Shown here one piece after another: positions 1 to 64,000 of a stretch of DNA of 64,000 bases. The notes below the pieces were generated by a model. The model was not told the DNA's origin and searched no databases. It worked only from the letters and a program-made list of their open reading frames with translations. The position numbers were made by a program, and so were the translations under genes. This stretch comes from Candidatus Dojkabacteria bacterium (lineage in GTDB: Bacteria > Patescibacteriota > Dojkabacteria > B142 > JAFGMG01): positions 11,991-75,990 of the forward strand of contig JAFGMG010000005.1 of the NCBI GenBank assembly GCA_016927655.1, written 5' to 3'. Position 1 is the first letter of the stretch, and each line of letters starts with the position of its first letter.

Positions 1-17
1 CCTATCTATTCTTCTCA

Positions 18-380
18 TTGTTATTTAGTAATCCAATCCCATTTTTTATTAAAATAGTTTCAGTCTTTGGGCTTTCTTATCTTTTTTCGATAATTGCTCT
101 TTGGAATATTGAAATTAAATATTATCAGCGGATTATAGCTTCATTTGGAATCGCTTTGATGATGTGTCTCTGCTCGTTTGTTTTGATCATGTGGCCGGCA
201 GGAAGTGAATATGTAGCGCTTATTCTTTCTCTTCTATTTTATATGGCTCTGGGTCTGGCCCTTGAGATTAGAGAAGTCCTCTCAAAGAGAGTCTGGTTTG
301 AATACTTCTTATTATTTTCTTTAATAGTTTTAATCCTGTTCATAATTTCCGAATGGGGAATAAATGGCAGTCTAATCTAG
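18..380 (+). CDS. hypothetical small integral membrane protein (3-4 predicted TM helices)
   Basis: 120-aa ORF, strongly hydrophobic, no recognisable motifs. Confidence 0.3.
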   Translation: MLFSNPIPFFIKIVSVFGLSYLFSIIALWNIEIKYYQRIIASFGIALMMCLCSFVLIMWPAGSEYVALILSLLFYMALGLALEIREVLSKRVWFEYFLLFSLIVLILFIISEWGINGSLI

Positions 381-640
381 AAAGTTCCCGAATCTTCTGA
401 TAAGAGTAGGGGAGTAGGGGTTTTTGCGTGGAACAAAATCAGCCTATAGTTTTATGATTATGTTACGATTCTTTGTGGATAACTTTGGTTTATTAAAGTG
501 TTATTATCAGGAATAGCAAGGCAGGTGTGATGTGGGTTAGAAGAAGTGTTTTCAATTTGTAGATATCTTCGAGATCTAGGGCTTCGTTCTAAGGGGGTTG
601 CTCTACTATTAAGGTTATGTTAAAGTAGACCTGGCGTTAC

Positions 641-653
641 TGGGTATAATCAC
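641..653 (+). promoter_or_regulatory. extended -10 promoter-like element TGGGTATAATCAC in the 515-nt leader upstream of the recombinase gene
   Basis: TATAAT at 645-650 preceded by TGg; same TGgTATAATCA consensus recurs at 50108-50116, 50541-50559 and 51221-51239. Confidence 0.3.
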
Positions 654-895
654 CCTTATACTCAGTTAGTGATAGAAAGGCACGGAGTAGCGGTGTTTTT
701 GGTTAGGTTTTGTTTATTCTAATTATTATGATGTTTATGTATTTATTATTATTTTATTCAGTAATTTATCTAGGGATTATTTTAAAAAGGGCTCTTTTGT
801 TGATTTGGCGGGGTTCTCTTTTTTAGCCCTCCCCTATTGGAAATCAAGCATAAAGCCAGATATACTGTGTCTGTAGGTTTAAATAGAAAGCAAGA

Positions 896-1987
896 ATGAA
901 ATTGCCGGAATTACCATATAAAAAAGAATTTCTGCTTAGTCTTGTAAATAACAATATGAGCGAGCAGACATTAAAAAACTATAAGAGGGACTTGCTGATC
1001 TTTCAGTTATTTTTAATGAAGGAAAAGAGGTCTTGGAATAATGTAGATAAGCTACTAGTTTTAGAATATAAGGGTTTTTTAAAAAATGGTCAGCATCATA
1101 AGATGATTGATTTGTGGGAGGAGTCAAAAAACGAGAAGAAAAATGACGAATACGCGAAGGAAGGCCCTGGGAAAGCACGACCAGAAGGCATAATAAAAGA
1201 ATCGCGCCCTGGGGGGTCTAGAAGGCGTCCTAACTCAAAAGACGGATTGTCGGCTCGCTCAATCAATAGAATGCTGTCGTCTATAAGAAGTTATATTACA
1301 TTTTTGGTAGATATTGATGTAGATTCTCCGTTACCCTCGAGTTCAATAAAAATGTTGAAAACAACTAAACGTGAATCTCAAGTTGCCGAATTTGCCGAAA
1401 TTGTAAAGCTGATAGAATTTCCAGAGACTTTTGAAAAGAAACGGAAGGTAAAATATAGGAATCGTGCAATTTTGGAGCTGCTATTTTCAACAGGTATGCG
1501 TATAAGTGAGCTTGTAAACCTTGACCGGGATCAAGTTTCGCTATCTGGGGAAGCGGGTGATATTGAATCAAAAATTTACGTCCTGGGCAAGGGCAAAAAG
1601 CAGCGATTTGTTTATTTGACAGATAGGTGTACTAGCTATCTGAAACGCTATCTGGAGACCCGTAAAGACGATTTTTCTGCACTTTTTATACCGTATCGAG
1701 GCGTAAGGAGAACCAGTGCGGATGAGGATGAGATTCGTATTTCCCAGAATTATGTTCAAGCTATGATGAAAAAGTACCGGAAGCTGCTTGGGATAGTGAT
1801 TCCGACCACGCCGCATAGTCTCAGGCACGGATTTGCAACTTATCTGGCGGAGCAGGGGGCGAATCCAGCTGCTATTCAGCACCTTCTCGGTCATGAATCA
1901 CTTCAGACAACGACGAGATATGTGCATTCATCAGACAAATTTGCCGAAAAAACGCATAGAAAATACCATCCGTTGAAAAATGATTAG
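896..1987 (+). CDS. tyrosine site-specific recombinase, XerC/XerD (phage integrase) family
   Basis: C-terminal catalytic motifs ELLFSTGMRISEL (Arg), HSLRHGFATYL (His-x-x-Arg), LLGHESLQTTTRYVH (catalytic Tyr); N-terminal SAM-like domain. Unusual ~55-aa Lys/Glu/Arg-rich low-complexity insertion (NEKKNDEYAKEGPGKARPEG..RRRPNSKDG) between the two domains. Confidence 0.8.
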   Translation: MKLPELPYKKEFLLSLVNNNMSEQTLKNYKRDLLIFQLFLMKEKRSWNNVDKLLVLEYKGFLKNGQHHKMIDLWEESKNEKKNDEYAKEGPGKARPEGIIKESRPGGSRRRPNSKDGLSARSINRMLSSIRSYITFLVDIDVDSPLPSSSIKMLKTTKRESQVAEFAEIVKLIEFPETFEKKRKVKYRNRAILELLFSTGMRISELVNLDRDQVSLSGEAGDIESKIYVLGKGKKQRFVYLTDRCTSYLKRYLETRKDDFSALFIPYRGVRRTSADEDEIRISQNYVQAMMKKYRKLLGIVIPTTPHSLRHGFATYLAEQGANPAAIQHLLGHESLQTTTRYVHSSDKFAEKTHRKYHPLKND

Positions 1988-2017
1988 ACTACTCTGCTCC
2001 ATCCTGCTACAATAAAT

Positions 2018-2539
2018 TTGTCTATTTCAATTATTAGATTTATATATATGGATCCTAATATTCAGCAACCTGGTATATATAATGATCAAGTTCGAAAACA
2101 CAATGGATTCTTGGGCAAGCTGATGTATTTTGTCTTCTTTTTGATTGTAATTAGTCTGTCGGTTGGTGTTGGATACTTGTATTTTGAATATCGCGAAAGT
2201 CAAAAAGAACTCGAGAAACTTAAGGATCCAGGTTATTACTCGCAGATACAAGATACTCTTGCAAATGCAACGGTCGAAAAGCTTGCAACAGTTATGGTTC
2301 TACCACAGAATGAAAATCCGACTATTGCAACTATTGTCAAGGCTGAGGATCTTATAAAGGAAAATCCCGAGTTTTATGCGGATATCCAGAATGGAGACCA
2401 GATAATAATGTATTCAAATAGATTGATAGTATTTCGGGAATCTGAAAATAAAATCGTAAATGCCAGTTATTTTCCAGCAGGGTCACTCGATCAGTCAACT
2501 TCGACTGGTTCAGAACAAACAACAAATACTAGTGAATAA
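2018..2539 (+). CDS. hypothetical membrane-anchored protein (single N-terminal TM, probable real start MDPNIQQ ~2048)
   Basis: ORF with one hydrophobic helix followed by a soluble domain; no motifs. Confidence 0.35.
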   Translation: MSISIIRFIYMDPNIQQPGIYNDQVRKHNGFLGKLMYFVFFLIVISLSVGVGYLYFEYRESQKELEKLKDPGYYSQIQDTLANATVEKLATVMVLPQNENPTIATIVKAEDLIKENPEFYADIQNGDQIIMYSNRLIVFRESENKIVNASYFPAGSLDQSTSTGSEQTTNTSE

Positions 2540-2553
2540 CTAAAAAAGAAGGG

Positions 2554-5500
2554 TTACCAAGTTGCAATTCCACTTCGCTTCCAGGTATCAGTAGCTGTGC
2601 AAACATATATAAAATTATCATCCCATGATATCTCTCCTTGATCGCAAGTGTCAGATGCACTTGCCGGAGTTTTTCCAGTTCGAATTCTGATGCTGTCGGA
2701 GTTTATATCTAGAAGCTCTGTTGGAGCAATTGTTCCTATACCAACTCTTGTGTTCAGGGTGTCTAGTGAAATTAAATTAGTTTCAAATGATAATGCATTG
2801 ACGGTGGAATTAATAAGATCAATGTCAGTGGCAGCACCAGCTAAAAAAATTGCTCCACCGTCAATCTCTAAATCATCAGCAATATAAATATCCCCTGTCC
2901 CATCTAAACTGGTAATACCAGTATAATCACCAATAGACAGTATTCCGTTAACAGGACTGGTTATCTGAGTATTTGTTCCACTATTTGTGATATTATTTGT
3001 ATTATTGTAAAGCAAGTTTCCAATAAGAGAATTGTCTGTAGCACCAGCAGTTATTGATATTCCAGTATCTCCTCCTCCAGTAAATCCTGTAATAATATTA
3101 TTGTTAACGATGTTGTAGTCGGCAGTAGAGCCCAAACTAATTCCAGTGTTCGCTGTCCCATCATCCTGGATTGTGTTTCCATTTATTGTGTTGTAGTCTC
3201 CGGAGATCGAAAATCCTGTACCTCCTGGTGTTCTGATAGTGTTTCCACTTATTGTTGAATAAGTGGTTAAAGATAAATCAAAGGCAATTCCACACTCCAG
3301 GGTTGTATTTCCGGAAAATACATTGTTGTAGCCTTGTCCTTGAAAACACCTTGTTGTATCGTAGGCGTAATTATTAATCACGCGATTGTTATATGTGGAT
3401 CCATCAAGCATTATGCCAACTGAGTCGTTATTGATTGCATCAATATTTTCTATCGTATTATAACTTGAACTAACTAAATTAATTCCCTGAGTATCCGAAT
3501 CTTGAAGTGTAAGATTTTGGAATGCCGAGTTAATAACTGCAGAGCCATATATTAACGTATTGGATGAATTGCCGCCGTCTGCCTGTCCCAGAATTTTTAA
3601 GTCAGTAATAGTTAGATAGTCTTTCCCGTTTAATTGAATAATATAGCCAAAAGTCTGTCCGGCCGATGCATCAATTACAGTAGCAGTTTTCCCGGCTCCC
3701 CTTATAGTTGTATTATTGTAGTCAATTGTAATTGTTTCGGTACATGTGTAGGTACCCTCTGGTAAATAGATTTCTCCTCCAGTGCTGCCCAAATCGTCAA
3801 TCGCATCATTAATCCCTGCGCAGGTTTGGGCATATCTAATCCCATCCACGACTATCACTTTGTTGATTTTGCTAGCCTTGATCTCTCCATTTACATCAAG
3901 AGTGCTTTGTGGATCGACTGTTCCAATCCCAACATAACCGCTGGTTAGTATGCTCAAGAATGGATTTGTGCCTGGATTCGCTCCATCTCCAATTTGAAAT
4001 ACATCATCATCATCTCCACCGGCATCTTCTTGAACTCCAAGCCAGAAGTCGGTATCTGTCGCAGTTAGGCTATCAAAGACAATGCTTGGATCTGCCTTGT
4101 ATATAGTTGAATTTCCGGCTTGTGTAATTGAACTTCCAAAATATGACGCGTCTTCGACATTTAAACCATAATCCCAATTTGTTCCGGCAATATAAATACC
4201 GTACTGAGTGCCCCCTGCTCCGCCCGATGAAAAATCATTTACATAAATTCCGAATAAATCGCTGGTGTTATCATCTGTTAAATTATCGAAGTCTAGGCTG
4301 ATACCTTTTATTGCGGCTTCTTGAACTTCTGGTGCCGACCAATTTATGTCAAGCACATTCCCGCTAACTTGTAGACTTGAAATGTCAAGAGCATTTGCAG
4401 TTGCATTTGCTGCTTGGACTATCTGAAGACCGATTTGGTCCAGATCTTGCTGGTCAATTAATAACCCAGTAACCGCGTCTGTTGAGCCGATTTCAACTTC
4501 AAGTTTCGCTCCGGGATTTGTGGTTCCGATGCCGACATTGCCATTTGCCTGTATTTTGATTCCATCTGCTCCTCCGCCTGTGAGCTGGCCGTTTGCAATT
4601 ATATCTCCAGATTGAGATTCTACCAGTGAGAAAGTGTCAATTCTGAAACTCCCTGCGGTTGAACTCGCATAAATAACAAAATCTCCTGGTGCTGCATTGG
4701 ATTTAAATACAACATCATAAGTACCTGCAGTTGCGGAGATCCCGGGCAGATAAATAGTTTTATCTGCAAATTCAGTTCCGATATAGGCACTGCAGCCGGC
4801 AACTACACTTGATGTTGTGTATGTGAATCTGTACATCCTATTAGCTGCAGCAGGTGTTGCGAAACTGCCGGAACTTTGAGTCAGTATTCCTGTTCCTGGT
4901 CCTGCTGAATGTGCATAATTAGCTCTGTCTGTTGATAAAGTAAAACCTGGTGTGGCTGACCAGGAAGTACCCCCGGTTAAATCTCCATTTGTAAGAGTTT
5001 CTGAACCAAACGTGTTCCCCATCACATCAAGAGTGCCTTCAGAATTCAAGGCCATCATCTGCTGGAAACCTGTATCAGTGACAGTGTTATATCCATATCC
5101 CCATACGAGCTTGCTTGTACCAGTGGTTCCTGAGATTGGTATTACCTCATTTTTCCAATTTACGGTTTGCGAGGCTCCTAAGGTAGCATCCCAAACAGTA
5201 CCTGAGAGTCTAAGTCTAGGTGAATTTTGTATAGGAACAGCCGCAGTTGATGCCGTTGTGTTTCTTGAGACTAGGCCGTCTGTAGACACAAATGCAATAC
5301 CACTCCTACTAACTGTGACCGCGCTGCTGAATGTCCCTGTAGTTGCTCCAGAAAGTGCTCCATTCATCGCTATTGCTCCGCTTGCAGTGATAGCTCCTGT
5401 GGATACATTTCCCATTCTTATATACCCATTCCCATCGATATTGAAAATACTCGTATCTCCTGGATTTGGGGCAAAATTAACAACATCACTGGTGTTTGTT

Positions 5501-6855
5501 ACATCGGGAATAATCAGGTAAGTTGTTGCATCGGGACTTGAAGAAGTCGAGGATCCGAGTCTAACCCAATAAGCACTGACTCCGTTGACAGTATCTGTAG
5601 CCCAGTCCACCGGTGGTGTGAATGACATTGTGCCGTCTTGTGTAAGGCCCAGTGTACCATCACTTACTGTCAGTGTTCCCCAGCTCCCTCCTCCTTGAGA
5701 GTAGTCTACCTGCAGTGTCAAATTAACAGGAACATTTCCCATATCGAAGTAAATATTTGAAAAAGTTGAATTCTTTCCTAAGAATACTTTATACGCAGTT
5801 GTATTTATTATTGTCCTCGCTGTGCCTTGTGATTCAGCGACTTCTGCAGTTATATCAGTGTATACAGAACCGGAATATATAAACGCTGAATCAAATGCTG
5901 CACTGTTACCGATGACTCTAAGGGCTGCATTTGTAGTCAAGCTTCCATTGATACTTAGATCGCCAGTGATCGGCCCATTAGAAGCGTCAAGTTTGAGATA
6001 CGTGCTATCGGCAACACCACCTGTAACATATCCTGCTAGGGAATGATTACCCCAGCCATAAGCTGTGTCCCAGTTTGATATATCAACCGCCCCTATTCCA
6101 AATGCATCAGAGGCAGTAAATATTGGATCAGTTTCAGTAAAACTGGTCAAAAATCCTATATCATTGTTTAGATCGCTGGCATTCCTGGTATCCAGATCAG
6201 CAAGAGAAGATCCGGCTTTACTGACCTTGCTCCAGGCAATAGCAGCAGAAGCAGATATGTCCTCGTTTAGAATAGAGTTATTTATAATATGCGTGGAATT
6301 TACACTATCTGCAGACAGGTCAATAGTAATAACTTGTGTCACCTCGGTTGTTTCATATGTCTCATTTGTAATGTTGTTTATAGTATCTCCTGAAAGGTTC
6401 AGCTTATTCAATTCAATACTAATCAAAGATGCCACAATATTTTTAATATCTCCTGCATAATTGTTGATATCAAAAGCATCGGGATCTTTGATCTCAGCTT
6501 CAAGGATTTCCCCGTTTTCAAGCTCGATGTAGAATTTACCAATCGGCTGGCCCTCTTTCGTACTGCCTTTAAGAACCCTGGCCTGGGCAGTGCTCCCGTC
6601 AGAAAGGGTATATTCAACAGTAGTAAAAACATCATCAGCCAGCTTATCATGAGTAATTGATTCAGCATAGACATTCCCCATCTTCACGGATTCAATTTCG
6701 TTACGGAGATTGTTATTAAGAAGAGCAAAAATAACTACTACGCTTAGCAGACAGCCTGCCAAAAAGGCAAAGCTAGAGTTTGTTTTTTTGTCTAAGGCAG
6801 CAATATTTATCATAGCATCAAGGGGGTGCAAATATCCCTTATGATAATATAGCAA
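2554..6855 (-). CDS. giant (about 1420 aa) cell-surface protein with right-handed parallel beta-helix (pectate-lyase/tailspike-like) repeats; probable start at MINIAALDKK (~6813)
   Basis: N-terminal TM/signal anchor, long Thr/Ser/Gly/Asn-rich repetitive body, beta-helix repeat signatures (NNTTIRGAGKTATVIDASAG, ITGFTGGGDTGISITAGATDNSLIGN, NNRVINN), Cys-containing C-terminal tail CDQGEISWDDNFIYVCTATDTWKR. Confidence 0.55.
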   Translation of the reverse strand: MLYYHKGYLHPLDAMINIAALDKKTNSSFAFLAGCLLSVVVIFALLNNNLRNEIESVKMGNVYAESITHDKLADDVFTTVEYTLSDGSTAQARVLKGSTKEGQPIGKFYIELENGEILEAEIKDPDAFDINNYAGDIKNIVASLISIELNKLNLSGDTINNITNETYETTEVTQVITIDLSADSVNSTHIINNSILNEDISASAAIAWSKVSKAGSSLADLDTRNASDLNNDIGFLTSFTETDPIFTASDAFGIGAVDISNWDTAYGWGNHSLAGYVTGGVADSTYLKLDASNGPITGDLSINGSLTTNAALRVIGNSAAFDSAFIYSGSVYTDITAEVAESQGTARTIINTTAYKVFLGKNSTFSNIYFDMGNVPVNLTLQVDYSQGGGSWGTLTVSDGTLGLTQDGTMSFTPPVDWATDTVNGVSAYWVRLGSSTSSSPDATTYLIIPDVTNTSDVVNFAPNPGDTSIFNIDGNGYIRMGNVSTGAITASGAIAMNGALSGATTGTFSSAVTVSRSGIAFVSTDGLVSRNTTASTAAVPIQNSPRLRLSGTVWDATLGASQTVNWKNEVIPISGTTGTSKLVWGYGYNTVTDTGFQQMMALNSEGTLDVMGNTFGSETLTNGDLTGGTSWSATPGFTLSTDRANYAHSAGPGTGILTQSSGSFATPAAANRMYRFTYTTSSVVAGCSAYIGTEFADKTIYLPGISATAGTYDVVFKSNAAPGDFVIYASSTAGSFRIDTFSLVESQSGDIIANGQLTGGGADGIKIQANGNVGIGTTNPGAKLEVEIGSTDAVTGLLIDQQDLDQIGLQIVQAANATANALDISSLQVSGNVLDINWSAPEVQEAAIKGISLDFDNLTDDNTSDLFGIYVNDFSSGGAGGTQYGIYIAGTNWDYGLNVEDASYFGSSITQAGNSTIYKADPSIVFDSLTATDTDFWLGVQEDAGGDDDDVFQIGDGANPGTNPFLSILTSGYVGIGTVDPQSTLDVNGEIKASKINKVIVVDGIRYAQTCAGINDAIDDLGSTGGEIYLPEGTYTCTETITIDYNNTTIRGAGKTATVIDASAGQTFGYIIQLNGKDYLTITDLKILGQADGGNSSNTLIYGSAVINSAFQNLTLQDSDTQGINLVSSSYNTIENIDAINNDSVGIMLDGSTYNNRVINNYAYDTTRCFQGQGYNNVFSGNTTLECGIAFDLSLTTYSTISGNTIRTPGGTGFSISGDYNTINGNTIQDDGTANTGISLGSTADYNIVNNNIITGFTGGGDTGISITAGATDNSLIGNLLYNNTNNITNSGTNTQITSPVNGILSIGDYTGITSLDGTGDIYIADDLEIDGGAIFLAGAATDIDLINSTVNALSFETNLISLDTLNTRVGIGTIAPTELLDINSDSIRIRTGKTPASASDTCDQGEISWDDNFIYVCTATDTWKRSGIATW

Positions 6856-6892
6856 AGATTTGCTACGGTGGAAAGTATTTTCTAAGAAATTC

Positions 6893-9517
6893 CTAGATTA
6901 TTGCAATAGCAGCGATTTTGTCTCCCTTTGGTACGTTCATGAGTTTGACTCCGGCAGTTTGTCTGTTTCTTTTTGGGAGTTCTTTTGTGGGAATTTTCAC
7001 TGCCTGACCGGATTCGGACATTATAAGAAGTTCCATATCAGGGTGATCTAGTATTCTTGCGGCAGAAAGAGCTCCAGTTTTATCATTAACCCTTGCTGCG
7101 TATATTCCCTGTCCTCCCCTGCCTTGGATACCATATTGATCAAGAGTTGTGATTTTCCCGAAGCCGTTTTCTGATACTGTCAGCATAAAATCCTCTGTTT
7201 TTCTGATCACGTCCATTGAAATCACCTCATCAGCAGCGTCTTTCATCTTTATCCCTCGAACTCCCATTGTCGCTCTCCCAGTTTCTCTTACATCTTTTTC
7301 GTGGAAATGAATAGACCTTGCATTCTTAGTTACTAATACAATCTCGCTATTTCCCGTAGTTGGCTTTACCCAGACTAGATCGTCATCATCATTGAGCTTG
7401 ATTGCAATCAAGCCGTTGCTTTTAATATTTGAGAAGTCTTCAAGAGATGACTTTTTGACAGTTCCCTTCTTGGTTGCAAAAAACAAGAATTTATAATCTT
7501 TGGCTACTTTTTCTTCGGCTGCTATATCTTCTTGGAGTGTATCTTCATCCAAGATTTTCCCTTCCTTGCTTTTAGTCAAAATACTTGTGACAAGTTCATC
7601 CTGCTCAATATTGATCAGATTGATTACCGGCTGGCCTTTTGCGGACCTGCTGTATTCCGGGATCTCATAAACTTTCTGCAAGAAGACCCGCCCTTTATTG
7701 GTGAAAAACATAATATCATCGTGAGTAGAACAGCTGAAAACATGTGCAACAGAATCTCCATCTTTGGTAGCCATGCCTTTTTTGCCTTTACCACCTCTGT
7801 GCTGTCTTTCATAAGTTGCATCCTGCATCCGCTTTATATATCCTTGCTCGCTGACAGTCACTAGTACCTCTTCTTTAGCGACTAGATCCTCTTCTGAGAA
7901 TTCATCGACCTTTCCTTTGACAACTTTTGAGCGTCTCTCATCGCCGAATTTTTCTGTAATTTCTTTGAGCTCTTCTAGGATAATCTCGAGAACTTTTTCT
8001 GGTGTTTCAATAATTGCGACTAAATCTTTGATAATTGCTTTTATTGCTTTGTATTCGTCCTCGATCTTCTGCCTCTCAAGTGCAGCAAGCTTTCGAAGCT
8101 GCATATCAAGAATTGCGATTGCCTGTCTTTCTGAAAGCTTGAATTTCTTCATCAGTGCGTCTCTTGCAACATCGGCGTCCTTGCTTTCTCTTATTGTTTT
8201 GATCACTTCGTCAAGATTGTCTAAAGCGATCATCAAACCTTCAAGTATATGTTCTCTTTCACGAGCTTTAGCAAGTCTGAATTCTGTTCGTCTAATTACA
8301 ATCTCCTGTCTGAATTGGATAAACAGTTCCAGGATTTCTTTGAGGGTCAATAATTGCGGTTCGCCGTCTACAAGTGCAATCATATTCGCATTAAATGCCT
8401 TCTGCATTTCGGTAAACTTGTACAATTTATTCAGAATTGTCTTTGGTTTGCCGTCTCTTTTAATATCTACAACAATTCTCATCCCTTCCCTACTTGATTC
8501 GTCCCTTAAATCGGCAATACCTTTTATCTTTTTGTCTTTTACCAGACTGGCAATTTTCTGGACAAGCCGTGCTTTATTTACCTGATATGGAATTTCGGTA
8601 ACCACAATTTTATATTTGCCGCCCTTTGACTCTTCGATATTTGCTATTGCCCGTGTGACTATCCTTCCTCTTCCAGATGCGTATGCATTTTGGATCTCTT
8701 TCTGGTCATAGATAGTACCGCCAGTTGGGAAATCCGGACCTGGGATAATTTTGATCAAATCCTCTACTCCAAGATCAGTGCTGAATTTTGGAAATCTCTT
8801 TGGGTCAAGTTTTTCCAGGTCTTCTATTGTTAAAATATTCTTGTGATAATCAAGAGGAAGGCTCTCATTGTCTGATTTGTTGCCGTTTTTGATTATTTCT
8901 TTGATTGCTGCACCGACTTCTTTGAGATTGTGCGGCGGGATTTTTGTAGCCATTCCGACTGCGATTCCATCAGCGCCATTTAGTAGTAGTGTAGGTATTT
9001 TTGAAGGCAGAATTGTAGGCTCCTGGGTGCTTCCGTCATAGTTTGCTGCATAATTAACAGTATTTTCATTTAATTCCTCAAGAATGCTCATTGAGATTTT
9101 CTCTAGTCTTGACTCGGTATATCTCATTGCAGCAGCGCTGTCTCCGTCAATCGATCCAAAGTTCCCCTGCCCCTCGACAAGCTTGTATCTCATATTGAAA
9201 TCCTGAGCCATCCTAACCATAGCGTCATAAACTGCCACATCTCCATGAGGGTGGTACTTTGCGATTACATCTCCAACAGTTCTCGCGGATTTTTTGTAAG
9301 CTTTGCTTGGGATGATTCCAAGTTTGTACATTGAGTACAGAATTCTTCTTTGCACTGGCTTAAGGCCGTCTCGGACATCAGGCAGAGCCCTTGCTACGAT
9401 TACGCTCATAGCATAGTTGATATAGCTGGTTTTCATCTCCTCGACAATACTTCTATCGCGCACTCTTGAGAGTCGCTCTTCTTTTGATTTATCGTCTATT
9501 GTCAGTTGGTCATCCAT
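6893..9517 (-). CDS. gyrA: DNA gyrase subunit A
   Basis: N-terminal [26 protein letters not shown], active-site region, C-terminal beta-pinwheel repeats; 874 aa. Confidence 0.95.
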
Positions 9518-9527
9518 AGTTTGTTTA

Positions 9528-10400
9528 TTAAGCCATTAATTCAACGAATAGTCCTAAAAATGTAAATCCAATTATGCAAATTGTGATCAATATCCCAATA
9601 AGACATCCGATTGGATTGCCTGGATTTGTCTGTGCAGGATAGGATCCGGAATGATTTGGAATAGCCTTTTTCCTGGTTTGCAGCCAGACTTTTCCCGGGC
9701 CTCTTAGCACTCCTAAAAATATTCCTTCGCCGCCAAAGATCCAGTTAAAAAGTCCTCCGCCTACAGTTTTTATATCAAAATCAACGCTTGATTCATATGC
9801 AAGAAGATTGCCCTGATCGACGTTTAGCTCTTGTCCTTCTTTTAATTCATACATTACGACCTCGCCGTCTGCTATCAAATGGGCTTTCCCGCTACTCTGG
9901 CCTGGTTTTAGACCTACTTTTTGCAAAATAAATCCAATTCCGCCAAAAAGACCGGCACTAAGGCGTTTTGTGAAAGCGATTTTTAAATCTATTGAGTTTT
10001 CGGCACATAAAAATGCGCCTCTTTGAAAAATTACTTCTTTTCTCTTTGAGCCAAGTTCAATCGGCACTACTTTGCCTGCTTGATCTGTTGAAAATGTGAC
10101 AATTCCCGGGTTATTATTGGCCTGGAACTCATTGATAAATAACGTCTCTCCGGTAATTATCCGCGAGAACATTTTTGAAACTCCTCTGCCCTTGGTTTTC
10201 ATTTCGACATTCTGGGTCATCCAGCACATTTTCCCAGCTTCTGAATATATAATTTCCCCCTCATCGAGCTGGACATTGAGAGCCTGCAGGATTGAGCCTA
10301 TTGTGTCATAGCTGATCCCCGCTGTCCCGGCTTCTTTCTGATCTAGTATTTCTGACTCTTTTATACTCTCGATTTTTTCTGCTTGTTTGATTTTAGACAT
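9528..10400 (-). CDS. AIM24/DUF124 (TIGR00266) family protein with C-terminal hydrophobic tail
   Basis: Gly-rich beta-rich core ([42 protein letters not shown]) typical of DUF124; sits between gyrB and gyrA, overlapping the gyrB stop by 8 nt. Confidence 0.5.
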
Positions 10401-12330
10401 CTAATTCTGCTGATTTACTGTATGTTTGAATAAATTTCTTTCTTGGTGGGACTTCTGATCCCATAAGCATATCAAAAGTTTTGTCAGCTTCTTCTGCATC
10501 TTCGACGGTGATCCTTTTTAGAATGCGTGTTTCTGGATTCATAGTTGTGCTCCAAAGCTGCTCTGGCTGCATTTCTCCAAGACCTTTAAATCTCTGTACG
10601 CCTTTTATCTCTTTACCGGCCTTTTTTAATTCTTTTACTTTCTCTTCTCTCTCATCTTCGTCTAACACCCAATAAGACTCATTGCTGCTGACCTCGATTT
10701 TGAAAAGCGGCGGTTGTGCTACATATAGATAACCTTTATTGATAACATCTTTGAGATGTCTGAAAAACAGTGTAAGCATGAGTGTTGTGATGTGTTCTCC
10801 GTCAACGTCTGCATCATTCATTAGAATAATTTTATGATAGCGCATTTTTGTATCGTCAAAAGTGTCTCCCACTCCCGCACCGATTGCTACGACAACTTCT
10901 TTTATCTCTTGGTTGCTAAAAACCCTGTCGAGCCTGTATTTCTCGGAGTTTAAGGGTTTCCCTTTTAGAGGGAAAATTGCCTGAGTTCTTCTGTCTCTTG
11001 CCTGCTTTGCTGAGCCTCCTGCAGAGTCTCCCTCTACAATGTAGAGCTCTGATTCCTCCGGTTTTCTTGAGCTGCAATCGGCAAGTTTGCCGGGTAACGT
11101 TCCTCCCTCAAGAGCACCTTTTCTTACAACTGCTTCTCTTGCAGCTTTTGCGGCCTTCCTGGCTTTATGAGACAAAATACTCCTGCTGATTATTAATTTC
11201 CCAGTTTGTGGATGTTCTTCAAGAAAAGTCTTCAGTTCTTCTTCAACAATTTTTCTTACAATTTGTGTGACCTCAGGATTATTAAGTTTAATTTTTGTCT
11301 GCCCTTCAAATTGAGGGTCAGGAACCTTGACTGAGACAATGGCTGTCAATCCTTCTCTAGTATCTTCTCCAGAAAACTTGATCTCTTTCTCTTTTTCAGT
11401 TGCGATTGAACTCAAGTAATCGTTTAGTCCTTTGGTTAGTGCTATTCTAAAGCCTTGTAGATGTGTTCCCCCCTCGGGGTTAATAATATTGTTTGCAAAT
11501 GTCATCACTCTTTCCTGAAGATCGTCCGTATATTGAAGCGCAACTTCAACATTAATATTTTCTTCTTCCTTGTTTACATAGAAAATGTCATCATGGATTG
11601 TTTTTTGGTGACGATTGATATTTTTGACATAAGACTTGATACCACCTTCAAAGTGATATGTGTATACAGTAGGTGAATCCTGATCGGCCTCTGCGCGGAC
11701 TTTTCTTTCGTCTTTCAAAACAAATGTGAGCCCAGCGGTCAAATATGCTTGCTGTCTGTATTTTTGTAGAACTTTCTTGAAACTGAACTCGGTGAATTCA
11801 AAAATTTTATCATCCGGTAAAAATGTCACGGTTGTTCCAGTCCTGTCGGATTTCCCCACAGCTTTTACCGGGGCTTTCGGTGTTCCTCTCTGGTATTCCT
11901 GCATCCAAACCTGCCCGTCTCTATGAACCTCAATTTTTGTATACTTACTTAGAGCATTTACAACGGAAATTCCAACCCCATGAAGACCTCCCGATACTTT
12001 ATAGCTGTCATTATCAAATTTCCCTCCGGAATGAAGACTCGTCATAATGACCTCCAGAGCGCTGATCTTTTTTTGCGGATGAATGTCAACCGGGATCCCT
12101 CTTCCATTGTCGTCAATAGTTACTGAGCCGTCGTCCCGCAGGATGAGTTTTATCTGATTGCAGTACCCCCCCAGTGCTTCGTCGATAGAGTTGTCTACAA
12201 CCTCCTTAATCAAGTGATGAAGTCCTTCTATTCCATTGTCGCCAATGTACATAGCCGGTCTCTTTCTTACAGCTTCAAGACCTTCAAGAACGGTGATTTT
12301 GCTCGCGTCATATGTTGAATTATCTGCCAC
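10393..12330 (-). CDS. gyrB: DNA gyrase subunit B
   Basis: GHKL ATPase motifs (HHLIKEVVDNSIDEAL, GLHGVGISVVNALS), TOPRIM EGDSAGGSAKQARDR; 645 aa. Confidence 0.95.
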   Translation of the reverse strand: MADNSTYDASKITVLEGLEAVRKRPAMYIGDNGIEGLHHLIKEVVDNSIDEALGGYCNQIKLILRDDGSVTIDDNGRGIPVDIHPQKKISALEVIMTSLHSGGKFDNDSYKVSGGLHGVGISVVNALSKYTKIEVHRDGQVWMQEYQRGTPKAPVKAVGKSDRTGTTVTFLPDDKIFEFTEFSFKKVLQKYRQQAYLTAGLTFVLKDERKVRAEADQDSPTVYTYHFEGGIKSYVKNINRHQKTIHDDIFYVNKEEENINVEVALQYTDDLQERVMTFANNIINPEGGTHLQGFRIALTKGLNDYLSSIATEKEKEIKFSGEDTREGLTAIVSVKVPDPQFEGQTKIKLNNPEVTQIVRKIVEEELKTFLEEHPQTGKLIISRSILSHKARKAAKAAREAVVRKGALEGGTLPGKLADCSSRKPEESELYIVEGDSAGGSAKQARDRRTQAIFPLKGKPLNSEKYRLDRVFSNQEIKEVVVAIGAGVGDTFDDTKMRYHKIILMNDADVDGEHITTLMLTLFFRHLKDVINKGYLYVAQPPLFKIEVSSNESYWVLDEDEREEKVKELKKAGKEIKGVQRFKGLGEMQPEQLWSTTMNPETRILKRITVEDAEEADKTFDMLMGSEVPPRKKFIQTYSKSAELDV

Positions 12331-12438
12331 GACTGTACTTGTCTAATATCTAGTTATCTATGTGTGTTTGGGACAGGTTGATTATGGACTTGGCTAGTAT
12401 AGCATACGTCTAGGCTGTTGGTAAATTGCCAAAACAGT

Positions 12439-13020
12439 CTATCCAAAAAGCTTTTTCGCTATATCATGCTCCGCTCTTCCAATCATCGGCCAGACATAGC
12501 AAACTAACGAAAAGATACTCACACCTAATATATTTATAAGTATAGCATAAATATCAGATTCTCTGCCTGCTGTTTCTCTCAGTATAATGTGATTTACCAA
12601 AACTAAAGAAGTGCTCGTTGTAATTGTTAGAAATACAAGAAGTGTCTCAACTATCAGTCGAAATTCGGCATCTTCAGCCCGCTCTTTCTGGTTTCGTGCC
12701 TTTGAAAGCCGGTCGACACTGAATTTGAGGGTGTAAACAACTGCTCGAAAAAATAATAGTGAGCTAAATCCAAACGCGAAAAAATATGTAACAGATTCGA
12801 GTGCAGCTGAGTAATTATGTTTAGTTGCCAGATCAGGGATTCTTGAGAAATAGATAATAAATATGCCAAAGGCCAAATAACTGAGCCATATATAAGCTGT
12901 GAAAAGCAGTTTTCTCATGAAAATTTCTATTAAAGATAATTCATTATAAAAGTTTCTTGAGGTGGTGTAAAAGAATTTGAAATTATTAATCCCTTTTGAA
13001 ATTAAAAAACAGGTTTTCAA
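12439..13020 (-). CDS. hypothetical polytopic membrane protein
   Basis: 193 aa with about 5 hydrophobic helices; no motifs. Confidence 0.3.
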   Translation of the reverse strand: MKTCFLISKGINNFKFFYTTSRNFYNELSLIEIFMRKLLFTAYIWLSYLAFGIFIIYFSRIPDLATKHNYSAALESVTYFFAFGFSSLLFFRAVVYTLKFSVDRLSKARNQKERAEDAEFRLIVETLLVFLTITTSTSLVLVNHIILRETAGRESDIYAILINILGVSIFSLVCYVWPMIGRAEHDIAKKLFG

Positions 13021-13651
13021 GAATTAACTTCATATTTGTATTTGCATTTAGTGCCCGTTCTGTCTGAGCTATCAATTCCAGGTTCTCCCCTCCTTTTGGG
13101 CTATTCCCTTCAATGATGTGTGAGTGAATGCTTCCGAGAAATGACGAAATAGTTCTTTTTCTTTCTTTTGGGTTTTTTATTTTTAAGAAATTATCAATTG
13201 TTTGCAGCCATTCTTGTGGGACTTCATTAAAAATAGGGTTTATGTCTATCTCGGGGGAGACCTGGTCTTTTCTGCCCTGTCTAGGATTGATTAAATTTGT
13301 CCTTGATAATATTGTCGGGAGAAGTGATTTTGGGTTCCTGGTGACAAGGAAGATGTAGCTTTTCGCTGGGGGCTCTTCTAGAACTTTGAGTATACTGTTC
13401 TGGGATTCGAGGGTCATTTTATCCGCTTCAAAGATTACAGCAAGTTTGCTTTCTTCTTGAAATGGCCGGTTTTGGATCCAGGCTATCATCTCTTTTATTT
13501 GTTTTATTCCAATCGATTGTTTATCCTGTGAATCGATTTCATAATAATCTGGGTTATTGAAGGGATTCGGAATAATCTGCAGAATAAATTCTTTGATCTC
13601 TTCTTTCAGTTCTGTTTTTGTATGAAAAATTGTACTTTGAGTTAGTTTCAT
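12986..13651 (-). CDS. holB: DNA polymerase III delta-prime subunit-like (short form)
   Basis: LKVLEEPP and ILSRTNL motifs characteristic of clamp-loader delta-prime/gamma C-terminal region; lacks clear Walker A. Confidence 0.5.
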   Translation of the reverse strand: MKLTQSTIFHTKTELKEEIKEFILQIIPNPFNNPDYYEIDSQDKQSIGIKQIKEMIAWIQNRPFQEESKLAVIFEADKMTLESQNSILKVLEEPPAKSYIFLVTRNPKSLLPTILSRTNLINPRQGRKDQVSPEIDINPIFNEVPQEWLQTIDNFLKIKNPKERKRTISSFLGSIHSHIIEGNSPKGGENLELIAQTERALNANTNMKLILENLFFNFKRD

Positions 13652-13699
13652 ATTATTATGTTGTATGGTGAATTGTAGCCAAGATTAAAGTTACTGTCC

Positions 13700-15499
13700 A
13701 TGTCCTTAGATCAAAGTAGTCCGACAACACCCCTTAAAAATGTACGAGGTATTAGAAACCTCGTAGATGCTCTTGTGATAAAGGGTCTATTGGATTCTGC
13801 TGTTGCCAAAGAGATCAAGCTTGAAATGGCAACTAAGAATGTTAACTTGGAAGATATCTTGCTTTCAAAAAATCTAATCGACGAAGTTGATCTGGTAAAA
13901 ACCAAAGCAGAAATGTACGGAATTGAATATGTCCCCGTCGCCTCTGAAGAAATTGATATGAATGTTTTAAATCTTGTTCCCGCTAATGAGGCTACCAAAA
14001 ACTCTGCTATAGCGTTTGGAATGACAAAAGACGGCAGAGTGAAACTTGCGATGAGCGAGCCTTTGGATATCCAAAAGGTGAAATACCTTGAGACTCTTAT
14101 GGGTAAAGGAGCAATGCCATATTTTGCCACTCCTTCAGAAATTGAACAGGTCATAAACAGCAAATATGGCGCGCAAATCAGCAGTGAAGTGACCGAGGCT
14201 CTAGAAGATGTCGGAGAAGATGATGTAGTTGAGCTTTCTGCAGTATCAAAAGTTGAAGATCTTGGAATGGATTTGACCTCTGCCCCAGTCTCAAAGATTG
14301 TGAATATGATTTTGGAATATGCAGTCAAATACAATGCCTCTGATGTGCATATTGAACCTCAAGAAGATAAAGTAAGCGTTCGATTTAGAATTTATGGGGT
14401 TCTTTCTGAAAAATTAACGATCCCAAAGAAATTGAAAAGCGCAATTGTTGCAAGGGTTAAAATACTGTCAAACTTGAAAATTGATGAGAAACGAATTCCT
14501 CAAGATGGTAGATTTCAAATCAAGTCTGGCACCAAAGTATACGATATGCGTGTTTCAATTATGCCAAATGTTTATGGCGAGAAGGTTGTGATGAGACTTC
14601 TGGAAAAAGGCGGCGGGACAATGGATCTGGCTGATACAGGACTGCGTGGTTCTGCCTACAAGAGTTTCCTTGAGAATTTAACTAAAACTCAGGGAATAAT
14701 CCTTGTAACAGGACCAACCGGAAGCGGAAAAACGCAGACTCTTGCAAGTGCTATAAAAATTGTCAATAAGCCCGAAGTAAATATTATAACTATTGAAGAT
14801 CCTGTTGAAATTAGAATCGAAGGAATTACTCAAGTACAAGTCAACAAAGATGTCGGACTCGATTTCTCAACTGCCTTAAGAGCATTTCTAAGACAGGATC
14901 CAGATGTGATTATGGTTGGAGAGATTCGTGATGGAGAAACTGCTAATCTTGCTATCCAGGCGGCACTGACTGGGCATCTTGTTTTAGCTACATTACACAC
15001 AAACAGTGCCGCAGGTGCGCTTCCTAGACTGCTAGATATGGGAGTTGAGCCTTTTTTGATCAGCTCGACCGTCAATGTTGTTGTCGCCCAGAGACTTGTT
15101 CGAAAAGTCTGCAAACACTGCATTGAGGGATATAGAGCGCCAGTTGAGGTAGTCAAAATTATCCACCAGGTATTAGACGGCCTCAAAGGCTTTGATATGT
15201 TTACCTATCCAAATAACAGTGCGAATGAGCCGACAACACTTGAAGATGATGAGGTAATACTATATCGTGGTAAGGGATGTCCAAAATGCAATAATACTGG
15301 ATTTAGCGGGAGACTTGGTATTTTTGAATGTATGCCAATGACAAACTCGCTTGCAAAATCAGTAATGGAAGAACGCCCAGCCTCTGAGCTTAATGATAAA
15401 GCTATAGCAGAAGGTATGATAACAATGCAGCAGGATGGATTTATGAAAGCGCTTGAGGGACTTACGACAATTGAGGAAGTGTTAAGAGTCGTTAAATAG
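13700..15499 (+). CDS. pilB: type IV pilus assembly ATPase PilB (GspE family)
   Basis: N-terminal GSPII_E N-domain, Walker A VTGPTGSGKTQT, Asp/His boxes, tetracysteine CKHC...CPKC zinc motif. Confidence 0.85.
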   Translation: MSLDQSSPTTPLKNVRGIRNLVDALVIKGLLDSAVAKEIKLEMATKNVNLEDILLSKNLIDEVDLVKTKAEMYGIEYVPVASEEIDMNVLNLVPANEATKNSAIAFGMTKDGRVKLAMSEPLDIQKVKYLETLMGKGAMPYFATPSEIEQVINSKYGAQISSEVTEALEDVGEDDVVELSAVSKVEDLGMDLTSAPVSKIVNMILEYAVKYNASDVHIEPQEDKVSVRFRIYGVLSEKLTIPKKLKSAIVARVKILSNLKIDEKRIPQDGRFQIKSGTKVYDMRVSIMPNVYGEKVVMRLLEKGGGTMDLADTGLRGSAYKSFLENLTKTQGIILVTGPTGSGKTQTLASAIKIVNKPEVNIITIEDPVEIRIEGITQVQVNKDVGLDFSTALRAFLRQDPDVIMVGEIRDGETANLAIQAALTGHLVLATLHTNSAAGALPRLLDMGVEPFLISSTVNVVVAQRLVRKVCKHCIEGYRAPVEVVKIIHQVLDGLKGFDMFTYPNNSANEPTTLEDDEVILYRGKGCPKCNNTGFSGRLGIFECMPMTNSLAKSVMEERPASELNDKAIAEGMITMQQDGFMKALEGLTTIEEVLRVVK

Positions 15500-15515
15500 T
15501 TATTAGAAATCAATT

Positions 15516-17105
15516 ATGCCATTTGTGAATTTAGATGATAAACAAAAAAAAGCAGAGGAAATTAAGCAAAATGAACAACCTCAAAATACAAATATCCCTG
15601 CTTATAACCCAAATATCCCGATTGTCGGGGCTGACGATTTCAAATCAGATGCGTCTCGGATTCAAGATCAGGTTCAAGATCGAGTCCAAGAGGTTCAAGA
15701 TGTTCCTGGCAGTGACGTCATAGTAAAATCAAGACCGTTCAATGATATTGTACAGGTCGCCGGTGGTGTCACCCAGCCTGAAGAACTAGAAAATGAAATA
15801 AAGAAAGAAGAAACGGAACCTTCAATAGCCAGTTCCACGCAAGCACCTCAGATAGAAGATATGAAACAGACCCCTCAGTCAGCTGAAATAACAGAGACGC
15901 AGGAGATACCAATGACGCAGCCATCAAGACCGGTTGAACCCGCAATACCACCGGCACCAGCGGGATATATACAAAAGGAGACTCCGCCCGTAACTGCAAC
16001 TGAGATCCACGAGATGCCGGCAGAAGAGAAAGTCACGGAACCATCATCAGATATCTTGAGCATTGAAGAATATGCAAAGCTTAGTATGGATAGAAATGCT
16101 TCTGATATTCATTTCACAACAAATTATCCTGTATATTTCCGAATTGATGGAAGGCTGGAGAAATACTCCCCGAAAATTCTTGACGCTGCTGAAGTTGAGA
16201 GTCTTCTCTACTCTCTACTTTCTGAAGATCAGAAAAAGCAAATTGAGAACGGAAAGGAATTGGATTTTATGTATGTCGATCCAGAGGAAAATAGATTTCG
16301 TGTAAATATTTTTAGAGAAAAAGGAAATCTGGCCGGAGCGTTTCGTTCAATCCCAAAGAAAGTGAAAACGATAAATGAACTTGGACTCCCAGAGATTCTT
16401 AAAGAATTCAGCAAAATTTCCTATGGACTTGTCGTGGTCACAGGACCTACCGGGAGCGGGAAAAGTACAACAATAGCTGCAATGATTGAGGAAATTAATT
16501 CCCGTGAACCAAGGCATATCATTACGATTGAAGATCCTGTCGAATATGTCTATGAACAGAAAATGGCGCTTATTGCCCAGAGAAATATGCATGAGGATAC
16601 TCAGTCCTGGAATGATGCTCTTCGGGCTGCTCTAAGACAGGATCCAGATGTAGTGTTGATAGGCGAGATGAGAGATTATGAAACAATATCTTCGGCATTG
16701 ACCATTGCAGAAACAGGTCATCTTGTATTTGCCACTTTGCATACAAACAGTGCTGCTCAGACAATTGATCGTATAATTGACGTATTCCCTGCTGATCAGC
16801 AGAACCAGGTGCGGACTCAGCTTGGGAATATGCTTTCGGGAGTTATCTCCCAGAGGTTGATTCCTCTAAAGAACGGCGGAAGAAAGGCTGCGATGGAAGT
16901 TCTTATTGCCAGCAATGCTATTAAAAATGCAATCCGTGAAGGTAAAACTCATCAAATTGACAATATAATTCAAACAAGTTTGGATATTGGGATGTTCCCT
17001 CTTGAAAAATCCTTAGTGGATATGATTCGAATGAATGAAATTGATATTCAAACAGCTAAGAATTTTACTATTAAACCAGATCAAATAGACTTACTGCTCA
17101 AATGA
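15516..17105 (+). CDS. pilT: type IV pilus retraction ATPase PilT with about 180-aa disordered N-terminal extension
   Basis: VVTGPTGSGKSTT Walker A, PilT-type core (LIGEMRDYETI, HLVFATLHTNSA); N-terminus Q/E/P-rich with QD(R/Q)VQ repeats. Confidence 0.85.
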   Translation: MPFVNLDDKQKKAEEIKQNEQPQNTNIPAYNPNIPIVGADDFKSDASRIQDQVQDRVQEVQDVPGSDVIVKSRPFNDIVQVAGGVTQPEELENEIKKEETEPSIASSTQAPQIEDMKQTPQSAEITETQEIPMTQPSRPVEPAIPPAPAGYIQKETPPVTATEIHEMPAEEKVTEPSSDILSIEEYAKLSMDRNASDIHFTTNYPVYFRIDGRLEKYSPKILDAAEVESLLYSLLSEDQKKQIENGKELDFMYVDPEENRFRVNIFREKGNLAGAFRSIPKKVKTINELGLPEILKEFSKISYGLVVVTGPTGSGKSTTIAAMIEEINSREPRHIITIEDPVEYVYEQKMALIAQRNMHEDTQSWNDALRAALRQDPDVVLIGEMRDYETISSALTIAETGHLVFATLHTNSAAQTIDRIIDVFPADQQNQVRTQLGNMLSGVISQRLIPLKNGGRKAAMEVLIASNAIKNAIREGKTHQIDNIIQTSLDIGMFPLEKSLVDMIRMNEIDIQTAKNFTIKPDQIDLLLK

Positions 17106-18316
17106 AATTTAGCTACACTGCGTCTGATAAAAACGGAAAATTAGTAAAAGCTGTAATTGAGGCCGATACTAGAGATGAGGTTGTAAATACTCTGCATGCT
17201 CAAGGTCTAATAGTGATGTCTGTTGAAGAGAAAATCCGTTCAAGCTTTAAAGATATCGGGCAGATTCAGATCAGCGGATATGGATTAAAAGACAAGTTGA
17301 TGGTTGTCAAACAGCTTGTTGCGATGATTACTGCTGGCTTGCCGATTACGCAAGCAATGGATGTACTCAAGGATCAGGCTCCAAATCCAAAAATGAAGGC
17401 CGAGATAATAAGAGTCTACAAAGATTTGCAAAATGGTATCCCGTTATCTAAAGCATTCTCCAAAAACTCAAAAATTTTTTCTGAAGTTCAGGTCAATCTC
17501 ATGGCAGCAGGCGAAAAAAGTGGAAATCTGGTTGAAATTCTGGGAAAGATTCAGCAGGATATGGCAAATGCAAACCGGCTTAGAAACAAAATTCGAGGAG
17601 CAATGATTTATCCTGCTATTATCTTTGTTGCGATTATTGCTGTTTTTGTTGTTCTTGTGACTTTCCTAGTACCTCAGATGGAAAAACTTTACGCGGACTT
17701 TGGGATTGAGGAACTTCCTGGCCTGACAAATATTATTGTGAAAGTTTCTAAATTTGTTGTCTCTCCGATTGGGCTTATTGTAATTATTGTTTTATTAATT
17801 GCGGGGATTAGTGCCTATTATTATTATAATTCCACGGAATCTGGCAAGAGAATGATGCACAGAATAATCTTGAAAATTCCTGTATTTGGGGATTTGAATC
17901 AGAAGATACAAGTTGCAGAATTCGCCAGGCTTACTTCTATGCTTCTAAAAAGCGGAGTACCTATTGTTGATACTCTCAATATTGTGGCGAATTCGACATC
18001 AAATATTCTTTTTAAGGAAGTTGTCGAAGAGTCTGCGGTCAATGTCAGCAAAGGAATTCCATTGGCAGTCTCTCTCTCAAAAAATAAAATTTTCCCTCCG
18101 GTGTTTTCAAGAATTGTAGTAGTTGGAGAAGAAACTGGAAAGCTTGATCAAGTTCTTTCTGATATGGCCGGATTCTATGATGAGGAAGTTACCAATATGG
18201 CAGATAATTTGACAAAGCTTTTAGAACCGTTTATCTTGTTAGTAGTAGGCGGTCTTGTTGCCTTCCTAGCAATAGCAGTTTACTGGCCAGTGTACAGCAT
18301 TGGCGATAAGATTTAG
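17102..18316 (+). CDS. pilC: type IV pilus inner-membrane platform protein PilC (GspF family)
   Basis: two GspF repeats, three TM segments, 404 aa, translationally coupled to pilT (4-nt overlap). Confidence 0.85.
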   Translation: MKFSYTASDKNGKLVKAVIEADTRDEVVNTLHAQGLIVMSVEEKIRSSFKDIGQIQISGYGLKDKLMVVKQLVAMITAGLPITQAMDVLKDQAPNPKMKAEIIRVYKDLQNGIPLSKAFSKNSKIFSEVQVNLMAAGEKSGNLVEILGKIQQDMANANRLRNKIRGAMIYPAIIFVAIIAVFVVLVTFLVPQMEKLYADFGIEELPGLTNIIVKVSKFVVSPIGLIVIIVLLIAGISAYYYYNSTESGKRMMHRIILKIPVFGDLNQKIQVAEFARLTSMLLKSGVPIVDTLNIVANSTSNILFKEVVEESAVNVSKGIPLAVSLSKNKIFPPVFSRIVVVGEETGKLDQVLSDMAGFYDEEVTNMADNLTKLLEPFILLVVGGLVAFLAIAVYWPVYSIGDKI

Positions 18317-18339
18317 TTTTATATTTTATTTAAAATCCA

Positions 18340-18774
18340 ATGAAACAAAACAAAGGTTTTACCCTTGTTGAGTTGCTTGTTGCAATGGCTATCATTGCAG
18401 TATTGATTGGACTTGCAGGATTCGGAGTAACTCTTGCTCTTCGAGCGTCGAGAGACTCAAAAAGAGAAGCTACTCTGGACAGTATGAGGACTGCAATTGC
18501 AGACTATCTTGCAACGAACAATCAATATCCTGCAAACACAGCAGTAACATATGCTAATGGCAACATCACTGTTGGTACGACAAACATCCCAGTAAGTGGA
18601 AACTTGGTTCCTGTCCCTCTTGCTACCAAGTCTTCTTCGAGTGGTACTGTCTACTGTTATTCAAAGACATCCTCGGGGTATGCCCTTGCTGCAATGCTTG
18701 AGAATGGCTCATTCTATGAGCTTGGAGATACAGACTCAGCTGGATGTACTCTTTCAGGCATAAGTGTGCTTTAA
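18340..18774 (+). CDS. pilA: type IV major pilin (class III signal peptide)
   Basis: Prepilin peptidase site KG|FTLVELLVAMAIIAVL followed by hydrophobic alpha1 helix; C-terminal Cys pair; strong terminator immediately downstream. Confidence 0.75.
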   Translation: MKQNKGFTLVELLVAMAIIAVLIGLAGFGVTLALRASRDSKREATLDSMRTAIADYLATNNQYPANTAVTYANGNITVGTTNIPVSGNLVPVPLATKSSSSGTVYCYSKTSSGYALAAMLENGSFYELGDTDSAGCTLSGISVL

Positions 18775-18797
18775 AGAACCCAATTTGAGATTCATAG

Positions 18798-18830
18798 AAA
18801 AACGGAAGATAGTCTTCCGTTTTTTCTTTG
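18798..18830 (+). terminator. rho-independent terminator after major pilin gene
   Basis: perfect hairpin AACGGAAGAtagTCTTCCGTT followed by TTTTTTCTTT. Confidence 0.65.
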
Positions 18831-18875
18831 TATGACTTAATTGATTTCCCAGTCAATTCCCTTTAGAATAATTTC

Positions 18876-19475
18876 ATGAGCAAGAAAAATTCTGCCTATA
18901 CTCTATTGGAACTTTTGATTGTGATGGCTATATTTGCTTCTATGATGGCCATCGGTGTTGTCGCTTTGAATAATTTTTCAAATAGATCAAATGTTAATAC
19001 TGCTACGCAGGATTTTTATACTTCTTCAAAGACACTTATTCAGAAAGCGAGGAATAGTGTTTATACTCAAGCAGAGCTTGTTGAATTGAAGAACGGCTGG
19101 ACGAGTACTTGTTCTTTTACTTCCAATTCATTCCCTCCGGACGCAATTGGATATCGCTTTAGTGATGGAGCGGCTGAGTACATAAAATGTAGCAAAAATT
19201 CGAGCCTCAGCTATGATTTCTGCTGCGTGACTGCTCAGGCTGATGATGTCACTATGAGATATAATGAGAAGACGAATATCCAGGCTCAAGGCGATTGCAA
19301 GGGGGTGCTTTTTGAATACGCTACGGGTGAGGTATACAGCTTTGCGAGTGAAAATCTTCTCTCAATTAATACTGTGAAGACCTCGTGTGATGTGCAGGTC
19401 CGTCATAATGATATTTCTTATTATAAAACTGTTGTATTTAATGGGGAAAAAAATGAAGTATACATCTCAAATTAA
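18876..19475 (+). CDS. minor pilin/pseudopilin with prepilin-type N-terminus
   Basis: MSKKNSAYTLLELLIVMAIFASMMAI N-methylation-type motif with Glu at +5. Confidence 0.55.
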   Translation: MSKKNSAYTLLELLIVMAIFASMMAIGVVALNNFSNRSNVNTATQDFYTSSKTLIQKARNSVYTQAELVELKNGWTSTCSFTSNSFPPDAIGYRFSDGAAEYIKCSKNSSLSYDFCCVTAQADDVTMRYNEKTNIQAQGDCKGVLFEYATGEVYSFASENLLSINTVKTSCDVQVRHNDISYYKTVVFNGEKNEVYISN

Positions 19476-19977
19476 AGGCACTGGACTTGTGGAAGTTCTT
19501 GTAGCTTTGGCGATTTTCTCACTGACTATGATTACAGTAGTCAGTGTTACCACTACAAGTCTAAAGAGGATCAAGAGAGATGAGGTTGAAGACAGAGCAA
19601 TTGGAATTCAATTCCGCTCTCTTGAACTTGCTAAATCCCCTGTCCAGAATCTTGGGTTGGAGAAAATGAAAAACGGAGATATTGAATATTACACTTTGGA
19701 AGTTGCAGCAAACAAGATTGAACTTAAGAAGGTAAATGGATCAACTGTGATTTCTCCGGGCAATTGCAGCACTCAGTCAAATTACTATGTAAATCTGGCA
19801 GATTATGGGTATGAAGATGTCGGGGATAATTTAATCTGCAATCAAGTAACGGTGGAATTCCTTGGTACACAGGATGATTTGGACACTTATGAGGTGAAAT
19901 CACTTCTTGTCTATAATAGCGCAGGTAAATTAGAATTTAATGAATTAGTTGGTTATCGCCGTGAAAAAAGTATTTAG
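19387..19977 (+). CDS. minor pilin/pseudopilin (probable true start MKYTSQIKG ~19453)
   Basis: KGTGLVEVLVALAIFSLTMITVV prepilin-like leader + hydrophobic helix. Confidence 0.5.
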   Translation: MMCRSVIMIFLIIKLLYLMGKKMKYTSQIKGTGLVEVLVALAIFSLTMITVVSVTTTSLKRIKRDEVEDRAIGIQFRSLELAKSPVQNLGLEKMKNGDIEYYTLEVAANKIELKKVNGSTVISPGNCSTQSNYYVNLADYGYEDVGDNLICNQVTVEFLGTQDDLDTYEVKSLLVYNSAGKLEFNELVGYRREKSI

Positions 19978-20488
19978 ACAAAAAAACGGATATTCTTTAT
20001 TTGAAGTGCTGATTACTTTGGTGATAGTCATAATTATTATGGTTATGCTTACAAATATTCTTATTCTTTCCCTAGACATTTCCAGGAAATCTCTGGTCCG
20101 CTCTGCTCTTCGTGAAGAACAAAGTGATATACTGAATAAAATTTCCAAAGATCTCCGGAATGCGAAATTTGTGCAGGAATGCGGTGGATCAAACGAAAGC
20201 GCAGTTTGTGAGGTTCTGCTTGATAAAAAGTACACCTGGACTACCTGCGATGATGCTGGTGTACTTTCAATCTGCAAAAAGACCGGGATTGAACCATATG
20301 AAGAAATTATTGAAGAAACGAGTGATCAAATGGTCGTGAAGAGTTTCATAATTGAAGAAGGGCTTGCGGATGCTGATGGCAAGAAAAGTATAGTAATTAC
20401 CTTGATCGTAAATCAAAATTCAGATACGATTGATGTTGAGGATCAAATAAGGCAGGTAGTTGTTTCTACAAGAAATTACACAATATAA
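19949..20488 (+). CDS. minor pilin/pseudopilin
   Basis: NGYSLFEVLITLVIVIIIMVML prepilin motif (G|YSLFE). Confidence 0.5.
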   Translation: MVIAVKKVFRQKNGYSLFEVLITLVIVIIIMVMLTNILILSLDISRKSLVRSALREEQSDILNKISKDLRNAKFVQECGGSNESAVCEVLLDKKYTWTTCDDAGVLSICKKTGIEPYEEIIEETSDQMVVKSFIIEEGLADADGKKSIVITLIVNQNSDTIDVEDQIRQVVVSTRNYTI

Positions 20489-21347
20489 GATGAACAAAAA
20501 TAATAAAGGACAAATACTGGTAATTGTAATACTTATGCTTTTTATATTATCGATAATAGTGCTTGGAGTGATTGCGATAGTATCGAATGATGTCGAGCAG
20601 ACGGTCGGTGGAAAACAATACGAACTCTCATATAACAAAAGTGAGGAAAGTATTCAGAAGATTCTTACTGGGTATGCAAATACAGATACTTCTCTTGCGG
20701 GGATTGTAAATGAGGAGGGATTTAGCTGCAGCACAAGTGTTTTGAATGAGTATACATGCATTTTTGACTATCCTGACATGCAGACAACTGTAAATGTATC
20801 TGATTCAAATGAAGTAATTGACTATGAGCTTGGGAAAGATGAAACTTTCAAGGTCCTTTTAGGAAGTTATTCCGATGTTGTCGAGATTGAGTGGACTGGA
20901 AATGTCGCGATGCTTTTTCAGGTCGATTACCAGATTACAACAGATGAGTATAAAACTATTATGGATATGCATGATGCGGGGAATTATGTCGGCTCAGGGA
21001 ATTTGGAGCATCCTATGGGTCTAAATATCCCTGTTGAGGGTCAGAACCGTGTGATAATTAATTTGCAAACGATAAAAGAAGAAGTCGGAAGTAATACTTT
21101 TAAAAACTTTACTGGAATGAAAGTAAAAGCTTTGATGAATGAAGATGAAAATGTCACTACTCTTCTTTCAATTAAAGGTAATGCCGGATTTCCTATTCAA
21201 GTTAGACGTCTTGAGGGGATTAGCTATCCACCCAGTACTGGTGCTGTTGTATCTGCCCCAGTTTTAGTGGCTCAAATACCATTTCTAGGCAGAGAGCCTG
21301 AAGTAATGAATTATGTGCTAAGGTCTGAATTAGTTTTGAATAAGTAG
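20460..21347 (+). CDS. pilus-associated protein with N-terminal TM helix (PilX/minor-pilin-like), probable start MNKNNKG ~20490
   Basis: N-terminal basic stretch + hydrophobic helix ILVIVILMLFILSIIVLGVIAIV, position at end of pseudopilin array. Confidence 0.35.
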   Translation: MFLQEITQYKMNKNNKGQILVIVILMLFILSIIVLGVIAIVSNDVEQTVGGKQYELSYNKSEESIQKILTGYANTDTSLAGIVNEEGFSCSTSVLNEYTCIFDYPDMQTTVNVSDSNEVIDYELGKDETFKVLLGSYSDVVEIEWTGNVAMLFQVDYQITTDEYKTIMDMHDAGNYVGSGNLEHPMGLNIPVEGQNRVIINLQTIKEEVGSNTFKNFTGMKVKALMNEDENVTTLLSIKGNAGFPIQVRRLEGISYPPSTGAVVSAPVLVAQIPFLGREPEVMNYVLRSELVLNK

Positions 21348-21373
21348 ATTTAGAAGTGTACTCTCTTCCCTTC

Positions 21374-24262
21374 TTACTGCGAATATAAGTTTCTCTGATA
21401 GCTCTTCTCTCTTATAGAGAATTCGTTGATTTTGAGTTCCTGGAAGAATAGATTGGAATATCTTGGATCAAATTCGATGATTTCTGAAGGTTGATTAAGG
21501 TTGTTTAGCAGTCTCAAGTTTCTTCCCAAGAGCAATTCGTTTGCAATTACTGCTCCTTTAATGTAAAGGCCATCATATCTAGCGTTTAGTGGGTTACCTC
21601 CATTGTCTTCGTTGGTAATAAAGCGGTCTTTTACGACAAAAAATGCCTCGATTTTATCATAGTAATTTTTATAAGCGCCACCAGTTACAGTTACATCGCC
21701 TCTAACTATAAATATACAGCCTGTCTGCAACGGGGGGGTTGAATCATTCCTGCTTCCTAGGTTGCTAAAACTGGTTGTTGGTCTATTCTGGATCTCAAAA
21801 TTTGGAGCAATTGTCAGATTCCCTTGGACAAAGAATATTGTTCTTGTGTTGCATTTGTTATTTCCCAATAACGAGAAATTGCCGTTGATTTCCACATGTT
21901 GTGTGAAATTATCATTGGTGATATTAAGGGTTGTTCTAGATTCGATGTACTCTTCTGTTGTCTGGCCGATTTCCATGTATGGATAATTAATCTGGTGTAC
22001 TGTTGCGTGTTCATCTACGAGTGACTTGATATAATCTATCCATGTGGAAAAGGTAACATTTTTAAGCGGAGTATCGTTCCAGTCATTGTAACCATTTACT
22101 ATATAATTATTTTTTGAAACTCTAGATGGAGTGCCGATACTGTCTTCATTGACTGCGCTAAGATAAGTTGATAGATATGAGTAGTCGTTCAAATAGGCCA
22201 GTTCTCCTGCAATATTTGACTGCTTTACACTTGTATTGAAATTCTCAGCAAATCCATTTCCTCCGACCGTCATCAGCCATCCATCGGTTAGATTCAAAGC
22301 TTCTCCGCTGTCGGTTATTCTATTGCATGCGCTGTCATTTGCGGACATTTTAGTCTGGAGTATAACTGATTGGGCGGACATTGTCTGATAGGTATGAGTT
22401 CCAAGAGCTTTGCCAAGACCTATTCCTACCCCAATATTACTCGAGCTGAAATCCACAGGCTCAGCTGTTGGAATATTTAATATTGCCACAGTCGGGAGTA
22501 ATCTTCTAAGCTGATATCCAGCTTGATTGCCCCACATATATCCGTCAGCTTGAGAAAGACCGTAGCCATTTACTGCCCAGTTTATTGTAAATTTATCATT
22601 TGCTATTACCTGCGGTGTACCGATTGTGATTTGGGGTATTTGAACATTTACTCCCCAGTTCCCTTCATCAGATAAAGATCTATCGATTGTATTTGAGCCT
22701 GTGCTGGAGTTCCAGACTCCTGGGAGAAGCTCTCTTAGCCCTGCTGTATAGATATTCCCATTTATAACTGCAGCATAAAGAGAATCATCAGCAGATTTAT
22801 ATTTATAATTATCATCAAATCTAATCTGCCAGTAAACTCGTACGGTATTTGCATCAACTACCTCTACGTGGGTATTATTGGCAGCCCCTCCATTGAGATT
22901 TAGAAGTGTAGCCGATGCAAAGGTGTTTGTAAGATCACCACTATTTGCATTTGCCCCGTAATAAGGATATGAGATGGTATTAACAATGCTAAACTGGCTA
23001 AGTGACGGAGTGACTGTATTTATTGTAGCTTTGGCCATAAAATATTTGTTTGATACTGAAGCAATGGATGCCTCGGAAACAATCGGAGCATTCCTGACAT
23101 CATTTGGAACAATTGCAAGTAATATTTCATCAATATCCTCTACCCCGACGCCATTATCGTCAAGAGAATACTCTGTCATAATTGTTATTGGATTGTCTAC
23201 GTTTGCTACAGAAGAATTCCCTGAAATTGAGTGTCCGCAAGTACCTGCTGTTGAAATTTGGAGATCATCCAGACTTGCAGTTTTAGGGGTTGTGAATTCC
23301 CAGGTTGCATCTGAGTTTCTTCCAAGTGATCCGTTGTATGCTCGAGAATACCAGCAGTAAGTCGTCCCCCAGTTTAAATCATAAAGTGTTGTGCTCGAAA
23401 CTCCTCCAAGATTTTTATTGGTATATCCGGCAGTCTGCGCTGGGCAGTTTGCGGCAACTTTAGGGGTATACCTGGCTTTATAGCTGTTGCTTTGCGGACA
23501 GCCGGTTCCCCAGCTGCTCACGTTTGTCCAATCGATAAACACGTCATTTGTCGATTCAATATTTCCATTCGGTGGCTGCAGCAATGGCTGAGGCTTAGCT
23601 GGATTTGTCGGAGTACAAGTCGGGCATACACAAGCGTAATTTATTGGATGATTTACAACAAGACCTGTGCAGCATTGATTTGATGCAGGGATATTGCAAT
23701 TACATTCTCCTGCAAATGGATCGCATGAGCCATCTGCACAATCACTATCATATCGGCAGTCTGTTCCTGCTAGACCTCCACCAACGCAAGTCCCTGGCGG
23801 CCACTTTGGAAGAAGAAGCCCTTCTGTAACGCATCCTGAGGGTGTAGGTGTCCAGGCGCATGAAGCACCCCCTCCGCAACTGGCATCTGTGTAGCAAGTC
23901 CAAGTCCCTCCACTGCAAATAGATTTTTCACTAGAAGCGCAGCCATTCGTACCACATCCCCCAGTTGCCCCTTCGATGCACGTGCTTGATGAACAACTAG
24001 GATCTGAGATGCATTGGCAGTTGCCCCAACACCAGAAAAATCCTACTACTCCAGGTGGGACACATTCACATTGTCTTCTTGTTCCTGCAGGACAACCGCC
24101 AGTATTACAAGCCCATGTAGTTATCTCCCCTGATGCGCATTCTGTGTAATCACAAGTTCCCGCTTTAACGTTTGTGATAAAAGAGTTCCTTGAAAAATAT
24201 AAGCCAAATCCAGCCATAAACAGGAAAATTATAAGCAGAATTTGTTTCTTTGGATTGGCCAT
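21374..24262 (-). CDS. large secreted Cys-rich protein (962 aa), candidate pilus-associated adhesin
   Basis: Signal peptide MANPKKQILLIIFLFMAGFGLYF; about 200-aa N-terminal region with >40 Cys (CxxC, CxC repeats), then long Asn/Ser/Thr/Gly-rich beta-rich body; located between pseudopilin genes and pilMNO. Confidence 0.5.
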   Translation of the reverse strand: MANPKKQILLIIFLFMAGFGLYFSRNSFITNVKAGTCDYTECASGEITTWACNTGGCPAGTRRQCECVPPGVVGFFWCWGNCQCISDPSCSSSTCIEGATGGCGTNGCASSEKSICSGGTWTCYTDASCGGGASCAWTPTPSGCVTEGLLLPKWPPGTCVGGGLAGTDCRYDSDCADGSCDPFAGECNCNIPASNQCCTGLVVNHPINYACVCPTCTPTNPAKPQPLLQPPNGNIESTNDVFIDWTNVSSWGTGCPQSNSYKARYTPKVAANCPAQTAGYTNKNLGGVSSTTLYDLNWGTTYCWYSRAYNGSLGRNSDATWEFTTPKTASLDDLQISTAGTCGHSISGNSSVANVDNPITIMTEYSLDDNGVGVEDIDEILLAIVPNDVRNAPIVSEASIASVSNKYFMAKATINTVTPSLSQFSIVNTISYPYYGANANSGDLTNTFASATLLNLNGGAANNTHVEVVDANTVRVYWQIRFDDNYKYKSADDSLYAAVINGNIYTAGLRELLPGVWNSSTGSNTIDRSLSDEGNWGVNVQIPQITIGTPQVIANDKFTINWAVNGYGLSQADGYMWGNQAGYQLRRLLPTVAILNIPTAEPVDFSSSNIGVGIGLGKALGTHTYQTMSAQSVILQTKMSANDSACNRITDSGEALNLTDGWLMTVGGNGFAENFNTSVKQSNIAGELAYLNDYSYLSTYLSAVNEDSIGTPSRVSKNNYIVNGYNDWNDTPLKNVTFSTWIDYIKSLVDEHATVHQINYPYMEIGQTTEEYIESRTTLNITNDNFTQHVEINGNFSLLGNNKCNTRTIFFVQGNLTIAPNFEIQNRPTTSFSNLGSRNDSTPPLQTGCIFIVRGDVTVTGGAYKNYYDKIEAFFVVKDRFITNEDNGGNPLNARYDGLYIKGAVIANELLLGRNLRLLNNLNQPSEIIEFDPRYSNLFFQELKINEFSIREKSYQRNLYSQ

Positions 24263-24346
24263 AATTCAGTCTAGCAAAATTTGATATTTAGGGCTAGAGT
24301 AGTTATGATAATATCAACGAAATTATTAATTATTGATCTGTAAACT

Positions 24347-25387
24347 ATGAACCTGCCCGATTTTTTTGCCTTAGACATTGGAAGTCACTCAATAAAAGTC
24401 GTTGAAATTGATAGAAGATCAATCCAAAAGGCTGATCTAGTAGCATTCGGCAGTGTCGATACCCCGTATGGAATTCTCAATAGTCAAGACGATCAAGCCA
24501 AGCTCAGAATAGCACAGAAAATTAAAGAAGTCCTCGAAAGCAGCGGAATAAAAACGAAGAAATGTGTGACTGCACTTCCAGAATCATCTATATTTACAAG
24601 ACTTCTCACAGTTCCAAAAGTAACTGAGGAGAAACTTGAGGAATTAATTTTCTGGGAAGCAAGGCAGTATATTCCCCTACCCCTTTCGGAAGTTCAGACT
24701 GACTATATCCCGGTTGAGGAAATAGAAGTAAATGGTAAAAAAATGATGAAAATTCTGCTTGTTGCATCTCCAAAAGTTCTCATCAATAGATATATCGATA
24801 TTGCAAAAAAAGCTGATATTGAATTAATTGCGCTTGAAACTGAAACTATCGCAACCTCAAGATCAATCATGTTTAACAATGAAGTCGGTAAAGCAATTAT
24901 GATCCTTGATTTTGGGTCAAATGGGACCGATATGAGTGTTGTCAAAGATGGGAAAATGATATTTTCCCAAAGCATTGGAACTGGCGCGGATGCTCTTACA
25001 AAGGCAATTGCAAATGATTTTAATCTTGAAACCGCACAAGCCGAAAAATATAAAATCGCCTATGGGTTAGACAAACAGCAGGTTGAAGGTAAAATCTTCA
25101 ATTCAATTCAACCAATTATTCAAATAGTCCAGGAAGAAATCCAAAGAACAATCGGTTTTTTTAAAACCCATTTACAAGACAGTGTCCCTCAAAAAATTTA
25201 CATGGTAGGAGATGGTGCGAGATTAAATTCCCTTGACACTTACCTCTCAGAAGTTCTTGGCATAAAAGCAGAATTGTACGATCCAGCAGCGAAGCTGAAT
25301 ATTGCGAGAAATCTCCGAGATGATGTCAAACCTATGTCTATGATAGGATTCTCAGTAGCAATTGGTCTTGGTTTGAAAGTCAAATAA
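24347..25387 (+). CDS. pilM: type IV pilus assembly protein PilM (actin-like ATPase fold)
   Basis: N-terminal LDIGSHSIKVVEI, later DFGSNGTDMSVV, typical PilM/FtsA-like organisation. Confidence 0.8.
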   Translation: MNLPDFFALDIGSHSIKVVEIDRRSIQKADLVAFGSVDTPYGILNSQDDQAKLRIAQKIKEVLESSGIKTKKCVTALPESSIFTRLLTVPKVTEEKLEELIFWEARQYIPLPLSEVQTDYIPVEEIEVNGKKMMKILLVASPKVLINRYIDIAKKADIELIALETETIATSRSIMFNNEVGKAIMILDFGSNGTDMSVVKDGKMIFSQSIGTGADALTKAIANDFNLETAQAEKYKIAYGLDKQQVEGKIFNSIQPIIQIVQEEIQRTIGFFKTHLQDSVPQKIYMVGDGARLNSLDTYLSEVLGIKAELYDPAAKLNIARNLRDDVKPMSMIGFSVAIGLGLKVK

Positions 25388-25406
25388 ACTAATGAAGTTC
25401 TGAAAA

Positions 25407-25976
25407 ATGGCAAAATCAAACTTTAGTTTCAATCTACTTCCACCAAAAAGCAAAGAAGTAATTGCCAGAGAGGAAAATCGTTCGAATTCTCTACTCTATG
25501 CGGCTTTCCTGCTTTTTGGTATTACATTGATTTGGCTGTCAGTCAGACTGATCGATTCCGCGTTTTTAAAAAGGTCTCTTGATATTTGGAATGAAACAAG
25601 GCAGCAAAAGGAAATCGAGATTGACTCCTACAATACATATAAAAGCGCAAATGGTGAACTTGTCATGAAAACCAGGAGTTTAGCACCAGTAGTAGAAAAG
25701 CATACCGATCCGGATCTGGTGTTTGATTTTATTGACTCATTGATCAAGCAGACCACCCCCAATGTCGACATTGTAAGTTATGGGAGAACTTCAGAGGGAA
25801 CATTCCAGTTCGAGGGGTTGACCAGCTCAACAGAAGATGTTGCAAGTCTCATCTTGGAGTTTAATCAACAGGATCAAGTAGAAGATGCAAGATTAAATAG
25901 AATCCGCGAAGACAGTGATACTAATAAATATAGTTTTATAATTGATCTTGATTTGACTAATCTTTTGACACAATGA
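25407..25976 (+). CDS. pilN: type IV pilus assembly protein PilN
   Basis: N-terminal FNLLPPK (INLLP-type) motif followed by single TM helix. Confidence 0.55.
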   Translation: MAKSNFSFNLLPPKSKEVIAREENRSNSLLYAAFLLFGITLIWLSVRLIDSAFLKRSLDIWNETRQQKEIEIDSYNTYKSANGELVMKTRSLAPVVEKHTDPDLVFDFIDSLIKQTTPNVDIVSYGRTSEGTFQFEGLTSSTEDVASLILEFNQQDQVEDARLNRIREDSDTNKYSFIIDLDLTNLLTQ

Positions 25977-26734
25977 CAGGTGAAATAAGCGCAACAACAA
26001 AGAAAAAAACTACTTCCGAGAGAGGTGTCGATGAGTATTTAAGGCTTCTAAAATTCTATTATTTGCCGATATTTGTGCTGGTAATCTTTTTTGTTATCAT
26101 GATTTTTGGACTGATCCCGAGTTTAAATTCAATTTATAATAACTATTCACAGAGAAATACTGTGAAAAAAGCGGTCGAAAGGCAGGAAGTGACTATTGCG
26201 AATCTGGTCCAGCTGAAAAACGACTCAAATGAAATAAATCAATACCTAGAAAGTATAAATACTATTGCTCCTGTCCAGGTAACCAATGTCACAGAATTTC
26301 AAGAGAGTATTAAAACTCTGGCAACAACAAATGGAATTGCTACAAAACAAGCAAATACAAGAGAGCTAATATATTCCGAAGATGGAAGTCAATCAGGTCA
26401 GGTAAGCTATCTGCAGCTTGTCGAGGTTCCTAGTGATTTCGTTTTCGCTGGCAGTTTCGAAGATATTCGGACATTTCTCGGGGCATTATACGAACAGGAT
26501 GAATTTATTGTGATTGAAGAAATGAGCTTTGCTAAGCCTGTAAATTCGAGTGACTGGGAGCTGAGCATAACTCTAAACAAGTATCAATTCCAAATTAATG
26601 AAACTGTTTTAACTGGCAGTGATCAGACTGCTCAAACAGCTCCAAATTATCTTGCGGAACCTGAAAGTGCAAAGCCCGACCAGAATGTGATTGATTTTAT
26701 TGATAAGAAGTACCTCAATAAAAACGAGCCTTGA
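25973..26734 (+). CDS. pilO: PilO-like bitopic pilus assembly protein
   Basis: short cytoplasmic N-term, one TM, periplasmic domain; 4-nt overlap with pilN. Confidence 0.4.
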   Translation: MTGEISATTKKKTTSERGVDEYLRLLKFYYLPIFVLVIFFVIMIFGLIPSLNSIYNNYSQRNTVKKAVERQEVTIANLVQLKNDSNEINQYLESINTIAPVQVTNVTEFQESIKTLATTNGIATKQANTRELIYSEDGSQSGQVSYLQLVEVPSDFVFAGSFEDIRTFLGALYEQDEFIVIEEMSFAKPVNSSDWELSITLNKYQFQINETVLTGSDQTAQTAPNYLAEPESAKPDQNVIDFIDKKYLNKNEP

Positions 26735-26746
26735 GGCTCGTTTTTC
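26720..26746. terminator. bidirectional intrinsic terminator between convergent pilO and KH-protein genes
   Basis: AAAAACGAGCCttgaGGCTCGTTTTT; the pilO TGA stop is the hairpin loop. Confidence 0.5.
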
Positions 26747-26764
26747 TAATACAAAAAAGTCAGT

Positions 26765-26998
26765 TTAGTCCTTTATTTTCAAAAAGACTTTTTCTTCATC
26801 GTGCTTTTTTGCGTACATGAATGCAAGTTCTCTGATTGCTTTAATATTCCTGCCGCCTTTTCCAATGATTAAAGCTTTATCCCGGTCTTCAGCGTCAATG
26901 AGAATTACTCTCCCCTTGTCGTCGGTTTCTTCACTGATTTGAAGAGCCTCTGGATTTTCGATGATATTCTCAAGTAAATACTTTATGAATTCCTCCAT
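26765..26998 (-). CDS. KH-domain RNA-binding protein (YlqC/UPF0109 family)
   Basis: IIGKGGRNIKAIRELA KH GxxG motif; conserved rpsP-neighbour. Confidence 0.7.
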   Translation of the reverse strand: MEEFIKYLLENIIENPEALQISEETDDKGRVILIDAEDRDKALIIGKGGRNIKAIRELAFMYAKKHDEEKVFLKIKD

Positions 26999-27031
26999 CG
27001 TCTTTGTAATTTAAAATAAATAAAATATTTT

Positions 27032-27430
27032 CTATTCTTTTGGTTCTTCTGGTTTTTCTTCTACCTTCTCTTCTGTCTTCTCTTCAATAACTGGTTCGGC
27101 TTTGACTTCCGGCTTTTTCTCTTCTTCCTGCTCTCCGGCTTTTTCCAATTTCTTTTTGCCCGGTTTTTTCGTAAATTTCTTCTTCTCTACCTTATACAAA
27201 CCTTCTTTTGCTAGAAATCTTGCAACAGTATCTGTTGGTTGTGCTCCAACTCCCAGCCAGTATTTTACTCTGTCCTTGTCAACTTTGAATTCGGAAGGAT
27301 TTTGCGTTGGATCATATGTCCCGAGCTGTTCAATAGCTCTGCTGTCTCTCTTCTCCCTTGTCTGGATTGCAATTACTCTATAAAAAGGTGCATTTTTCCT
27401 GCCAAGTCTGGTCAGTCTGATTTTTACCAT
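27032..27430 (-). CDS. rpsP: 30S ribosomal protein S16 with Lys/Glu/Pro-rich C-terminal extension
   Basis: MVKIRLTRLGRKNAPFYRVIAIQTREKRD. Confidence 0.9.
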   Translation of the reverse strand: MVKIRLTRLGRKNAPFYRVIAIQTREKRDSRAIEQLGTYDPTQNPSEFKVDKDRVKYWLGVGAQPTDTVARFLAKEGLYKVEKKKFTKKPGKKKLEKAGEQEEEKKPEVKAEPVIEEKTEEKVEEKPEEPKE

Positions 27431-27471
27431 AAAAATGTTCTTAAAAACTTACAAACAGGCCAATTATATCA

Positions 27472-28212
27472 CTAATTTATCTTTTTTGAATACTTTTTTA
27501 AAAGAATCTCCCAATCTTCAAGAGCTTTGTTTGCTGCCGCTTGTTCAGCTTCCTGTTTGCTCTTCCCCTTCCCGTGTCCAAAATCATTATTTGCAATGAT
27601 CACTCTAATTTCAAATTCCTTATCATGATCCGGTCCGTTTTCGTTTAGAAGCTCATAAGTCGGTGTATCTTTTAGTATTTCCTGTGCAAGATTTTGAAGT
27701 TTAGATTTATTGTCGATATCGAGCCTGTTCTCCACGATATCCTCAAGCTTTGGTAAAAGCGCCTTTATCACAAAATTATTAGCGATCTCATACCCTTGAT
27801 CAAGGTAAATTGCTCCAAGAACAGCTTCGAAAGTATTTGCCAGTATGTATGGGCGTTCTCTGCCTCCAGTACCTTCTTCTCCTTTGCTCATGTATAGACA
27901 ATGGCCATATTCGAGTGACATTGCAGTCTCAGCAAGGCTTTCTGTCTTGACCAGCGCAGCTCTAAAACTAGTCAGATCTCCTTCCGGTCTATTTGGATAT
28001 TTTGAAAATAAAAATGATGTGACAATAAGTTCGAGAACGGCGTCTCCAAGGTATTCCAGCCGCTCATTGCTTTCAAGCTCTGCCCCGGACTTTTCATTAA
28101 GGTATGATTTGTGAATAAGGGATTGTTTTAGAATTTCTGGATTATTGAATTTAATTCCAAGGATCTGTTCTAATTTTTCTATGTTTAGCTTGTCTTCTGT
28201 GGTCAGGTTCAT
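27472..28212 (-). CDS. rnc: ribonuclease III
   Basis: RNase III signature ERLEYLGDAVLELIVTSFLF, C-terminal dsRBD. Confidence 0.9.
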   Translation of the reverse strand: MNLTTEDKLNIEKLEQILGIKFNNPEILKQSLIHKSYLNEKSGAELESNERLEYLGDAVLELIVTSFLFSKYPNRPEGDLTSFRAALVKTESLAETAMSLEYGHCLYMSKGEEGTGGRERPYILANTFEAVLGAIYLDQGYEIANNFVIKALLPKLEDIVENRLDIDNKSKLQNLAQEILKDTPTYELLNENGPDHDKEFEIRVIIANNDFGHGKGKSKQEAEQAAANKALEDWEILLKKYSKKIN

Positions 28213-28679
28213 TTTTTTAGTGCTCTGCTAAATTCATTTTTTCTATTTAAAAGACTGCCAAGTACTCCGTTTACAAACTTTCCGCTTGGCGTGCCTCCAA
28301 ATTCTTTCGCGAGATCAATCGCTTCGTTTATTGATACTTTCTCAGGAGTAAGATTTTCGATAAATCCTTCAAATATTGCGATCCGGAGAATTTGAAGATC
28401 AGCTTTGTTTATTTGTTCGATTGGCCATTCCGGAGCAAGTTTTGAAATAATAAAATCAGTTTTGTCTTTGTACTTGATAACTCCGTGGAAAAGCTTATCT
28501 GCAAGTTGTTTGTCATATTTTAAAGGTTCGCTGTCTTCATCAATTTCAGCAAGTGACTGATTATTAAACTCATTCTCTTGGGATTTACTGATATCAGAGT
28601 CCTTGAAGCTGCGTTCAAAAAGCCTTTGAACAACAATCCTTCTTGCTAAATGCCTTTGATCAAAGCTCCCCTCGTGCAT
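28209..28679 (-). CDS. nusB: transcription antitermination factor NusB
   Basis: HLARRIVVQRLFE ... FVNGVLGSLL NusB-family pattern; overlaps rnc start. Confidence 0.7.
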   Translation of the reverse strand: MHEGSFDQRHLARRIVVQRLFERSFKDSDISKSQENEFNNQSLAEIDEDSEPLKYDKQLADKLFHGVIKYKDKTDFIISKLAPEWPIEQINKADLQILRIAIFEGFIENLTPEKVSINEAIDLAKEFGGTPSGKFVNGVLGSLLNRKNEFSRALKK

Positions 28680-28695
28680 AATTATACAAAAAAAC

Positions 28696-28872
28696 TTAAA
28701 CTTCTTTAATTTCTTCGCCTTTGTATCTTCCTGTTTTCGGGGAGATATAATGAGGCCTTTTCAGCTTCCCGCTTTCAGTTTCTCTGACAAGTGGAATCTG
28801 TTTTAAAGCATGATGTGCACGTCTTTTATTTTTCCTTTGTTTGCTGATTTTTCGTTTTGGTAATGCTCCCAT
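28696..28872 (-). CDS. rpmF: 50S ribosomal protein L32 (58 aa; below ORF-track cutoff)
   Basis: Manual translation MGALPKRKISKQRKNKRRAHHALKQIPLVRETESGKLKRPHYISPKTGRYKGEEIKEV matches bL32 N-terminal PKRKxSKxRxxxRRxH. Confidence 0.8.
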   Translation of the reverse strand: MGALPKRKISKQRKNKRRAHHALKQIPLVRETESGKLKRPHYISPKTGRYKGEEIKEV

Positions 28873-28916
28873 TTGTACTTCTCTGATTTAATTAACGGGG
28901 CTATTTTAACATAAAT

Positions 28917-29474
28917 TCAGTCATTTTGATAGAAAGAGATCGTGCTTTTGCCGTATTTTTCTATGTAAGTTCTTTTAAGATCATATATTTCTTCTGGGGA
29001 TTTGTAATCACTTGGATGGCGGAAAATAAGCAGTCCAGATGGGTTTAAAAGTTTTGAAGCGTCTTTCACATAAGTGATTCGTACATCATCAAATGGCGGA
29101 TCCAGCATAATAAGATCGAAATTCTTGTCTGTCGCTCTGATATAATCCTGGACGTTTTTCTTGAAGATTTCAAAATTCTTCCCTGGATAGTTTTCCAGAT
29201 TTTTCTCAATGCATCGTTGAGCTTCTTCTGCCAAATCGACGAATGTCGCAAATCTGGCGCCTCTGCTGAGTGCTTCAATCCCAAAGTTCCCCCCGCCGGC
29301 GTACAAATCGAGAACCTCTGCATCAGCAATGAAGTCTCTAATCAAATCAAAAAGGGATTGTTTGATCCGGTTGGTAAAAGGTCGAGTAATTTTTTCGGGA
29401 TTGATGAGTTTTTTCCCGCGCATTGTTCCTGCTATTACCGTGCTATTCATTTTTTTATGTGTGGTAGCTGCCAT
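28917..29474 (-). CDS. rsmD: 16S rRNA (guanine966-N2)-methyltransferase RsmD
   Basis: LDLYAGGGNFGIEALSRGA SAM motif and DPPF catalytic motif. Confidence 0.8.
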   Translation of the reverse strand: MAATTHKKMNSTVIAGTMRGKKLINPEKITRPFTNRIKQSLFDLIRDFIADAEVLDLYAGGGNFGIEALSRGARFATFVDLAEEAQRCIEKNLENYPGKNFEIFKKNVQDYIRATDKNFDLIMLDPPFDDVRITYVKDASKLLNPSGLLIFRHPSDYKSPEEIYDLKRTYIEKYGKSTISFYQND

Positions 29475-29926
29475 TTCCTGATTATCTCATAAACTACTAC
29501 CGCAAAGGAAACTTCTACGTTGAGCGATTCTTTTTGCCCATACATCGGGATTTTTACCTGTTTGTCTGAAAGTTTAAGAAGTTCTTTGCTTACCCCGCCT
29601 ATTTCGTTCCCAAATATCAAAGCGCAAGGTTTGTTGTAGTTAATTTTTGTATAAATTTCTGCCTGTTTCGTGAGCTCAACTGCAATAATTTCACATCCTA
29701 ATCGTTTGAGTTTCTGTACTGCCTGGATTGGCTCTTTCTCGTATTGCCAGTCTACAGTGTTTGTTGCACCAAGCGCTGTTTTGGGTATTTTGTTATGGGG
29801 TGGATATGGAGTAATCCCACTCAGCCATATCTTCTCTACCCCAGCAGCATCAGCAGTCCTGAAAAAAGCTCCAACGTTAAATGCTGATCTGATGTTTTCT
29901 AAAACTACGTGTATGGGGAATTTCAT
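29447..29926 (-). CDS. SpoU/TrmH-family RNA 2-prime-O-methyltransferase (TrmL-like)
   Basis: SPOUT fold motifs NVGAFFRTADAAGV, LIFGNEIGGVS, 159 aa. Confidence 0.7.
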   Translation of the reverse strand: MKFPIHVVLENIRSAFNVGAFFRTADAAGVEKIWLSGITPYPPHNKIPKTALGATNTVDWQYEKEPIQAVQKLKRLGCEIIAVELTKQAEIYTKINYNKPCALIFGNEIGGVSKELLKLSDKQVKIPMYGQKESLNVEVSFAVVVYEIIRKWQLPHIKK

Positions 29927-30705
29927 GCCAGAAAAATAAGCAAAATTACTGCCAGGATTATACGATATAGACCGAAATATTTCAGCCCTATTTTCTGGGT
30001 CAGTGTCAACATAATTTTGATAGCGATAAGGCCAAAAATAAATGAAGTGACGAAGCCTGTCATGAGCTCAGCCAAATTGATGCTCTCCGGGCTGTCTTTT
30101 AGAAGCTCAAATACGCTGTATATCACTCCTGCCGATATAATCGGGATGCCGAGAATAAATGAATAATTGGTTGCGTCTTTCAGCGAAAGCCCGCTGAAAA
30201 CTCCCGTGATGATGGTGATTCCGGATCTTGAGGTCCCCCTAAAATATGCTAATGGCTGCGCAAGTCCCATGAGTATACTCGTTTTTCCTGGTATCTGTTT
30301 GATTGAAAATTGTTCGGATTGTGAAATTTGCTTTTTTGAATTTGCTTGCGCGATATAATCTGTGATGATAAGCAGAATGCCAATCGAAACAAGCATAAAG
30401 GCAATAAGCAGAGTGGATTTCAAAGAATCGATATAATCCAGCAGAAAAAAGCCAGCTACAATTGAGGGTAATGTGGCAAGTGCGATTTTTAAAAAATTCT
30501 CCCTGTTTAAGAAAAATTTCAAAATACGGTCCCTATATGTAAATACTAAAGCAAAAAGTGTCCCCCCATGTAAAAATACATCAAATAGATTGCTATGCTC
30601 TTCCCAGCCAAGTAATTCTGGCAGAATGACTAGATGTGCGGAACTGGAAATTGGCAGGAATTCTGTGAGACCTTGAATTAGACCTAATATTGCTGCTTCA
30701 AACAT
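29923..30705 (-). CDS. uppP: undecaprenyl-diphosphate phosphatase
   Basis: MFEAAILGLIQGLTEFLPISSSAHL BacA signature, 8 TM. Confidence 0.85.
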   Translation of the reverse strand: MFEAAILGLIQGLTEFLPISSSAHLVILPELLGWEEHSNLFDVFLHGGTLFALVFTYRDRILKFFLNRENFLKIALATLPSIVAGFFLLDYIDSLKSTLLIAFMLVSIGILLIITDYIAQANSKKQISQSEQFSIKQIPGKTSILMGLAQPLAYFRGTSRSGITIITGVFSGLSLKDATNYSFILGIPIISAGVIYSVFELLKDSPESINLAELMTGFVTSFIFGLIAIKIMLTLTQKIGLKYFGLYRIILAVILLIFLA

Positions 30706-30772
30706 ATAGGATCAATGGGTTATGAATTAATTATTCATTTTAGCGGAAATATGGATTTATAGCGAGTGGAGA

Positions 30773-32740
30773 CTAGCTTCCTTTGGCTGCTTTCTTTGTC
30801 GCTTTGATTAATTCGAGATCAAAAAGATTTGCAAAACGTAGATTTGGAATTCCTGCCTGTCTCGTTCCGTAAACCTCGCCAGGACCGCGTCTGTGGAGAT
30901 CGTATTCCGCAATTTTGAAGCCATCGGATTCTTCTGAGAAGTACTTCAGTCTGGCTGCCTGCTCGTCTGTTGGTATATCGCTTGTAAAGAGAAAGCACCA
31001 GCCCTGCTCTTCTGCTCTTCCGACTCTTCCTCTCAACTGGTGAAGCTGCGCAAGTCCGAATCTCTCGGCACCTTCGATGACAATAATATTTGCTCGGGGG
31101 ATGTCAATGCCGACTTCTATAACCGATGTGGAGAGCAGAATCTGCTGTTTGCTGGCTTCAAAATTGCGGAATTTTTCGAGAATTTTGTCTTTCTCTTCAG
31201 AACTGAGTTTGCCATGAAGAGTTGAAATATTAAAATCTTTGAACTTTGCAGTAAATTCTTTTTCAAGCTCTCTAATCGAGGCAGCCTGGATCGCTTCATT
31301 TTCTTCAATTAATGGTGCGATCCAGAAGACTTGAGTGCGATTCTCTCTGATTTGCTGCTTTATCCATTTATAGGCGTTTTCTCTTTTTTCCGGCGGTACA
31401 AGATGGGTTTTAGTTGTTTTCCTTTTTTGCGGTTTTGATTTGATGCTGCTTACTTGCATGTCACTGAAAAGCGTGAGAGCCAGGGTTCGAGGTATCGGGG
31501 TTGCTGTCATACTTAGGGTGTGCGGAGAGGTACTTCTTTTTTGGTCAATAAATTCCTGGATCTCTCCTCTCTGCTTCACTCCAAATCTATGTTGCTCATC
31601 AATTATGAGAAACGCCAGTTTGTTGCTGATGATTTTGTCTTTTTGGCTGAGTATAGCGTGGGTTCCGATCAGAATGTCCGCATCGTTTTTATCGTATTTG
31701 GAATTTGCGGTTATGAGTTTGATTTTCAATTTGTATTTGTTCAGCAGAGTCGAAAATGTCTCAAAGTGCTGTCTGGCAAGCACTGTTGTCGGGGCAAGTA
31801 CTATGCTTTGAGATCCGTTTAGTGCGGTATTAAGTGCCGCGATCATTGCAACTATTGTTTTGCCGCTCCCTACATCTCCGGAAAGCAGTCTTCTTGCAGG
31901 ACTTCCCTTTTTGAGATCTTTAAGGATTTCTTCGCAGGCGGTCTCCTGATCTTTCGTCAATTTGTATGGCAGTGAATTAACGAACTCCTCGATTTCTCTG
32001 GTATTTGCAAGCAGTTGTTTTGCCTTGAGATTCTTGCGCTTTTTTTCTCTTTTAAGAATCTGTTTTTGAATTTTTAACAGCTCATCGAAACCCAGTCTGT
32101 ACTTGGCGTCTTTTAGTAATTTTTGACTGTCTGGAAAATGAATCTGCTTGATCGTGTCTTTAAGCTGCATTAGACTGTATTTCTGCAGAAAATCTTGTTT
32201 GTAGGATTCTTTAAGATCATTGATGTAGTCCATCTTATCAATCAGCCACTTCATCCTTGATCGAAGCCATTTATTTGATATCCCCTGGGTCAAAGGATAA
32301 ATCGGAGAAATAATTCCTACATGGGTCTGCTCTTCTTTGATCTCCTCGAATTCCGGGGAAAGTACCTGTGGTTTGAGTTTCTTGGGGTTTAGCTTTCCAA
32401 TAAATATATAATCTGAGCCTTCTTTTATTGTTTTTTCTAGATACGGCTGGTTGAACCAGACAACTTCCATTTGTTCACTTTCATCTTCTACAACTGCTGT
32501 TTGAATGCTGAAGCCGCGTTTGCGTGTCTTGATTGATTTAAAGGTGTTGATTCGCGCTCTAAAGGCCTTCTTTTCATTCCTTCTTAAATCCTCGATCTTT
32601 ACGAGCTTTGATGAGTCAAAATGTGTTCTGGGGTAGTATGTTAGAAAATCATATAAATCCTCTACGCCCAGGCCCGCGAGAATTTTTGCGTATTTTGGGC
32701 CGATTAAAGGTATTGTTGAGACAGAGTCTGTTAGTTTCAA
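30773..32740 (-). CDS. recG: ATP-dependent DNA helicase RecG (TTG start)
   Basis: SGDVGSGKT Walker A, DEQHRFGV, wedge domain N-terminus; 655 aa. Confidence 0.9.
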   Translation of the reverse strand: MKLTDSVSTIPLIGPKYAKILAGLGVEDLYDFLTYYPRTHFDSSKLVKIEDLRRNEKKAFRARINTFKSIKTRKRGFSIQTAVVEDESEQMEVVWFNQPYLEKTIKEGSDYIFIGKLNPKKLKPQVLSPEFEEIKEEQTHVGIISPIYPLTQGISNKWLRSRMKWLIDKMDYINDLKESYKQDFLQKYSLMQLKDTIKQIHFPDSQKLLKDAKYRLGFDELLKIQKQILKREKKRKNLKAKQLLANTREIEEFVNSLPYKLTKDQETACEEILKDLKKGSPARRLLSGDVGSGKTIVAMIAALNTALNGSQSIVLAPTTVLARQHFETFSTLLNKYKLKIKLITANSKYDKNDADILIGTHAILSQKDKIISNKLAFLIIDEQHRFGVKQRGEIQEFIDQKRSTSPHTLSMTATPIPRTLALTLFSDMQVSSIKSKPQKRKTTKTHLVPPEKRENAYKWIKQQIRENRTQVFWIAPLIEENEAIQAASIRELEKEFTAKFKDFNISTLHGKLSSEEKDKILEKFRNFEASKQQILLSTSVIEVGIDIPRANIIVIEGAERFGLAQLHQLRGRVGRAEEQGWCFLFTSDIPTDEQAARLKYFSEESDGFKIAEYDLHRRGPGEVYGTRQAGIPNLRFANLFDLELIKATKKAAKGS

Positions 32741-32949
32741 CTAAGTAGTGGGATCAAACTTAATATCGGTACGATAATTATACCGAAAAGGACTGCAATC
32801 GTGATAATCCACCAAATAAGCCTCTGTGTTTTCTTGGTTAGTTTCATGGAAGAAGTATACACTATTTGGATTCTAAACTCTAATAATTGGATCAGTAATA
32901 TAGAATTCTATTCGCGATACCCGTTTTTTATAGATCCCTCTGCCCGACT

Positions 32950-33215
32950 TATTTTGTTATTTTAGTGGAGAGACTTGGTATGCGCAAAAGAGGGTGAGTC
33001 CGGCTGGGCCACCTCTCTTCTCTGGGTGGAATCTTCTTTCGGGGTTGCGGGCTCAAAAAATAGTTGAACAAAAAGCATTTTCCTATTACTATAATAGTAG
33101 CTCTTTTAACTATTGTTATTGCACTTTTTGAAGGTTCGACCTTCCTGCACTGTCCCGGGGGTTAAATTTTCTAGACCGCACAATCTGGAAAAGTTAGCCC
33201 CCTTCTTTTTCCTTA
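32950..33215 (+). ncRNA. candidate structured non-coding RNA of unknown family (GC-rich relative to surroundings)
   Basis: 650-nt ORF-free gap between recG and dsbA-like gene; GC-rich helices (GAGUCCGGCUGGGCC, GAAGGUUCGACCUUC hairpin) ending in terminator above. Confidence 0.25.
33156..33211 (+). terminator. intrinsic terminator on + strand with no upstream + strand CDS (end of candidate ncRNA)
   Basis: GGGGGUUAAauuuucuagaccgcacaaucuggaaaagUUAGCCCCC stem followed by UUCUUUUUCC. Confidence 0.45.
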
Positions 33216-33396
33216 CTCTTCATATTAAGAATTTCCCATAGTGATTGCAGGTGTTATTGTGATGAGGGTAAATTGCGGAAAAATGAATCGCGCTCTAAGG
33301 CCCCTAGAAAGCATTTGCGATTTCAAGCTGGGAAGATTCTATGACAAAAATACAAATAATAGAGATATTACTGAAGTTACTTGTATATATTTCAAA

Positions 33397-34062
33397 TTAC
33401 TCAGCAAGAAGTCTTTCTATTTCATTCGAAAGGTTCTCGTAAGAAGGATTCTCAATCTGGACTCCATTCACTAAAATACTAGGTGTACCAGGAAGTTTCA
33501 AAGCTTTTGCGTCGTCAAGATCTTTCTGCACCTTTGATTTATATACTCCTTCTTTTAGTTCCGCTGCAAATTTTGAGAGATCCTCAACTCCAATCTCCTC
33601 TGCGTAACCGATAAAAGCTTCAATAGCCTTCTCTTCTGAGAGTACCCCCCATATTGATTGATTTGCAAAAAGTATGTCATGGTATTCCCAGAATTTATTC
33701 TGTGCTGCTGCGGCTTCGCTCGCTTCTGCTGCCTTGAAAGCTAGTGGATGAATACTTTCTAATGGAAACTGTCTGTACACAATCCTTACTCGGTCTTCAT
33801 AGTCTTGTTTGAATCTATTGAACTCTTCGGCGTAGTATCCGCATGCCGGACATTCAAAATCCGAAAATTCTACTACAGTTATTTTTGAGGTAAAATCTCC
33901 AGCCACATGGCTGTCATCTCGAACTAGCAGTTCTGCCCTTTCAGATTCGGGAATTGGTTTGGTGTCAGTTGTGGATAGAGCCACAACACCAATAGCTCCG
34001 ATAATCAGAGTAGCAACAATTGTAATAATAAGCGCCATGTTGTCTTTGATAGATTCCATCAA
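33397..34062 (-). CDS. DsbA/BdbD-like thiol:disulfide oxidoreductase, membrane-anchored
   Basis: N-terminal TM, thioredoxin fold with CPAC active site (FSDFECPACGYY). Confidence 0.7.
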   Translation of the reverse strand: MMESIKDNMALIITIVATLIIGAIGVVALSTTDTKPIPESERAELLVRDDSHVAGDFTSKITVVEFSDFECPACGYYAEEFNRFKQDYEDRVRIVYRQFPLESIHPLAFKAAEASEAAAAQNKFWEYHDILFANQSIWGVLSEEKAIEAFIGYAEEIGVEDLSKFAAELKEGVYKSKVQKDLDDAKALKLPGTPSILVNGVQIENPSYENLSNEIERLLAE

Positions 34063-34134
34063 ATATATCTAAGAGTTAACTGATAAGGGTAATTATACCA
34101 GAAAAATGGCTTATAGGCTTAAACAAATGGCTCT

Positions 34135-34506
34135 TTACCAGTGCTGTGTAAATAATTCTGTAACAGCTTCGGGCGTTTTTGGTATGTCTTTTCCCATCGC
34201 TTGTGATGCCATTCCCCCACCGCGGCAATTATTCTTGTAGATGCATTGAGGACAGGCTTTGGTAATTATTCCGATCTCAGAGATAAGGGGTTCCTCCTCG
34301 GATGCAACTAGAAGAGCTATTTGATGGAATCTTGTTCTTTGTCCATTAATTGGACAACTCTTATTTACTTCAATTGGAGTATTAGTATCTCCAATATCTC
34401 TAAACATTAGTATGACTGAGTTTTCTTCCTTACGATGCAGAATATCCGAAGAAGCGGAATACGCATTAATAATATGGCCTGCTTCAAAAAAAATTTCTGG
34501 GGTCAT
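34135..34506 (-). CDS. hypothetical Cys-containing protein
   Basis: 123 aa, C-terminal CPQCIYKNNC cluster; no family recognised. Confidence 0.3.
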   Translation of the reverse strand: MTPEIFFEAGHIINAYSASSDILHRKEENSVILMFRDIGDTNTPIEVNKSCPINGQRTRFHQIALLVASEEEPLISEIGIITKACPQCIYKNNCRGGGMASQAMGKDIPKTPEAVTELFTQHW

Positions 34507-34515
34507 TTATTTTAT

Positions 34516-35430
34516 TTAACTGAAATATGGTATTCCCCACCAATCTGCTGGATTTACGAAACGATGATTTTGGTTGAGGGCGTTGATTTGCTCTAAGTCT
34601 TTCTGATCTAATTTGAAATCGAAAACTTCTGAATTTTCTTTGATTCTCTTTGGGGTTGTGCTTTTTGGAATTGCAATCACTTCTCTTTCAATTGACCATC
34701 TCAGTAAAATCTGTGCGGATGTTTTTTTGTACTTTTTTGCGATTTTTTGAATAGGTGGGGCATTTAATGGGCTCATATTCCCAGCCAAAGAAGGGTTCCC
34801 AAGTGGCGAATATGCTGTTAATTCAATATCTTTGTATTTACAGAATTTGATTAATTCTAACTGTGAATTATATGGGTGCAATTCTATCTGATTTATCACG
34901 GGTTTGATTTTGGCGTAGTTTAAAAGGTCAATAATCATCGCGGCGGTGAAATTCGCTACTCCGATTGATTTAACAAAGTCTTTATTTACAAGTGTTTGCA
35001 TTGACTCCCAGGTTTTTCTGGTTGGGATATTTTCTGTTTTGATTACTCCGTTTTTATCAAGAGGTTCATTCCCTCTATCTGGTTCAAATGCTATGCCCCA
35101 GTGCATTAGATACAAATCTAGATACTCAAGCTGCAAATCTTCTAATGTCTTTCTGCACGCTGCCTCTACTCTTTCAGGATTATGCTTTGTATTCCAGAGT
35201 TTGCTCGTGATGAATATCTCTTCTCTTTTTATTCCTTGCTTCCAGACTTTCTGCAAAGCTTCGCCAATCTCTTTTTCGTTGCCATAAATTGCCGCGCAGT
35301 CAATGTGTCTATATCCAGCTTCAAGAATTGCATATTCTATTGCCGCTCCAACTTTCCCAGGATCTGATTTCCATGTACCGAGCCCAAGGATTGGCATTTT
35401 TGTGTTGTTATTAAGATTGATAGCCTGCAT
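34516..35430 (-). CDS. aldo/keto reductase family oxidoreductase
   Basis: MPILGLGTWKS, catalytic tetrad context (D..Y..K..H), IPKS motif. Confidence 0.85.
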   Translation of the reverse strand: MQAINLNNNTKMPILGLGTWKSDPGKVGAAIEYAILEAGYRHIDCAAIYGNEKEIGEALQKVWKQGIKREEIFITSKLWNTKHNPERVEAACRKTLEDLQLEYLDLYLMHWGIAFEPDRGNEPLDKNGVIKTENIPTRKTWESMQTLVNKDFVKSIGVANFTAAMIIDLLNYAKIKPVINQIELHPYNSQLELIKFCKYKDIELTAYSPLGNPSLAGNMSPLNAPPIQKIAKKYKKTSAQILLRWSIEREVIAIPKSTTPKRIKENSEVFDFKLDQKDLEQINALNQNHRFVNPADWWGIPYFS

Positions 35431-35462
35431 TTAGATGTATTAGTATTTTATTTCCAGTAGGA

Positions 35463-35861
35463 CTATATTCCGAGTTGTTTTGCCAAAAAGTACGTGATCA
35501 ATGCTACGCTTGTAGATAGTACTGTCCCCCATATTAAATCAACGATAGTTACAAGCAAAGGCCAGTCTTTTATTGTCGCAAGGTTTGTAAGGTCATAAGT
35601 CGCATATGTGGCAAATCCAAATAAGGCTGCTAATACTAGCGCTTTCGTCCATGAATCGGCTTTAATCGATGGCTCAAGAACTAAAACGACTATTCCTAAG
35701 ATGAAAACTAAATAGAAGATAATCGCTGCAATCCAATTAACATTTGTTTTCATCAGAAATCCAATCTGATCTTTGTAAAAATTTCTAGAGATAAGACCCA
35801 GCCAGATCATATCAATTGTGAAAAATACGGGAAGAGCCAGAAGGTATAGTTTTGCAATCAT
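35463..35861 (-). CDS. hypothetical membrane protein (DUF2177-like, 4 TM)
   Basis: hydrophobicity only. Confidence 0.35.
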   Translation of the reverse strand: MIAKLYLLALPVFFTIDMIWLGLISRNFYKDQIGFLMKTNVNWIAAIIFYLVFILGIVVLVLEPSIKADSWTKALVLAALFGFATYATYDLTNLATIKDWPLLVTIVDLIWGTVLSTSVALITYFLAKQLGI

Positions 35862-35930
35862 TTTTTTACTTGTAATGGATTAAACTACTATGCATAATAT
35901 AAGTATATAATTTTTTAGTAAATAAATGAA

Positions 35931-36158
35931 ATGGAAGAAAAAAAGACGCAAAAATGTGAATGCTGTGAAACCTGCCACAAAATGGGGAAATGGCAAAGCG
36001 GCCCGCAAAATGCTGTTTATGGACTGGGATTTGTGGGGGCTTTAATCTATTTTATCTCGACGGCATCAAATATAGGAGCAGGACTTGTTGGGATATTCAA
36101 GGCAATTGTCTGGCCTGCATATTTTGTGTATTACATTTTTGAAAATCTGGGACTATAA
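35931..36158 (+). CDS. small Cys-rich membrane protein
   Basis: N-terminal CECCETCH cluster then two TM helices; 75 aa. Confidence 0.35.
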   Translation: MEEKKTQKCECCETCHKMGKWQSGPQNAVYGLGFVGALIYFISTASNIGAGLVGIFKAIVWPAYFVYYIFENLGL

Positions 36159-36193
36159 GTATCAGTTAGGGCGTAGATGCCGGCCAATAAGTC

Positions 36194-36283
36194 TGGCGGA
36201 AAGGGTGGGATTCGAACCCACGAGATCCTTGCGGATCTGCCGGTTTTCAAGACCGGTACATTCGACCACTCTGTCACCTTTCC
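36194..36283 (-). tRNA. tRNA-Ser (anticodon UGA), CCA encoded
   Basis: GGAAAGG acceptor, anticodon loop CUUGAAA, long variable arm CAGAUCCGCAAGGAUCUC, T-arm GUGGGUUCGAAUCCCAC, CCTTTCC-G-CCA 3-prime end. Confidence 0.85.
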
Positions 36284-36358
36284 AAATCTCAATTTACGTT
36301 GTAATTTTAACATAAATGGGTATAATTTATAGGTTTAAGAGTAGATTAAGAGAATTAA

Positions 36359-36655
36359 ATGCCAAAAATTTGCAATAAACTTAGTGTTAGGAAGAAGCTA
36401 ATTGTTTTAGTTGCAAGTCTCCCAATTATCTCCTTTATCGGCGCGATTATTGGCTTGTTCATCGGTCTTGTTTCAACCACTTTTATCCCGATGTGCTGCG
36501 ATGAGGGTGGCTGCCACAACTGTCTTGAGGTTGGCGGGATGGTTGGCTATGAGGCGGCTGGGGTGATAGGTTTCGTGGTGGGGGTGGTGCTTTTACCGAT
36601 TATATTTGTAGTCTTACTGTTATTAATTGACAGAAGGGCTAAGAAGGCCCTATAA
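36359..36655 (+). CDS. small Cys-rich membrane protein
   Basis: TM helix - CCDEGGCHNC - TM helix; 98 aa. Confidence 0.35.
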   Translation: MPKICNKLSVRKKLIVLVASLPIISFIGAIIGLFIGLVSTTFIPMCCDEGGCHNCLEVGGMVGYEAAGVIGFVVGVVLLPIIFVVLLLLIDRRAKKAL

Positions 36656-36684
36656 TATCCCGATTAGTCATTAAATATCCGCAA

Positions 36685-36948
36685 ATGTCCACAATAAGAC
36701 TTACATTAAATGATAAAACAGAACAAGTTGTAAGTGTTTTGGAAAAAAGATATGAACCTATGTCAAGAGCAGAAATTCTAAAGCTTGGATTGTCCACGCT
36801 TTACAATCGACCTGAAGAGGGTAGATATATTGAAGTACTAGATGACGAGACATCTCAGAATGTGGAAGATGCAATACAGGAGCTAGAGTCGGGCAAGGGA
36901 AAAAGTTTCAGTTCAGTAACAGATCTGGTAAAGGATTTAGAAGAATAG
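36685..36948 (+). CDS. putative type II antitoxin
   Basis: 87-aa acidic protein immediately upstream (1-nt gap) of RelE/YafQ-type toxin. Confidence 0.45.
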   Translation: MSTIRLTLNDKTEQVVSVLEKRYEPMSRAEILKLGLSTLYNRPEEGRYIEVLDDETSQNVEDAIQELESGKGKSFSSVTDLVKDLEE

Positions 36949-36949
36949 A

Positions 36950-37243
36950 ATGTATAAACTTCGTAGATCAAGTTACTTTAAACGCAAATATCGAAAGATA
37001 ACCAAGGGAAATCAGAGCTTTAAAGTACGAATAGTGAAAGTGCTGGGTATGTTGAGTACAGATCCTTTCCATCCTTCACTCAGAACCCATAAAATCATCA
37101 CCTCTCGCAATAGAAAAGAAGCATGGAGTTCCAGAGTTTCTGGTGATTATAGGATTATTTGGAGATTCGAAGGGAAGACAGTTGAAGTTATTCAACTATT
37201 GGATATTGGAGGTCATTCGGGAGGTAGGAGTGTTTATAAATAA
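36950..37243 (+). CDS. RelE/YafQ-family type II toxin (mRNA interferase)
   Basis: DPFHPSLRTHKI ... WSSRVSGDYRIIWRF ... IQLLDIGGH matches YafQ/RelE motif HPSLKTHKL..W..R...DYRIIY...LL.IG.H. Confidence 0.65.
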   Translation: MYKLRRSSYFKRKYRKITKGNQSFKVRIVKVLGMLSTDPFHPSLRTHKIITSRNRKEAWSSRVSGDYRIIWRFEGKTVEVIQLLDIGGHSGGRSVYK

Positions 37244-37317
37244 CAAAAGGCAGATCAATTGTGCTATTATTTCCAAAATACGTTAGACTAGTAATTCGAT
37301 ATAATTAAGTACAAAAA

Positions 37318-38616
37318 ATGCAACCTATCCTCTCCTCTCAGTTTCAAGCAAATCAGCCGTCTGCCATTCGAACCGCGCAGGAATTATTTATGAAGCGAAA
37401 TGATAATGTCGATGCGATCAACGCTGCTATCGGTAATGTCTCTCTCCCAATGCATCCTGCAATGCAGAAAAGAATGTTCAATTTGAAAGCTGAAAACAGT
37501 CCATTTAGAGATGGTGTGGTCAAATACACACAGACTAAAGGAACGGATGAGGCAAATGCGGCCATGATAAATATTTTGAAAGCTTCTGGATTAAAGGTGG
37601 AAGGTTTGCATACTCAGATAACAGATGGTGGAAGTGCTGCTATGGAACTTGTAATTCTTGGTGTCGCGGACAGAGATGAGGCAATTTTGATGATTGATCC
37701 TGCTTATACAAATTATATGTCTTTTGCCAGAAGAACTGGACGTAAAATTGTTACCTTAGCAAGGGAATACAAAGATAAGACTATCGGAGAATTTGAACTG
37801 CCTAATATTGAAAAAATTGAGGATCTGATCAAAACTCACAAACCAAAAGCCTTGGTAATTATTCCGTATGACAACCCGACAGGACAATTCATGAGCAAAG
37901 AAGTTATGGTTTCATTGGCCGAACTGGCTGTGAAATATAATATGTGGATTATCAGCGATGAGGCTTATAGGGAAATGTATTATGAAGCAGAAGCAGCGAT
38001 TAGTATCTGGTGTCTGTCTAATAATGATGCAGACGGAATTGAGGGGCGGCGAATAAGCATCGAATCAGCCTCAAAAGTCTGGAATGCATGCGGTCTGCGC
38101 ATCGGAGCAGTTGTTTCGGACAATGCAGATTTTATTGAAAAATCAATTGCAGAGAATACAGCAAATCTATGTCCAAGTGCAATTGGGCAGTATATTTTTG
38201 CAGGCTTAGCTGGTGAATCGAAAGAAGAGTTGAATAAATGGTTTGATAAGCAGAGGCAGTATTACAAATCAATGATGTTTGATCTGACAAAAGAGCTGCG
38301 AGATCTAATGCCGGGGATAATTATTACTGATCCTGAGGCGGCGATTTATTCTGTTGTCGATTTCAGGGAACTTGTGGAAGACGATTTTAAAGCAGTTGAA
38401 TTTGCAAAATGGGCTGCTGCTGAAGGTTTTGTTGAAGTTGACTCTAAAAAATATACTCTGCTCTTTTCTCCAATGACAGGGTTTTACAAGTCGGATAAAC
38501 CAGAAAATAATCCCGGTAGAAAGCAGATTCGCTTGTCATACGTAGAAACTCCAAAGCGGATTTCTCTTGTGCCGAAATTGCTCAAGGAACTTTTTGCTAG
38601 CTATAGCAGGTTATAA
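37318..38616 (+). CDS. PLP-dependent aminotransferase, class I/II fold
   Basis: 432 aa, SASKVWNACGLRIG (Lys-PLP region), aminotransferase-like overall pattern. Confidence 0.65.
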   Translation: MQPILSSQFQANQPSAIRTAQELFMKRNDNVDAINAAIGNVSLPMHPAMQKRMFNLKAENSPFRDGVVKYTQTKGTDEANAAMINILKASGLKVEGLHTQITDGGSAAMELVILGVADRDEAILMIDPAYTNYMSFARRTGRKIVTLAREYKDKTIGEFELPNIEKIEDLIKTHKPKALVIIPYDNPTGQFMSKEVMVSLAELAVKYNMWIISDEAYREMYYEAEAAISIWCLSNNDADGIEGRRISIESASKVWNACGLRIGAVVSDNADFIEKSIAENTANLCPSAIGQYIFAGLAGESKEELNKWFDKQRQYYKSMMFDLTKELRDLMPGIIITDPEAAIYSVVDFRELVEDDFKAVEFAKWAAAEGFVEVDSKKYTLLFSPMTGFYKSDKPENNPGRKQIRLSYVETPKRISLVPKLLKELFASYSRL

Positions 38617-39402
38617 GTCTTCACAGGTCCAATTAAGAATTGATTCAATGATATTTTGCTTTTCTTCTTTGTCTGGGTCAAGTAGAAAGTGATGTCCATT
38701 GTAATTTTTTTCAAAAAACTTCTTATCCTTGGAGCCTAACGATCGAAAGAAGTTTTTTGATGCTTCAAATGAAGTCCGTGTATCAAGTTTTGAATGAAAC
38801 AGTCTAATCGGAATCGTGATTTTGCCGGCTTTATTTAGGACGTATTTTTGAGTTTTTTCAAACTGGACGAGCCATCTTGCACTGCCGACATTTACAAAAA
38901 GAGGATCGCTATTATTGAAGAGACCGGATTTTTTTGTAAACGTGGGCCATAATGCTGAGACTGGTCTTTTAGCTGCTTTCACCCATAGCGGAACAGGCAT
39001 GATAATTTTCAGAGCTGGCGCGGAAAGAATAATTTTTCTGACTGCGTCGGGGTTCTGTAATACATAATACAAAGCAATTAGTCCACCCATACTATGACCG
39101 AAAATAATTTCTGGCTTATTCCCCTCCTCTACAGCAATCTGGGTCAGTTCATATAAATCGTCTGCATAGTCTTGAAATTTATTGACATGGCCTCTTCTCC
39201 CTTCCGATTTTCCAAGTCCTCTGTGATGTATTGCATAGTATCCAATACCCTTCTTCTTTAATTCTGTAAATAAATCTTGATAGTGTCCAGGATATTCGCC
39301 TGCGCCATGTACAATAAGTAAAGTTCTATTACCTTGAGCGGGTGCCTCACTCTCATAGCAGATCCGAGTATTATCTTTAGCCTTGAAATAGAATTCAGAC
39401 AT
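38611..39402 (-). CDS. alpha/beta hydrolase (lysophospholipase/monoacylglycerol lipase-like)
   Basis: HGAGEY...GHSMGG nucleophile elbow, catalytic D/H downstream. Confidence 0.75.
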   Translation of the reverse strand: MSEFYFKAKDNTRICYESEAPAQGNRTLLIVHGAGEYPGHYQDLFTELKKKGIGYYAIHHRGLGKSEGRRGHVNKFQDYADDLYELTQIAVEEGNKPEIIFGHSMGGLIALYYVLQNPDAVRKIILSAPALKIIMPVPLWVKAAKRPVSALWPTFTKKSGLFNNSDPLFVNVGSARWLVQFEKTQKYVLNKAGKITIPIRLFHSKLDTRTSFEASKNFFRSLGSKDKKFFEKNYNGHHFLLDPDKEEKQNIIESILNWTCEDL

Positions 39403-39967
39403 TATATTTAATAGTAATTTTTTTAATTATATTCCATTCTAAGACGTATAGAAAGAAAGTCAGAAGTATGCTATCTGGGATAGATACTCAGGTATGCACA
39501 AAGTAGGCTCCAATAGTATAGTGATTTACGAGTAAAAGTTAGAATAATCATACAAAGGCATATATAACGTAACATGTGAAAGTAAAATTAAAATTAGTTT
39601 TAGCTCTAGTTAAGTCTGCAAGGCTAAATAAATGTACAAATTTATTAGGTGGCGCAGGAAGTACGAAACGGATGCAGCGATAAAGTCCTGAAGTGATTAT
39701 TACAAAAAACAACTTCGCAGCATACAAAGATATACCACAGATAAGAGTGGAATGGATACGATAGAAGAGGCGGCTGAGTATAGGGGGAAAATACAAATGG
39801 GTATTGCGGGAAGAGTCTATGGGGATAGGTATATAATTAATCTAGGATATAGCATAACTTTTATTCTGCTCAGTAGATATTAGGCTGGTTTAAGTATTTA
39901 GCGTCGTGTAATGGCAAATTATTGCAAAATGATTTAAAATGACACCTAGTTAAATTAGATCAACATT

Positions 39968-42850
39968 ATGGCAAAGTATACAACTAAAATTAGAAAGAGA
40001 AAGAATACAAGAAATTATGCTTTGGGAAAATGGTCCAATGATAGAAATGTAAAAGGAAAGAAAAAGCTTAATAAAAAAAGACGTGAAAAGATAAAAAAAA
40101 TCGCATACACCGCGCTAGGAGCATTTGTAATTGCTTCTTTTGTGAGTATTGTCCTTGTATTATGGTATGTACAGCAAATCAGCAAAGACCTTCCGAGCCC
40201 TGACGAGCCATTTGGCTCTAAAAATTCAGCAAGTGTGATATACGACAGGAATGGCGAACAGCTTTATAAAGTCTATGGGAATGAGAATAGAGATCCATTG
40301 GAACTGCCGGAAGACGGTAAAATCACTGATGTGGTCACAAATGAAATGGTATGGGCTGTTCTGGCCGCTGAGGATATAGATTTTTATCAGCATCCCGGGT
40401 TTGATGTCACATCAACTACTAAGTGTGCATTTAAAAATGCTGCTGGGACGTCTGGCTGCGGTGGAAGCACAATTACTCAACAGCTAGTCAAGCAAACTGT
40501 ACTTACAAATGAAAAGAAAATTGAAAGAAAGGTAAAGGAATTGATTTTGGCCCTGCAGGTTGAGAGGAAATACAGCAAGGATCAAATTCTTGCTATGTAT
40601 ATGACAGTTGCCCCTATGGGAAGCAATGTCTATGGAGTCAATACCGGGGCAAGGTTTTATTTTGGGAAGGACCTGGATGAATTGACGCTTGCTGAAACTG
40701 CAGTGCTTGCATCCCTTCCGCAAAATCCTTCTGTTCTTTCCCCTACTCTTTCTACTGATCCGGAAGGATCAAAGGAGAAACTTGATACAAGAAAGAACTA
40801 TGTCCTTGATCAAATGCTCAAGTATAAAAACAAAATAAATCGTGAGGTTGGGGACGATCAGTTTATAACCGAGGAAAAAATTGAAGAAGCTAGAAATCAG
40901 GAACTAGTCTACATTGAGCCTAGGATTGATATTAAAGCTCCTCATTTTGTATTTTATGTGCAAAAGCTTTTGCAGGAAAGAGGATATAATGATGGAGTGC
41001 CATTTACATTAGCAGACCTTGAAACCAGCGGGTTGAAGATATACACGACAATGGATTATGAGCTTCAAAAATCTGCAGAAAAACAAGTACTTGAAAAGGG
41101 AGTTGGTAAATACGGAGCACAATATGGATCCAAAAATGCCGGAATGACAGTTGTCCGGCCAAGTACTGGAGAGGTACTCGTATACGTGGGTTCTAAAGAT
41201 TATTTTGCCGAAAAAGAGGGAAAACTGTTCGATCCAAAAGTCGATCTGCTTACTTCCCTGCAGCAGCCTGGATCATCCGCAAAACCAATTACTTACTATA
41301 ACGCATTCAACACAGCCGTTGCAGCACCAGGGACACAATTGATGGATATCCCTATTGAAATCGGAAATTACAAACCGAAAAATTCTGATGGATCATTTAG
41401 CGGAATTCATAGTGCCAGATATCATCTGGTACATTCCAAAAATATTCCTGCAATTGAACTTCTGATGGCAACTGGTGTCGCGCAATACATTGATACAGCC
41501 AAAACATTTGGCTATACAACTTTTGGTGAGCCGAGCAATTATGGCCCTGCAATCACCCTTGGAGCAGCTGATGTGAAGCCAATTGAGCATGCTGAAGCTT
41601 TCGGGGTCTTTGCAAATGGCGGAGATCATGTGCAGCACGAGGTTATTATGAAAATTGAAGACAAAAACGGGAAAGTAATATATGAAGCGGATCCTCAAAA
41701 AGAAAGAGTGGCAGATGAACGGGCAATTTATCTTGTAAATGACGTCTTAAAAGGAGTTCCAGTAGATGGGATCAATAATTTCAAGGGTGACGGCAGACAA
41801 GTTGCAGCTAAAACAGGAACTTCAGAAAGCCAGATAGATACCTGGTATGCTCTTTATAGTCCGGATTTTGTAGCAATTGGCTATCTTGGGAATAATGACA
41901 ATACTCCAATGAGAAGCGGAGCTTTTGGATCGACCAGTGTAAAACCATGGGTGCAGGAATATATGTCCTCGATTCTTGCTTATTTCCCCGAAAAAACTGC
42001 ATTCAGCAGACCCGGGGGCATTACTCAGAAGCAGATTTGCCAGGAAATAAGCGGCTCGAAGGTGTGTGAAGGAGAAAGCGATTTGATGATTGAAGGCAAA
42101 GAGCCGCCAGTTTATATTGCCAGAAAGAATTTTACAGTTTGCGATGATCAGCAGGATAGACTGGCAAGAGAAATAGATATTTCGACTGGCCACTCAATGG
42201 AAAAGACATTTACCAAATATCTAATGCCGGCAGAAGAACTTCAGGAATGGGCAGATAGATATCTCTCTGGTAAAGGGATGATTTTCCCGACAGAGCAATG
42301 TACGGTTGATCGAAGCCCAAATGAAGGAAAGCCCTGGGCAGTCGTCAGCTCTCCAACAACCGGAGGAACTTATACCGGAAATATGAGTGTGTCTTTCACA
42401 GCCTATACTACTGCTGGAATTGTTTCGAAAGTGGAAATCTATATAGATTCGACGAAATACGCCGAAACTACTACCTTGCCTTATTCCGGGACACTTGATA
42501 TCAGCGGTCTTTCGGCAGGAACACATACTCTGCGACTCAAAGTGTACGATAGTGTCGGGAACATGGGCGAAACGACAGTTAGTTTTGGAATTTCTAACGG
42601 AGGTTTTACTATCAATTCTCCAAGTGGAACTGATTTATCCAGTCCGGTAAATGTCAGTGCATCTTTCACAGGATCTGGGACTCCTTCAAATGTGAAGTTC
42701 TGTGTAAATGGGAGCTGTACAATATCTATGAGTGGTTCTGGAAGCGGCCCATACACAGCAACATGGAGTCCAAGCGCTGGTACTTATCAAATTCAGGTGA
42801 AATCGGACGGCGGCTACAGCAGCTCAGTAAAAACAGTCACGATTTTGTAG
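39968..42850 (+). CDS. ponA: bifunctional penicillin-binding protein 1A (glycosyltransferase + transpeptidase) with C-terminal Ig-like domains
   Basis: GT51 motif AAEDIDFYQHPG, transpeptidase PGSSAKP (SxxK), SxN/KTG, C-terminal repeated beta-sandwich (Thr/Ser-rich). Confidence 0.85.
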   Translation: MAKYTTKIRKRKNTRNYALGKWSNDRNVKGKKKLNKKRREKIKKIAYTALGAFVIASFVSIVLVLWYVQQISKDLPSPDEPFGSKNSASVIYDRNGEQLYKVYGNENRDPLELPEDGKITDVVTNEMVWAVLAAEDIDFYQHPGFDVTSTTKCAFKNAAGTSGCGGSTITQQLVKQTVLTNEKKIERKVKELILALQVERKYSKDQILAMYMTVAPMGSNVYGVNTGARFYFGKDLDELTLAETAVLASLPQNPSVLSPTLSTDPEGSKEKLDTRKNYVLDQMLKYKNKINREVGDDQFITEEKIEEARNQELVYIEPRIDIKAPHFVFYVQKLLQERGYNDGVPFTLADLETSGLKIYTTMDYELQKSAEKQVLEKGVGKYGAQYGSKNAGMTVVRPSTGEVLVYVGSKDYFAEKEGKLFDPKVDLLTSLQQPGSSAKPITYYNAFNTAVAAPGTQLMDIPIEIGNYKPKNSDGSFSGIHSARYHLVHSKNIPAIELLMATGVAQYIDTAKTFGYTTFGEPSNYGPAITLGAADVKPIEHAEAFGVFANGGDHVQHEVIMKIEDKNGKVIYEADPQKERVADERAIYLVNDVLKGVPVDGINNFKGDGRQVAAKTGTSESQIDTWYALYSPDFVAIGYLGNNDNTPMRSGAFGSTSVKPWVQEYMSSILAYFPEKTAFSRPGGITQKQICQEISGSKVCEGESDLMIEGKEPPVYIARKNFTVCDDQQDRLAREIDISTGHSMEKTFTKYLMPAEELQEWADRYLSGKGMIFPTEQCTVDRSPNEGKPWAVVSSPTTGGTYTGNMSVSFTAYTTAGIVSKVEIYIDSTKYAETTTLPYSGTLDISGLSAGTHTLRLKVYDSVGNMGETTVSFGISNGGFTINSPSGTDLSSPVNVSASFTGSGTPSNVKFCVNGSCTISMSGSGSGPYTATWSPSAGTYQIQVKSDGGYSSSVKTVTIL

Positions 42851-42855
42851 TGAAA

Positions 42856-45318
42856 TTATTTCCTAAGTTTTGCTTTGTGCTTAGTCTCAAGCGTTTTTGT
42901 AATGGTGGAGATCGCCTGTTCTACTCCTTTTTGATCAAGCGTTTCTGTGCTGGAGCGAAGGACTAAACTAAGGGTTATACTTTTTTCGTTTTTCCCTTTG
43001 ATATCTTCGTAAATATCGCTGATTTCAACTGTCTCGAGAATATCAAGAGCAAGTTCTTTAATGGTTCCAATTATCAGGCCGGTTTCGGTCCTTTCGGGTA
43101 CAAAGAAGCTTAGATCTCTATAGACTGCCGGGAAATCACTTGGATCTTTATATTCCGGCTCTTTTGATGTATTTAAAAGGCCGTCTATCTCAAATTCAAG
43201 AATGCTCAAGTTTCCATCAATTCCCCAATTATTCTTCGCGGATGGATGAATATTCCCGAATAGCCCGATTGGCTTTGAATCCAAAAAGATTACTCCGCTT
43301 TGCATAGGATGGGAAAATTTTTCTAATTTGAACACCGTCAGATCCTTGAGAAGCTCGGTTTTTATTGAAATTCCCAGATCATCTGCAAGCTGGTCAAGTA
43401 TGCCCTTGGTTTGTTTGAAAGTGTCCTTTGTCTGACTGTAAACTGCAATCCCCAGTCTAAAAGGCTGATTCGGAAGTTTCTCGTCGTTTTTGCTATATTT
43501 ATCAATGACTCTTGAAATTTCAAAAAGGGCAAAATTATCGCAGTGATTTTTCAAATTCAGCTTGATTTTTTCAACAAGCGATGGGCTGATCGAATGCCTG
43601 AGGTATTGAAGCTCAGGGCTTAGAGGATTTGTAATTTTTAGAAAGTCTTTGATCTCGAGATTTGATTTATTGATAATTTCTTCTCCAATCATTGTGTATG
43701 AATACATCTCGTCAATGCCGTACCCGGAAAGGAGGTTTTTCAGCTTTCTGATAAATAATCTCTTCGAATTATGATGTGAAGGGGTCAAATCCCTTGTCGG
43801 CAACGTCTTTGGCATATTATGAAATCCATGAATCCTTGCTATCTCCTCTACAATATCCTCTTCTATTTTTAAATCGCGCCTGAATGATGGAATTATCAAT
43901 CTGATTTTATTAGACTGATCTACTTGGCTCAAGTTATTTTCTTCGATCATTTCATCCCCAATTACTTCAATTTGAAGATTCTCAAGCGTACTGATGATTT
44001 CTTCTTTAGTAATGTCGATGCCTAGAATTTTTGCAACTGTGTTTAGATCAAATAGTATTTCTACTGGATTCTCAGGATTAGGATAAAGGTCTACAATTTG
44101 TGATGCAATTTCGCCCCCTGCTATGTCTATAATGGTATTCGCACCTACCTTAAGACATTCAGTAAGTCTTGTTGGATCGAGACCTTTTTCGAATCTCAGG
44201 CTCGCTTCTGTTCGAAGACCCAGGTCCCTTGATGTCCGTCTTATTTCAAACATGTTCCAGTTTTCAACTACAAGTGTTACGTTTTTTGTGCTATTTTCAA
44301 TCTCTGTTCTTTCTCCTCCCATAATTCCTGGAATCCCGATCGCCCCTTTATTGTCTGCTAGAACGATATGCGAGCTTTTTAATTTATAATTTTTGCCGTC
44401 TAGTGCTTTAATTTCTCCTGCGTCTTTCGCCATTCTAATCACGATTTTGCTGCCAGCGAGCTTGTCATAATCAAATGCATGAGCCGGCTGGCCGATATCT
44501 GCTGCCATGTAGTTTGTAGTATCAATGATATTATTGAGCGGACGTATCCCGGTGACTGCAAGCCTCGCCTGCATCCAGAATGGCGAAGGTTTGATCTGGA
44601 CATCTTTGATGCAAAGAGCTGTAAATCTCGGGCAAAAGTCTTGTTTGACTTTATATTCGACAGCTAAAGAAAGTCCCTCTGCTGTTTGAGTTATATTCTC
44701 TTGAAGTTCATGACTCTCTTCAAGCTTGAGATTTAGAATGGTCGATAATTCTCTTGCGATGCCAAGATGCGAAAATGTATCCGGTCTGTGAGTGAGTGCC
44801 TTGTTTTCTATTTCAAGAATGCTGTCTTTGAGATATTCATCAAGACTTTTGCCTAGCTGTTCTTCTGGATCTAGGATCATTACCTGTTTGTGCTCGTCTA
44901 CAAGCCCAAGCTCTTTAATTGAACAAAGAACTCCCTGGGAATTTATTCCGTCAATCTCTTTTTCAGTTATCTGAAGTGACTTTTGACTGCCAAATTCACC
45001 CGCTGGATCAAGAATGCTCCCTCCCGGCAGGCACACGGGGACTTTGTCCCCTGCCTGGACTTTTTCTCCGCCGCCATGAATTATCTGCTTTGTGGTGTTT
45101 GAATTTATTTTTACCTGGCATATCTGCAGTTTGTCATTTTTGGGATGTGGTTCTGCGGAAACAATTTCGCCAACGACGATGCTATTTACACCTTCCCCGA
45201 CTCTTGTTACTCGTTCGACCTCAGCAATTGAATTGCTCAATTCTTCAGCCACCATATTTGCATCCACTTGATCGATTGTCGGAAGGTATTGTTGCAGCCA
45301 GTTTAATGAAATTAACAA
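42856..45318 (-). CDS. pheT: phenylalanine--tRNA ligase beta subunit
   Basis: 820 aa, B3/B4, B5, FDX-ACB domain order. Confidence 0.9.
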   Translation of the reverse strand: MLISLNWLQQYLPTIDQVDANMVAEELSNSIAEVERVTRVGEGVNSIVVGEIVSAEPHPKNDKLQICQVKINSNTTKQIIHGGGEKVQAGDKVPVCLPGGSILDPAGEFGSQKSLQITEKEIDGINSQGVLCSIKELGLVDEHKQVMILDPEEQLGKSLDEYLKDSILEIENKALTHRPDTFSHLGIARELSTILNLKLEESHELQENITQTAEGLSLAVEYKVKQDFCPRFTALCIKDVQIKPSPFWMQARLAVTGIRPLNNIIDTTNYMAADIGQPAHAFDYDKLAGSKIVIRMAKDAGEIKALDGKNYKLKSSHIVLADNKGAIGIPGIMGGERTEIENSTKNVTLVVENWNMFEIRRTSRDLGLRTEASLRFEKGLDPTRLTECLKVGANTIIDIAGGEIASQIVDLYPNPENPVEILFDLNTVAKILGIDITKEEIISTLENLQIEVIGDEMIEENNLSQVDQSNKIRLIIPSFRRDLKIEEDIVEEIARIHGFHNMPKTLPTRDLTPSHHNSKRLFIRKLKNLLSGYGIDEMYSYTMIGEEIINKSNLEIKDFLKITNPLSPELQYLRHSISPSLVEKIKLNLKNHCDNFALFEISRVIDKYSKNDEKLPNQPFRLGIAVYSQTKDTFKQTKGILDQLADDLGISIKTELLKDLTVFKLEKFSHPMQSGVIFLDSKPIGLFGNIHPSAKNNWGIDGNLSILEFEIDGLLNTSKEPEYKDPSDFPAVYRDLSFFVPERTETGLIIGTIKELALDILETVEISDIYEDIKGKNEKSITLSLVLRSSTETLDQKGVEQAISTITKTLETKHKAKLRK

Positions 45319-45334
45319 AGCATAAATTTAATAA

Positions 45335-46420
45335 TTAGTTGAACTGTTTGATAAATCTTAAATCCCCTTTGTGAAAAAGTCTGATGTCATTGATATTGTG
45401 CTTGAGCATGATCAGTCTTTCAAGGCCGAAACCCCATGCAAAGCCCGTGTAGCTGGTCGAATCAATTCCGGCCATTTCAAGGACTTTGGGATGTATCATC
45501 CCACAGCCTAGAATTTCCAGCCAGCCGCTTCCCTTGCAGACTTTGCAGCCTTTCCCGTCACAAAGTACACAGGTCAAGGCAATCTGCCCCCCAGGCTCGA
45601 CAAATGGGAAATAATCAGGAATAAATTTCACGTCAATGTCTTTTTCAAAAAATGCTTCAAAATACGTTTTCAGAGTTCCAAGCATATCTGTCATTGTTAT
45701 GCCTTTATCGACATAAATACCTTCAACTTGATAAAAAGTATGTTCGTGTCTGGCATCGGTTGCTTCATTCCTGAAGCATTTGCCTGGGACTATTATTCGA
45801 ATCGGCGGTTTTTTGTTTTTCATAACCCTGTTTTGCATTGATGATGTGTGCGTGATCAGGACATTTTTGTCTTCTGTCCAAAATGTGTCCCATGCATCTC
45901 TTGCGGGGTGGCCTTTTGGGATATTTACACTCTCGAAATTATGGTAATCGTCGTCAATCTCGTATGGCATCTCAACTTCAAATCCCATATTTACAAAAAT
46001 GTCTTCTGTTTTCTGCATTAGCTGGGTGATTGGGTGAAGAGAACCTCTCTGTGGTCTAACGCCCGGTGCTGTTACGTCTTTCCAGTCTTCTTTGAGATTT
46101 TTTTCCAGTTTTTGATTTTCGATTGTTTTTGTTGCGGTTTCAACCAGGCTTTCAATTCCTGCTTTCACTTCGTTTGCCCTTTTGCCTACCTCTGCTCTGT
46201 CTTCTTGTTTAACCTCTTTTACTTTTTTGAGAATATCTGTAAGTGCTGATTTGCGCCCCAGATATTTTGTTCTAAGCTCATCCAGCTTTTTGCTGTCTGT
46301 GACATTTTTGAAATCGTCTCTTGCGCAACTTCCAAGCTTGTCTAAGTTGTCTAAAACTTCGTTTTTCATTATGATGTATCTTAACGCTGTAATTATATTC
46401 ATAAATGAATCAAACGGCAA
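45335..46420 (-). CDS. pheS: phenylalanine--tRNA ligase alpha subunit (probable start MKNEVLDNL ~46369)
   Basis: class II motifs FRNEATDARHEHTFYQVEG, GFAWGFGLERL; Cys4 insertion CVLCDGKGCKVCKGSG. Confidence 0.9.
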   Translation of the reverse strand: MPFDSFMNIITALRYIIMKNEVLDNLDKLGSCARDDFKNVTDSKKLDELRTKYLGRKSALTDILKKVKEVKQEDRAEVGKRANEVKAGIESLVETATKTIENQKLEKNLKEDWKDVTAPGVRPQRGSLHPITQLMQKTEDIFVNMGFEVEMPYEIDDDYHNFESVNIPKGHPARDAWDTFWTEDKNVLITHTSSMQNRVMKNKKPPIRIIVPGKCFRNEATDARHEHTFYQVEGIYVDKGITMTDMLGTLKTYFEAFFEKDIDVKFIPDYFPFVEPGGQIALTCVLCDGKGCKVCKGSGWLEILGCGMIHPKVLEMAGIDSTSYTGFAWGFGLERLIMLKHNINDIRLFHKGDLRFIKQFN

Positions 46421-48264
46421 GAAGAACGCAAACTATCGCAATTATTGGGATGATTATCTTGATTGTAGCTATTCCTTTTACTATTGCTGCAATCAATCTA
46501 TTTCTTGATATCAGCTCACAAGCTGACCCGCAGAAAACTCCAGTCGAGGTTGTGATTTCTAACAAAAGCGAGAGTTCCGTAACTATTTCGTGGGTGACTG
46601 AATTGGATAGTGAGGGCCTGGTGCAGTATGGGACTTCTGAGGATAGCCTGAATCTTGTCGGGAATGATCTTAGAGATCTTGGGGGTGACAGCCTTAATGG
46701 GTACAAAACGCATATAGTCACTCTTCGGAATTTGAGTCCATCAACGGAATACTTCTACAAAATACTTTCGGATGGTGAAGAATATGTCGAAGGAACAGGA
46801 AGCTTTCAGACCTTCGCTGTTGAAAGCAGCGTGGGCGTTCCCAAGACTTTAAAAGGCAGCGTTGGATCCTCAAGTCCGTACGCTCTTGTGTATACTTATG
46901 CTACGAACAACCGGACCAGATCTGAAATTAGATCAACTTATACTTCTGCCAATGGAACTTTCACTTTTGATATTGCAAATTTGCGGACTGAGGATGGAAG
47001 TTCAACAATGCCAACTGAGGGAGTAAAACTAGTTACTTATGTAAATGCATCCGATCTTGGAAAGATCCGCAAAATTCATGATGTTGATGAAGATCCGGGA
47101 GATCTAAGTCTTGGGACTGAAGATATTGCCTTTGATTATAACGTGCAGGTCACTCTAGACGATGTGGCTGACGATACTGGCGGTGACACTACCCCAACTC
47201 CAACACCAACTACTCCGAAGCCTTCTACCACGACTCCGACAATTACTGCAAATCGTGTCAGCCTTGTAGATCCGACAATCCCCGAGAATATTTTTGTCAG
47301 TAATATCAATACAACCAGTTTTACGGTAAATTGGATTACAAAACAGCCGACTAGCGGATATCTGACCTACGGAGAAACAAGCACTAGTCTCTCAAAGGCA
47401 GTTCTGGACATACGTGATAGCTCAAAGGACATAGAAAGATTTACTCATAGTGTGAAAGTTACTAAGTCTGATCTTGAGGCTGGGGATATTTTATATTACA
47501 AAATTGTCTCGGAAGAAAAATCCTACGGCAGCTCAGGAACGACGGGAAGCTCTGCTTATGAGTTTGAGGCGCCGGCGATTTTAGACTCTCCTCCAACTCC
47601 CGATGCGGTGACCGGCATTTTGAATTATCTTTCTGGCAGCAGATTGTCTAATGAAAAGCGGGATTTTATCATCTACGGCCGGCTGGAAGATGCAAATGCG
47701 AACGTTTCCTCGTATATTTCTACAGTACCTGCCTATGAGAGTAATGGATGGACACTGGCATTGAATGCCAGGAAAGCAGATTTGAGTGATAGTTTTGACG
47801 ACGCAACTGAAATTGGTTTGGAAGTCGTTGGTGAATACAATTCGAATTCCAGCAGAAATGTCACGATATCTGAAGATACCGTGCAGATTGCGGTAAATCC
47901 GGGGTTAAGCCTTGATACACTTCGTCACAATGAATCTTATCCTACCGTTACAAAACTTGCGGGGACTGCTACTCCGAATGCATCTGTGAAAGTTACTATT
48001 GACGGTTCAAATGACACGATTGCAGCGACTGCAGATTCGACAGGCGAATGGGAAAGTGGTGCGGTTTCGTTTGATCAGGATACATATATTATTGGTGTTT
48101 CTGATTCAAATCAGGCGATGACTCTTAGTTTTGTGGTGGATTTGTCTGCTCTGCCGGCGACTGGCCTGGGACGCAACGAAATGATAATCATTGCGGGGAT
48201 CGCACTGGTAGTGCTTGGTATTGGACTTCGGTATTGGGGAGTCAAGCAAAAGGTTCTTACTTAA
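46405..48264 (+). CDS. cell-wall-anchored surface protein with two FN3-like domains and LPXTG-type sorting signal
   Basis: N-terminal signal anchor, FN3/purple-acid-phosphatase-N-like domains, TPTPTPTTPKPSTTTP linker, C-terminal LPATG + hydrophobic stretch + RYWGVKQK tail. Confidence 0.6.
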   Translation: MNQTARRTQTIAIIGMIILIVAIPFTIAAINLFLDISSQADPQKTPVEVVISNKSESSVTISWVTELDSEGLVQYGTSEDSLNLVGNDLRDLGGDSLNGYKTHIVTLRNLSPSTEYFYKILSDGEEYVEGTGSFQTFAVESSVGVPKTLKGSVGSSSPYALVYTYATNNRTRSEIRSTYTSANGTFTFDIANLRTEDGSSTMPTEGVKLVTYVNASDLGKIRKIHDVDEDPGDLSLGTEDIAFDYNVQVTLDDVADDTGGDTTPTPTPTTPKPSTTTPTITANRVSLVDPTIPENIFVSNINTTSFTVNWITKQPTSGYLTYGETSTSLSKAVLDIRDSSKDIERFTHSVKVTKSDLEAGDILYYKIVSEEKSYGSSGTTGSSAYEFEAPAILDSPPTPDAVTGILNYLSGSRLSNEKRDFIIYGRLEDANANVSSYISTVPAYESNGWTLALNARKADLSDSFDDATEIGLEVVGEYNSNSSRNVTISEDTVQIAVNPGLSLDTLRHNESYPTVTKLAGTATPNASVKVTIDGSNDTIAATADSTGEWESGAVSFDQDTYIIGVSDSNQAMTLSFVVDLSALPATGLGRNEMIIIAGIALVVLGIGLRYWGVKQKVLT

Positions 48265-48598
48265 CCTTTTTTACAATAGCTTTGAAAGTCTCCGGGTATT
48301 CGAATGCCAGTTCTGAGAGAATTTTCCTGTCTAATTCGATATTCGCTTTCTTTAAATTGCCAATAAACGTGCTGTATTTCATTTTTTCAGTAGAAAGAGC
48401 GGCATTGATTCTCTGGATCCAAAGCCTTCTGAATTGTCCTTTTCTTTTCTTCCTGTGAGCGAAACTGTACTGTCCAGCGTGAAGCCTGGCTTCTTTGGCT
48501 CTTTTTACCAGCTTGCTATAGCTTAGTCTGTAGCCTTTTGTCAGTTTAAGAATTTTATTATGTTTGGCTTTTTTGGTCTTTCCTCTTTTAATTCTCAT
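48257..48598 (-). CDS. rplT: 50S ribosomal protein L20
   Basis: MRIKRGKTKKAKHNKILKLTKGY. Confidence 0.9.
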   Translation of the reverse strand: MRIKRGKTKKAKHNKILKLTKGYRLSYSKLVKRAKEARLHAGQYSFAHRKKRKGQFRRLWIQRINAALSTEKMKYSTFIGNLKKANIELDRKILSELAFEYPETFKAIVKKVK

Positions 48599-48801
48599 TT
48601 GTTAGTGATTAATTTTTTAAGTGCCTTTATTTGTGTCCTGGAGCCTAGCTGGCTTCTTTTTCCCTGCCTGTTTTTTGTTCTGTTGGATTTGTTGGCCTTC
48701 AAGTGGTCATTGTCGTACTGTCTCTTGTGTACAAGCTTGCCTGACGCGGTTTTTTTGAACCTTTTTGCTGTTGCTTTGTGTGTTTTAATTCCTTTTCCCA
48801 T
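48595..48801 (-). CDS. rpmI: 50S ribosomal protein L35
   Basis: MGKGIKTHKATAKRFKKTASGK. Confidence 0.85.
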   Translation of the reverse strand: MGKGIKTHKATAKRFKKTASGKLVHKRQYDNDHLKANKSNRTKNRQGKRSQLGSRTQIKALKKLITNK

Positions 48802-48811
48802 GTTTTTGATT

Positions 48812-49378
48812 TTAACTTTTTTTAGGTCGTAAAATTAATGACAGATTTCTTCCTTCTCTTTTTGGCGGGTCATCGTTTGGTTCAAATTTACCTTCCATTT
48901 TGGTAAGAATTCTCTGGATCAGATCGTTCATCTGTTCGTTTTGAGTTCTTCCAACGGGTCTGATTTGAATTTTGACCGGATGCCTTTTTTCTAAAAATTC
49001 TGTAACTTTCTTTAGTTTGTGATTCAGATCTCCCTCTTCGATATGAACTTTGAACCACATTTCTTTCTGCTCTGCTGATTTGTTCTTCTTGGCGTCTCTC
49101 TTTTTCTTTGTTATCTCGTATTTGTATTTCGAAAATGACATGATTTTGGCTACCGGTGGATTGGCTTTTGGTGAGATTTCTATCAGATCAAGTCCATCTT
49201 CCAATGCTAGCCTTACTGCTTCTTTTGTATCCATTTCTCCGAGTGGTTCTTCTGCTCCATCACGTAATACAAAAACTCTTTCTGCTTGTATATAGTGATT
49301 TTTGTTCACTCTGATCTGGGGTTCTGGTTGTTTGTAGCCCCCTCTTCTAAACTTTCTTATATCTAAACAAGTTAACAA
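48812..49378 (-). CDS. infC: translation initiation factor IF-3 (probable non-canonical AUA/AUU/UUG start)
   Basis: IRVNKNHYIQAERVFVLRDGAEEPLGEMDTKEAVRLA N-domain, C-domain KxxxRxxxxGR. Confidence 0.85.
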   Translation of the reverse strand: MLTCLDIRKFRRGGYKQPEPQIRVNKNHYIQAERVFVLRDGAEEPLGEMDTKEAVRLALEDGLDLIEISPKANPPVAKIMSFSKYKYEITKKKRDAKKNKSAEQKEMWFKVHIEEGDLNHKLKKVTEFLEKRHPVKIQIRPVGRTQNEQMNDLIQRILTKMEGKFEPNDDPPKREGRNLSLILRPKKS

Positions 49379-49431
49379 TTACTAGGGTGATTTTAACAGA
49401 GACGGTGGGAATTCTCAACTGTTTGGTTGGA

Positions 49432-50085
49432 TTAATTGTCATAAACTCCTTGGACGAAATAGATGTCCGGTAGATCCCATCGGGCTTCTTTAAACGCTCT
49501 AATCGCCCTAAGTTCGATCGAGGATGTTGTCATAGAATATTGATCTCTAAAAATAGGTGTTTCTGTAGGACAAAACGCCATTGCGATATTTTTTCCTTGT
49601 TTTTTTGTCTCGTAAATAATGGGTAGAAGATGAGTCATTGTGTCCCAAATCCTTTTTTCCCAATAGGCTTGATTCTCTTTGGGCCCTGCTAGGTCTTGTA
49701 TATATTTATATTGAGATTCTGTAAATTCCCATATTATATCTCCTCTTCTATCGGGGTTTTTTCCATCTGCGATTAACTTGGTGCTATATGCATCATTCCA
49801 TGGACACATTTTTCGCGATTCTGTACAGTAATCTTCTATGACCCCAGAATACTGATCATCTGATGGACCAAATACATAAACTGCATCGTATCCTTCCGCG
49901 AGGTCGGGGAGTTCACCTGCATCTATGACTTTTATCTGGCCAGGATTTTCGCCGATTAGGTCTAGAATGCCTGGTTCGCTGTCGGTTATATTTTGTTGTT
50001 GTTCTGGGCTTAAAGTTGTCATTATATACGAGAAGTATATATAGTCATCATAGCATTTTTGCGACAGTTTTTCACTATATTTCAT
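49432..50085 (-). CDS. hypothetical protein (island gene 1)
   Basis: 217 aa, no recognisable motifs; compositionally less AT-rich than flanking housekeeping genes. Confidence 0.35.
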   Translation of the reverse strand: MKYSEKLSQKCYDDYIYFSYIMTTLSPEQQQNITDSEPGILDLIGENPGQIKVIDAGELPDLAEGYDAVYVFGPSDDQYSGVIEDYCTESRKMCPWNDAYSTKLIADGKNPDRRGDIIWEFTESQYKYIQDLAGPKENQAYWEKRIWDTMTHLLPIIYETKKQGKNIAMAFCPTETPIFRDQYSMTTSSIELRAIRAFKEARWDLPDIYFVQGVYDN

Positions 50086-50138
50086 GTTTTGTAAGTCTTT
50101 ATATTCTGGTATTATCGGGTAGTTTTTAGGTTGGAATT

Positions 50139-50510
50139 ATGGGTGATGAATTGATGGCGCCTGAAGGACAGGAGTCATTGCGAACAAAATTAGTCAAACA
50201 CTATATGGATGAAGGATACACAATGCTTAGTGAAGATCAGAGGCCTGATCAAGTTAAAATGGCTTGCAATATAGTGCAAGCTTCTTTGTCGTTTAGATCG
50301 ATTCAAACAGTTAATACTGACTTTCAAAATAGGCTAACTGAATATGAATCAGTTGTTTTAGCTGGGCCGGTGAATAACCCGCAAAGTGGTTTTGTAGAGG
50401 TTGTGGGGGTCGATATATTGAATACGAAACAGTTGGAAGAAGCAAAAAAGAGGCTAGATGGAGCAAAGAATATGTTCGTGGTGGTGGATGTGTTGGTGAA
50501 GGATAGGTGA
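50139..50510 (+). CDS. hypothetical protein (island gene 2)
   Basis: 123 aa; preceded 22 nt upstream by TGGTATTAT extended -10. Confidence 0.3.
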   Translation: MGDELMAPEGQESLRTKLVKHYMDEGYTMLSEDQRPDQVKMACNIVQASLSFRSIQTVNTDFQNRLTEYESVVLAGPVNNPQSGFVEVVGVDILNTKQLEEAKKRLDGAKNMFVVVDVLVKDR

Positions 50511-50566
50511 TTTGGCCGGTATTTCAATATTTGTCGTGTTGTTTTGTTCGTATAATCAAAAGATTG

Positions 50567-51166
50567 CTATACAAAAGTAGAATTTACCTCATAAATATAT
50601 TTTTCATCCCAATTTCTATAAAAACCTGAATTTTCATATAAATCGTCTAAAACTTTTCTTGCTTGTTCTTCCGTTATTTCTTCGTTTTCTATTTTAAATT
50701 GCATTGTTGGATGAGTTTTTAGCGAATGTCCGACTACAGTTTCAAGTCCTAATTGCTCAGCTATACTTAGCGCACTTCCCATCAGTCTCCTTCGAAAATC
50801 CGAGTTACTCAGATAGCGCCTGAGCCTTGCACTTAAATGATCTGGGGATTCTCCTGTTGGGGTTTGTGTTATTTCTAATACGGGTCCATTTATGTTGAAT
50901 CCCATGTGGGCAACGGCGACTTCTGATTCACCTCTTTTGTCGACTAGTTGGAGGCCGTATGTGCCGTCTATTGGCTCTCCTATGGATTTAGGCATATGCA
51001 TTCCTGGACAGAGTCGAATATTGTCTCTATATTCCTCATAGCCTCGGGCTAACCTTTCTAGTTCTTCGATATTTTGTATTGGTATGTATGTAAGGGCTTC
51101 TGGTTGTGCTAACATAGTTGTAAATCGCAAGAGAGGTATTATATCACTGTGATATCCATGATACAA
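50567..51166 (-). CDS. hypothetical protein (island gene 3)
   Basis: 199 aa, no recognisable motifs. Confidence 0.35.
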   Translation of the reverse strand: MYHGYHSDIIPLLRFTTMLAQPEALTYIPIQNIEELERLARGYEEYRDNIRLCPGMHMPKSIGEPIDGTYGLQLVDKRGESEVAVAHMGFNINGPVLEITQTPTGESPDHLSARLRRYLSNSDFRRRLMGSALSIAEQLGLETVVGHSLKTHPTMQFKIENEEITEEQARKVLDDLYENSGFYRNWDEKYIYEVNSTFV

Positions 51167-51220
51167 GGCTGTTATTTATTGTTAGAGATGAGGTTTTTGT
51201 TTGTAAATTCCAGTGGTGTG

Positions 51221-51239
51221 GTTTTGTTGGTATAATCAG
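51221..51239 (+). promoter_or_regulatory. promoter with extended -10 (GTTTTGTTGGTATAATCAG) for the mazG-like operon
   Basis: TGg+TATAAT at 51228-51236, about 130 nt upstream of the ATG at 51367; near-identical copy at 50541-50559. Confidence 0.45.
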
Positions 51240-51366
51240 CAGATTAATACATATAAATGTCCAAACAAGACTTCAAATCCACCCTTGAAAGGTTAGTTGC
51301 TACTTTTGAAAGGAATTATTTCACTTATAAGTCTATTCCAAAAATATAAATTTTAAATACAAAGAT

Positions 51367-51738
51367 ATGGCAAATAAAAAATCTGAAAAAACTCTCGTAG
51401 AACTTGAAAGTAAGGCAATTGATTTTCGAGAACAAAGAGACTGGGAACAATTTCACAATCCTAAAAATATCGCTGGGTCAATAGCCATAGAAGCTTCTGA
51501 ACTGTTAGAAGTCTTTCAGTGGGCTGAAGGTAAGGACAGTAAAAAGTTAGCTAAGAAAAGACTTCAAGAGGTTAAAGATGAAATGGCTGATGTGTTGGTC
51601 TACCTAGTAACTTTGGCACATGACCTAAATATTGACTTGATAGAAGCTGCGATTGAGAAAATTGAAAAAAATGACAAAAAGTATCCCGTAGAAAAAGCAA
51701 AGGGTAAATCTACAAAATATACTGAACTTAAGCAATAA
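51367..51738 (+). CDS. MazG-like all-alpha nucleoside triphosphate pyrophosphohydrolase
   Basis: EExxE...E(x)xxD metal-binding pattern: IAIEASELLEVFQWAE ... LQEVKDEMADVLVYLVTLA; 123 aa. Confidence 0.65.
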   Translation: MANKKSEKTLVELESKAIDFREQRDWEQFHNPKNIAGSIAIEASELLEVFQWAEGKDSKKLAKKRLQEVKDEMADVLVYLVTLAHDLNIDLIEAAIEKIEKNDKKYPVEKAKGKSTKYTELKQ

Positions 51739-51742
51739 TCTT

Positions 51743-53317
51743 ATGTACGAAATTAAGAAGTTCGATTATAAAAAAGGTAATTTTGATCTGATTAAGATTT
51801 ATAGGTATGGAGAAAATTGGCCAATAGTGTATATATTGGAAGACGGGAAAGAAGCATACGTTGGTGAAACGAATACAGCTTGCAGAAGAGCTACCCAGCA
51901 TTATGGAAATGAGGAAAGGGCAAAATTGAAATCGTTATATATTATTGCGGACGATGAATATAACAAATCTGCCACTTTAGATATTGAGTCATCCTTAATC
52001 CGTTATATGTCAGGAGATGGAAAATATCTCCTACAAAATGGCAATTCCGGAATCCAAGAATCCAACTACTATGATCGTGAGAGATATCAAGCAAAGTTTG
52101 AAACTATTTGGAAAGAGTTACAGAAGATTAATATTGTAAAAAATGATTTGTTGCAGATTGAGAATAGCGATCTTTTTAAATATTCTCCTTACAAGGCACT
52201 AACGGAGGATCAGTTAGCTGTGGTGGGAGAGATAATGCGTAGTATTGAGAATGGGGAGAAAATCCCGCATTTAGTATCTGGGGAGCCTGGAACTGGGAAA
52301 ACAATTGTTGCAACATATTTAGTTAAAGCATTAACTATGAAAGAATGGTCAAAGGATATGGAAGTAGGACTTGTCATACCAATGACATCTTTAAGAAGGA
52401 CTTTGAAAAGGGTGTTCAGAAACGTGAAAGGATTATATCCAGGTATGGTAATAGGTCCATACGATGTGATAAAGAAGAAATATGACATTTTAGTCGTTGA
52501 CGAAGCTCATAGATTGCAAAGAAGGCTTAATCTTACAAACTACCCAGATTTTGATAAGGTATCTGCTTCACTTGGTTTAGATAAAGAAGAGACCAACCAA
52601 CTAGATTGGGTATTAAAGTCTTCTAAATACCAAATATTTTTTTATGACAGATATCAGGCAGTAAAGCCAGCAGATATAAGATACGATGTTATAGAGGATA
52701 TCACGTTCAAGATCCACGAATTAGTCTCTCAGATGAGAATTAGTGGTGGCGAAAAGTATATTGAATACGTGAGGGATATATTTAATTGTAAGAAACCACA
52801 TCCAAATAAATTCTATACGTATGAATTTAAACTTTTTGATAAAGTAAAGGATTTGGTTGCTGCGATAAAACTAAAAGATCGAGAGCATGGATTATCTAGA
52901 ATTCTTGCAGGATATGCCTGGGAATGGAAAACTAAGGGAAATAATTCTATTGATTACGATATTGAGATTGATGAGGTAAGACTTAAATGGAATAGCGTCA
53001 CACAAGATTGGGTTAATTCGCCAAATGCAATAAATGAGGTCGGTTGCATCCATACCATTCAAGGTTATGATCTTAATTATGCTGGTGTCATAATAGGTCC
53101 AGAACTATCCTACGATAAGGATAAAAACAATATAATTGTTGATAAAAGTAAATATTTAGATTTCAATGGAAAGAGAGCAATCTCGGATCCTGCTGAGTTA
53201 GAGGCTTACATCAAAAATATATATAAAACGCTATTAACTCGGGGTATAAAGGGGACCTATGTCTATATTGTTGACGAAAACTTACGGGAGTATATGCGGG
53301 AATACTTTTATGATTAG
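51743..53317 (+). CDS. GIY-YIG nuclease domain fused to DUF2075 (Schlafen-group-3-like) P-loop ATPase
   Basis: N-terminal PIVYILEDGKEAYVGETNTACRRATQH...NEER (GIY-YIG); Walker A SGEPGTGKT; Walker B ILVVDEAHRL; C-terminal DUF2075 pattern GCIHTIQGYDLNYAGVIIGPEL and TLLTRGIKGTYVYIV; 4-nt gap after mazG-like gene. Confidence 0.7.
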   Translation: MYEIKKFDYKKGNFDLIKIYRYGENWPIVYILEDGKEAYVGETNTACRRATQHYGNEERAKLKSLYIIADDEYNKSATLDIESSLIRYMSGDGKYLLQNGNSGIQESNYYDRERYQAKFETIWKELQKINIVKNDLLQIENSDLFKYSPYKALTEDQLAVVGEIMRSIENGEKIPHLVSGEPGTGKTIVATYLVKALTMKEWSKDMEVGLVIPMTSLRRTLKRVFRNVKGLYPGMVIGPYDVIKKKYDILVVDEAHRLQRRLNLTNYPDFDKVSASLGLDKEETNQLDWVLKSSKYQIFFYDRYQAVKPADIRYDVIEDITFKIHELVSQMRISGGEKYIEYVRDIFNCKKPHPNKFYTYEFKLFDKVKDLVAAIKLKDREHGLSRILAGYAWEWKTKGNNSIDYDIEIDEVRLKWNSVTQDWVNSPNAINEVGCIHTIQGYDLNYAGVIIGPELSYDKDKNNIIVDKSKYLDFNGKRAISDPAELEAYIKNIYKTLLTRGIKGTYVYIVDENLREYMREYFYD

Positions 53318-53343
53318 ATTTAACTAATTAGGACAAAAGACAA

Positions 53344-53625
53344 GTGAAGTGGATATATAAGATTACTTTCCCAAATGGCAAAATATATATTGGCAAGGAT
53401 TTAACAGGTACTTTTAGATATTTTGGGAGTTGGGATAGTGAACTTGTTAAAAACGATCATCTAAATGAGGGTATAAATGTATTTGTAATAAACCGTGAAA
53501 TATTATGGCAATCGGATATTGCTTCTGATGAAGAAGTTAATTTTAAAGAGGTTGAATTTATTCGGAAATATAAGTCAAATGATCCCTCTATTGGATATAA
53601 TAAATGGCCCAAGTTTAAAAGTTGA
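53344..53625 (+). CDS. stand-alone GIY-YIG nuclease-family protein (93 aa)
   Basis: WIYKITFPNGKIYIGKDLTGTFRYFG (GIY ... YIG ... R) and downstream E/N. Confidence 0.55.
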   Translation: MKWIYKITFPNGKIYIGKDLTGTFRYFGSWDSELVKNDHLNEGINVFVINREILWQSDIASDEEVNFKEVEFIRKYKSNDPSIGYNKWPKFKS

Positions 53626-53909
53626 TAGATATAGATCTCGACACTATAGTCTGCCCTGCTAGAGCTGATGGATTCAAAATGGCGTTCGAAGGCCAGAAGG
53701 CTTGGTGGGCGGTGAGAATATCAGCAAGTATGCTCTCTCAGCTCAAATACATCGCCATGTACGAAATAAGCCCGATAAGTGCAATTCGCTGGGCAGGCAA
53801 AATCCAGTCAATCAAACCATACGAAGATACAGGAAAGTACAAGATTTACCTGTCTGAGATATTCAAAATTGGACCAGTTAAAATAAAGAGTCCAAAGAAT
53901 GCTCCTTAA
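53622..53909 (+). CDS. hypothetical protein, translationally coupled (ATGA overlap) to GIY-YIG gene
   Basis: 95 aa, no recognisable family. Confidence 0.3.
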   Translation: MIDIDLDTIVCPARADGFKMAFEGQKAWWAVRISASMLSQLKYIAMYEISPISAIRWAGKIQSIKPYEDTGKYKIYLSEIFKIGPVKIKSPKNAP

Positions 53910-53968
53910 GGAAGCAGATACACAAACTTTCACCTGTTGGAACGTAGCAAAGCGCTTGAGGAAATTTT

Positions 53969-55744
53969 TTAGCTATTCGTCTCAAGCAGTTCTTCTTTGA
54001 ATTTATCGTAGAATTCTTCGACTTTCATGACTCCCATATCTTCGCCGGAGCGCGGGCGCACGGAGATTACCTGGCTGGCTTCTTCCTGCTTGCCAAGCAC
54101 TACCATATATGGAATTTCATTTAGTTGTGCTTGGCGGATTTTATTTTGCAGGGACTCGTCTTTCATATCAATTCTTGCGCGGATGCCTAGATCTTCAAGT
54201 TCTTTCAGGATCTTTGCAGCGTAGCCGTTAAATTCATCAGAAATCGGCAAAATTATCGTTTGTGTCGGTGCAAGCCAGAGTGGCAGTGCTCCTGAATAGT
54301 TCTCAAGTATGAGCGCGATAAACCTCTCAAGCGAGCCGATCAGTGAATGATGAATAAGAACAGGTGTTTGATCGTTTGATTTTTGGTCGCTGTAGGTAAT
54401 TTTGCACCTGCCGGGAGTAACCATGTCAGCGTGAATAGTTGATAACTGCCAGTCTTTGCCAAATATATCTTTTATCTGGAAGTCAATCTTCGGCCCATAG
54501 AAATCAGCTTCTCCGACTGCCTCTCTTGCAACCATTTTTGATTCCTCCAGAGATTTCACAAGTATCCGCTCTGCCCTTTCCCAAGTGTCTTCGCTGCCCA
54601 GATAGTCGCTCATTTTCGTTTTATCTCTTCTGGAGAATTGAAGTCTGTATTCTCTGAGTCCGAAGCTTCTTAGAACTTTTGTTGTGAAATTTAGTAATTT
54701 TAGTACTTCTTCTACAGCGTCCTCTTCTGTTGTAAATATATGGGCTGCATCCTGGGTAAATTCTCTCGTTCTCACCATCCCATCAAGCTTTTTGGTCTCT
54801 TCTTCCCGGTAAATTCTTGCAAATTCGAAAAATTTCAAAGGAAGATTTCTATAACCTCTTCTTTTTGTCCGGAAAACCTCAATGTGACTGGGCGTCGCCA
54901 TGGGCCTAAGCATATAAAGATCCTTGCCAATTGGAAATGGTCTGATATCTTGATCCTGATAAAATTCAAAATGTCCTGTCTGCTTAAATAGCTCAACTTT
55001 TGCAATATTCGGCGTCCAGACTTCGGCAAAACCTTCTTTTTCTCTAAGTTTTCTAATGTGGCTCATTATCAGCCTTTTTATTTTTGTCCCCTCTTCAAGC
55101 CAGATTGGAAGTCCTGGTCCAGTAAGCTCCTGAAAAGCAAAAAGATCCCTTTTGGGACCTATTACTCTGTGTTCTTTTTCCTGTTTTACTACTTCTTCTT
55201 TGAAAAACTCTTTTAATTCTTCCTCAGTTTTAAATGCAACGCCGTTAAATTTATAAAGGATCGGCCTGTCTTTATCATCTTTCCAGTGAACTCTTTCCAT
55301 ACTTGTGAGGCGGAACGCTCCAAGCCTTCCGGTGTGAGCGACATGTGGCCCGCGGCATAAGTCGATAAATTCTTCCCCGGTTTTGAAAAAACTGATCTCC
55401 TCGTCTGGAATTTCCTGCAGCAGTTCTGTCTTGTAAATCTGCCCTTGCTGATGAAGCATATCAAATGCTGCGTCTCTTGGTATTAGTACCTGGGTGATTG
55501 GAAACTCTTCTTCGATGATTTCTTTCATTTCTTTCTCGAGTTTTGGAAGAATTTCTTCTTCTTTGAGCTGATCTGCAATTTCAAGTTCGTAATAAAAGCC
55601 GTTATCAACTGCGGGGCCGATGCCGAGCTTTGCATCAGGGTAAAGCCTGAGTACAGCTTGCGCCAGGACATGCGCGAAACTGTGGCGCATTTTCTCCAGC
55701 TCATTGCTCTCATCAATATTTTGATCGTAGTCGTTGTCTGTCAT
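53969..55744 (-). CDS. thrS: threonine--tRNA ligase lacking N-terminal TGS domain (ORF-track start 55936 is probably leader read-through; real start M59/M65)
   Basis: RHSFAHVLAQAV...IGPAVDNGFYYELE editing domain, class II core, anticodon-binding C-terminus. Confidence 0.9.
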   Translation of the reverse strand: MTDNDYDQNIDESNELEKMRHSFAHVLAQAVLRLYPDAKLGIGPAVDNGFYYELEIADQLKEEEILPKLEKEMKEIIEEEFPITQVLIPRDAAFDMLHQQGQIYKTELLQEIPDEEISFFKTGEEFIDLCRGPHVAHTGRLGAFRLTSMERVHWKDDKDRPILYKFNGVAFKTEEELKEFFKEEVVKQEKEHRVIGPKRDLFAFQELTGPGLPIWLEEGTKIKRLIMSHIRKLREKEGFAEVWTPNIAKVELFKQTGHFEFYQDQDIRPFPIGKDLYMLRPMATPSHIEVFRTKRRGYRNLPLKFFEFARIYREEETKKLDGMVRTREFTQDAAHIFTTEEDAVEEVLKLLNFTTKVLRSFGLREYRLQFSRRDKTKMSDYLGSEDTWERAERILVKSLEESKMVAREAVGEADFYGPKIDFQIKDIFGKDWQLSTIHADMVTPGRCKITYSDQKSNDQTPVLIHHSLIGSLERFIALILENYSGALPLWLAPTQTIILPISDEFNGYAAKILKELEDLGIRARIDMKDESLQNKIRQAQLNEIPYMVVLGKQEEASQVISVRPRSGEDMGVMKVEEFYDKFKEELLETNS

Positions 55745-56099
55745 TGCGGGTGCATTATACATGAATTTGAAAAAGAGTGGATGTGGCAGCAGAGGGTCAG
55801 GTAGTTGTGTAAATGGAGGTGTGCGGGGGTATATTTGAAAAAGCCGTGACGTACTAAGTGGCACAATTGTAAAAATTAGAAATAACGGTTTTGGCAATCC
55901 TTGTTGGGCGATATTATCCAGGGGCTTATAATACAAGACATGAGAAAGTGACAGAAAGTAAGTCAGTGATCTTTAGGAACAGGTATCCAGGAAATCGGAA
56001 ATGTTTCATAGAGGGGTTGAACCTGCCGTGTTTCACAGACCTAGGGCCTTTACGCGTGAGTTCCACGCCTTTGCCTAGTTCCGTTGTTATTTACAAAAG

Positions 56100-56172
56100 T
56101 GGGCGGTACAAGATTCGAACTTGTGACCACTCGCACGTCAAGCGAGTGCTCTACCAACTGAGCTAACCGCCC
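56100..56172 (-). tRNA. tRNA-Val (anticodon GAC), CCA not encoded
   Basis: GGGCGGU acceptor, D-arm GCUCAGUUGGUAGAGC, anticodon loop UUGACGU, T-arm ACAAGUUCGAAUCUUGU. Confidence 0.85.
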
Positions 56173-56188
56173 CGCGGGAAAACAATTT

Positions 56189-56791
56189 TTAACGAACCAA
56201 ATTCTTTCCCTTCCCTCTTACGATTTCGTCAACTATTCCGTATTTTACCGCTTCTTCGGCTGTCATAAAATAGTCACGGTCAAAGTCTTTTAGTACCTGA
56301 GTTTTTGTCTTTCCAGTTTGTTTCGCCAGATTCGCAGCAAGCATGTCTTTCAATCTCAAAATCTCTTTTGCGGTTATTTCAATGTCACTCGCCTGCCCCT
56401 CTGCTCCGCCTAGCGGCTGATGAATGTGAATAGTGGCATTTGGCAGGGCGTATCTCTTGCCCTTTGCTCCATTTGAAAGAATCATCGTTCCCATTGAAGC
56501 GGAGCTTCCAACCGCAATAGTTACCACATCAGGCTTCACAAGGTGCATCGTATCAATAATTGCCAAACCTGCATATACGGAGCCGCCGGGGCTCTGAATG
56601 TACATTTTTATATCAGTATCCGGGTTATTTTTTTCGAGAAATAAAAGCTGCGCCACGATTGCGTTTGCAACTTCGGCACTTATTCCAGTTCCAAGAAAAA
56701 TTATTCTTTCTTTTAGAAGTCTGGAATATATATCATATGCTCTCTCCCCGTCGCGAGTTTTCTCAATAATTGTCGGTACTAGATAGCTCAT
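56189..56791 (-). CDS. clpP: ATP-dependent Clp protease proteolytic subunit
   Basis: IIFLGTGI...GSSASMGT (Ser), HQPLGG (His) catalytic context. Confidence 0.9.
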
Positions 56792-56892
56792 AGTCGAGTT
56801 GATAACTAATTACTTGGCTGATTATACCAAAAATGGAAGGAAAATGGCTTTGGAACGATTTCCAAAGCCATTTTAAAAATTATGTTCCTCTA

Positions 56893-57234
56893 TTATTTCT
56901 TTTTCCCAACAAGGAAATACAAGAGTAGTCCAATCAGCCCAAAAAAGAAAGTCAAAAGGGCCCATAACGTAGGATTGTCAGTTCCTGATTTCTGTGCGTC
57001 TTTATATACGAAAAACGCAAGAGCAACAGGAATAATCAAGGCACAAGCCATGATACAGCACCACATTACCAAGCCGATACCTGAAAAAACACCAGAGCTA
57101 TCGGTAGTATCTGTTGAATACTCCCAGTCCCAATCATAATCAGATTGTGCGTATGCTGGTGTTGCAAGAGCCAAAGAGAAAACAGGCATCGCTATTAGAG
57201 CGACACACGCTAGTATTGCAAATAACTTTTTCAC
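56893..57234 (-). CDS. small secreted/membrane protein (signal peptide + C-terminal TM pair)
   Basis: MKKLFAILACVALIAMPVFSLALATPAYA signal peptide; acidic DYDWDWEYS segment. Confidence 0.35.
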   Translation of the reverse strand: MKKLFAILACVALIAMPVFSLALATPAYAQSDYDWDWEYSTDTTDSSGVFSGIGLVMWCCIMACALIIPVALAFFVYKDAQKSGTDNPTLWALLTFFFGLIGLLLYFLVGKKK

Positions 57235-57565
57235 TTTAGTTCACCTCCTTTCCTTTGTATTTCACCTATTGTAATACAAAAATAGAAACAAAAACACCCC
57301 TTGCGGGATGTTTTTGCTTGCACTTTTAACTATTTTTACTGCCTTTTGCTTTTGTACGAAGCTAACGTGGTTAACTTCAAAAACAATATATCAGATATTT
57401 TAAACCTGTGTCAAGGGAAATGAGGGAAAAAATGCCTTACAAGGTTAAAAATAGAGCGCCTGAGAAATCCTTCCTGATAGGCAAATTCAGAGCATAGGAA
57501 AATTATTGTTAACAAATAAATAAAGAAAAAGAATTTTTGTATAAAAAAATTAGAACAGGGTTATT

Positions 57566-58147
57566 TTACTCTAGAATAAAGTTGAACGAATCTCCCGTTT
57601 GGACGTTATTAGTAGCAAACCAGCCGCTGTTCATTTCTATGGCATATTTCGCAGGTGATTCGGACTTGTATCTCAGGCTTGTATCAAGGGGTTTCGCATT
57701 TTCCTCAATATTAATTATTTTTTGGTTGCCGTCAAGGAATGCAATATCAAGTGAAATATATGTATCTTTCATCCAGAATTCAAGCATCTGCTCATTTTCG
57801 AATACAAAAAGCATGCCATTATCCGAAGCGAGTAAGCTGCGGTTCATGAGACCAGTACTTCGTTCCTGCGGGGTTCTAGCAATCTCAAGCTTTAGATGCT
57901 TAATCCCATCTGTAGTTTGGACGGTTGCCTGTATTGTTTCAAGATTTTGGCTGTATTGTTCTACCCTGCTGCTTTGATTTGAGGCAATACCAAGTTGATC
58001 CCATAGATTATTGTTGCCAAGAAGTGAGATCAGCGAGCAAAGGCTGAGAATAATTACAAGAGGAACCGCAGCAATCAGCCAGTTATTTTGAAGAAAATCA
58101 CTGATTTGCTTAGAAACCTGTTCTTTTGAAATTCTTTTCGAGTTCAT
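57566..58147 (-). CDS. DUF192 (COG1430) domain protein, membrane-anchored
   Basis: RTPQERSTGLMNRSLLASDNGMLFVFENEQMLEFWMKDTYISLDIAFLD. Confidence 0.65.
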   Translation of the reverse strand: MNSKRISKEQVSKQISDFLQNNWLIAAVPLVIILSLCSLISLLGNNNLWDQLGIASNQSSRVEQYSQNLETIQATVQTTDGIKHLKLEIARTPQERSTGLMNRSLLASDNGMLFVFENEQMLEFWMKDTYISLDIAFLDGNQKIINIEENAKPLDTSLRYKSESPAKYAIEMNSGWFATNNVQTGDSFNFILE

Positions 58148-59867
58148 TTTTTGATAATTCCCAGATAATAGGCCTGCCGTGCGGGCAGGAATAAGGTTTT
58201 TCGCAAGCGAAAAGTTGTTTGATCATAGTTTCGACTTCTTCCTGATGCATTTTTCTGCCGGCTCTGATGCTTGAATGGCAGGCAAGAGTGGCTACAATGA
58301 GATGCAGGACTTTTTTATTATTAATTTCCAGCAGTTCTTCGCATAAGACCTCTTCAATAAAGCCTGCAAAATCAAAATTTTTAAGAATTGCGGGTTTTTC
58401 GGCGAGTTTTACTGTGTTTTTGCCGAATGGCTCGAGGATTATGCCCAATTTTTCGAATTCCGGCATTTTTTCTTTCAGGCTGTTAAATTCTGCTGGAGTC
58501 AGCTCTATAGTTTCCGGGGTGAGCAGTGCTTGGGTTTCCAGGGCTTTGTCTGAATTTATCTTTTTCATGATTTTTTCATAGTTGATCCGCTCGTCTGCTG
58601 CATGCTGGTCGATAAAGAGCAGTTTCTCTTCTCTTTCTATGACGATGTACGTATTGAAAAACTGAGCTGCTTTAAAGCTGTCAAATTTCAGCGTGTCTTT
58701 TTTAATATTTTCATCAGACTCAAGCAGGGCTCTTGAAAAATTCAAACTTCCCTGGATAAAATTTGGTGTGTTATTTGGAGAGCTTGGTCTATAGCTCCTT
58801 CTTCGTTCTGAAAGTCTGGAATGTAGACCTTGAGGGCTGTAATTCATATTCGGCTGCTGAGAAAATTGCTGTTTCACGGTATCCTTCATACTTGATGATA
58901 AAGCGTGTTCTACTGCATGTTTCACGGCGCTGAAGACACTATTTGTATTCCCGAATTTCACCTCAAGTTTTCTTGGATGTACGTTCACATCGACTGATTC
59001 GGGATCGAGCTCCAGGAAAATAAAGAATGCCGGATATCTTCTTTCGGGATGTGTCGAGTGAAACGCATCTTCGACGGCCTTTGTTATTAAATTTGAACTG
59101 ATCGGCCGATTATTCAAAAATATAAATTGTGCACTTCTGTCTCTCCTTGCCTCTTCGGGCTTTGAGAGTAAGCCTGTTATTTTTATCTGGGGAGCATCGT
59201 ATGTGATCCTTGCTAATTTATCTTTGTATCGTCCTCCCCAGATGTCGAATATTCTTGTTTCGAGGGAATTGGTGCTTGGAAAATTATAAACTAGTTTATC
59301 ATCGGCAAAAAGTTTGAAACTAACTGCCAGATTGGCGAGAGCATGTCTTATGAAGATGTCTGAAATATGCTTAAATTCAGTACTATCCGAGCGCAGGAAT
59401 TTTTTTCGCGCTGGAACGCGTCCAAAAAGCTCTTGGACTTTGATAGTAGTCCCCTTCTCTATCTTGCCGGGACGGATTTGCTGCCTTTGATTCAAAATTT
59501 CTACCAAAGTAGAATCTTTTAAATTCCCTGTTTCCAATAATATGTCTGCAACTGCTGAAATACTTGAAAGTGCTTCGCCTCTAAAACCGAGAGTGATAAT
59601 TTTGCTCAAATCCTCCTCGTTAGATATTTTTGAAGTTGTGTGCTGCTCAAATGCAAGTTCTGCGTCCTCAAGGCTCATGCCGGAACCATTGTCTCGAAGC
59701 TCGATCAAAGCCCGGCCGGCTTTCTGAATATAAAGCTCCAGGCTTGTCGATCCGGCGTCAAGGCTATTTTCTATAAGTTCTTTGACTACAGAAGCCGGCC
59801 TTTCGACGACCTCTCCTGCGGCAATTTTTGCGACCAATTGTGGTGATAATTTGTTTATTTTATTCAT
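58110..59867 (-). CDS. mutL: DNA mismatch repair protein MutL
   Basis: GHKL ATPase N-term AAGEVVERPASVVKELIENSLDAG, GFRGEAL, C-terminal dimerisation/endonuclease region with CxHGRP. Confidence 0.9.
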   Translation of the reverse strand: MNKINKLSPQLVAKIAAGEVVERPASVVKELIENSLDAGSTSLELYIQKAGRALIELRDNGSGMSLEDAELAFEQHTTSKISNEEDLSKIITLGFRGEALSSISAVADILLETGNLKDSTLVEILNQRQQIRPGKIEKGTTIKVQELFGRVPARKKFLRSDSTEFKHISDIFIRHALANLAVSFKLFADDKLVYNFPSTNSLETRIFDIWGGRYKDKLARITYDAPQIKITGLLSKPEEARRDRSAQFIFLNNRPISSNLITKAVEDAFHSTHPERRYPAFFIFLELDPESVDVNVHPRKLEVKFGNTNSVFSAVKHAVEHALSSSMKDTVKQQFSQQPNMNYSPQGLHSRLSERRRSYRPSSPNNTPNFIQGSLNFSRALLESDENIKKDTLKFDSFKAAQFFNTYIVIEREEKLLFIDQHAADERINYEKIMKKINSDKALETQALLTPETIELTPAEFNSLKEKMPEFEKLGIILEPFGKNTVKLAEKPAILKNFDFAGFIEEVLCEELLEINNKKVLHLIVATLACHSSIRAGRKMHQEEVETMIKQLFACEKPYSCPHGRPIIWELSKNELEKNFKRTGF

Positions 59868-60761
59868 GAGAAGATGCGATTCTTTAGCAATCAGTATAGC
59901 ATAATCTACACTTTAGATAGAAATTCTAGTTTGGGTATACCCCGCTATTTGTCCCTCTGTGTAGTGCTTTTTTGGATGTAGACAAAGACTAGATAGTGTG
60001 TTGTTGAGTAATAAAGCATATATTGATCACAAGGCCTATAGTTTTCATAAAAAACGCTTTAGAATTATTGAGAGAATGGAAATAATTTTTTTTACTAGGA
60101 ATTAATAGAAAACAGCATGTGGGATATATTGTGCTGTATTTGTTGAAGTTATTAGAGCTATCTATTATATACAGCTCTTAAATTGGTAACTATTCTATAA
60201 TCGTTAGTAATAGTTTATTTTGCAGGCATTGAAAGTAAATATGCAACATTGACGAATGTCAATATTTCCGACTTGATTTATCTGCAAGGCATTGAAATTT
60301 TATAATTTTGTTATTTTAAACAGGCGGGCTTTAGGAGGGCAAAGTATACGGACTTTCAGTAGTAGCCTCAGATTAGTGCCAAGTCGAGAAGCTTATAGTT
60401 TAAATTTCTGCCATTTTGAGCTTAAAGGCAGAATTCCGGGGTTTTTATAAAAGTAATAGTGAATTTTTTCAGTAAATGAGAGGTATTTTTAAATTTTAAA
60501 AATTTAAAATAGAAAAATCTTTGGCTATAATGTAGCGAGTGTAAAAATCTGATAAAACTATACCGCAAATTTACCGGCACAAAATATTGCTTGTGTAAGA
60601 GTTAGCTGAATTTTCAAAGAGCCGGCAGACTAGTTTCCAGCAGTAAGCAGCGACTGACAAATTTTAGTAATTACGAGTAAATATCTAGATCAATTTAGGG
60701 GCGTGTTTATCTGCTCATAAAAGCGTGGAACGCAAATACAGCAAGGGCAATTGTAGACAGA

Positions 60762-61856
60762 TTAGAATTCGCCGAGCAAAAATACCTCGCTTTTTGGCTC
60801 AATTCCAAGCTTAGCAACTGCTTCCTTTTTGATCAGTTCCATCAGCTCAACCACATCTTGAGCTTTTGCTCCTCCGGTATTTTCTATGAAAGCAGCATGT
60901 GCTTCGGAAATTTTTGCTCCTCCAATTTGCTTTCCTTTCAAATTTAGCACTCTATCTATAATGTAGCCCCAACTAGTTGATTCTAGACCTAGGCGCTCTT
61001 TTTCTTCATTAGAAATATTCTGCCAAACGCATCCTGCAGATTTCTGGGGCTGCAATTTTTTGCGTCTTGTCCATTCTACATAGACTTGTTTGGCTTTTTC
61101 TTTATCTCCTTTTCTCAAATTGAAGTCTGCTGATAATATTAAATCGTTTTCTTCATGAAAAATTGAGTAGTCATAGTCAAATTTACATTCACTATTGGAA
61201 AGCCATCTTGTCTCTAGGCTATCTTTGTCTAGAACCTCCACTCTATCCACGTATTCTGCTAGATAATGTGTGCCGCCGTGAATATTATTGAAAATTGCGC
61301 CCCCTATGGTGCCTGGAATGCCTCCGAACCATTGAAGTCCGGTTATGCCGTTCCTGATAAGATTCATAATCGTTACAGGCAGCGATGCCCCTGATTCGAT
61401 ATTTACTTTCACTATCGGGGCATCTGATTCGTCATAATCGAGGTCTTCGAATGTGTAGAGCTTATCTTTATCAATTTCATCAAGACGTGGTTCTGGAACG
61501 TCTGCAGTTTCAATCTGGCTAATTTCAATATTCTCCTTCTCTGAAATGGCAATATTCCCTGCGCTGTTTTTGATCACTAGGCCGCGAATTCCTTTATCAG
61601 CAATCAAGACATTGCTTCCCCATCCGATGATTGTATATGGAACTTTGAGTTGAATGGCAAGGGTGACAGCGGCCTTTAACTGCTGGGAATTCTTTATCTC
61701 GCTAAAGATATCTGCAGGTCCGCCAATTTTATACGTCGTATATGGAGCGAGAGGTTCATTTTCTTTAAATTCTATTCCAAGCTCAGCGAGTTTTGTTTTT
61801 AATTGTGCAATATTGTCCATTGGGTATATGTTAGCCTGAGACATAACTTTTAGCAA
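60762..61856 (-). CDS. murB: UDP-N-acetylenolpyruvoylglucosamine reductase with internal acidic insertion
   Basis: FAD-binding YKIGGPADIF, GWGSNVLI; C-terminal MurB domain. Confidence 0.85.
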   Translation of the reverse strand: MLKVMSQANIYPMDNIAQLKTKLAELGIEFKENEPLAPYTTYKIGGPADIFSEIKNSQQLKAAVTLAIQLKVPYTIIGWGSNVLIADKGIRGLVIKNSAGNIAISEKENIEISQIETADVPEPRLDEIDKDKLYTFEDLDYDESDAPIVKVNIESGASLPVTIMNLIRNGITGLQWFGGIPGTIGGAIFNNIHGGTHYLAEYVDRVEVLDKDSLETRWLSNSECKFDYDYSIFHEENDLILSADFNLRKGDKEKAKQVYVEWTRRKKLQPQKSAGCVWQNISNEEKERLGLESTSWGYIIDRVLNLKGKQIGGAKISEAHAAFIENTGGAKAQDVVELMELIKKEAVAKLGIEPKSEVFLLGEF

Positions 61857-61864
61857 GGAATTTC

Positions 61865-63775
61865 TTATTTCAAAACGGCCTTGATCCTTCTGATTCCTGC
61901 TCCGCTGCTTTGCTCTTTGGTAATTTTAAATCTACCGTCTTTACCGTCAGGGCCTGATCTTGCGAGTTCTTTAGTATTTCCCACATGTGGGCCGCCGCAG
62001 AATTCCTTGCTGAAAATCTGCCCTGTTTCAGGGTGCTTTATAAAGTAAACGCTTACAAGATCGCCATATTTTTGTCCGAATTCCATTTCAGCACCAATTT
62101 CCTCTGCTTCCGTCTTTGGCATTGTCTTTTTTTCTACTGTCCAGCCTTCATCTATTTTTTCATTTACGATTTTTTCAACTTCCAGGATTTGCTCAGGGGT
62201 TAATTTATCATTATGTGAAAAATCAATTCTGAGCCTTGCATTTGTAATATTGCTACCTCTTTGCTTGACGTGATTGCCAAGGACTTGTTTCAAGGCTGCA
62301 AGAAGTAGATGATGTGCGGTATGAAGTCTGGTTGTTTCATCACTGTGATCGGCAAGTCCGCCCGTAAATTTCTGCTCTGCCCCTGTACGGGATTGTTCTT
62401 GATGAGATTTTCGTGCCTTCTCAAAGTCCAGCTCGAATTTTTCTGCATCTTTTTCTGGAACTCCGAGCTCCTCTACTATCATTTCAAGTGGGAACCCGTA
62501 TGTTTCATAGAACCAGAATGCCTTTTTGCCATCGATTTCTTCTCCTCTTCCCCTAATTTTTTCAAATTCATTAAGTCCTCGCTCGAGCGTCTTTCTAAAT
62601 TTTATTTCTTCTTTGTCGATTTCATCATATATAAAGCCTTCGTTTGCTTTGAGGTGCGGATAAATATCGCTCATGTGTTCCACGATTGTTTCAGCCAGAA
62701 TTCTCGTAAAATTACTTTCCAGCTCTAAAGATTTGCCGTATCTGACTAGTCTTCTGATAAATCTTCGCAAAATGTATCCTTGATCTTTGTTTGATGGTAT
62801 AACGCCATCAGCAAGTATGAATGTTGCTGCTCTGCTGTGATCGGCCAATATTCTAAAACTACGTGTGTATTCATTTTCTGTGCCGTTTGCATTTTTGTAT
62901 TCTTTCCTCGAAATCTCTCTGATTTTGTTTAAAAGCGGCTCGTAGATATCGGTTTCAAATATATCTCTTTTTCCCTGGACGCACATTGTTACTCTTTCCA
63001 ATCCTCCGCCGTAGTCGATATTGTGTCTATTCATTTTTTCCCATTTCATGTCTGAATTTAGTTTGTATTCCATGAAGACATTATTCCCGATTTCTAAAAA
63101 CCTTCCAGAATCATCGTTGATGTGATATTTATCTTGTTTGCGTTCGATAATTCCAGTGTCGTAGAAAATCTCGGAAGAGCTGCCACCAAGTTCACCAGGA
63201 GCTTCCGCTCTCTGCCACCAGTTGTCGGATTTACCATATGGAAAAATTCTTGCTTTGTGATTCTTACCAGCCTCTATATCTTTTGGAATAGCTTCTATGT
63301 TTTCTGAAAATTCTGCCTCAATACCATATTCTCTAAAGGCTTTCTTCCAGATCTCGATTGCTTCGTCATCTCTAGGGACAAGCTCATCTCCGCCCCAAAC
63401 TGAAACGTATAATCTATGTGGATCTAGGCCAAGCTCTTTGACATGAAATTCTAAAATCCACGGAATTTGTTCTTTTTTGAAGAAGTTATTTAGCGACCAA
63501 TTCCCGATCATTTCAAACATTAGAGTATGCCTATTGTCACCAACTTCGAGCATTTCGTCATATTTAGTTCGCAGGCAGCGTTGAATATTTACCAGCCTTT
63601 CCCCCAATGGATGCGGCTCTCCGCCTAAGTAGTTTGCCAGCTGGAACATTCCGGAATTTACAAAAAGCAGCGTAGGGTCATTTTGAGGTACTAATGGGAC
63701 ATCTGGCAGAATTACGTGACCCCTATCAAGCCAGAATTTTATATATTTATCGCGAATTTGTTTGGAAGTAAGCAT
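61865..63775 (-). CDS. alaS: alanine--tRNA ligase, short form (catalytic + editing domains, no C-Ala domain)
   Basis: LLFVNSGM, WGGDE... class II AlaRS motifs, editing-domain HTAHHLL ... CGGPHV; 636 aa. Confidence 0.85.
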   Translation of the reverse strand: MLTSKQIRDKYIKFWLDRGHVILPDVPLVPQNDPTLLFVNSGMFQLANYLGGEPHPLGERLVNIQRCLRTKYDEMLEVGDNRHTLMFEMIGNWSLNNFFKKEQIPWILEFHVKELGLDPHRLYVSVWGGDELVPRDDEAIEIWKKAFREYGIEAEFSENIEAIPKDIEAGKNHKARIFPYGKSDNWWQRAEAPGELGGSSSEIFYDTGIIERKQDKYHINDDSGRFLEIGNNVFMEYKLNSDMKWEKMNRHNIDYGGGLERVTMCVQGKRDIFETDIYEPLLNKIREISRKEYKNANGTENEYTRSFRILADHSRAATFILADGVIPSNKDQGYILRRFIRRLVRYGKSLELESNFTRILAETIVEHMSDIYPHLKANEGFIYDEIDKEEIKFRKTLERGLNEFEKIRGRGEEIDGKKAFWFYETYGFPLEMIVEELGVPEKDAEKFELDFEKARKSHQEQSRTGAEQKFTGGLADHSDETTRLHTAHHLLLAALKQVLGNHVKQRGSNITNARLRIDFSHNDKLTPEQILEVEKIVNEKIDEGWTVEKKTMPKTEAEEIGAEMEFGQKYGDLVSVYFIKHPETGQIFSKEFCGGPHVGNTKELARSGPDGKDGRFKITKEQSSGAGIRRIKAVLK

Positions 63776-63844
63776 AATTTGTCCGCTTCTTTAAATAACA
63801 GGCTAATTCTAGCCCAAGACTGCATTTCCGGCAAGCACGATTAT

Positions 63845-64000
63845 TTAGAACCTCACAGGATAGCTTATCTGGTTGTCGTTTTCGATTAAGCCTGAAGGAT
63901 TTTCCTTGAGCAGGTATAATTCGCCGTAAATTTCACCTGCTGGAGCAGTAAATGTAAGTGTACCCTCATATTCGACCAATTCTTCACTCATCCAGTCAGA
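63845..64000 (-). CDS. partial CDS (C-terminal 51 codons), unknown product; 5-prime end beyond window
   Basis: open frame on - strand ending ...NDNQISYPVRF*. Confidence 0.3.
   Translation of the reverse strand, partial: SDWMSEELVEYEGTLTFTAPAGEIYGELYLLKENPSGLIENDNQISYPVRF

Follow-up and report, generated by a model that had tools for sequence, protein, structure and literature searches.

In a contig of a Candidatus Dojkabacteria (CPR) bacterium, seven ORFs separate thrS from infC-rpmI-rplT, and we asked how these 4.5 kb of DNA came to lie there and what they encode. The analysis covered a 64 kb stretch of the contig, referred to here as the window. The split of these co-oriented genes by seven others, first described in a sequence-only reading, was confirmed by gene calls and Pfam searches. 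On the right-hand side lies thrS (threonyl-tRNA synthetase; 53969-55744, minus strand), with the class II core, anticodon and SAD domains (tRNA-synt_2b, HGTP_anticodon, tRNA_SAD) and a protein 100% identical to an NCBI Candidatus Dojkabacteria entry. On the left-hand side lies infC-rpmI-rplT (48257-49378, minus), where infC (48812-49378, minus) matched IF3_N and IF3_C. The next genes are rpmI and rplT, with Ribosomal_L35p and Ribosomal_L20 calls made on a contig identical to the window. The ORFs in between were first called as g1 (49432-50085, minus), g2 (50139-50510, plus), g3 (50567-51166, minus), g4 (51367-51738, plus), g5 (51743-53317, plus), g6 (53344-53625, plus), and g7 (53622-53909, plus). 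The start codon of g1 is probably M22 and that of g3 probably M18, giving 49432-50022 and 50567-51115.

We searched related genomes for the thrS-infC interval and found the segment to be absent from L003, L162, and L004/L005 (thrS identity to the window 76%, 71%, and 64%, respectively), in which infC comes directly after thrS. The spacer between thrS and the called infC is about 110-175 nt in L003 and L004, and both keep the order infC-rpmI-rplT. The flanks of the window are collinear with the relatives on both sides (clpP - tRNA-Val - thrS ... infC-rpmI-rplT - fn3 - pheS - pheT). Since thrS directly precedes infC in three relatives, the inserted 4.5 kb are derived: these data support a thrS-infC-rpmI-rplT cluster that was contiguous in the ancestor and received a lineage-specific insertion. 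The earlier proposal of an insertion into a housekeeping operon is thus upheld by the empty sites, together with the deviant composition described below, although its premise that thrS lies upstream of infC in most bacteria was overstated: the adjacency is true of the close relatives, but thrS was directly before infC in 37 of 73 evaluable loci from diverse phyla. A lineage-ancestral arrangement or an assembly artefact (a MAG chimera) is very improbable. The source is indeed a metagenome-assembled genome whose exact sequence was found in one sample only, but an independent Logan assembly (L001) matched window positions 41743-57340 with 0 mismatches, making two assemblers identical over 15.6 kb across both junctions, the flanking gene order is collinear with relatives, the site is empty in three outgroups at increasing distance, and a sister genome (L002, thrS 83% identical to that of the window) independently shows non-infC genes and a g7 homologue after thrS.

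The boundaries of the insertion are sharp. Homology to the thrS genes of the relatives ends at window position 53976; toward infC, DNA homology restarts near 49431. The DNA entered at the stop codon of thrS, and no intergenic DNA is left on that side since the g7 frame runs on to 53972, overlapping this stop. On the infC side, the ancestral spacer (49379-49431, minus) was kept whole and aligns with the spacers of L003, L162, and L004; none of 2000 shuffles scored as high as its local alignment with L003. A promoter scan predicted an infC promoter of the extended -10 type within it (TTGAGA-17-TAAAAT, 49418-49390); its TG-TAAAAT core is conserved in each of the three relatives with an empty site. 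Because the insertion lies upstream of this conserved promoter, infC kept its own promoter, and as infC already had one, thrS read-through is the most that was lost. A search for leader families turned up neither a T-box nor any other. The idea that the insertion must have uncoupled infC from the promoter and leader of thrS is therefore not supported, and neither is the idea that the genes on the opposite strand each have their own promoter-like element: 23 promoter-like matches were found in the region vs 19.5 ± 4.7 expected from shuffles, which is no enrichment.

The islet contains no integrase, recombinase, or transposase, and no tRNA was found at a junction, the nearest being on the far side of thrS. 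Short direct repeats were looked for at the flanks; none were found, att-like or otherwise, and the observed score was reached by 783 of 2000 shuffles. The mechanism by which the DNA was inserted is left without a matching mobility machinery or repeat. The islet resembles genomic islets at core-gene hotspots in having an empty site in relatives, other cargo in a sister genome, deviant GC, and defence-type genes, but differs from them in lacking an integrase, a tRNA, and att repeats and in its location: in a reduced CPR genome, it splits the thrS-infC-rpmI-rplT cluster at the stop codon of a gene for an aminoacyl-tRNA synthetase.

In composition the segment differs from its flanks, and its GC content is 0.361 vs 0.395 for the whole window. 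It also holds the GC minimum: positions 51251-53625 have a GC content of 0.336 and overlap the lowest-GC 2.2 kb of the 64 kb (0.337 at 51301; mean 0.395, sd 0.019). We found three GC compartments, consisting of g1-g3 (0.384), g4-g6 (0.336), and g7 (0.424). In the sister genome L002, the only occupied relative recovered, whose contig ends inside the island, thrS is followed by 3.9 kb of other genes and then by the g7 homologue. These genes encode a response regulator, BON, baeRF, and Bro-N proteins, and a 222-aa ORF, none of which have homologues in the window. The last ORF, g7, is all that the two islands have in common.

The g7 ORF (53622-53972, plus) belongs to a hypothetical family of 12 members and carries an in-frame TAA at 53907-53909. 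Past this TAA the frame is still conserved and closes with a TAG at 53970-53972, overlapping the stop codon of thrS. Compared with the 128-aa gene of L002, in which CAA stands in place of the TAA, g7 is 79% identical in nucleotide and 86% in protein sequence, and its sequence is identical in the independent assembly L001. Other members of the family sit in variable or defence contexts. The adjacent g6 (53344-53625, plus) encodes a stand-alone GIY-YIG catalytic domain of 93 aa (PHROG homing-endonuclease families phrog_314, E 2.6e-6, and phrog_7168, E 1.1e-5), with an NCBIfam match to a group I intron endonuclease (E 0.038). With a GC content of 0.30, it is the lowest-GC gene of the islet, and none of the loci retrieved contained a homologue. 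It shares the motifs IYKITF...KIYIGK, PHROG matches, and a very low GC content with free-standing GIY-YIG homing endonucleases (phage seg genes, I-TevI class), but unlike these it lacks a DNA-binding domain and measures only 93 aa. The g6 gene is probably a decayed and inactive free-standing endonuclease.

At the other end of the islet, g3 (50567-51115, minus) encodes a divergent GNAT-fold protein of 182 aa with no Pfam family or PDB sequence match. Its conserved motifs, CPG and HTPQG, differ from those of the described GNAT acyltransferase families. It is bracketed by two copies of a 44-nt direct repeat, the only two in the window vs 0.04 expected by chance. Copy 1 (50533-50576, plus) is 77% identical to copy 2 and overlaps the 3' end of g3; copy 2 (51213-51256, plus; repeat family D1) carries TGGTATAAT and is likely to be the promoter of the g4-g5-g6-g7 string. 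Both g2 (50139-50510, plus; 123 aa) and g1 (49432-50022, minus; 196 aa, with an open frame reaching upstream to 50085) are near-orphans. No significant family match was found in Pfam, PADLOC, NCBIfam, or PHROGs for g2 (best E ~0.03), and none for g1. A search of 1.84 billion representatives gave a single relative of g2 (38% identity, E 5e-8). For g1 we found three or four relatives (33-56% identity), one of them on a 1.6 kb contig beside an ORF to which an HD motif (HDMGN) was assigned from its sequence and not through a Pfam match.

These contents bear on whether the whole 4.5 kb could be a single mobile element, such as a degraded prophage, an integrative element, or a homing-endonuclease cassette, gained in one event. 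The homing-endonuclease-like g6 inside the islet, the sharp junctions with thrS (at its stop) and with the ancestral spacer (at its start), and the Bro-N gene at the equivalent site of L002 would fit such an element. However, mobility genes, att-like repeats, and a junction tRNA are absent, there are three GC compartments, and g6 is merely a catalytic domain. The divergence of g7 from its L002 homologue is about that of the flanking core genes, while the other genes are unshared; searches with g1, g3, g6, and g7 gave no close viral relatives; and DNA homology of g4-g5 between genomes stops at the coding boundaries. We consider a single element improbable. The earlier notion of one horizontally acquired cassette likewise gives way to a mosaic, with g7 alone present in L002 and the g4-g5 pair found elsewhere in unrelated contexts.

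The two genes of this pair have recognizable domains and intact catalytic motifs. The g4 gene (51367-51738, plus) encodes a 123-aa MazG-like all-alpha NTP pyrophosphatase of the DCTPP1/RS21-C6 type (PF12643, 64.5 bits) and ends 4 nt upstream of g5. It matched PDB entries 4qgp (E 2.5e-23) and dCTP pyrophosphatase 1 (6sqw, 2a3q; E 1.1e-22), with aligned acidic motifs. The g5 gene (51743-53317, plus) encodes a 524-aa protein in which an N-terminal GIY-YIG nuclease is fused to a DUF2075/Schlafen-group-3 SF1 helicase (PF09848, 223.7 bits). The best match of the N-terminal fragments of g5 and six homologues was PF01541 GIY-YIG, three of them above the gathering threshold. The invariant residues are Y30, Y39, G41, R49, E82, the Walker A motif G180-T187, and D253-E254-x-H256. 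The top PDB matches of the AlphaFold2 model (pLDDT 82.8) were human SLFN11, RecD, and Upf1. The g5 family is 55-59% identical across phyla, which is unusually conserved for a defence gene.

Of 55 independent evaluable loci from various bacteria, 49 have the MazG-like gene next to the helicase gene and in the same orientation, a set that includes homologues with a PD-(D/E)xK-like N-terminus (motifs only, no family match) and with C-terminal S24 peptidase fusions. The adjacent pair also occurs in three other Dojkabacteria genomes with entirely different neighbors (g5 68-78% identical), on contigs with no thrS more than 49% identical, as well as on a Bacillus megaplasmid and on IMG/VR viral contigs. 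The main cargo of the islet is thus a self-contained two-gene unit, horizontally mobile and present in many bacterial phyla. The neighborhoods of the pair are rich in defence genes: counting models rather than proteins, and with a control set from different taxa, its neighbors matched 156 PADLOC models at E ≤ 1e-10, including mREase_II (1e-161), RmrA, AbiEii, JetD, IetA, and DruE, vs 30 weaker models for the neighbors of thrS. Ordinary metabolic genes make up the majority of the pair's neighbors, and some are DNA-repair genes (MrfA-type helicase, ARMT1-like phosphatase).

The closest characterized proteins are anti-phage by experiment. Nhi (nuclease-helicase immunity) of Staphylococcus epidermidis (SERP2475; Bari et al. 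2022) and the Nhi-like protein (Millman et al. 2022), which phages escape via loss of a phage DNA methylase, share with g5 an N-terminal nuclease and a DUF2075 (PF09848) SF1 helicase whose Walker A and B motifs are intact. The family has been connected with the restriction of phage DNA, and methylation of phage DNA affects Nhi-like. PADLOC models of Nhi and AbiO gave partial matches on the helicase core of g5, the Nhi model covering this core only (residues 142-375, E 4e-11). The nuclease differs, being GIY-YIG in g5 and PD-(D/E)xK in Nhi and Nhi-like, and the MazG-like neighbor is almost obligatory in the g5 family whereas Nhi and Nhi-like were described as single proteins. Human Schlafen group 3 helicases (SLFN11, SLFN14) belong to the same Pfam family and give the g5 model its top structural match (Foldseek E 1e-9), but sequence identity is 11% and GIY-YIG replaces the Schlafen N-terminal RNase domain. 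The g4 protein aligns with DCTPP1/RS21-C6 over its full length (E 1e-22), acidic motifs included; it is a bacterial protein in an operon with a nuclease-helicase, whereas eukaryotic DCTPP1 is a stand-alone pool-sanitizing enzyme. By analogy with Nhi and Nhi-like, g4-g5 probably acts against phages. Of the seven ORFs, described earlier as being of unknown or defence-like function, only two to three are defence-like.

A less favored but credible alternative is that g4-g5 is a DNA-damage or nucleotide-pool housekeeping unit and not an immune system, and the islet a miscellaneous accessory region. The pyrophosphatase would sanitize damaged dNTPs, as DCTPP1 is a pool-sanitizing enzyme, and the nuclease-helicase would act on replication intermediates that are damaged or stalled. 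The very high conservation of g5 across phyla and the retention of the pair in several reduced CPR genomes point in this direction; the S24 (LexA-like) autopeptidase fusions of many g5 homologues and the MrfA-type helicase and ARMT1-like damage-control phosphatase genes near the pair fit a DNA-damage or repair role equally well. Against it, the pair is patchy and context-independent, being absent at this locus from L003 and L004, and occurs on plasmids and viral contigs; its neighborhoods are defence-rich compared with the controls; and both characterized nuclease plus DUF2075 proteins are anti-phage.

In an anti-phage system, the GIY-YIG/SF1 helicase protein, like Nhi and Nhi-like, would load on foreign phage or plasmid DNA, possibly modified, and unwind and cut it. 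DUF2075 NTPases adjoin modification-dependent restriction enzymes, and DCTPP1 acts on 5-methyl-dCTP (PMC4491611). The DCTPP1-type pyrophosphatase would hydrolyze non-canonical or excess dNTPs; it could keep nucleotides salvaged from degraded modified DNA out of the host chromosome or, alternatively, starve phage replication. We infer that the contents of the islet were built up in several steps. The g7 ORF would be the older piece, common to the sister genome and now stop-interrupted; the low-GC piece would have come later, creating the plus-strand four-gene string of g4 (MazG-like), g5, g6 (the GIY-YIG remnant), and g7; and a piece of host-like GC would have contributed the divergent GNAT-fold gene and the two near-orphan genes. 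Taken together, the 4.5 kb form an accessory islet, derived and mosaic, that occupies a variable spot where thrS ends in one Candidatus Dojkabacteria clade, with a mobile and probably anti-phage g4-g5 unit as its core. The DNA went in at the stop codon of thrS, on the upstream side of an infC promoter that already existed, so that thrS and infC-rpmI-rplT both remain intact and are expressed separately.

Open reading frames and protein domains were mapped across the interval between thrS and infC. As the sequence-only reading had described, thrS (53969-55744, minus) and infC-rpmI-rplT (48257-49378, minus) were found on the same strand with seven ORFs in between. Numbered from the infC side, these are g1 (49432-50085, minus), g2 (50139-50510, plus), g3 (50567-51166, minus), g4 (51367-51738, plus), g5 (51743-53317, plus), g6 (53344-53625, plus), and g7 (53622-53909, plus). 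An NCBI protein from a Candidatus Dojkabacteria (WS6, CPR) bacterium has the same sequence as the thrS product. The Logan assembly of run SRR13394437 matched the window over 41743-57340 with 0 mismatches; a second assembler thus gave the same two island junctions.

We compared this interval with that of relatives, defined as the contigs encoding the closest thrS homologues. In L003 (thrS 76% identical) and L004/L005 (64%), the genes run clpP, thrS, infC, rpmI, rplT, a gene for an fn3-type protein, pheS, pheT, and PBP, which is the order in the window, but with zero genes between thrS and infC. In L162 (thrS 71%), infC likewise directly follows thrS; a gene call on the minus strand of this contig, beyond thrS, was rejected, as it is an antisense ORF within infC. 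Because three outgroups at increasing distance have an empty site, the island is derived, which bears out the proposal that it was inserted between thrS and infC. The more general premise, that thrS lies directly upstream of infC in most bacteria, was too strong: the two were directly adjacent in 37 of 73 evaluable loci from diverse, distant phyla, counted by an alignment-based contig scan that returned no Dojkabacteria. A single-protein contig scan for related genomes gave no match. The window also contains long plus-strand ORFs antisense to infC (48234-49314, for example 49050-49295); their spurious equivalent in L162, which the source pipeline had annotated as a gene, could mislead synteny checks. 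The spacer from clpP/tRNA-Val to thrS is also variable in the clade (window 55745-56098; L004 9283-9753; L162 1052-1336), containing a NADAR gene in L004/L005, an HTH_3 gene in L162, and none in the window.

To place the boundaries, the window was aligned with its relatives at each end. At the thrS end, homology to thrS of the relatives extends to 53976, and homology with the g7 gene of L002, the sister genome (thrS 83%), begins at 53972. The terminal TAG of the g7 frame (53970-53972) overlaps the thrS stop codon (53969-53971); since the frame runs into this codon, there is no spacer on the thrS side. At the infC end, the entire thrS-infC spacer of L003 can be aligned with the DNA that runs on from the g1 stop codon (TAATCCAAC...TTGAGA-17-TAAAAT; 0 of 2000 shuffles reach the score), and the extended -10 element TG-TAAAAT-CC..TAGT is kept in L003, L162, and L004. 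Taken together, the two alignments place the added DNA at the stop codon of thrS, with an infC promoter that already existed lying downstream of it. Judging from this predicted promoter, infC is not left promoterless by the insertion, and the suggestion that it must have been uncoupled from the thrS promoter and leader was not supported as stated. An Rfam scan found no T-box or other leader family at thrS, returning two tRNAs only. A possible remnant of the ancestral spacer beside thrS in L002 showed marginal similarity (141 of 2000 shuffles reach the score) and was not relied on. IF3 genes elsewhere use non-canonical start codons. An in-frame ATA at about 49358-49362 (minus) precedes the conserved N-terminal part of IF3 (RR..Y..P.P.IRVN), as does one at the same position in L003 (about 3158), and infC may likewise have a non-canonical start; the TTG listed as its start (49378) is possibly not the true one.

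We then looked for signs of an integration mechanism. A search for short direct repeats at the two junctions had been proposed; local alignment of one junction with the other revealed none (783 of 2000 shuffles score as high). One of the stretches proposed, 53910-53968, is not intergenic and forms the conserved 3' part of the g7 frame. A repeat search over 49300-54100 for an att site or flanking direct repeats gave nothing above shuffles, and domain and family scans identified no integrase or recombinase among the seven ORFs. The only nearby tRNA, tRNA-Val (56099-56172), lies beyond thrS. With no tRNA at either junction and no recombinase domain, tRNA- or integrase-mediated integration was rejected. 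The segment resembles a classical genomic island or integrative element in being missing from close relatives (three empty sites) and in its deviant composition, and differs in being an islet that lacks each of these integration features.

The proposed comparison of GC content with the flanks confirmed a deviant composition (island 0.361, window 0.395), which was found to be unevenly distributed. GC is 0.336 in the g4-g6 stretch (51251-53625), which coincides in part with the 2.2 kb segment of lowest GC in all 64 kb (0.337 at 51301, for a mean of 0.395 and an sd of 0.019), while g1-g3 (0.384) and g7 (0.424) are near the host value. In L002, infC does not directly follow thrS. Its thrS is followed at L002 11828-16602 by genes encoding a response regulator, a BON protein, a baeRF (eRF1-like) protein, a Bro-N protein, and a 222-aa ORF, then a g7 homologue and a HEPN-like ORF (YNNVKHDR), right after which the contig ends, within the cargo region. 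This cargo looks conflict-related. Except for g7, none of the L002 island proteins has a homologue anywhere in the window; as g7 alone is common to both islands, the same spot carries different cargo in sister genomes. The nucleotide identity of g7 between the window and L002 (79%) is about equal to that of the core genes thrS and clpP (73-75%), and g7 was therefore probably present in their common ancestor. The low-GC string g4-g6 together with g1-g3 would then be private to the window lineage, and a 3.9 kb block private to L002.

A 44-nt imperfect direct repeat, with a GTATAAT on the plus strand in each copy, brackets g3 (50533-50576 and 51213-51256; 77% identical). Chance would give 0.04 copies in 64 kb, and the window has only these two; the repeat was accordingly rejected as a genome-wide promoter consensus. 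The second copy probably drives g4-g7, and the first would fire antisense into g3. This bracketing suggests that g3, or a promoter carried with it, was separately duplicated or inserted. The sequence-only reading was thus correct in its observation and in reading an insertion, but not in a single horizontally acquired cassette that disrupts operon control; the locus is better described as a mosaic, promoter-sparing variable spot. Such a variable spot between core genes is an ordinary phenomenon, of which this islet gives a clear-cut case in a reduced CPR genome, with insertion exactly at a stop codon, an untouched downstream promoter, and cargo turnover between sister genomes.

To characterize the cargo, each ORF was compared with sequence and domain databases. 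Two are near-orphans, g1 with three or four relatives and g2 with one. The g3 protein was assigned a GNAT fold; a Pfam scan of 35 members of its family and a sequence comparison with the PDB gave no match, and the family has conserved motifs of its own. The g6 protein (93 aa) appears to be a bare GIY-YIG catalytic domain resembling that of homing endonucleases, a weakly supported assignment (PHROG E 2.6e-6 and 1.1e-5; Pfam SegE_GIY-YIG E 0.1), and differs from these enzymes in ending at residue 93, without a DNA-binding domain. The family of the g7 protein has 12 members, all small hypothetical proteins, one of them encoded amid HsdM, SIR2, HEPN/MNT, and Gp49/HTH genes. The g7 frame is interrupted by an in-frame TAA (53907-53909) where L002 has CAA; beyond it, 20 codons are conserved with L002 (GSRYTNFHLLERSKALEEIF and GTRYTNFHLLEHSRTLEEIF, respectively) up to the terminal TAG. 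The TAA could be a recent nonsense mutation or a site of stop-codon read-through. It sits in the loop of a hairpin resembling a thrS terminator (53900-53916, minus). A viral origin of g1, g3, g6, and g7 was rejected, as the search for viral relatives gave none.

The g4 and g5 genes form a unit, with g5 starting 4 nt downstream of g4. The g4 protein (123 aa) is predicted to be a MazG-like all-alpha NTP pyrophosphatase of the DCTPP1/RS21-C6 type: it matches the family profile (PF12643, 64.5 bits against a cut-off of 27) as well as PDB entries 4qgp (E 2.5e-23) and dCTP pyrophosphatase 1 (E 1.1e-22), and in alignment with the latter the acidic metal-binding motifs E..E and E..D are conserved. The g5 protein (524 aa) has a DUF2075/Schlafen-group-3 SF1 helicase domain (PF09848, 223.7 bits against a cut-off of 24), in which Walker A (G180-T187) and the DExH motif (D253-E254-x-H256) are invariant among 30 homologues. 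Its N-terminal 135 residues form a GIY-YIG nuclease domain. Because hhalign of this region against g6 was not significant, the GIY-YIG identity was set by Pfam on seven N-terminal fragments (g5 and six homologues): PF01541 was the best family in all seven, three of them above the gathering cut-off. Residues Y30, Y39, G41, R49, and E82 are invariant in the homologue alignment, and an AlphaFold2 model (pLDDT 82.8) has the beta-beta-alpha-alpha-beta-alpha order. Among solved structures, the model best matched human SLFN11, RecD, and Upf1.

In a PADLOC scan of the island ORFs, only g5 was recognised, and only partially (AbiO 1.6e-11, Nhi 4e-11, within residues 142-381). Nhi and Nhi-like are single-protein phage defences in which a nuclease is joined to a DUF2075 helicase. 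g5 shares with them the PF09848 SF1 helicase with Walker A and Walker B; however, its nuclease is GIY-YIG whereas theirs is PD-(D/E)xK, the Nhi model matches residues 142-375 only rather than the full length, and helicases of the g5 type usually adjoin a MazG-like gene.

We found g5 homologues with 68-78% identity in three other Dojkabacteria genomes (CP129478, JAFGCJ01, and one ENA contig). In all three, a MazG-like gene lies immediately upstream, and the neighbours are otherwise completely different. Among thrS homologues above 49% identity, none is from the contigs of these loci; similarity in the pair thus greatly exceeds that in the core genes. No conserved DNA flanks the unit between Dojkabacteria; homology stops at the coding boundaries. 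We extended the census to loci from IMG/VR and JGI metagenomes, fetched with a g5 alignment and then searched with a MazG profile, which gave 55 loci that were evaluable and non-redundant. A MazG-like gene adjoined the helicase gene in the same orientation in 27 of 29 loci with a GIY-YIG-type helicase and in 22 of 26 loci with a different N-terminus, PD-(D/E)xK-like by motif only (VDFILSG...ELKQW) and seen in more distant homologues, or 49 of 55 (about 90%) overall, in a sample that spans phyla. Either gene may come first. On a Bacillus albus megaplasmid, genes for a nucleotide pyrophosphohydrolase, a GIY-YIG nuclease family protein, and a DUF2075 protein stand in a row, and on a Paenibacillus plasmid DUF3578 adjoins the helicase. 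Many g5 homologues (in L100, L101, L103, L095, L104, and L152), unlike g5 of the window, have a C-terminal Peptidase_S24 (LexA-like) domain, which suggests an autocleavage switch triggered by RecA or DNA damage. A MazG/DUF2075 pair was also observed at L008 1271-2665, in another Dojkabacteria genome of the sample SRR13394437, with a SLFN_AlbA_2 (Schlafen AlbA-type) protein encoded about 7 kb away. Our literature search found no paper mentioning DUF2075 together with MazG.

Two proteins of nuclease-DUF2075 architecture, Nhi and Nhi-like, have been found experimentally to be anti-phage. Phages escape Nhi-like through loss of a DNA methylase, DUF2075 NTPases adjoin modification-dependent restriction enzymes, and Nhi-like defences appear to target modified phage DNA. 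DCTPP1 acts on 5-methyl-dCTP (PMC4491611). By association, the 149 neighbours of the pair matched 156 PADLOC models at E ≤ 1e-10, including mREase_II (1e-161), RmrA, AbiEii, JetD, IetA, DruE, PDC-S04, and PDC-S23, against 30 models, matched more weakly, for 132 thrS neighbours as a control. A serious rival, which we consider unlikely, is a housekeeping role in DNA damage, in keeping with the repair genes among the neighbours; most neighbours are ordinary genes and the g5 family is unusually conserved, both of which caution against defence. Weighing these points against the Nhi and Nhi-like analogy and the neighbours, we favour protection against phage, and the island cargo may be a variant of Nhi-type nuclease-helicase defence. 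In such a defence, the nuclease-helicase would attack foreign, possibly modified DNA, and the pyrophosphatase would control the pool of modified or excess dNTPs.

More speculatively, and on balance somewhat improbably, the pair could be an unrecognised, widespread two-gene immune system with a safeguard pyrophosphatase and S24 switch variants, for which the thrS stop is a recurrent landing site in Dojkabacteria. The helicase-nuclease would destroy modified foreign DNA and release modified dNTPs, which the pyrophosphatase would hydrolyse, keeping them out of the host chromosome so that the nuclease is not turned on self; in some variants, the S24 domain would add a switch triggered by RecA or DNA damage. 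The part of this islet worth following up is the conserved MazG-like partner of Schlafen-type nuclease-helicases. It offers a testable hypothesis on nucleotide-pool effects, whether avoided or exploited, in Nhi-like defences, and it connects the human DCTPP1 and SLFN11 families with a bacterial system.
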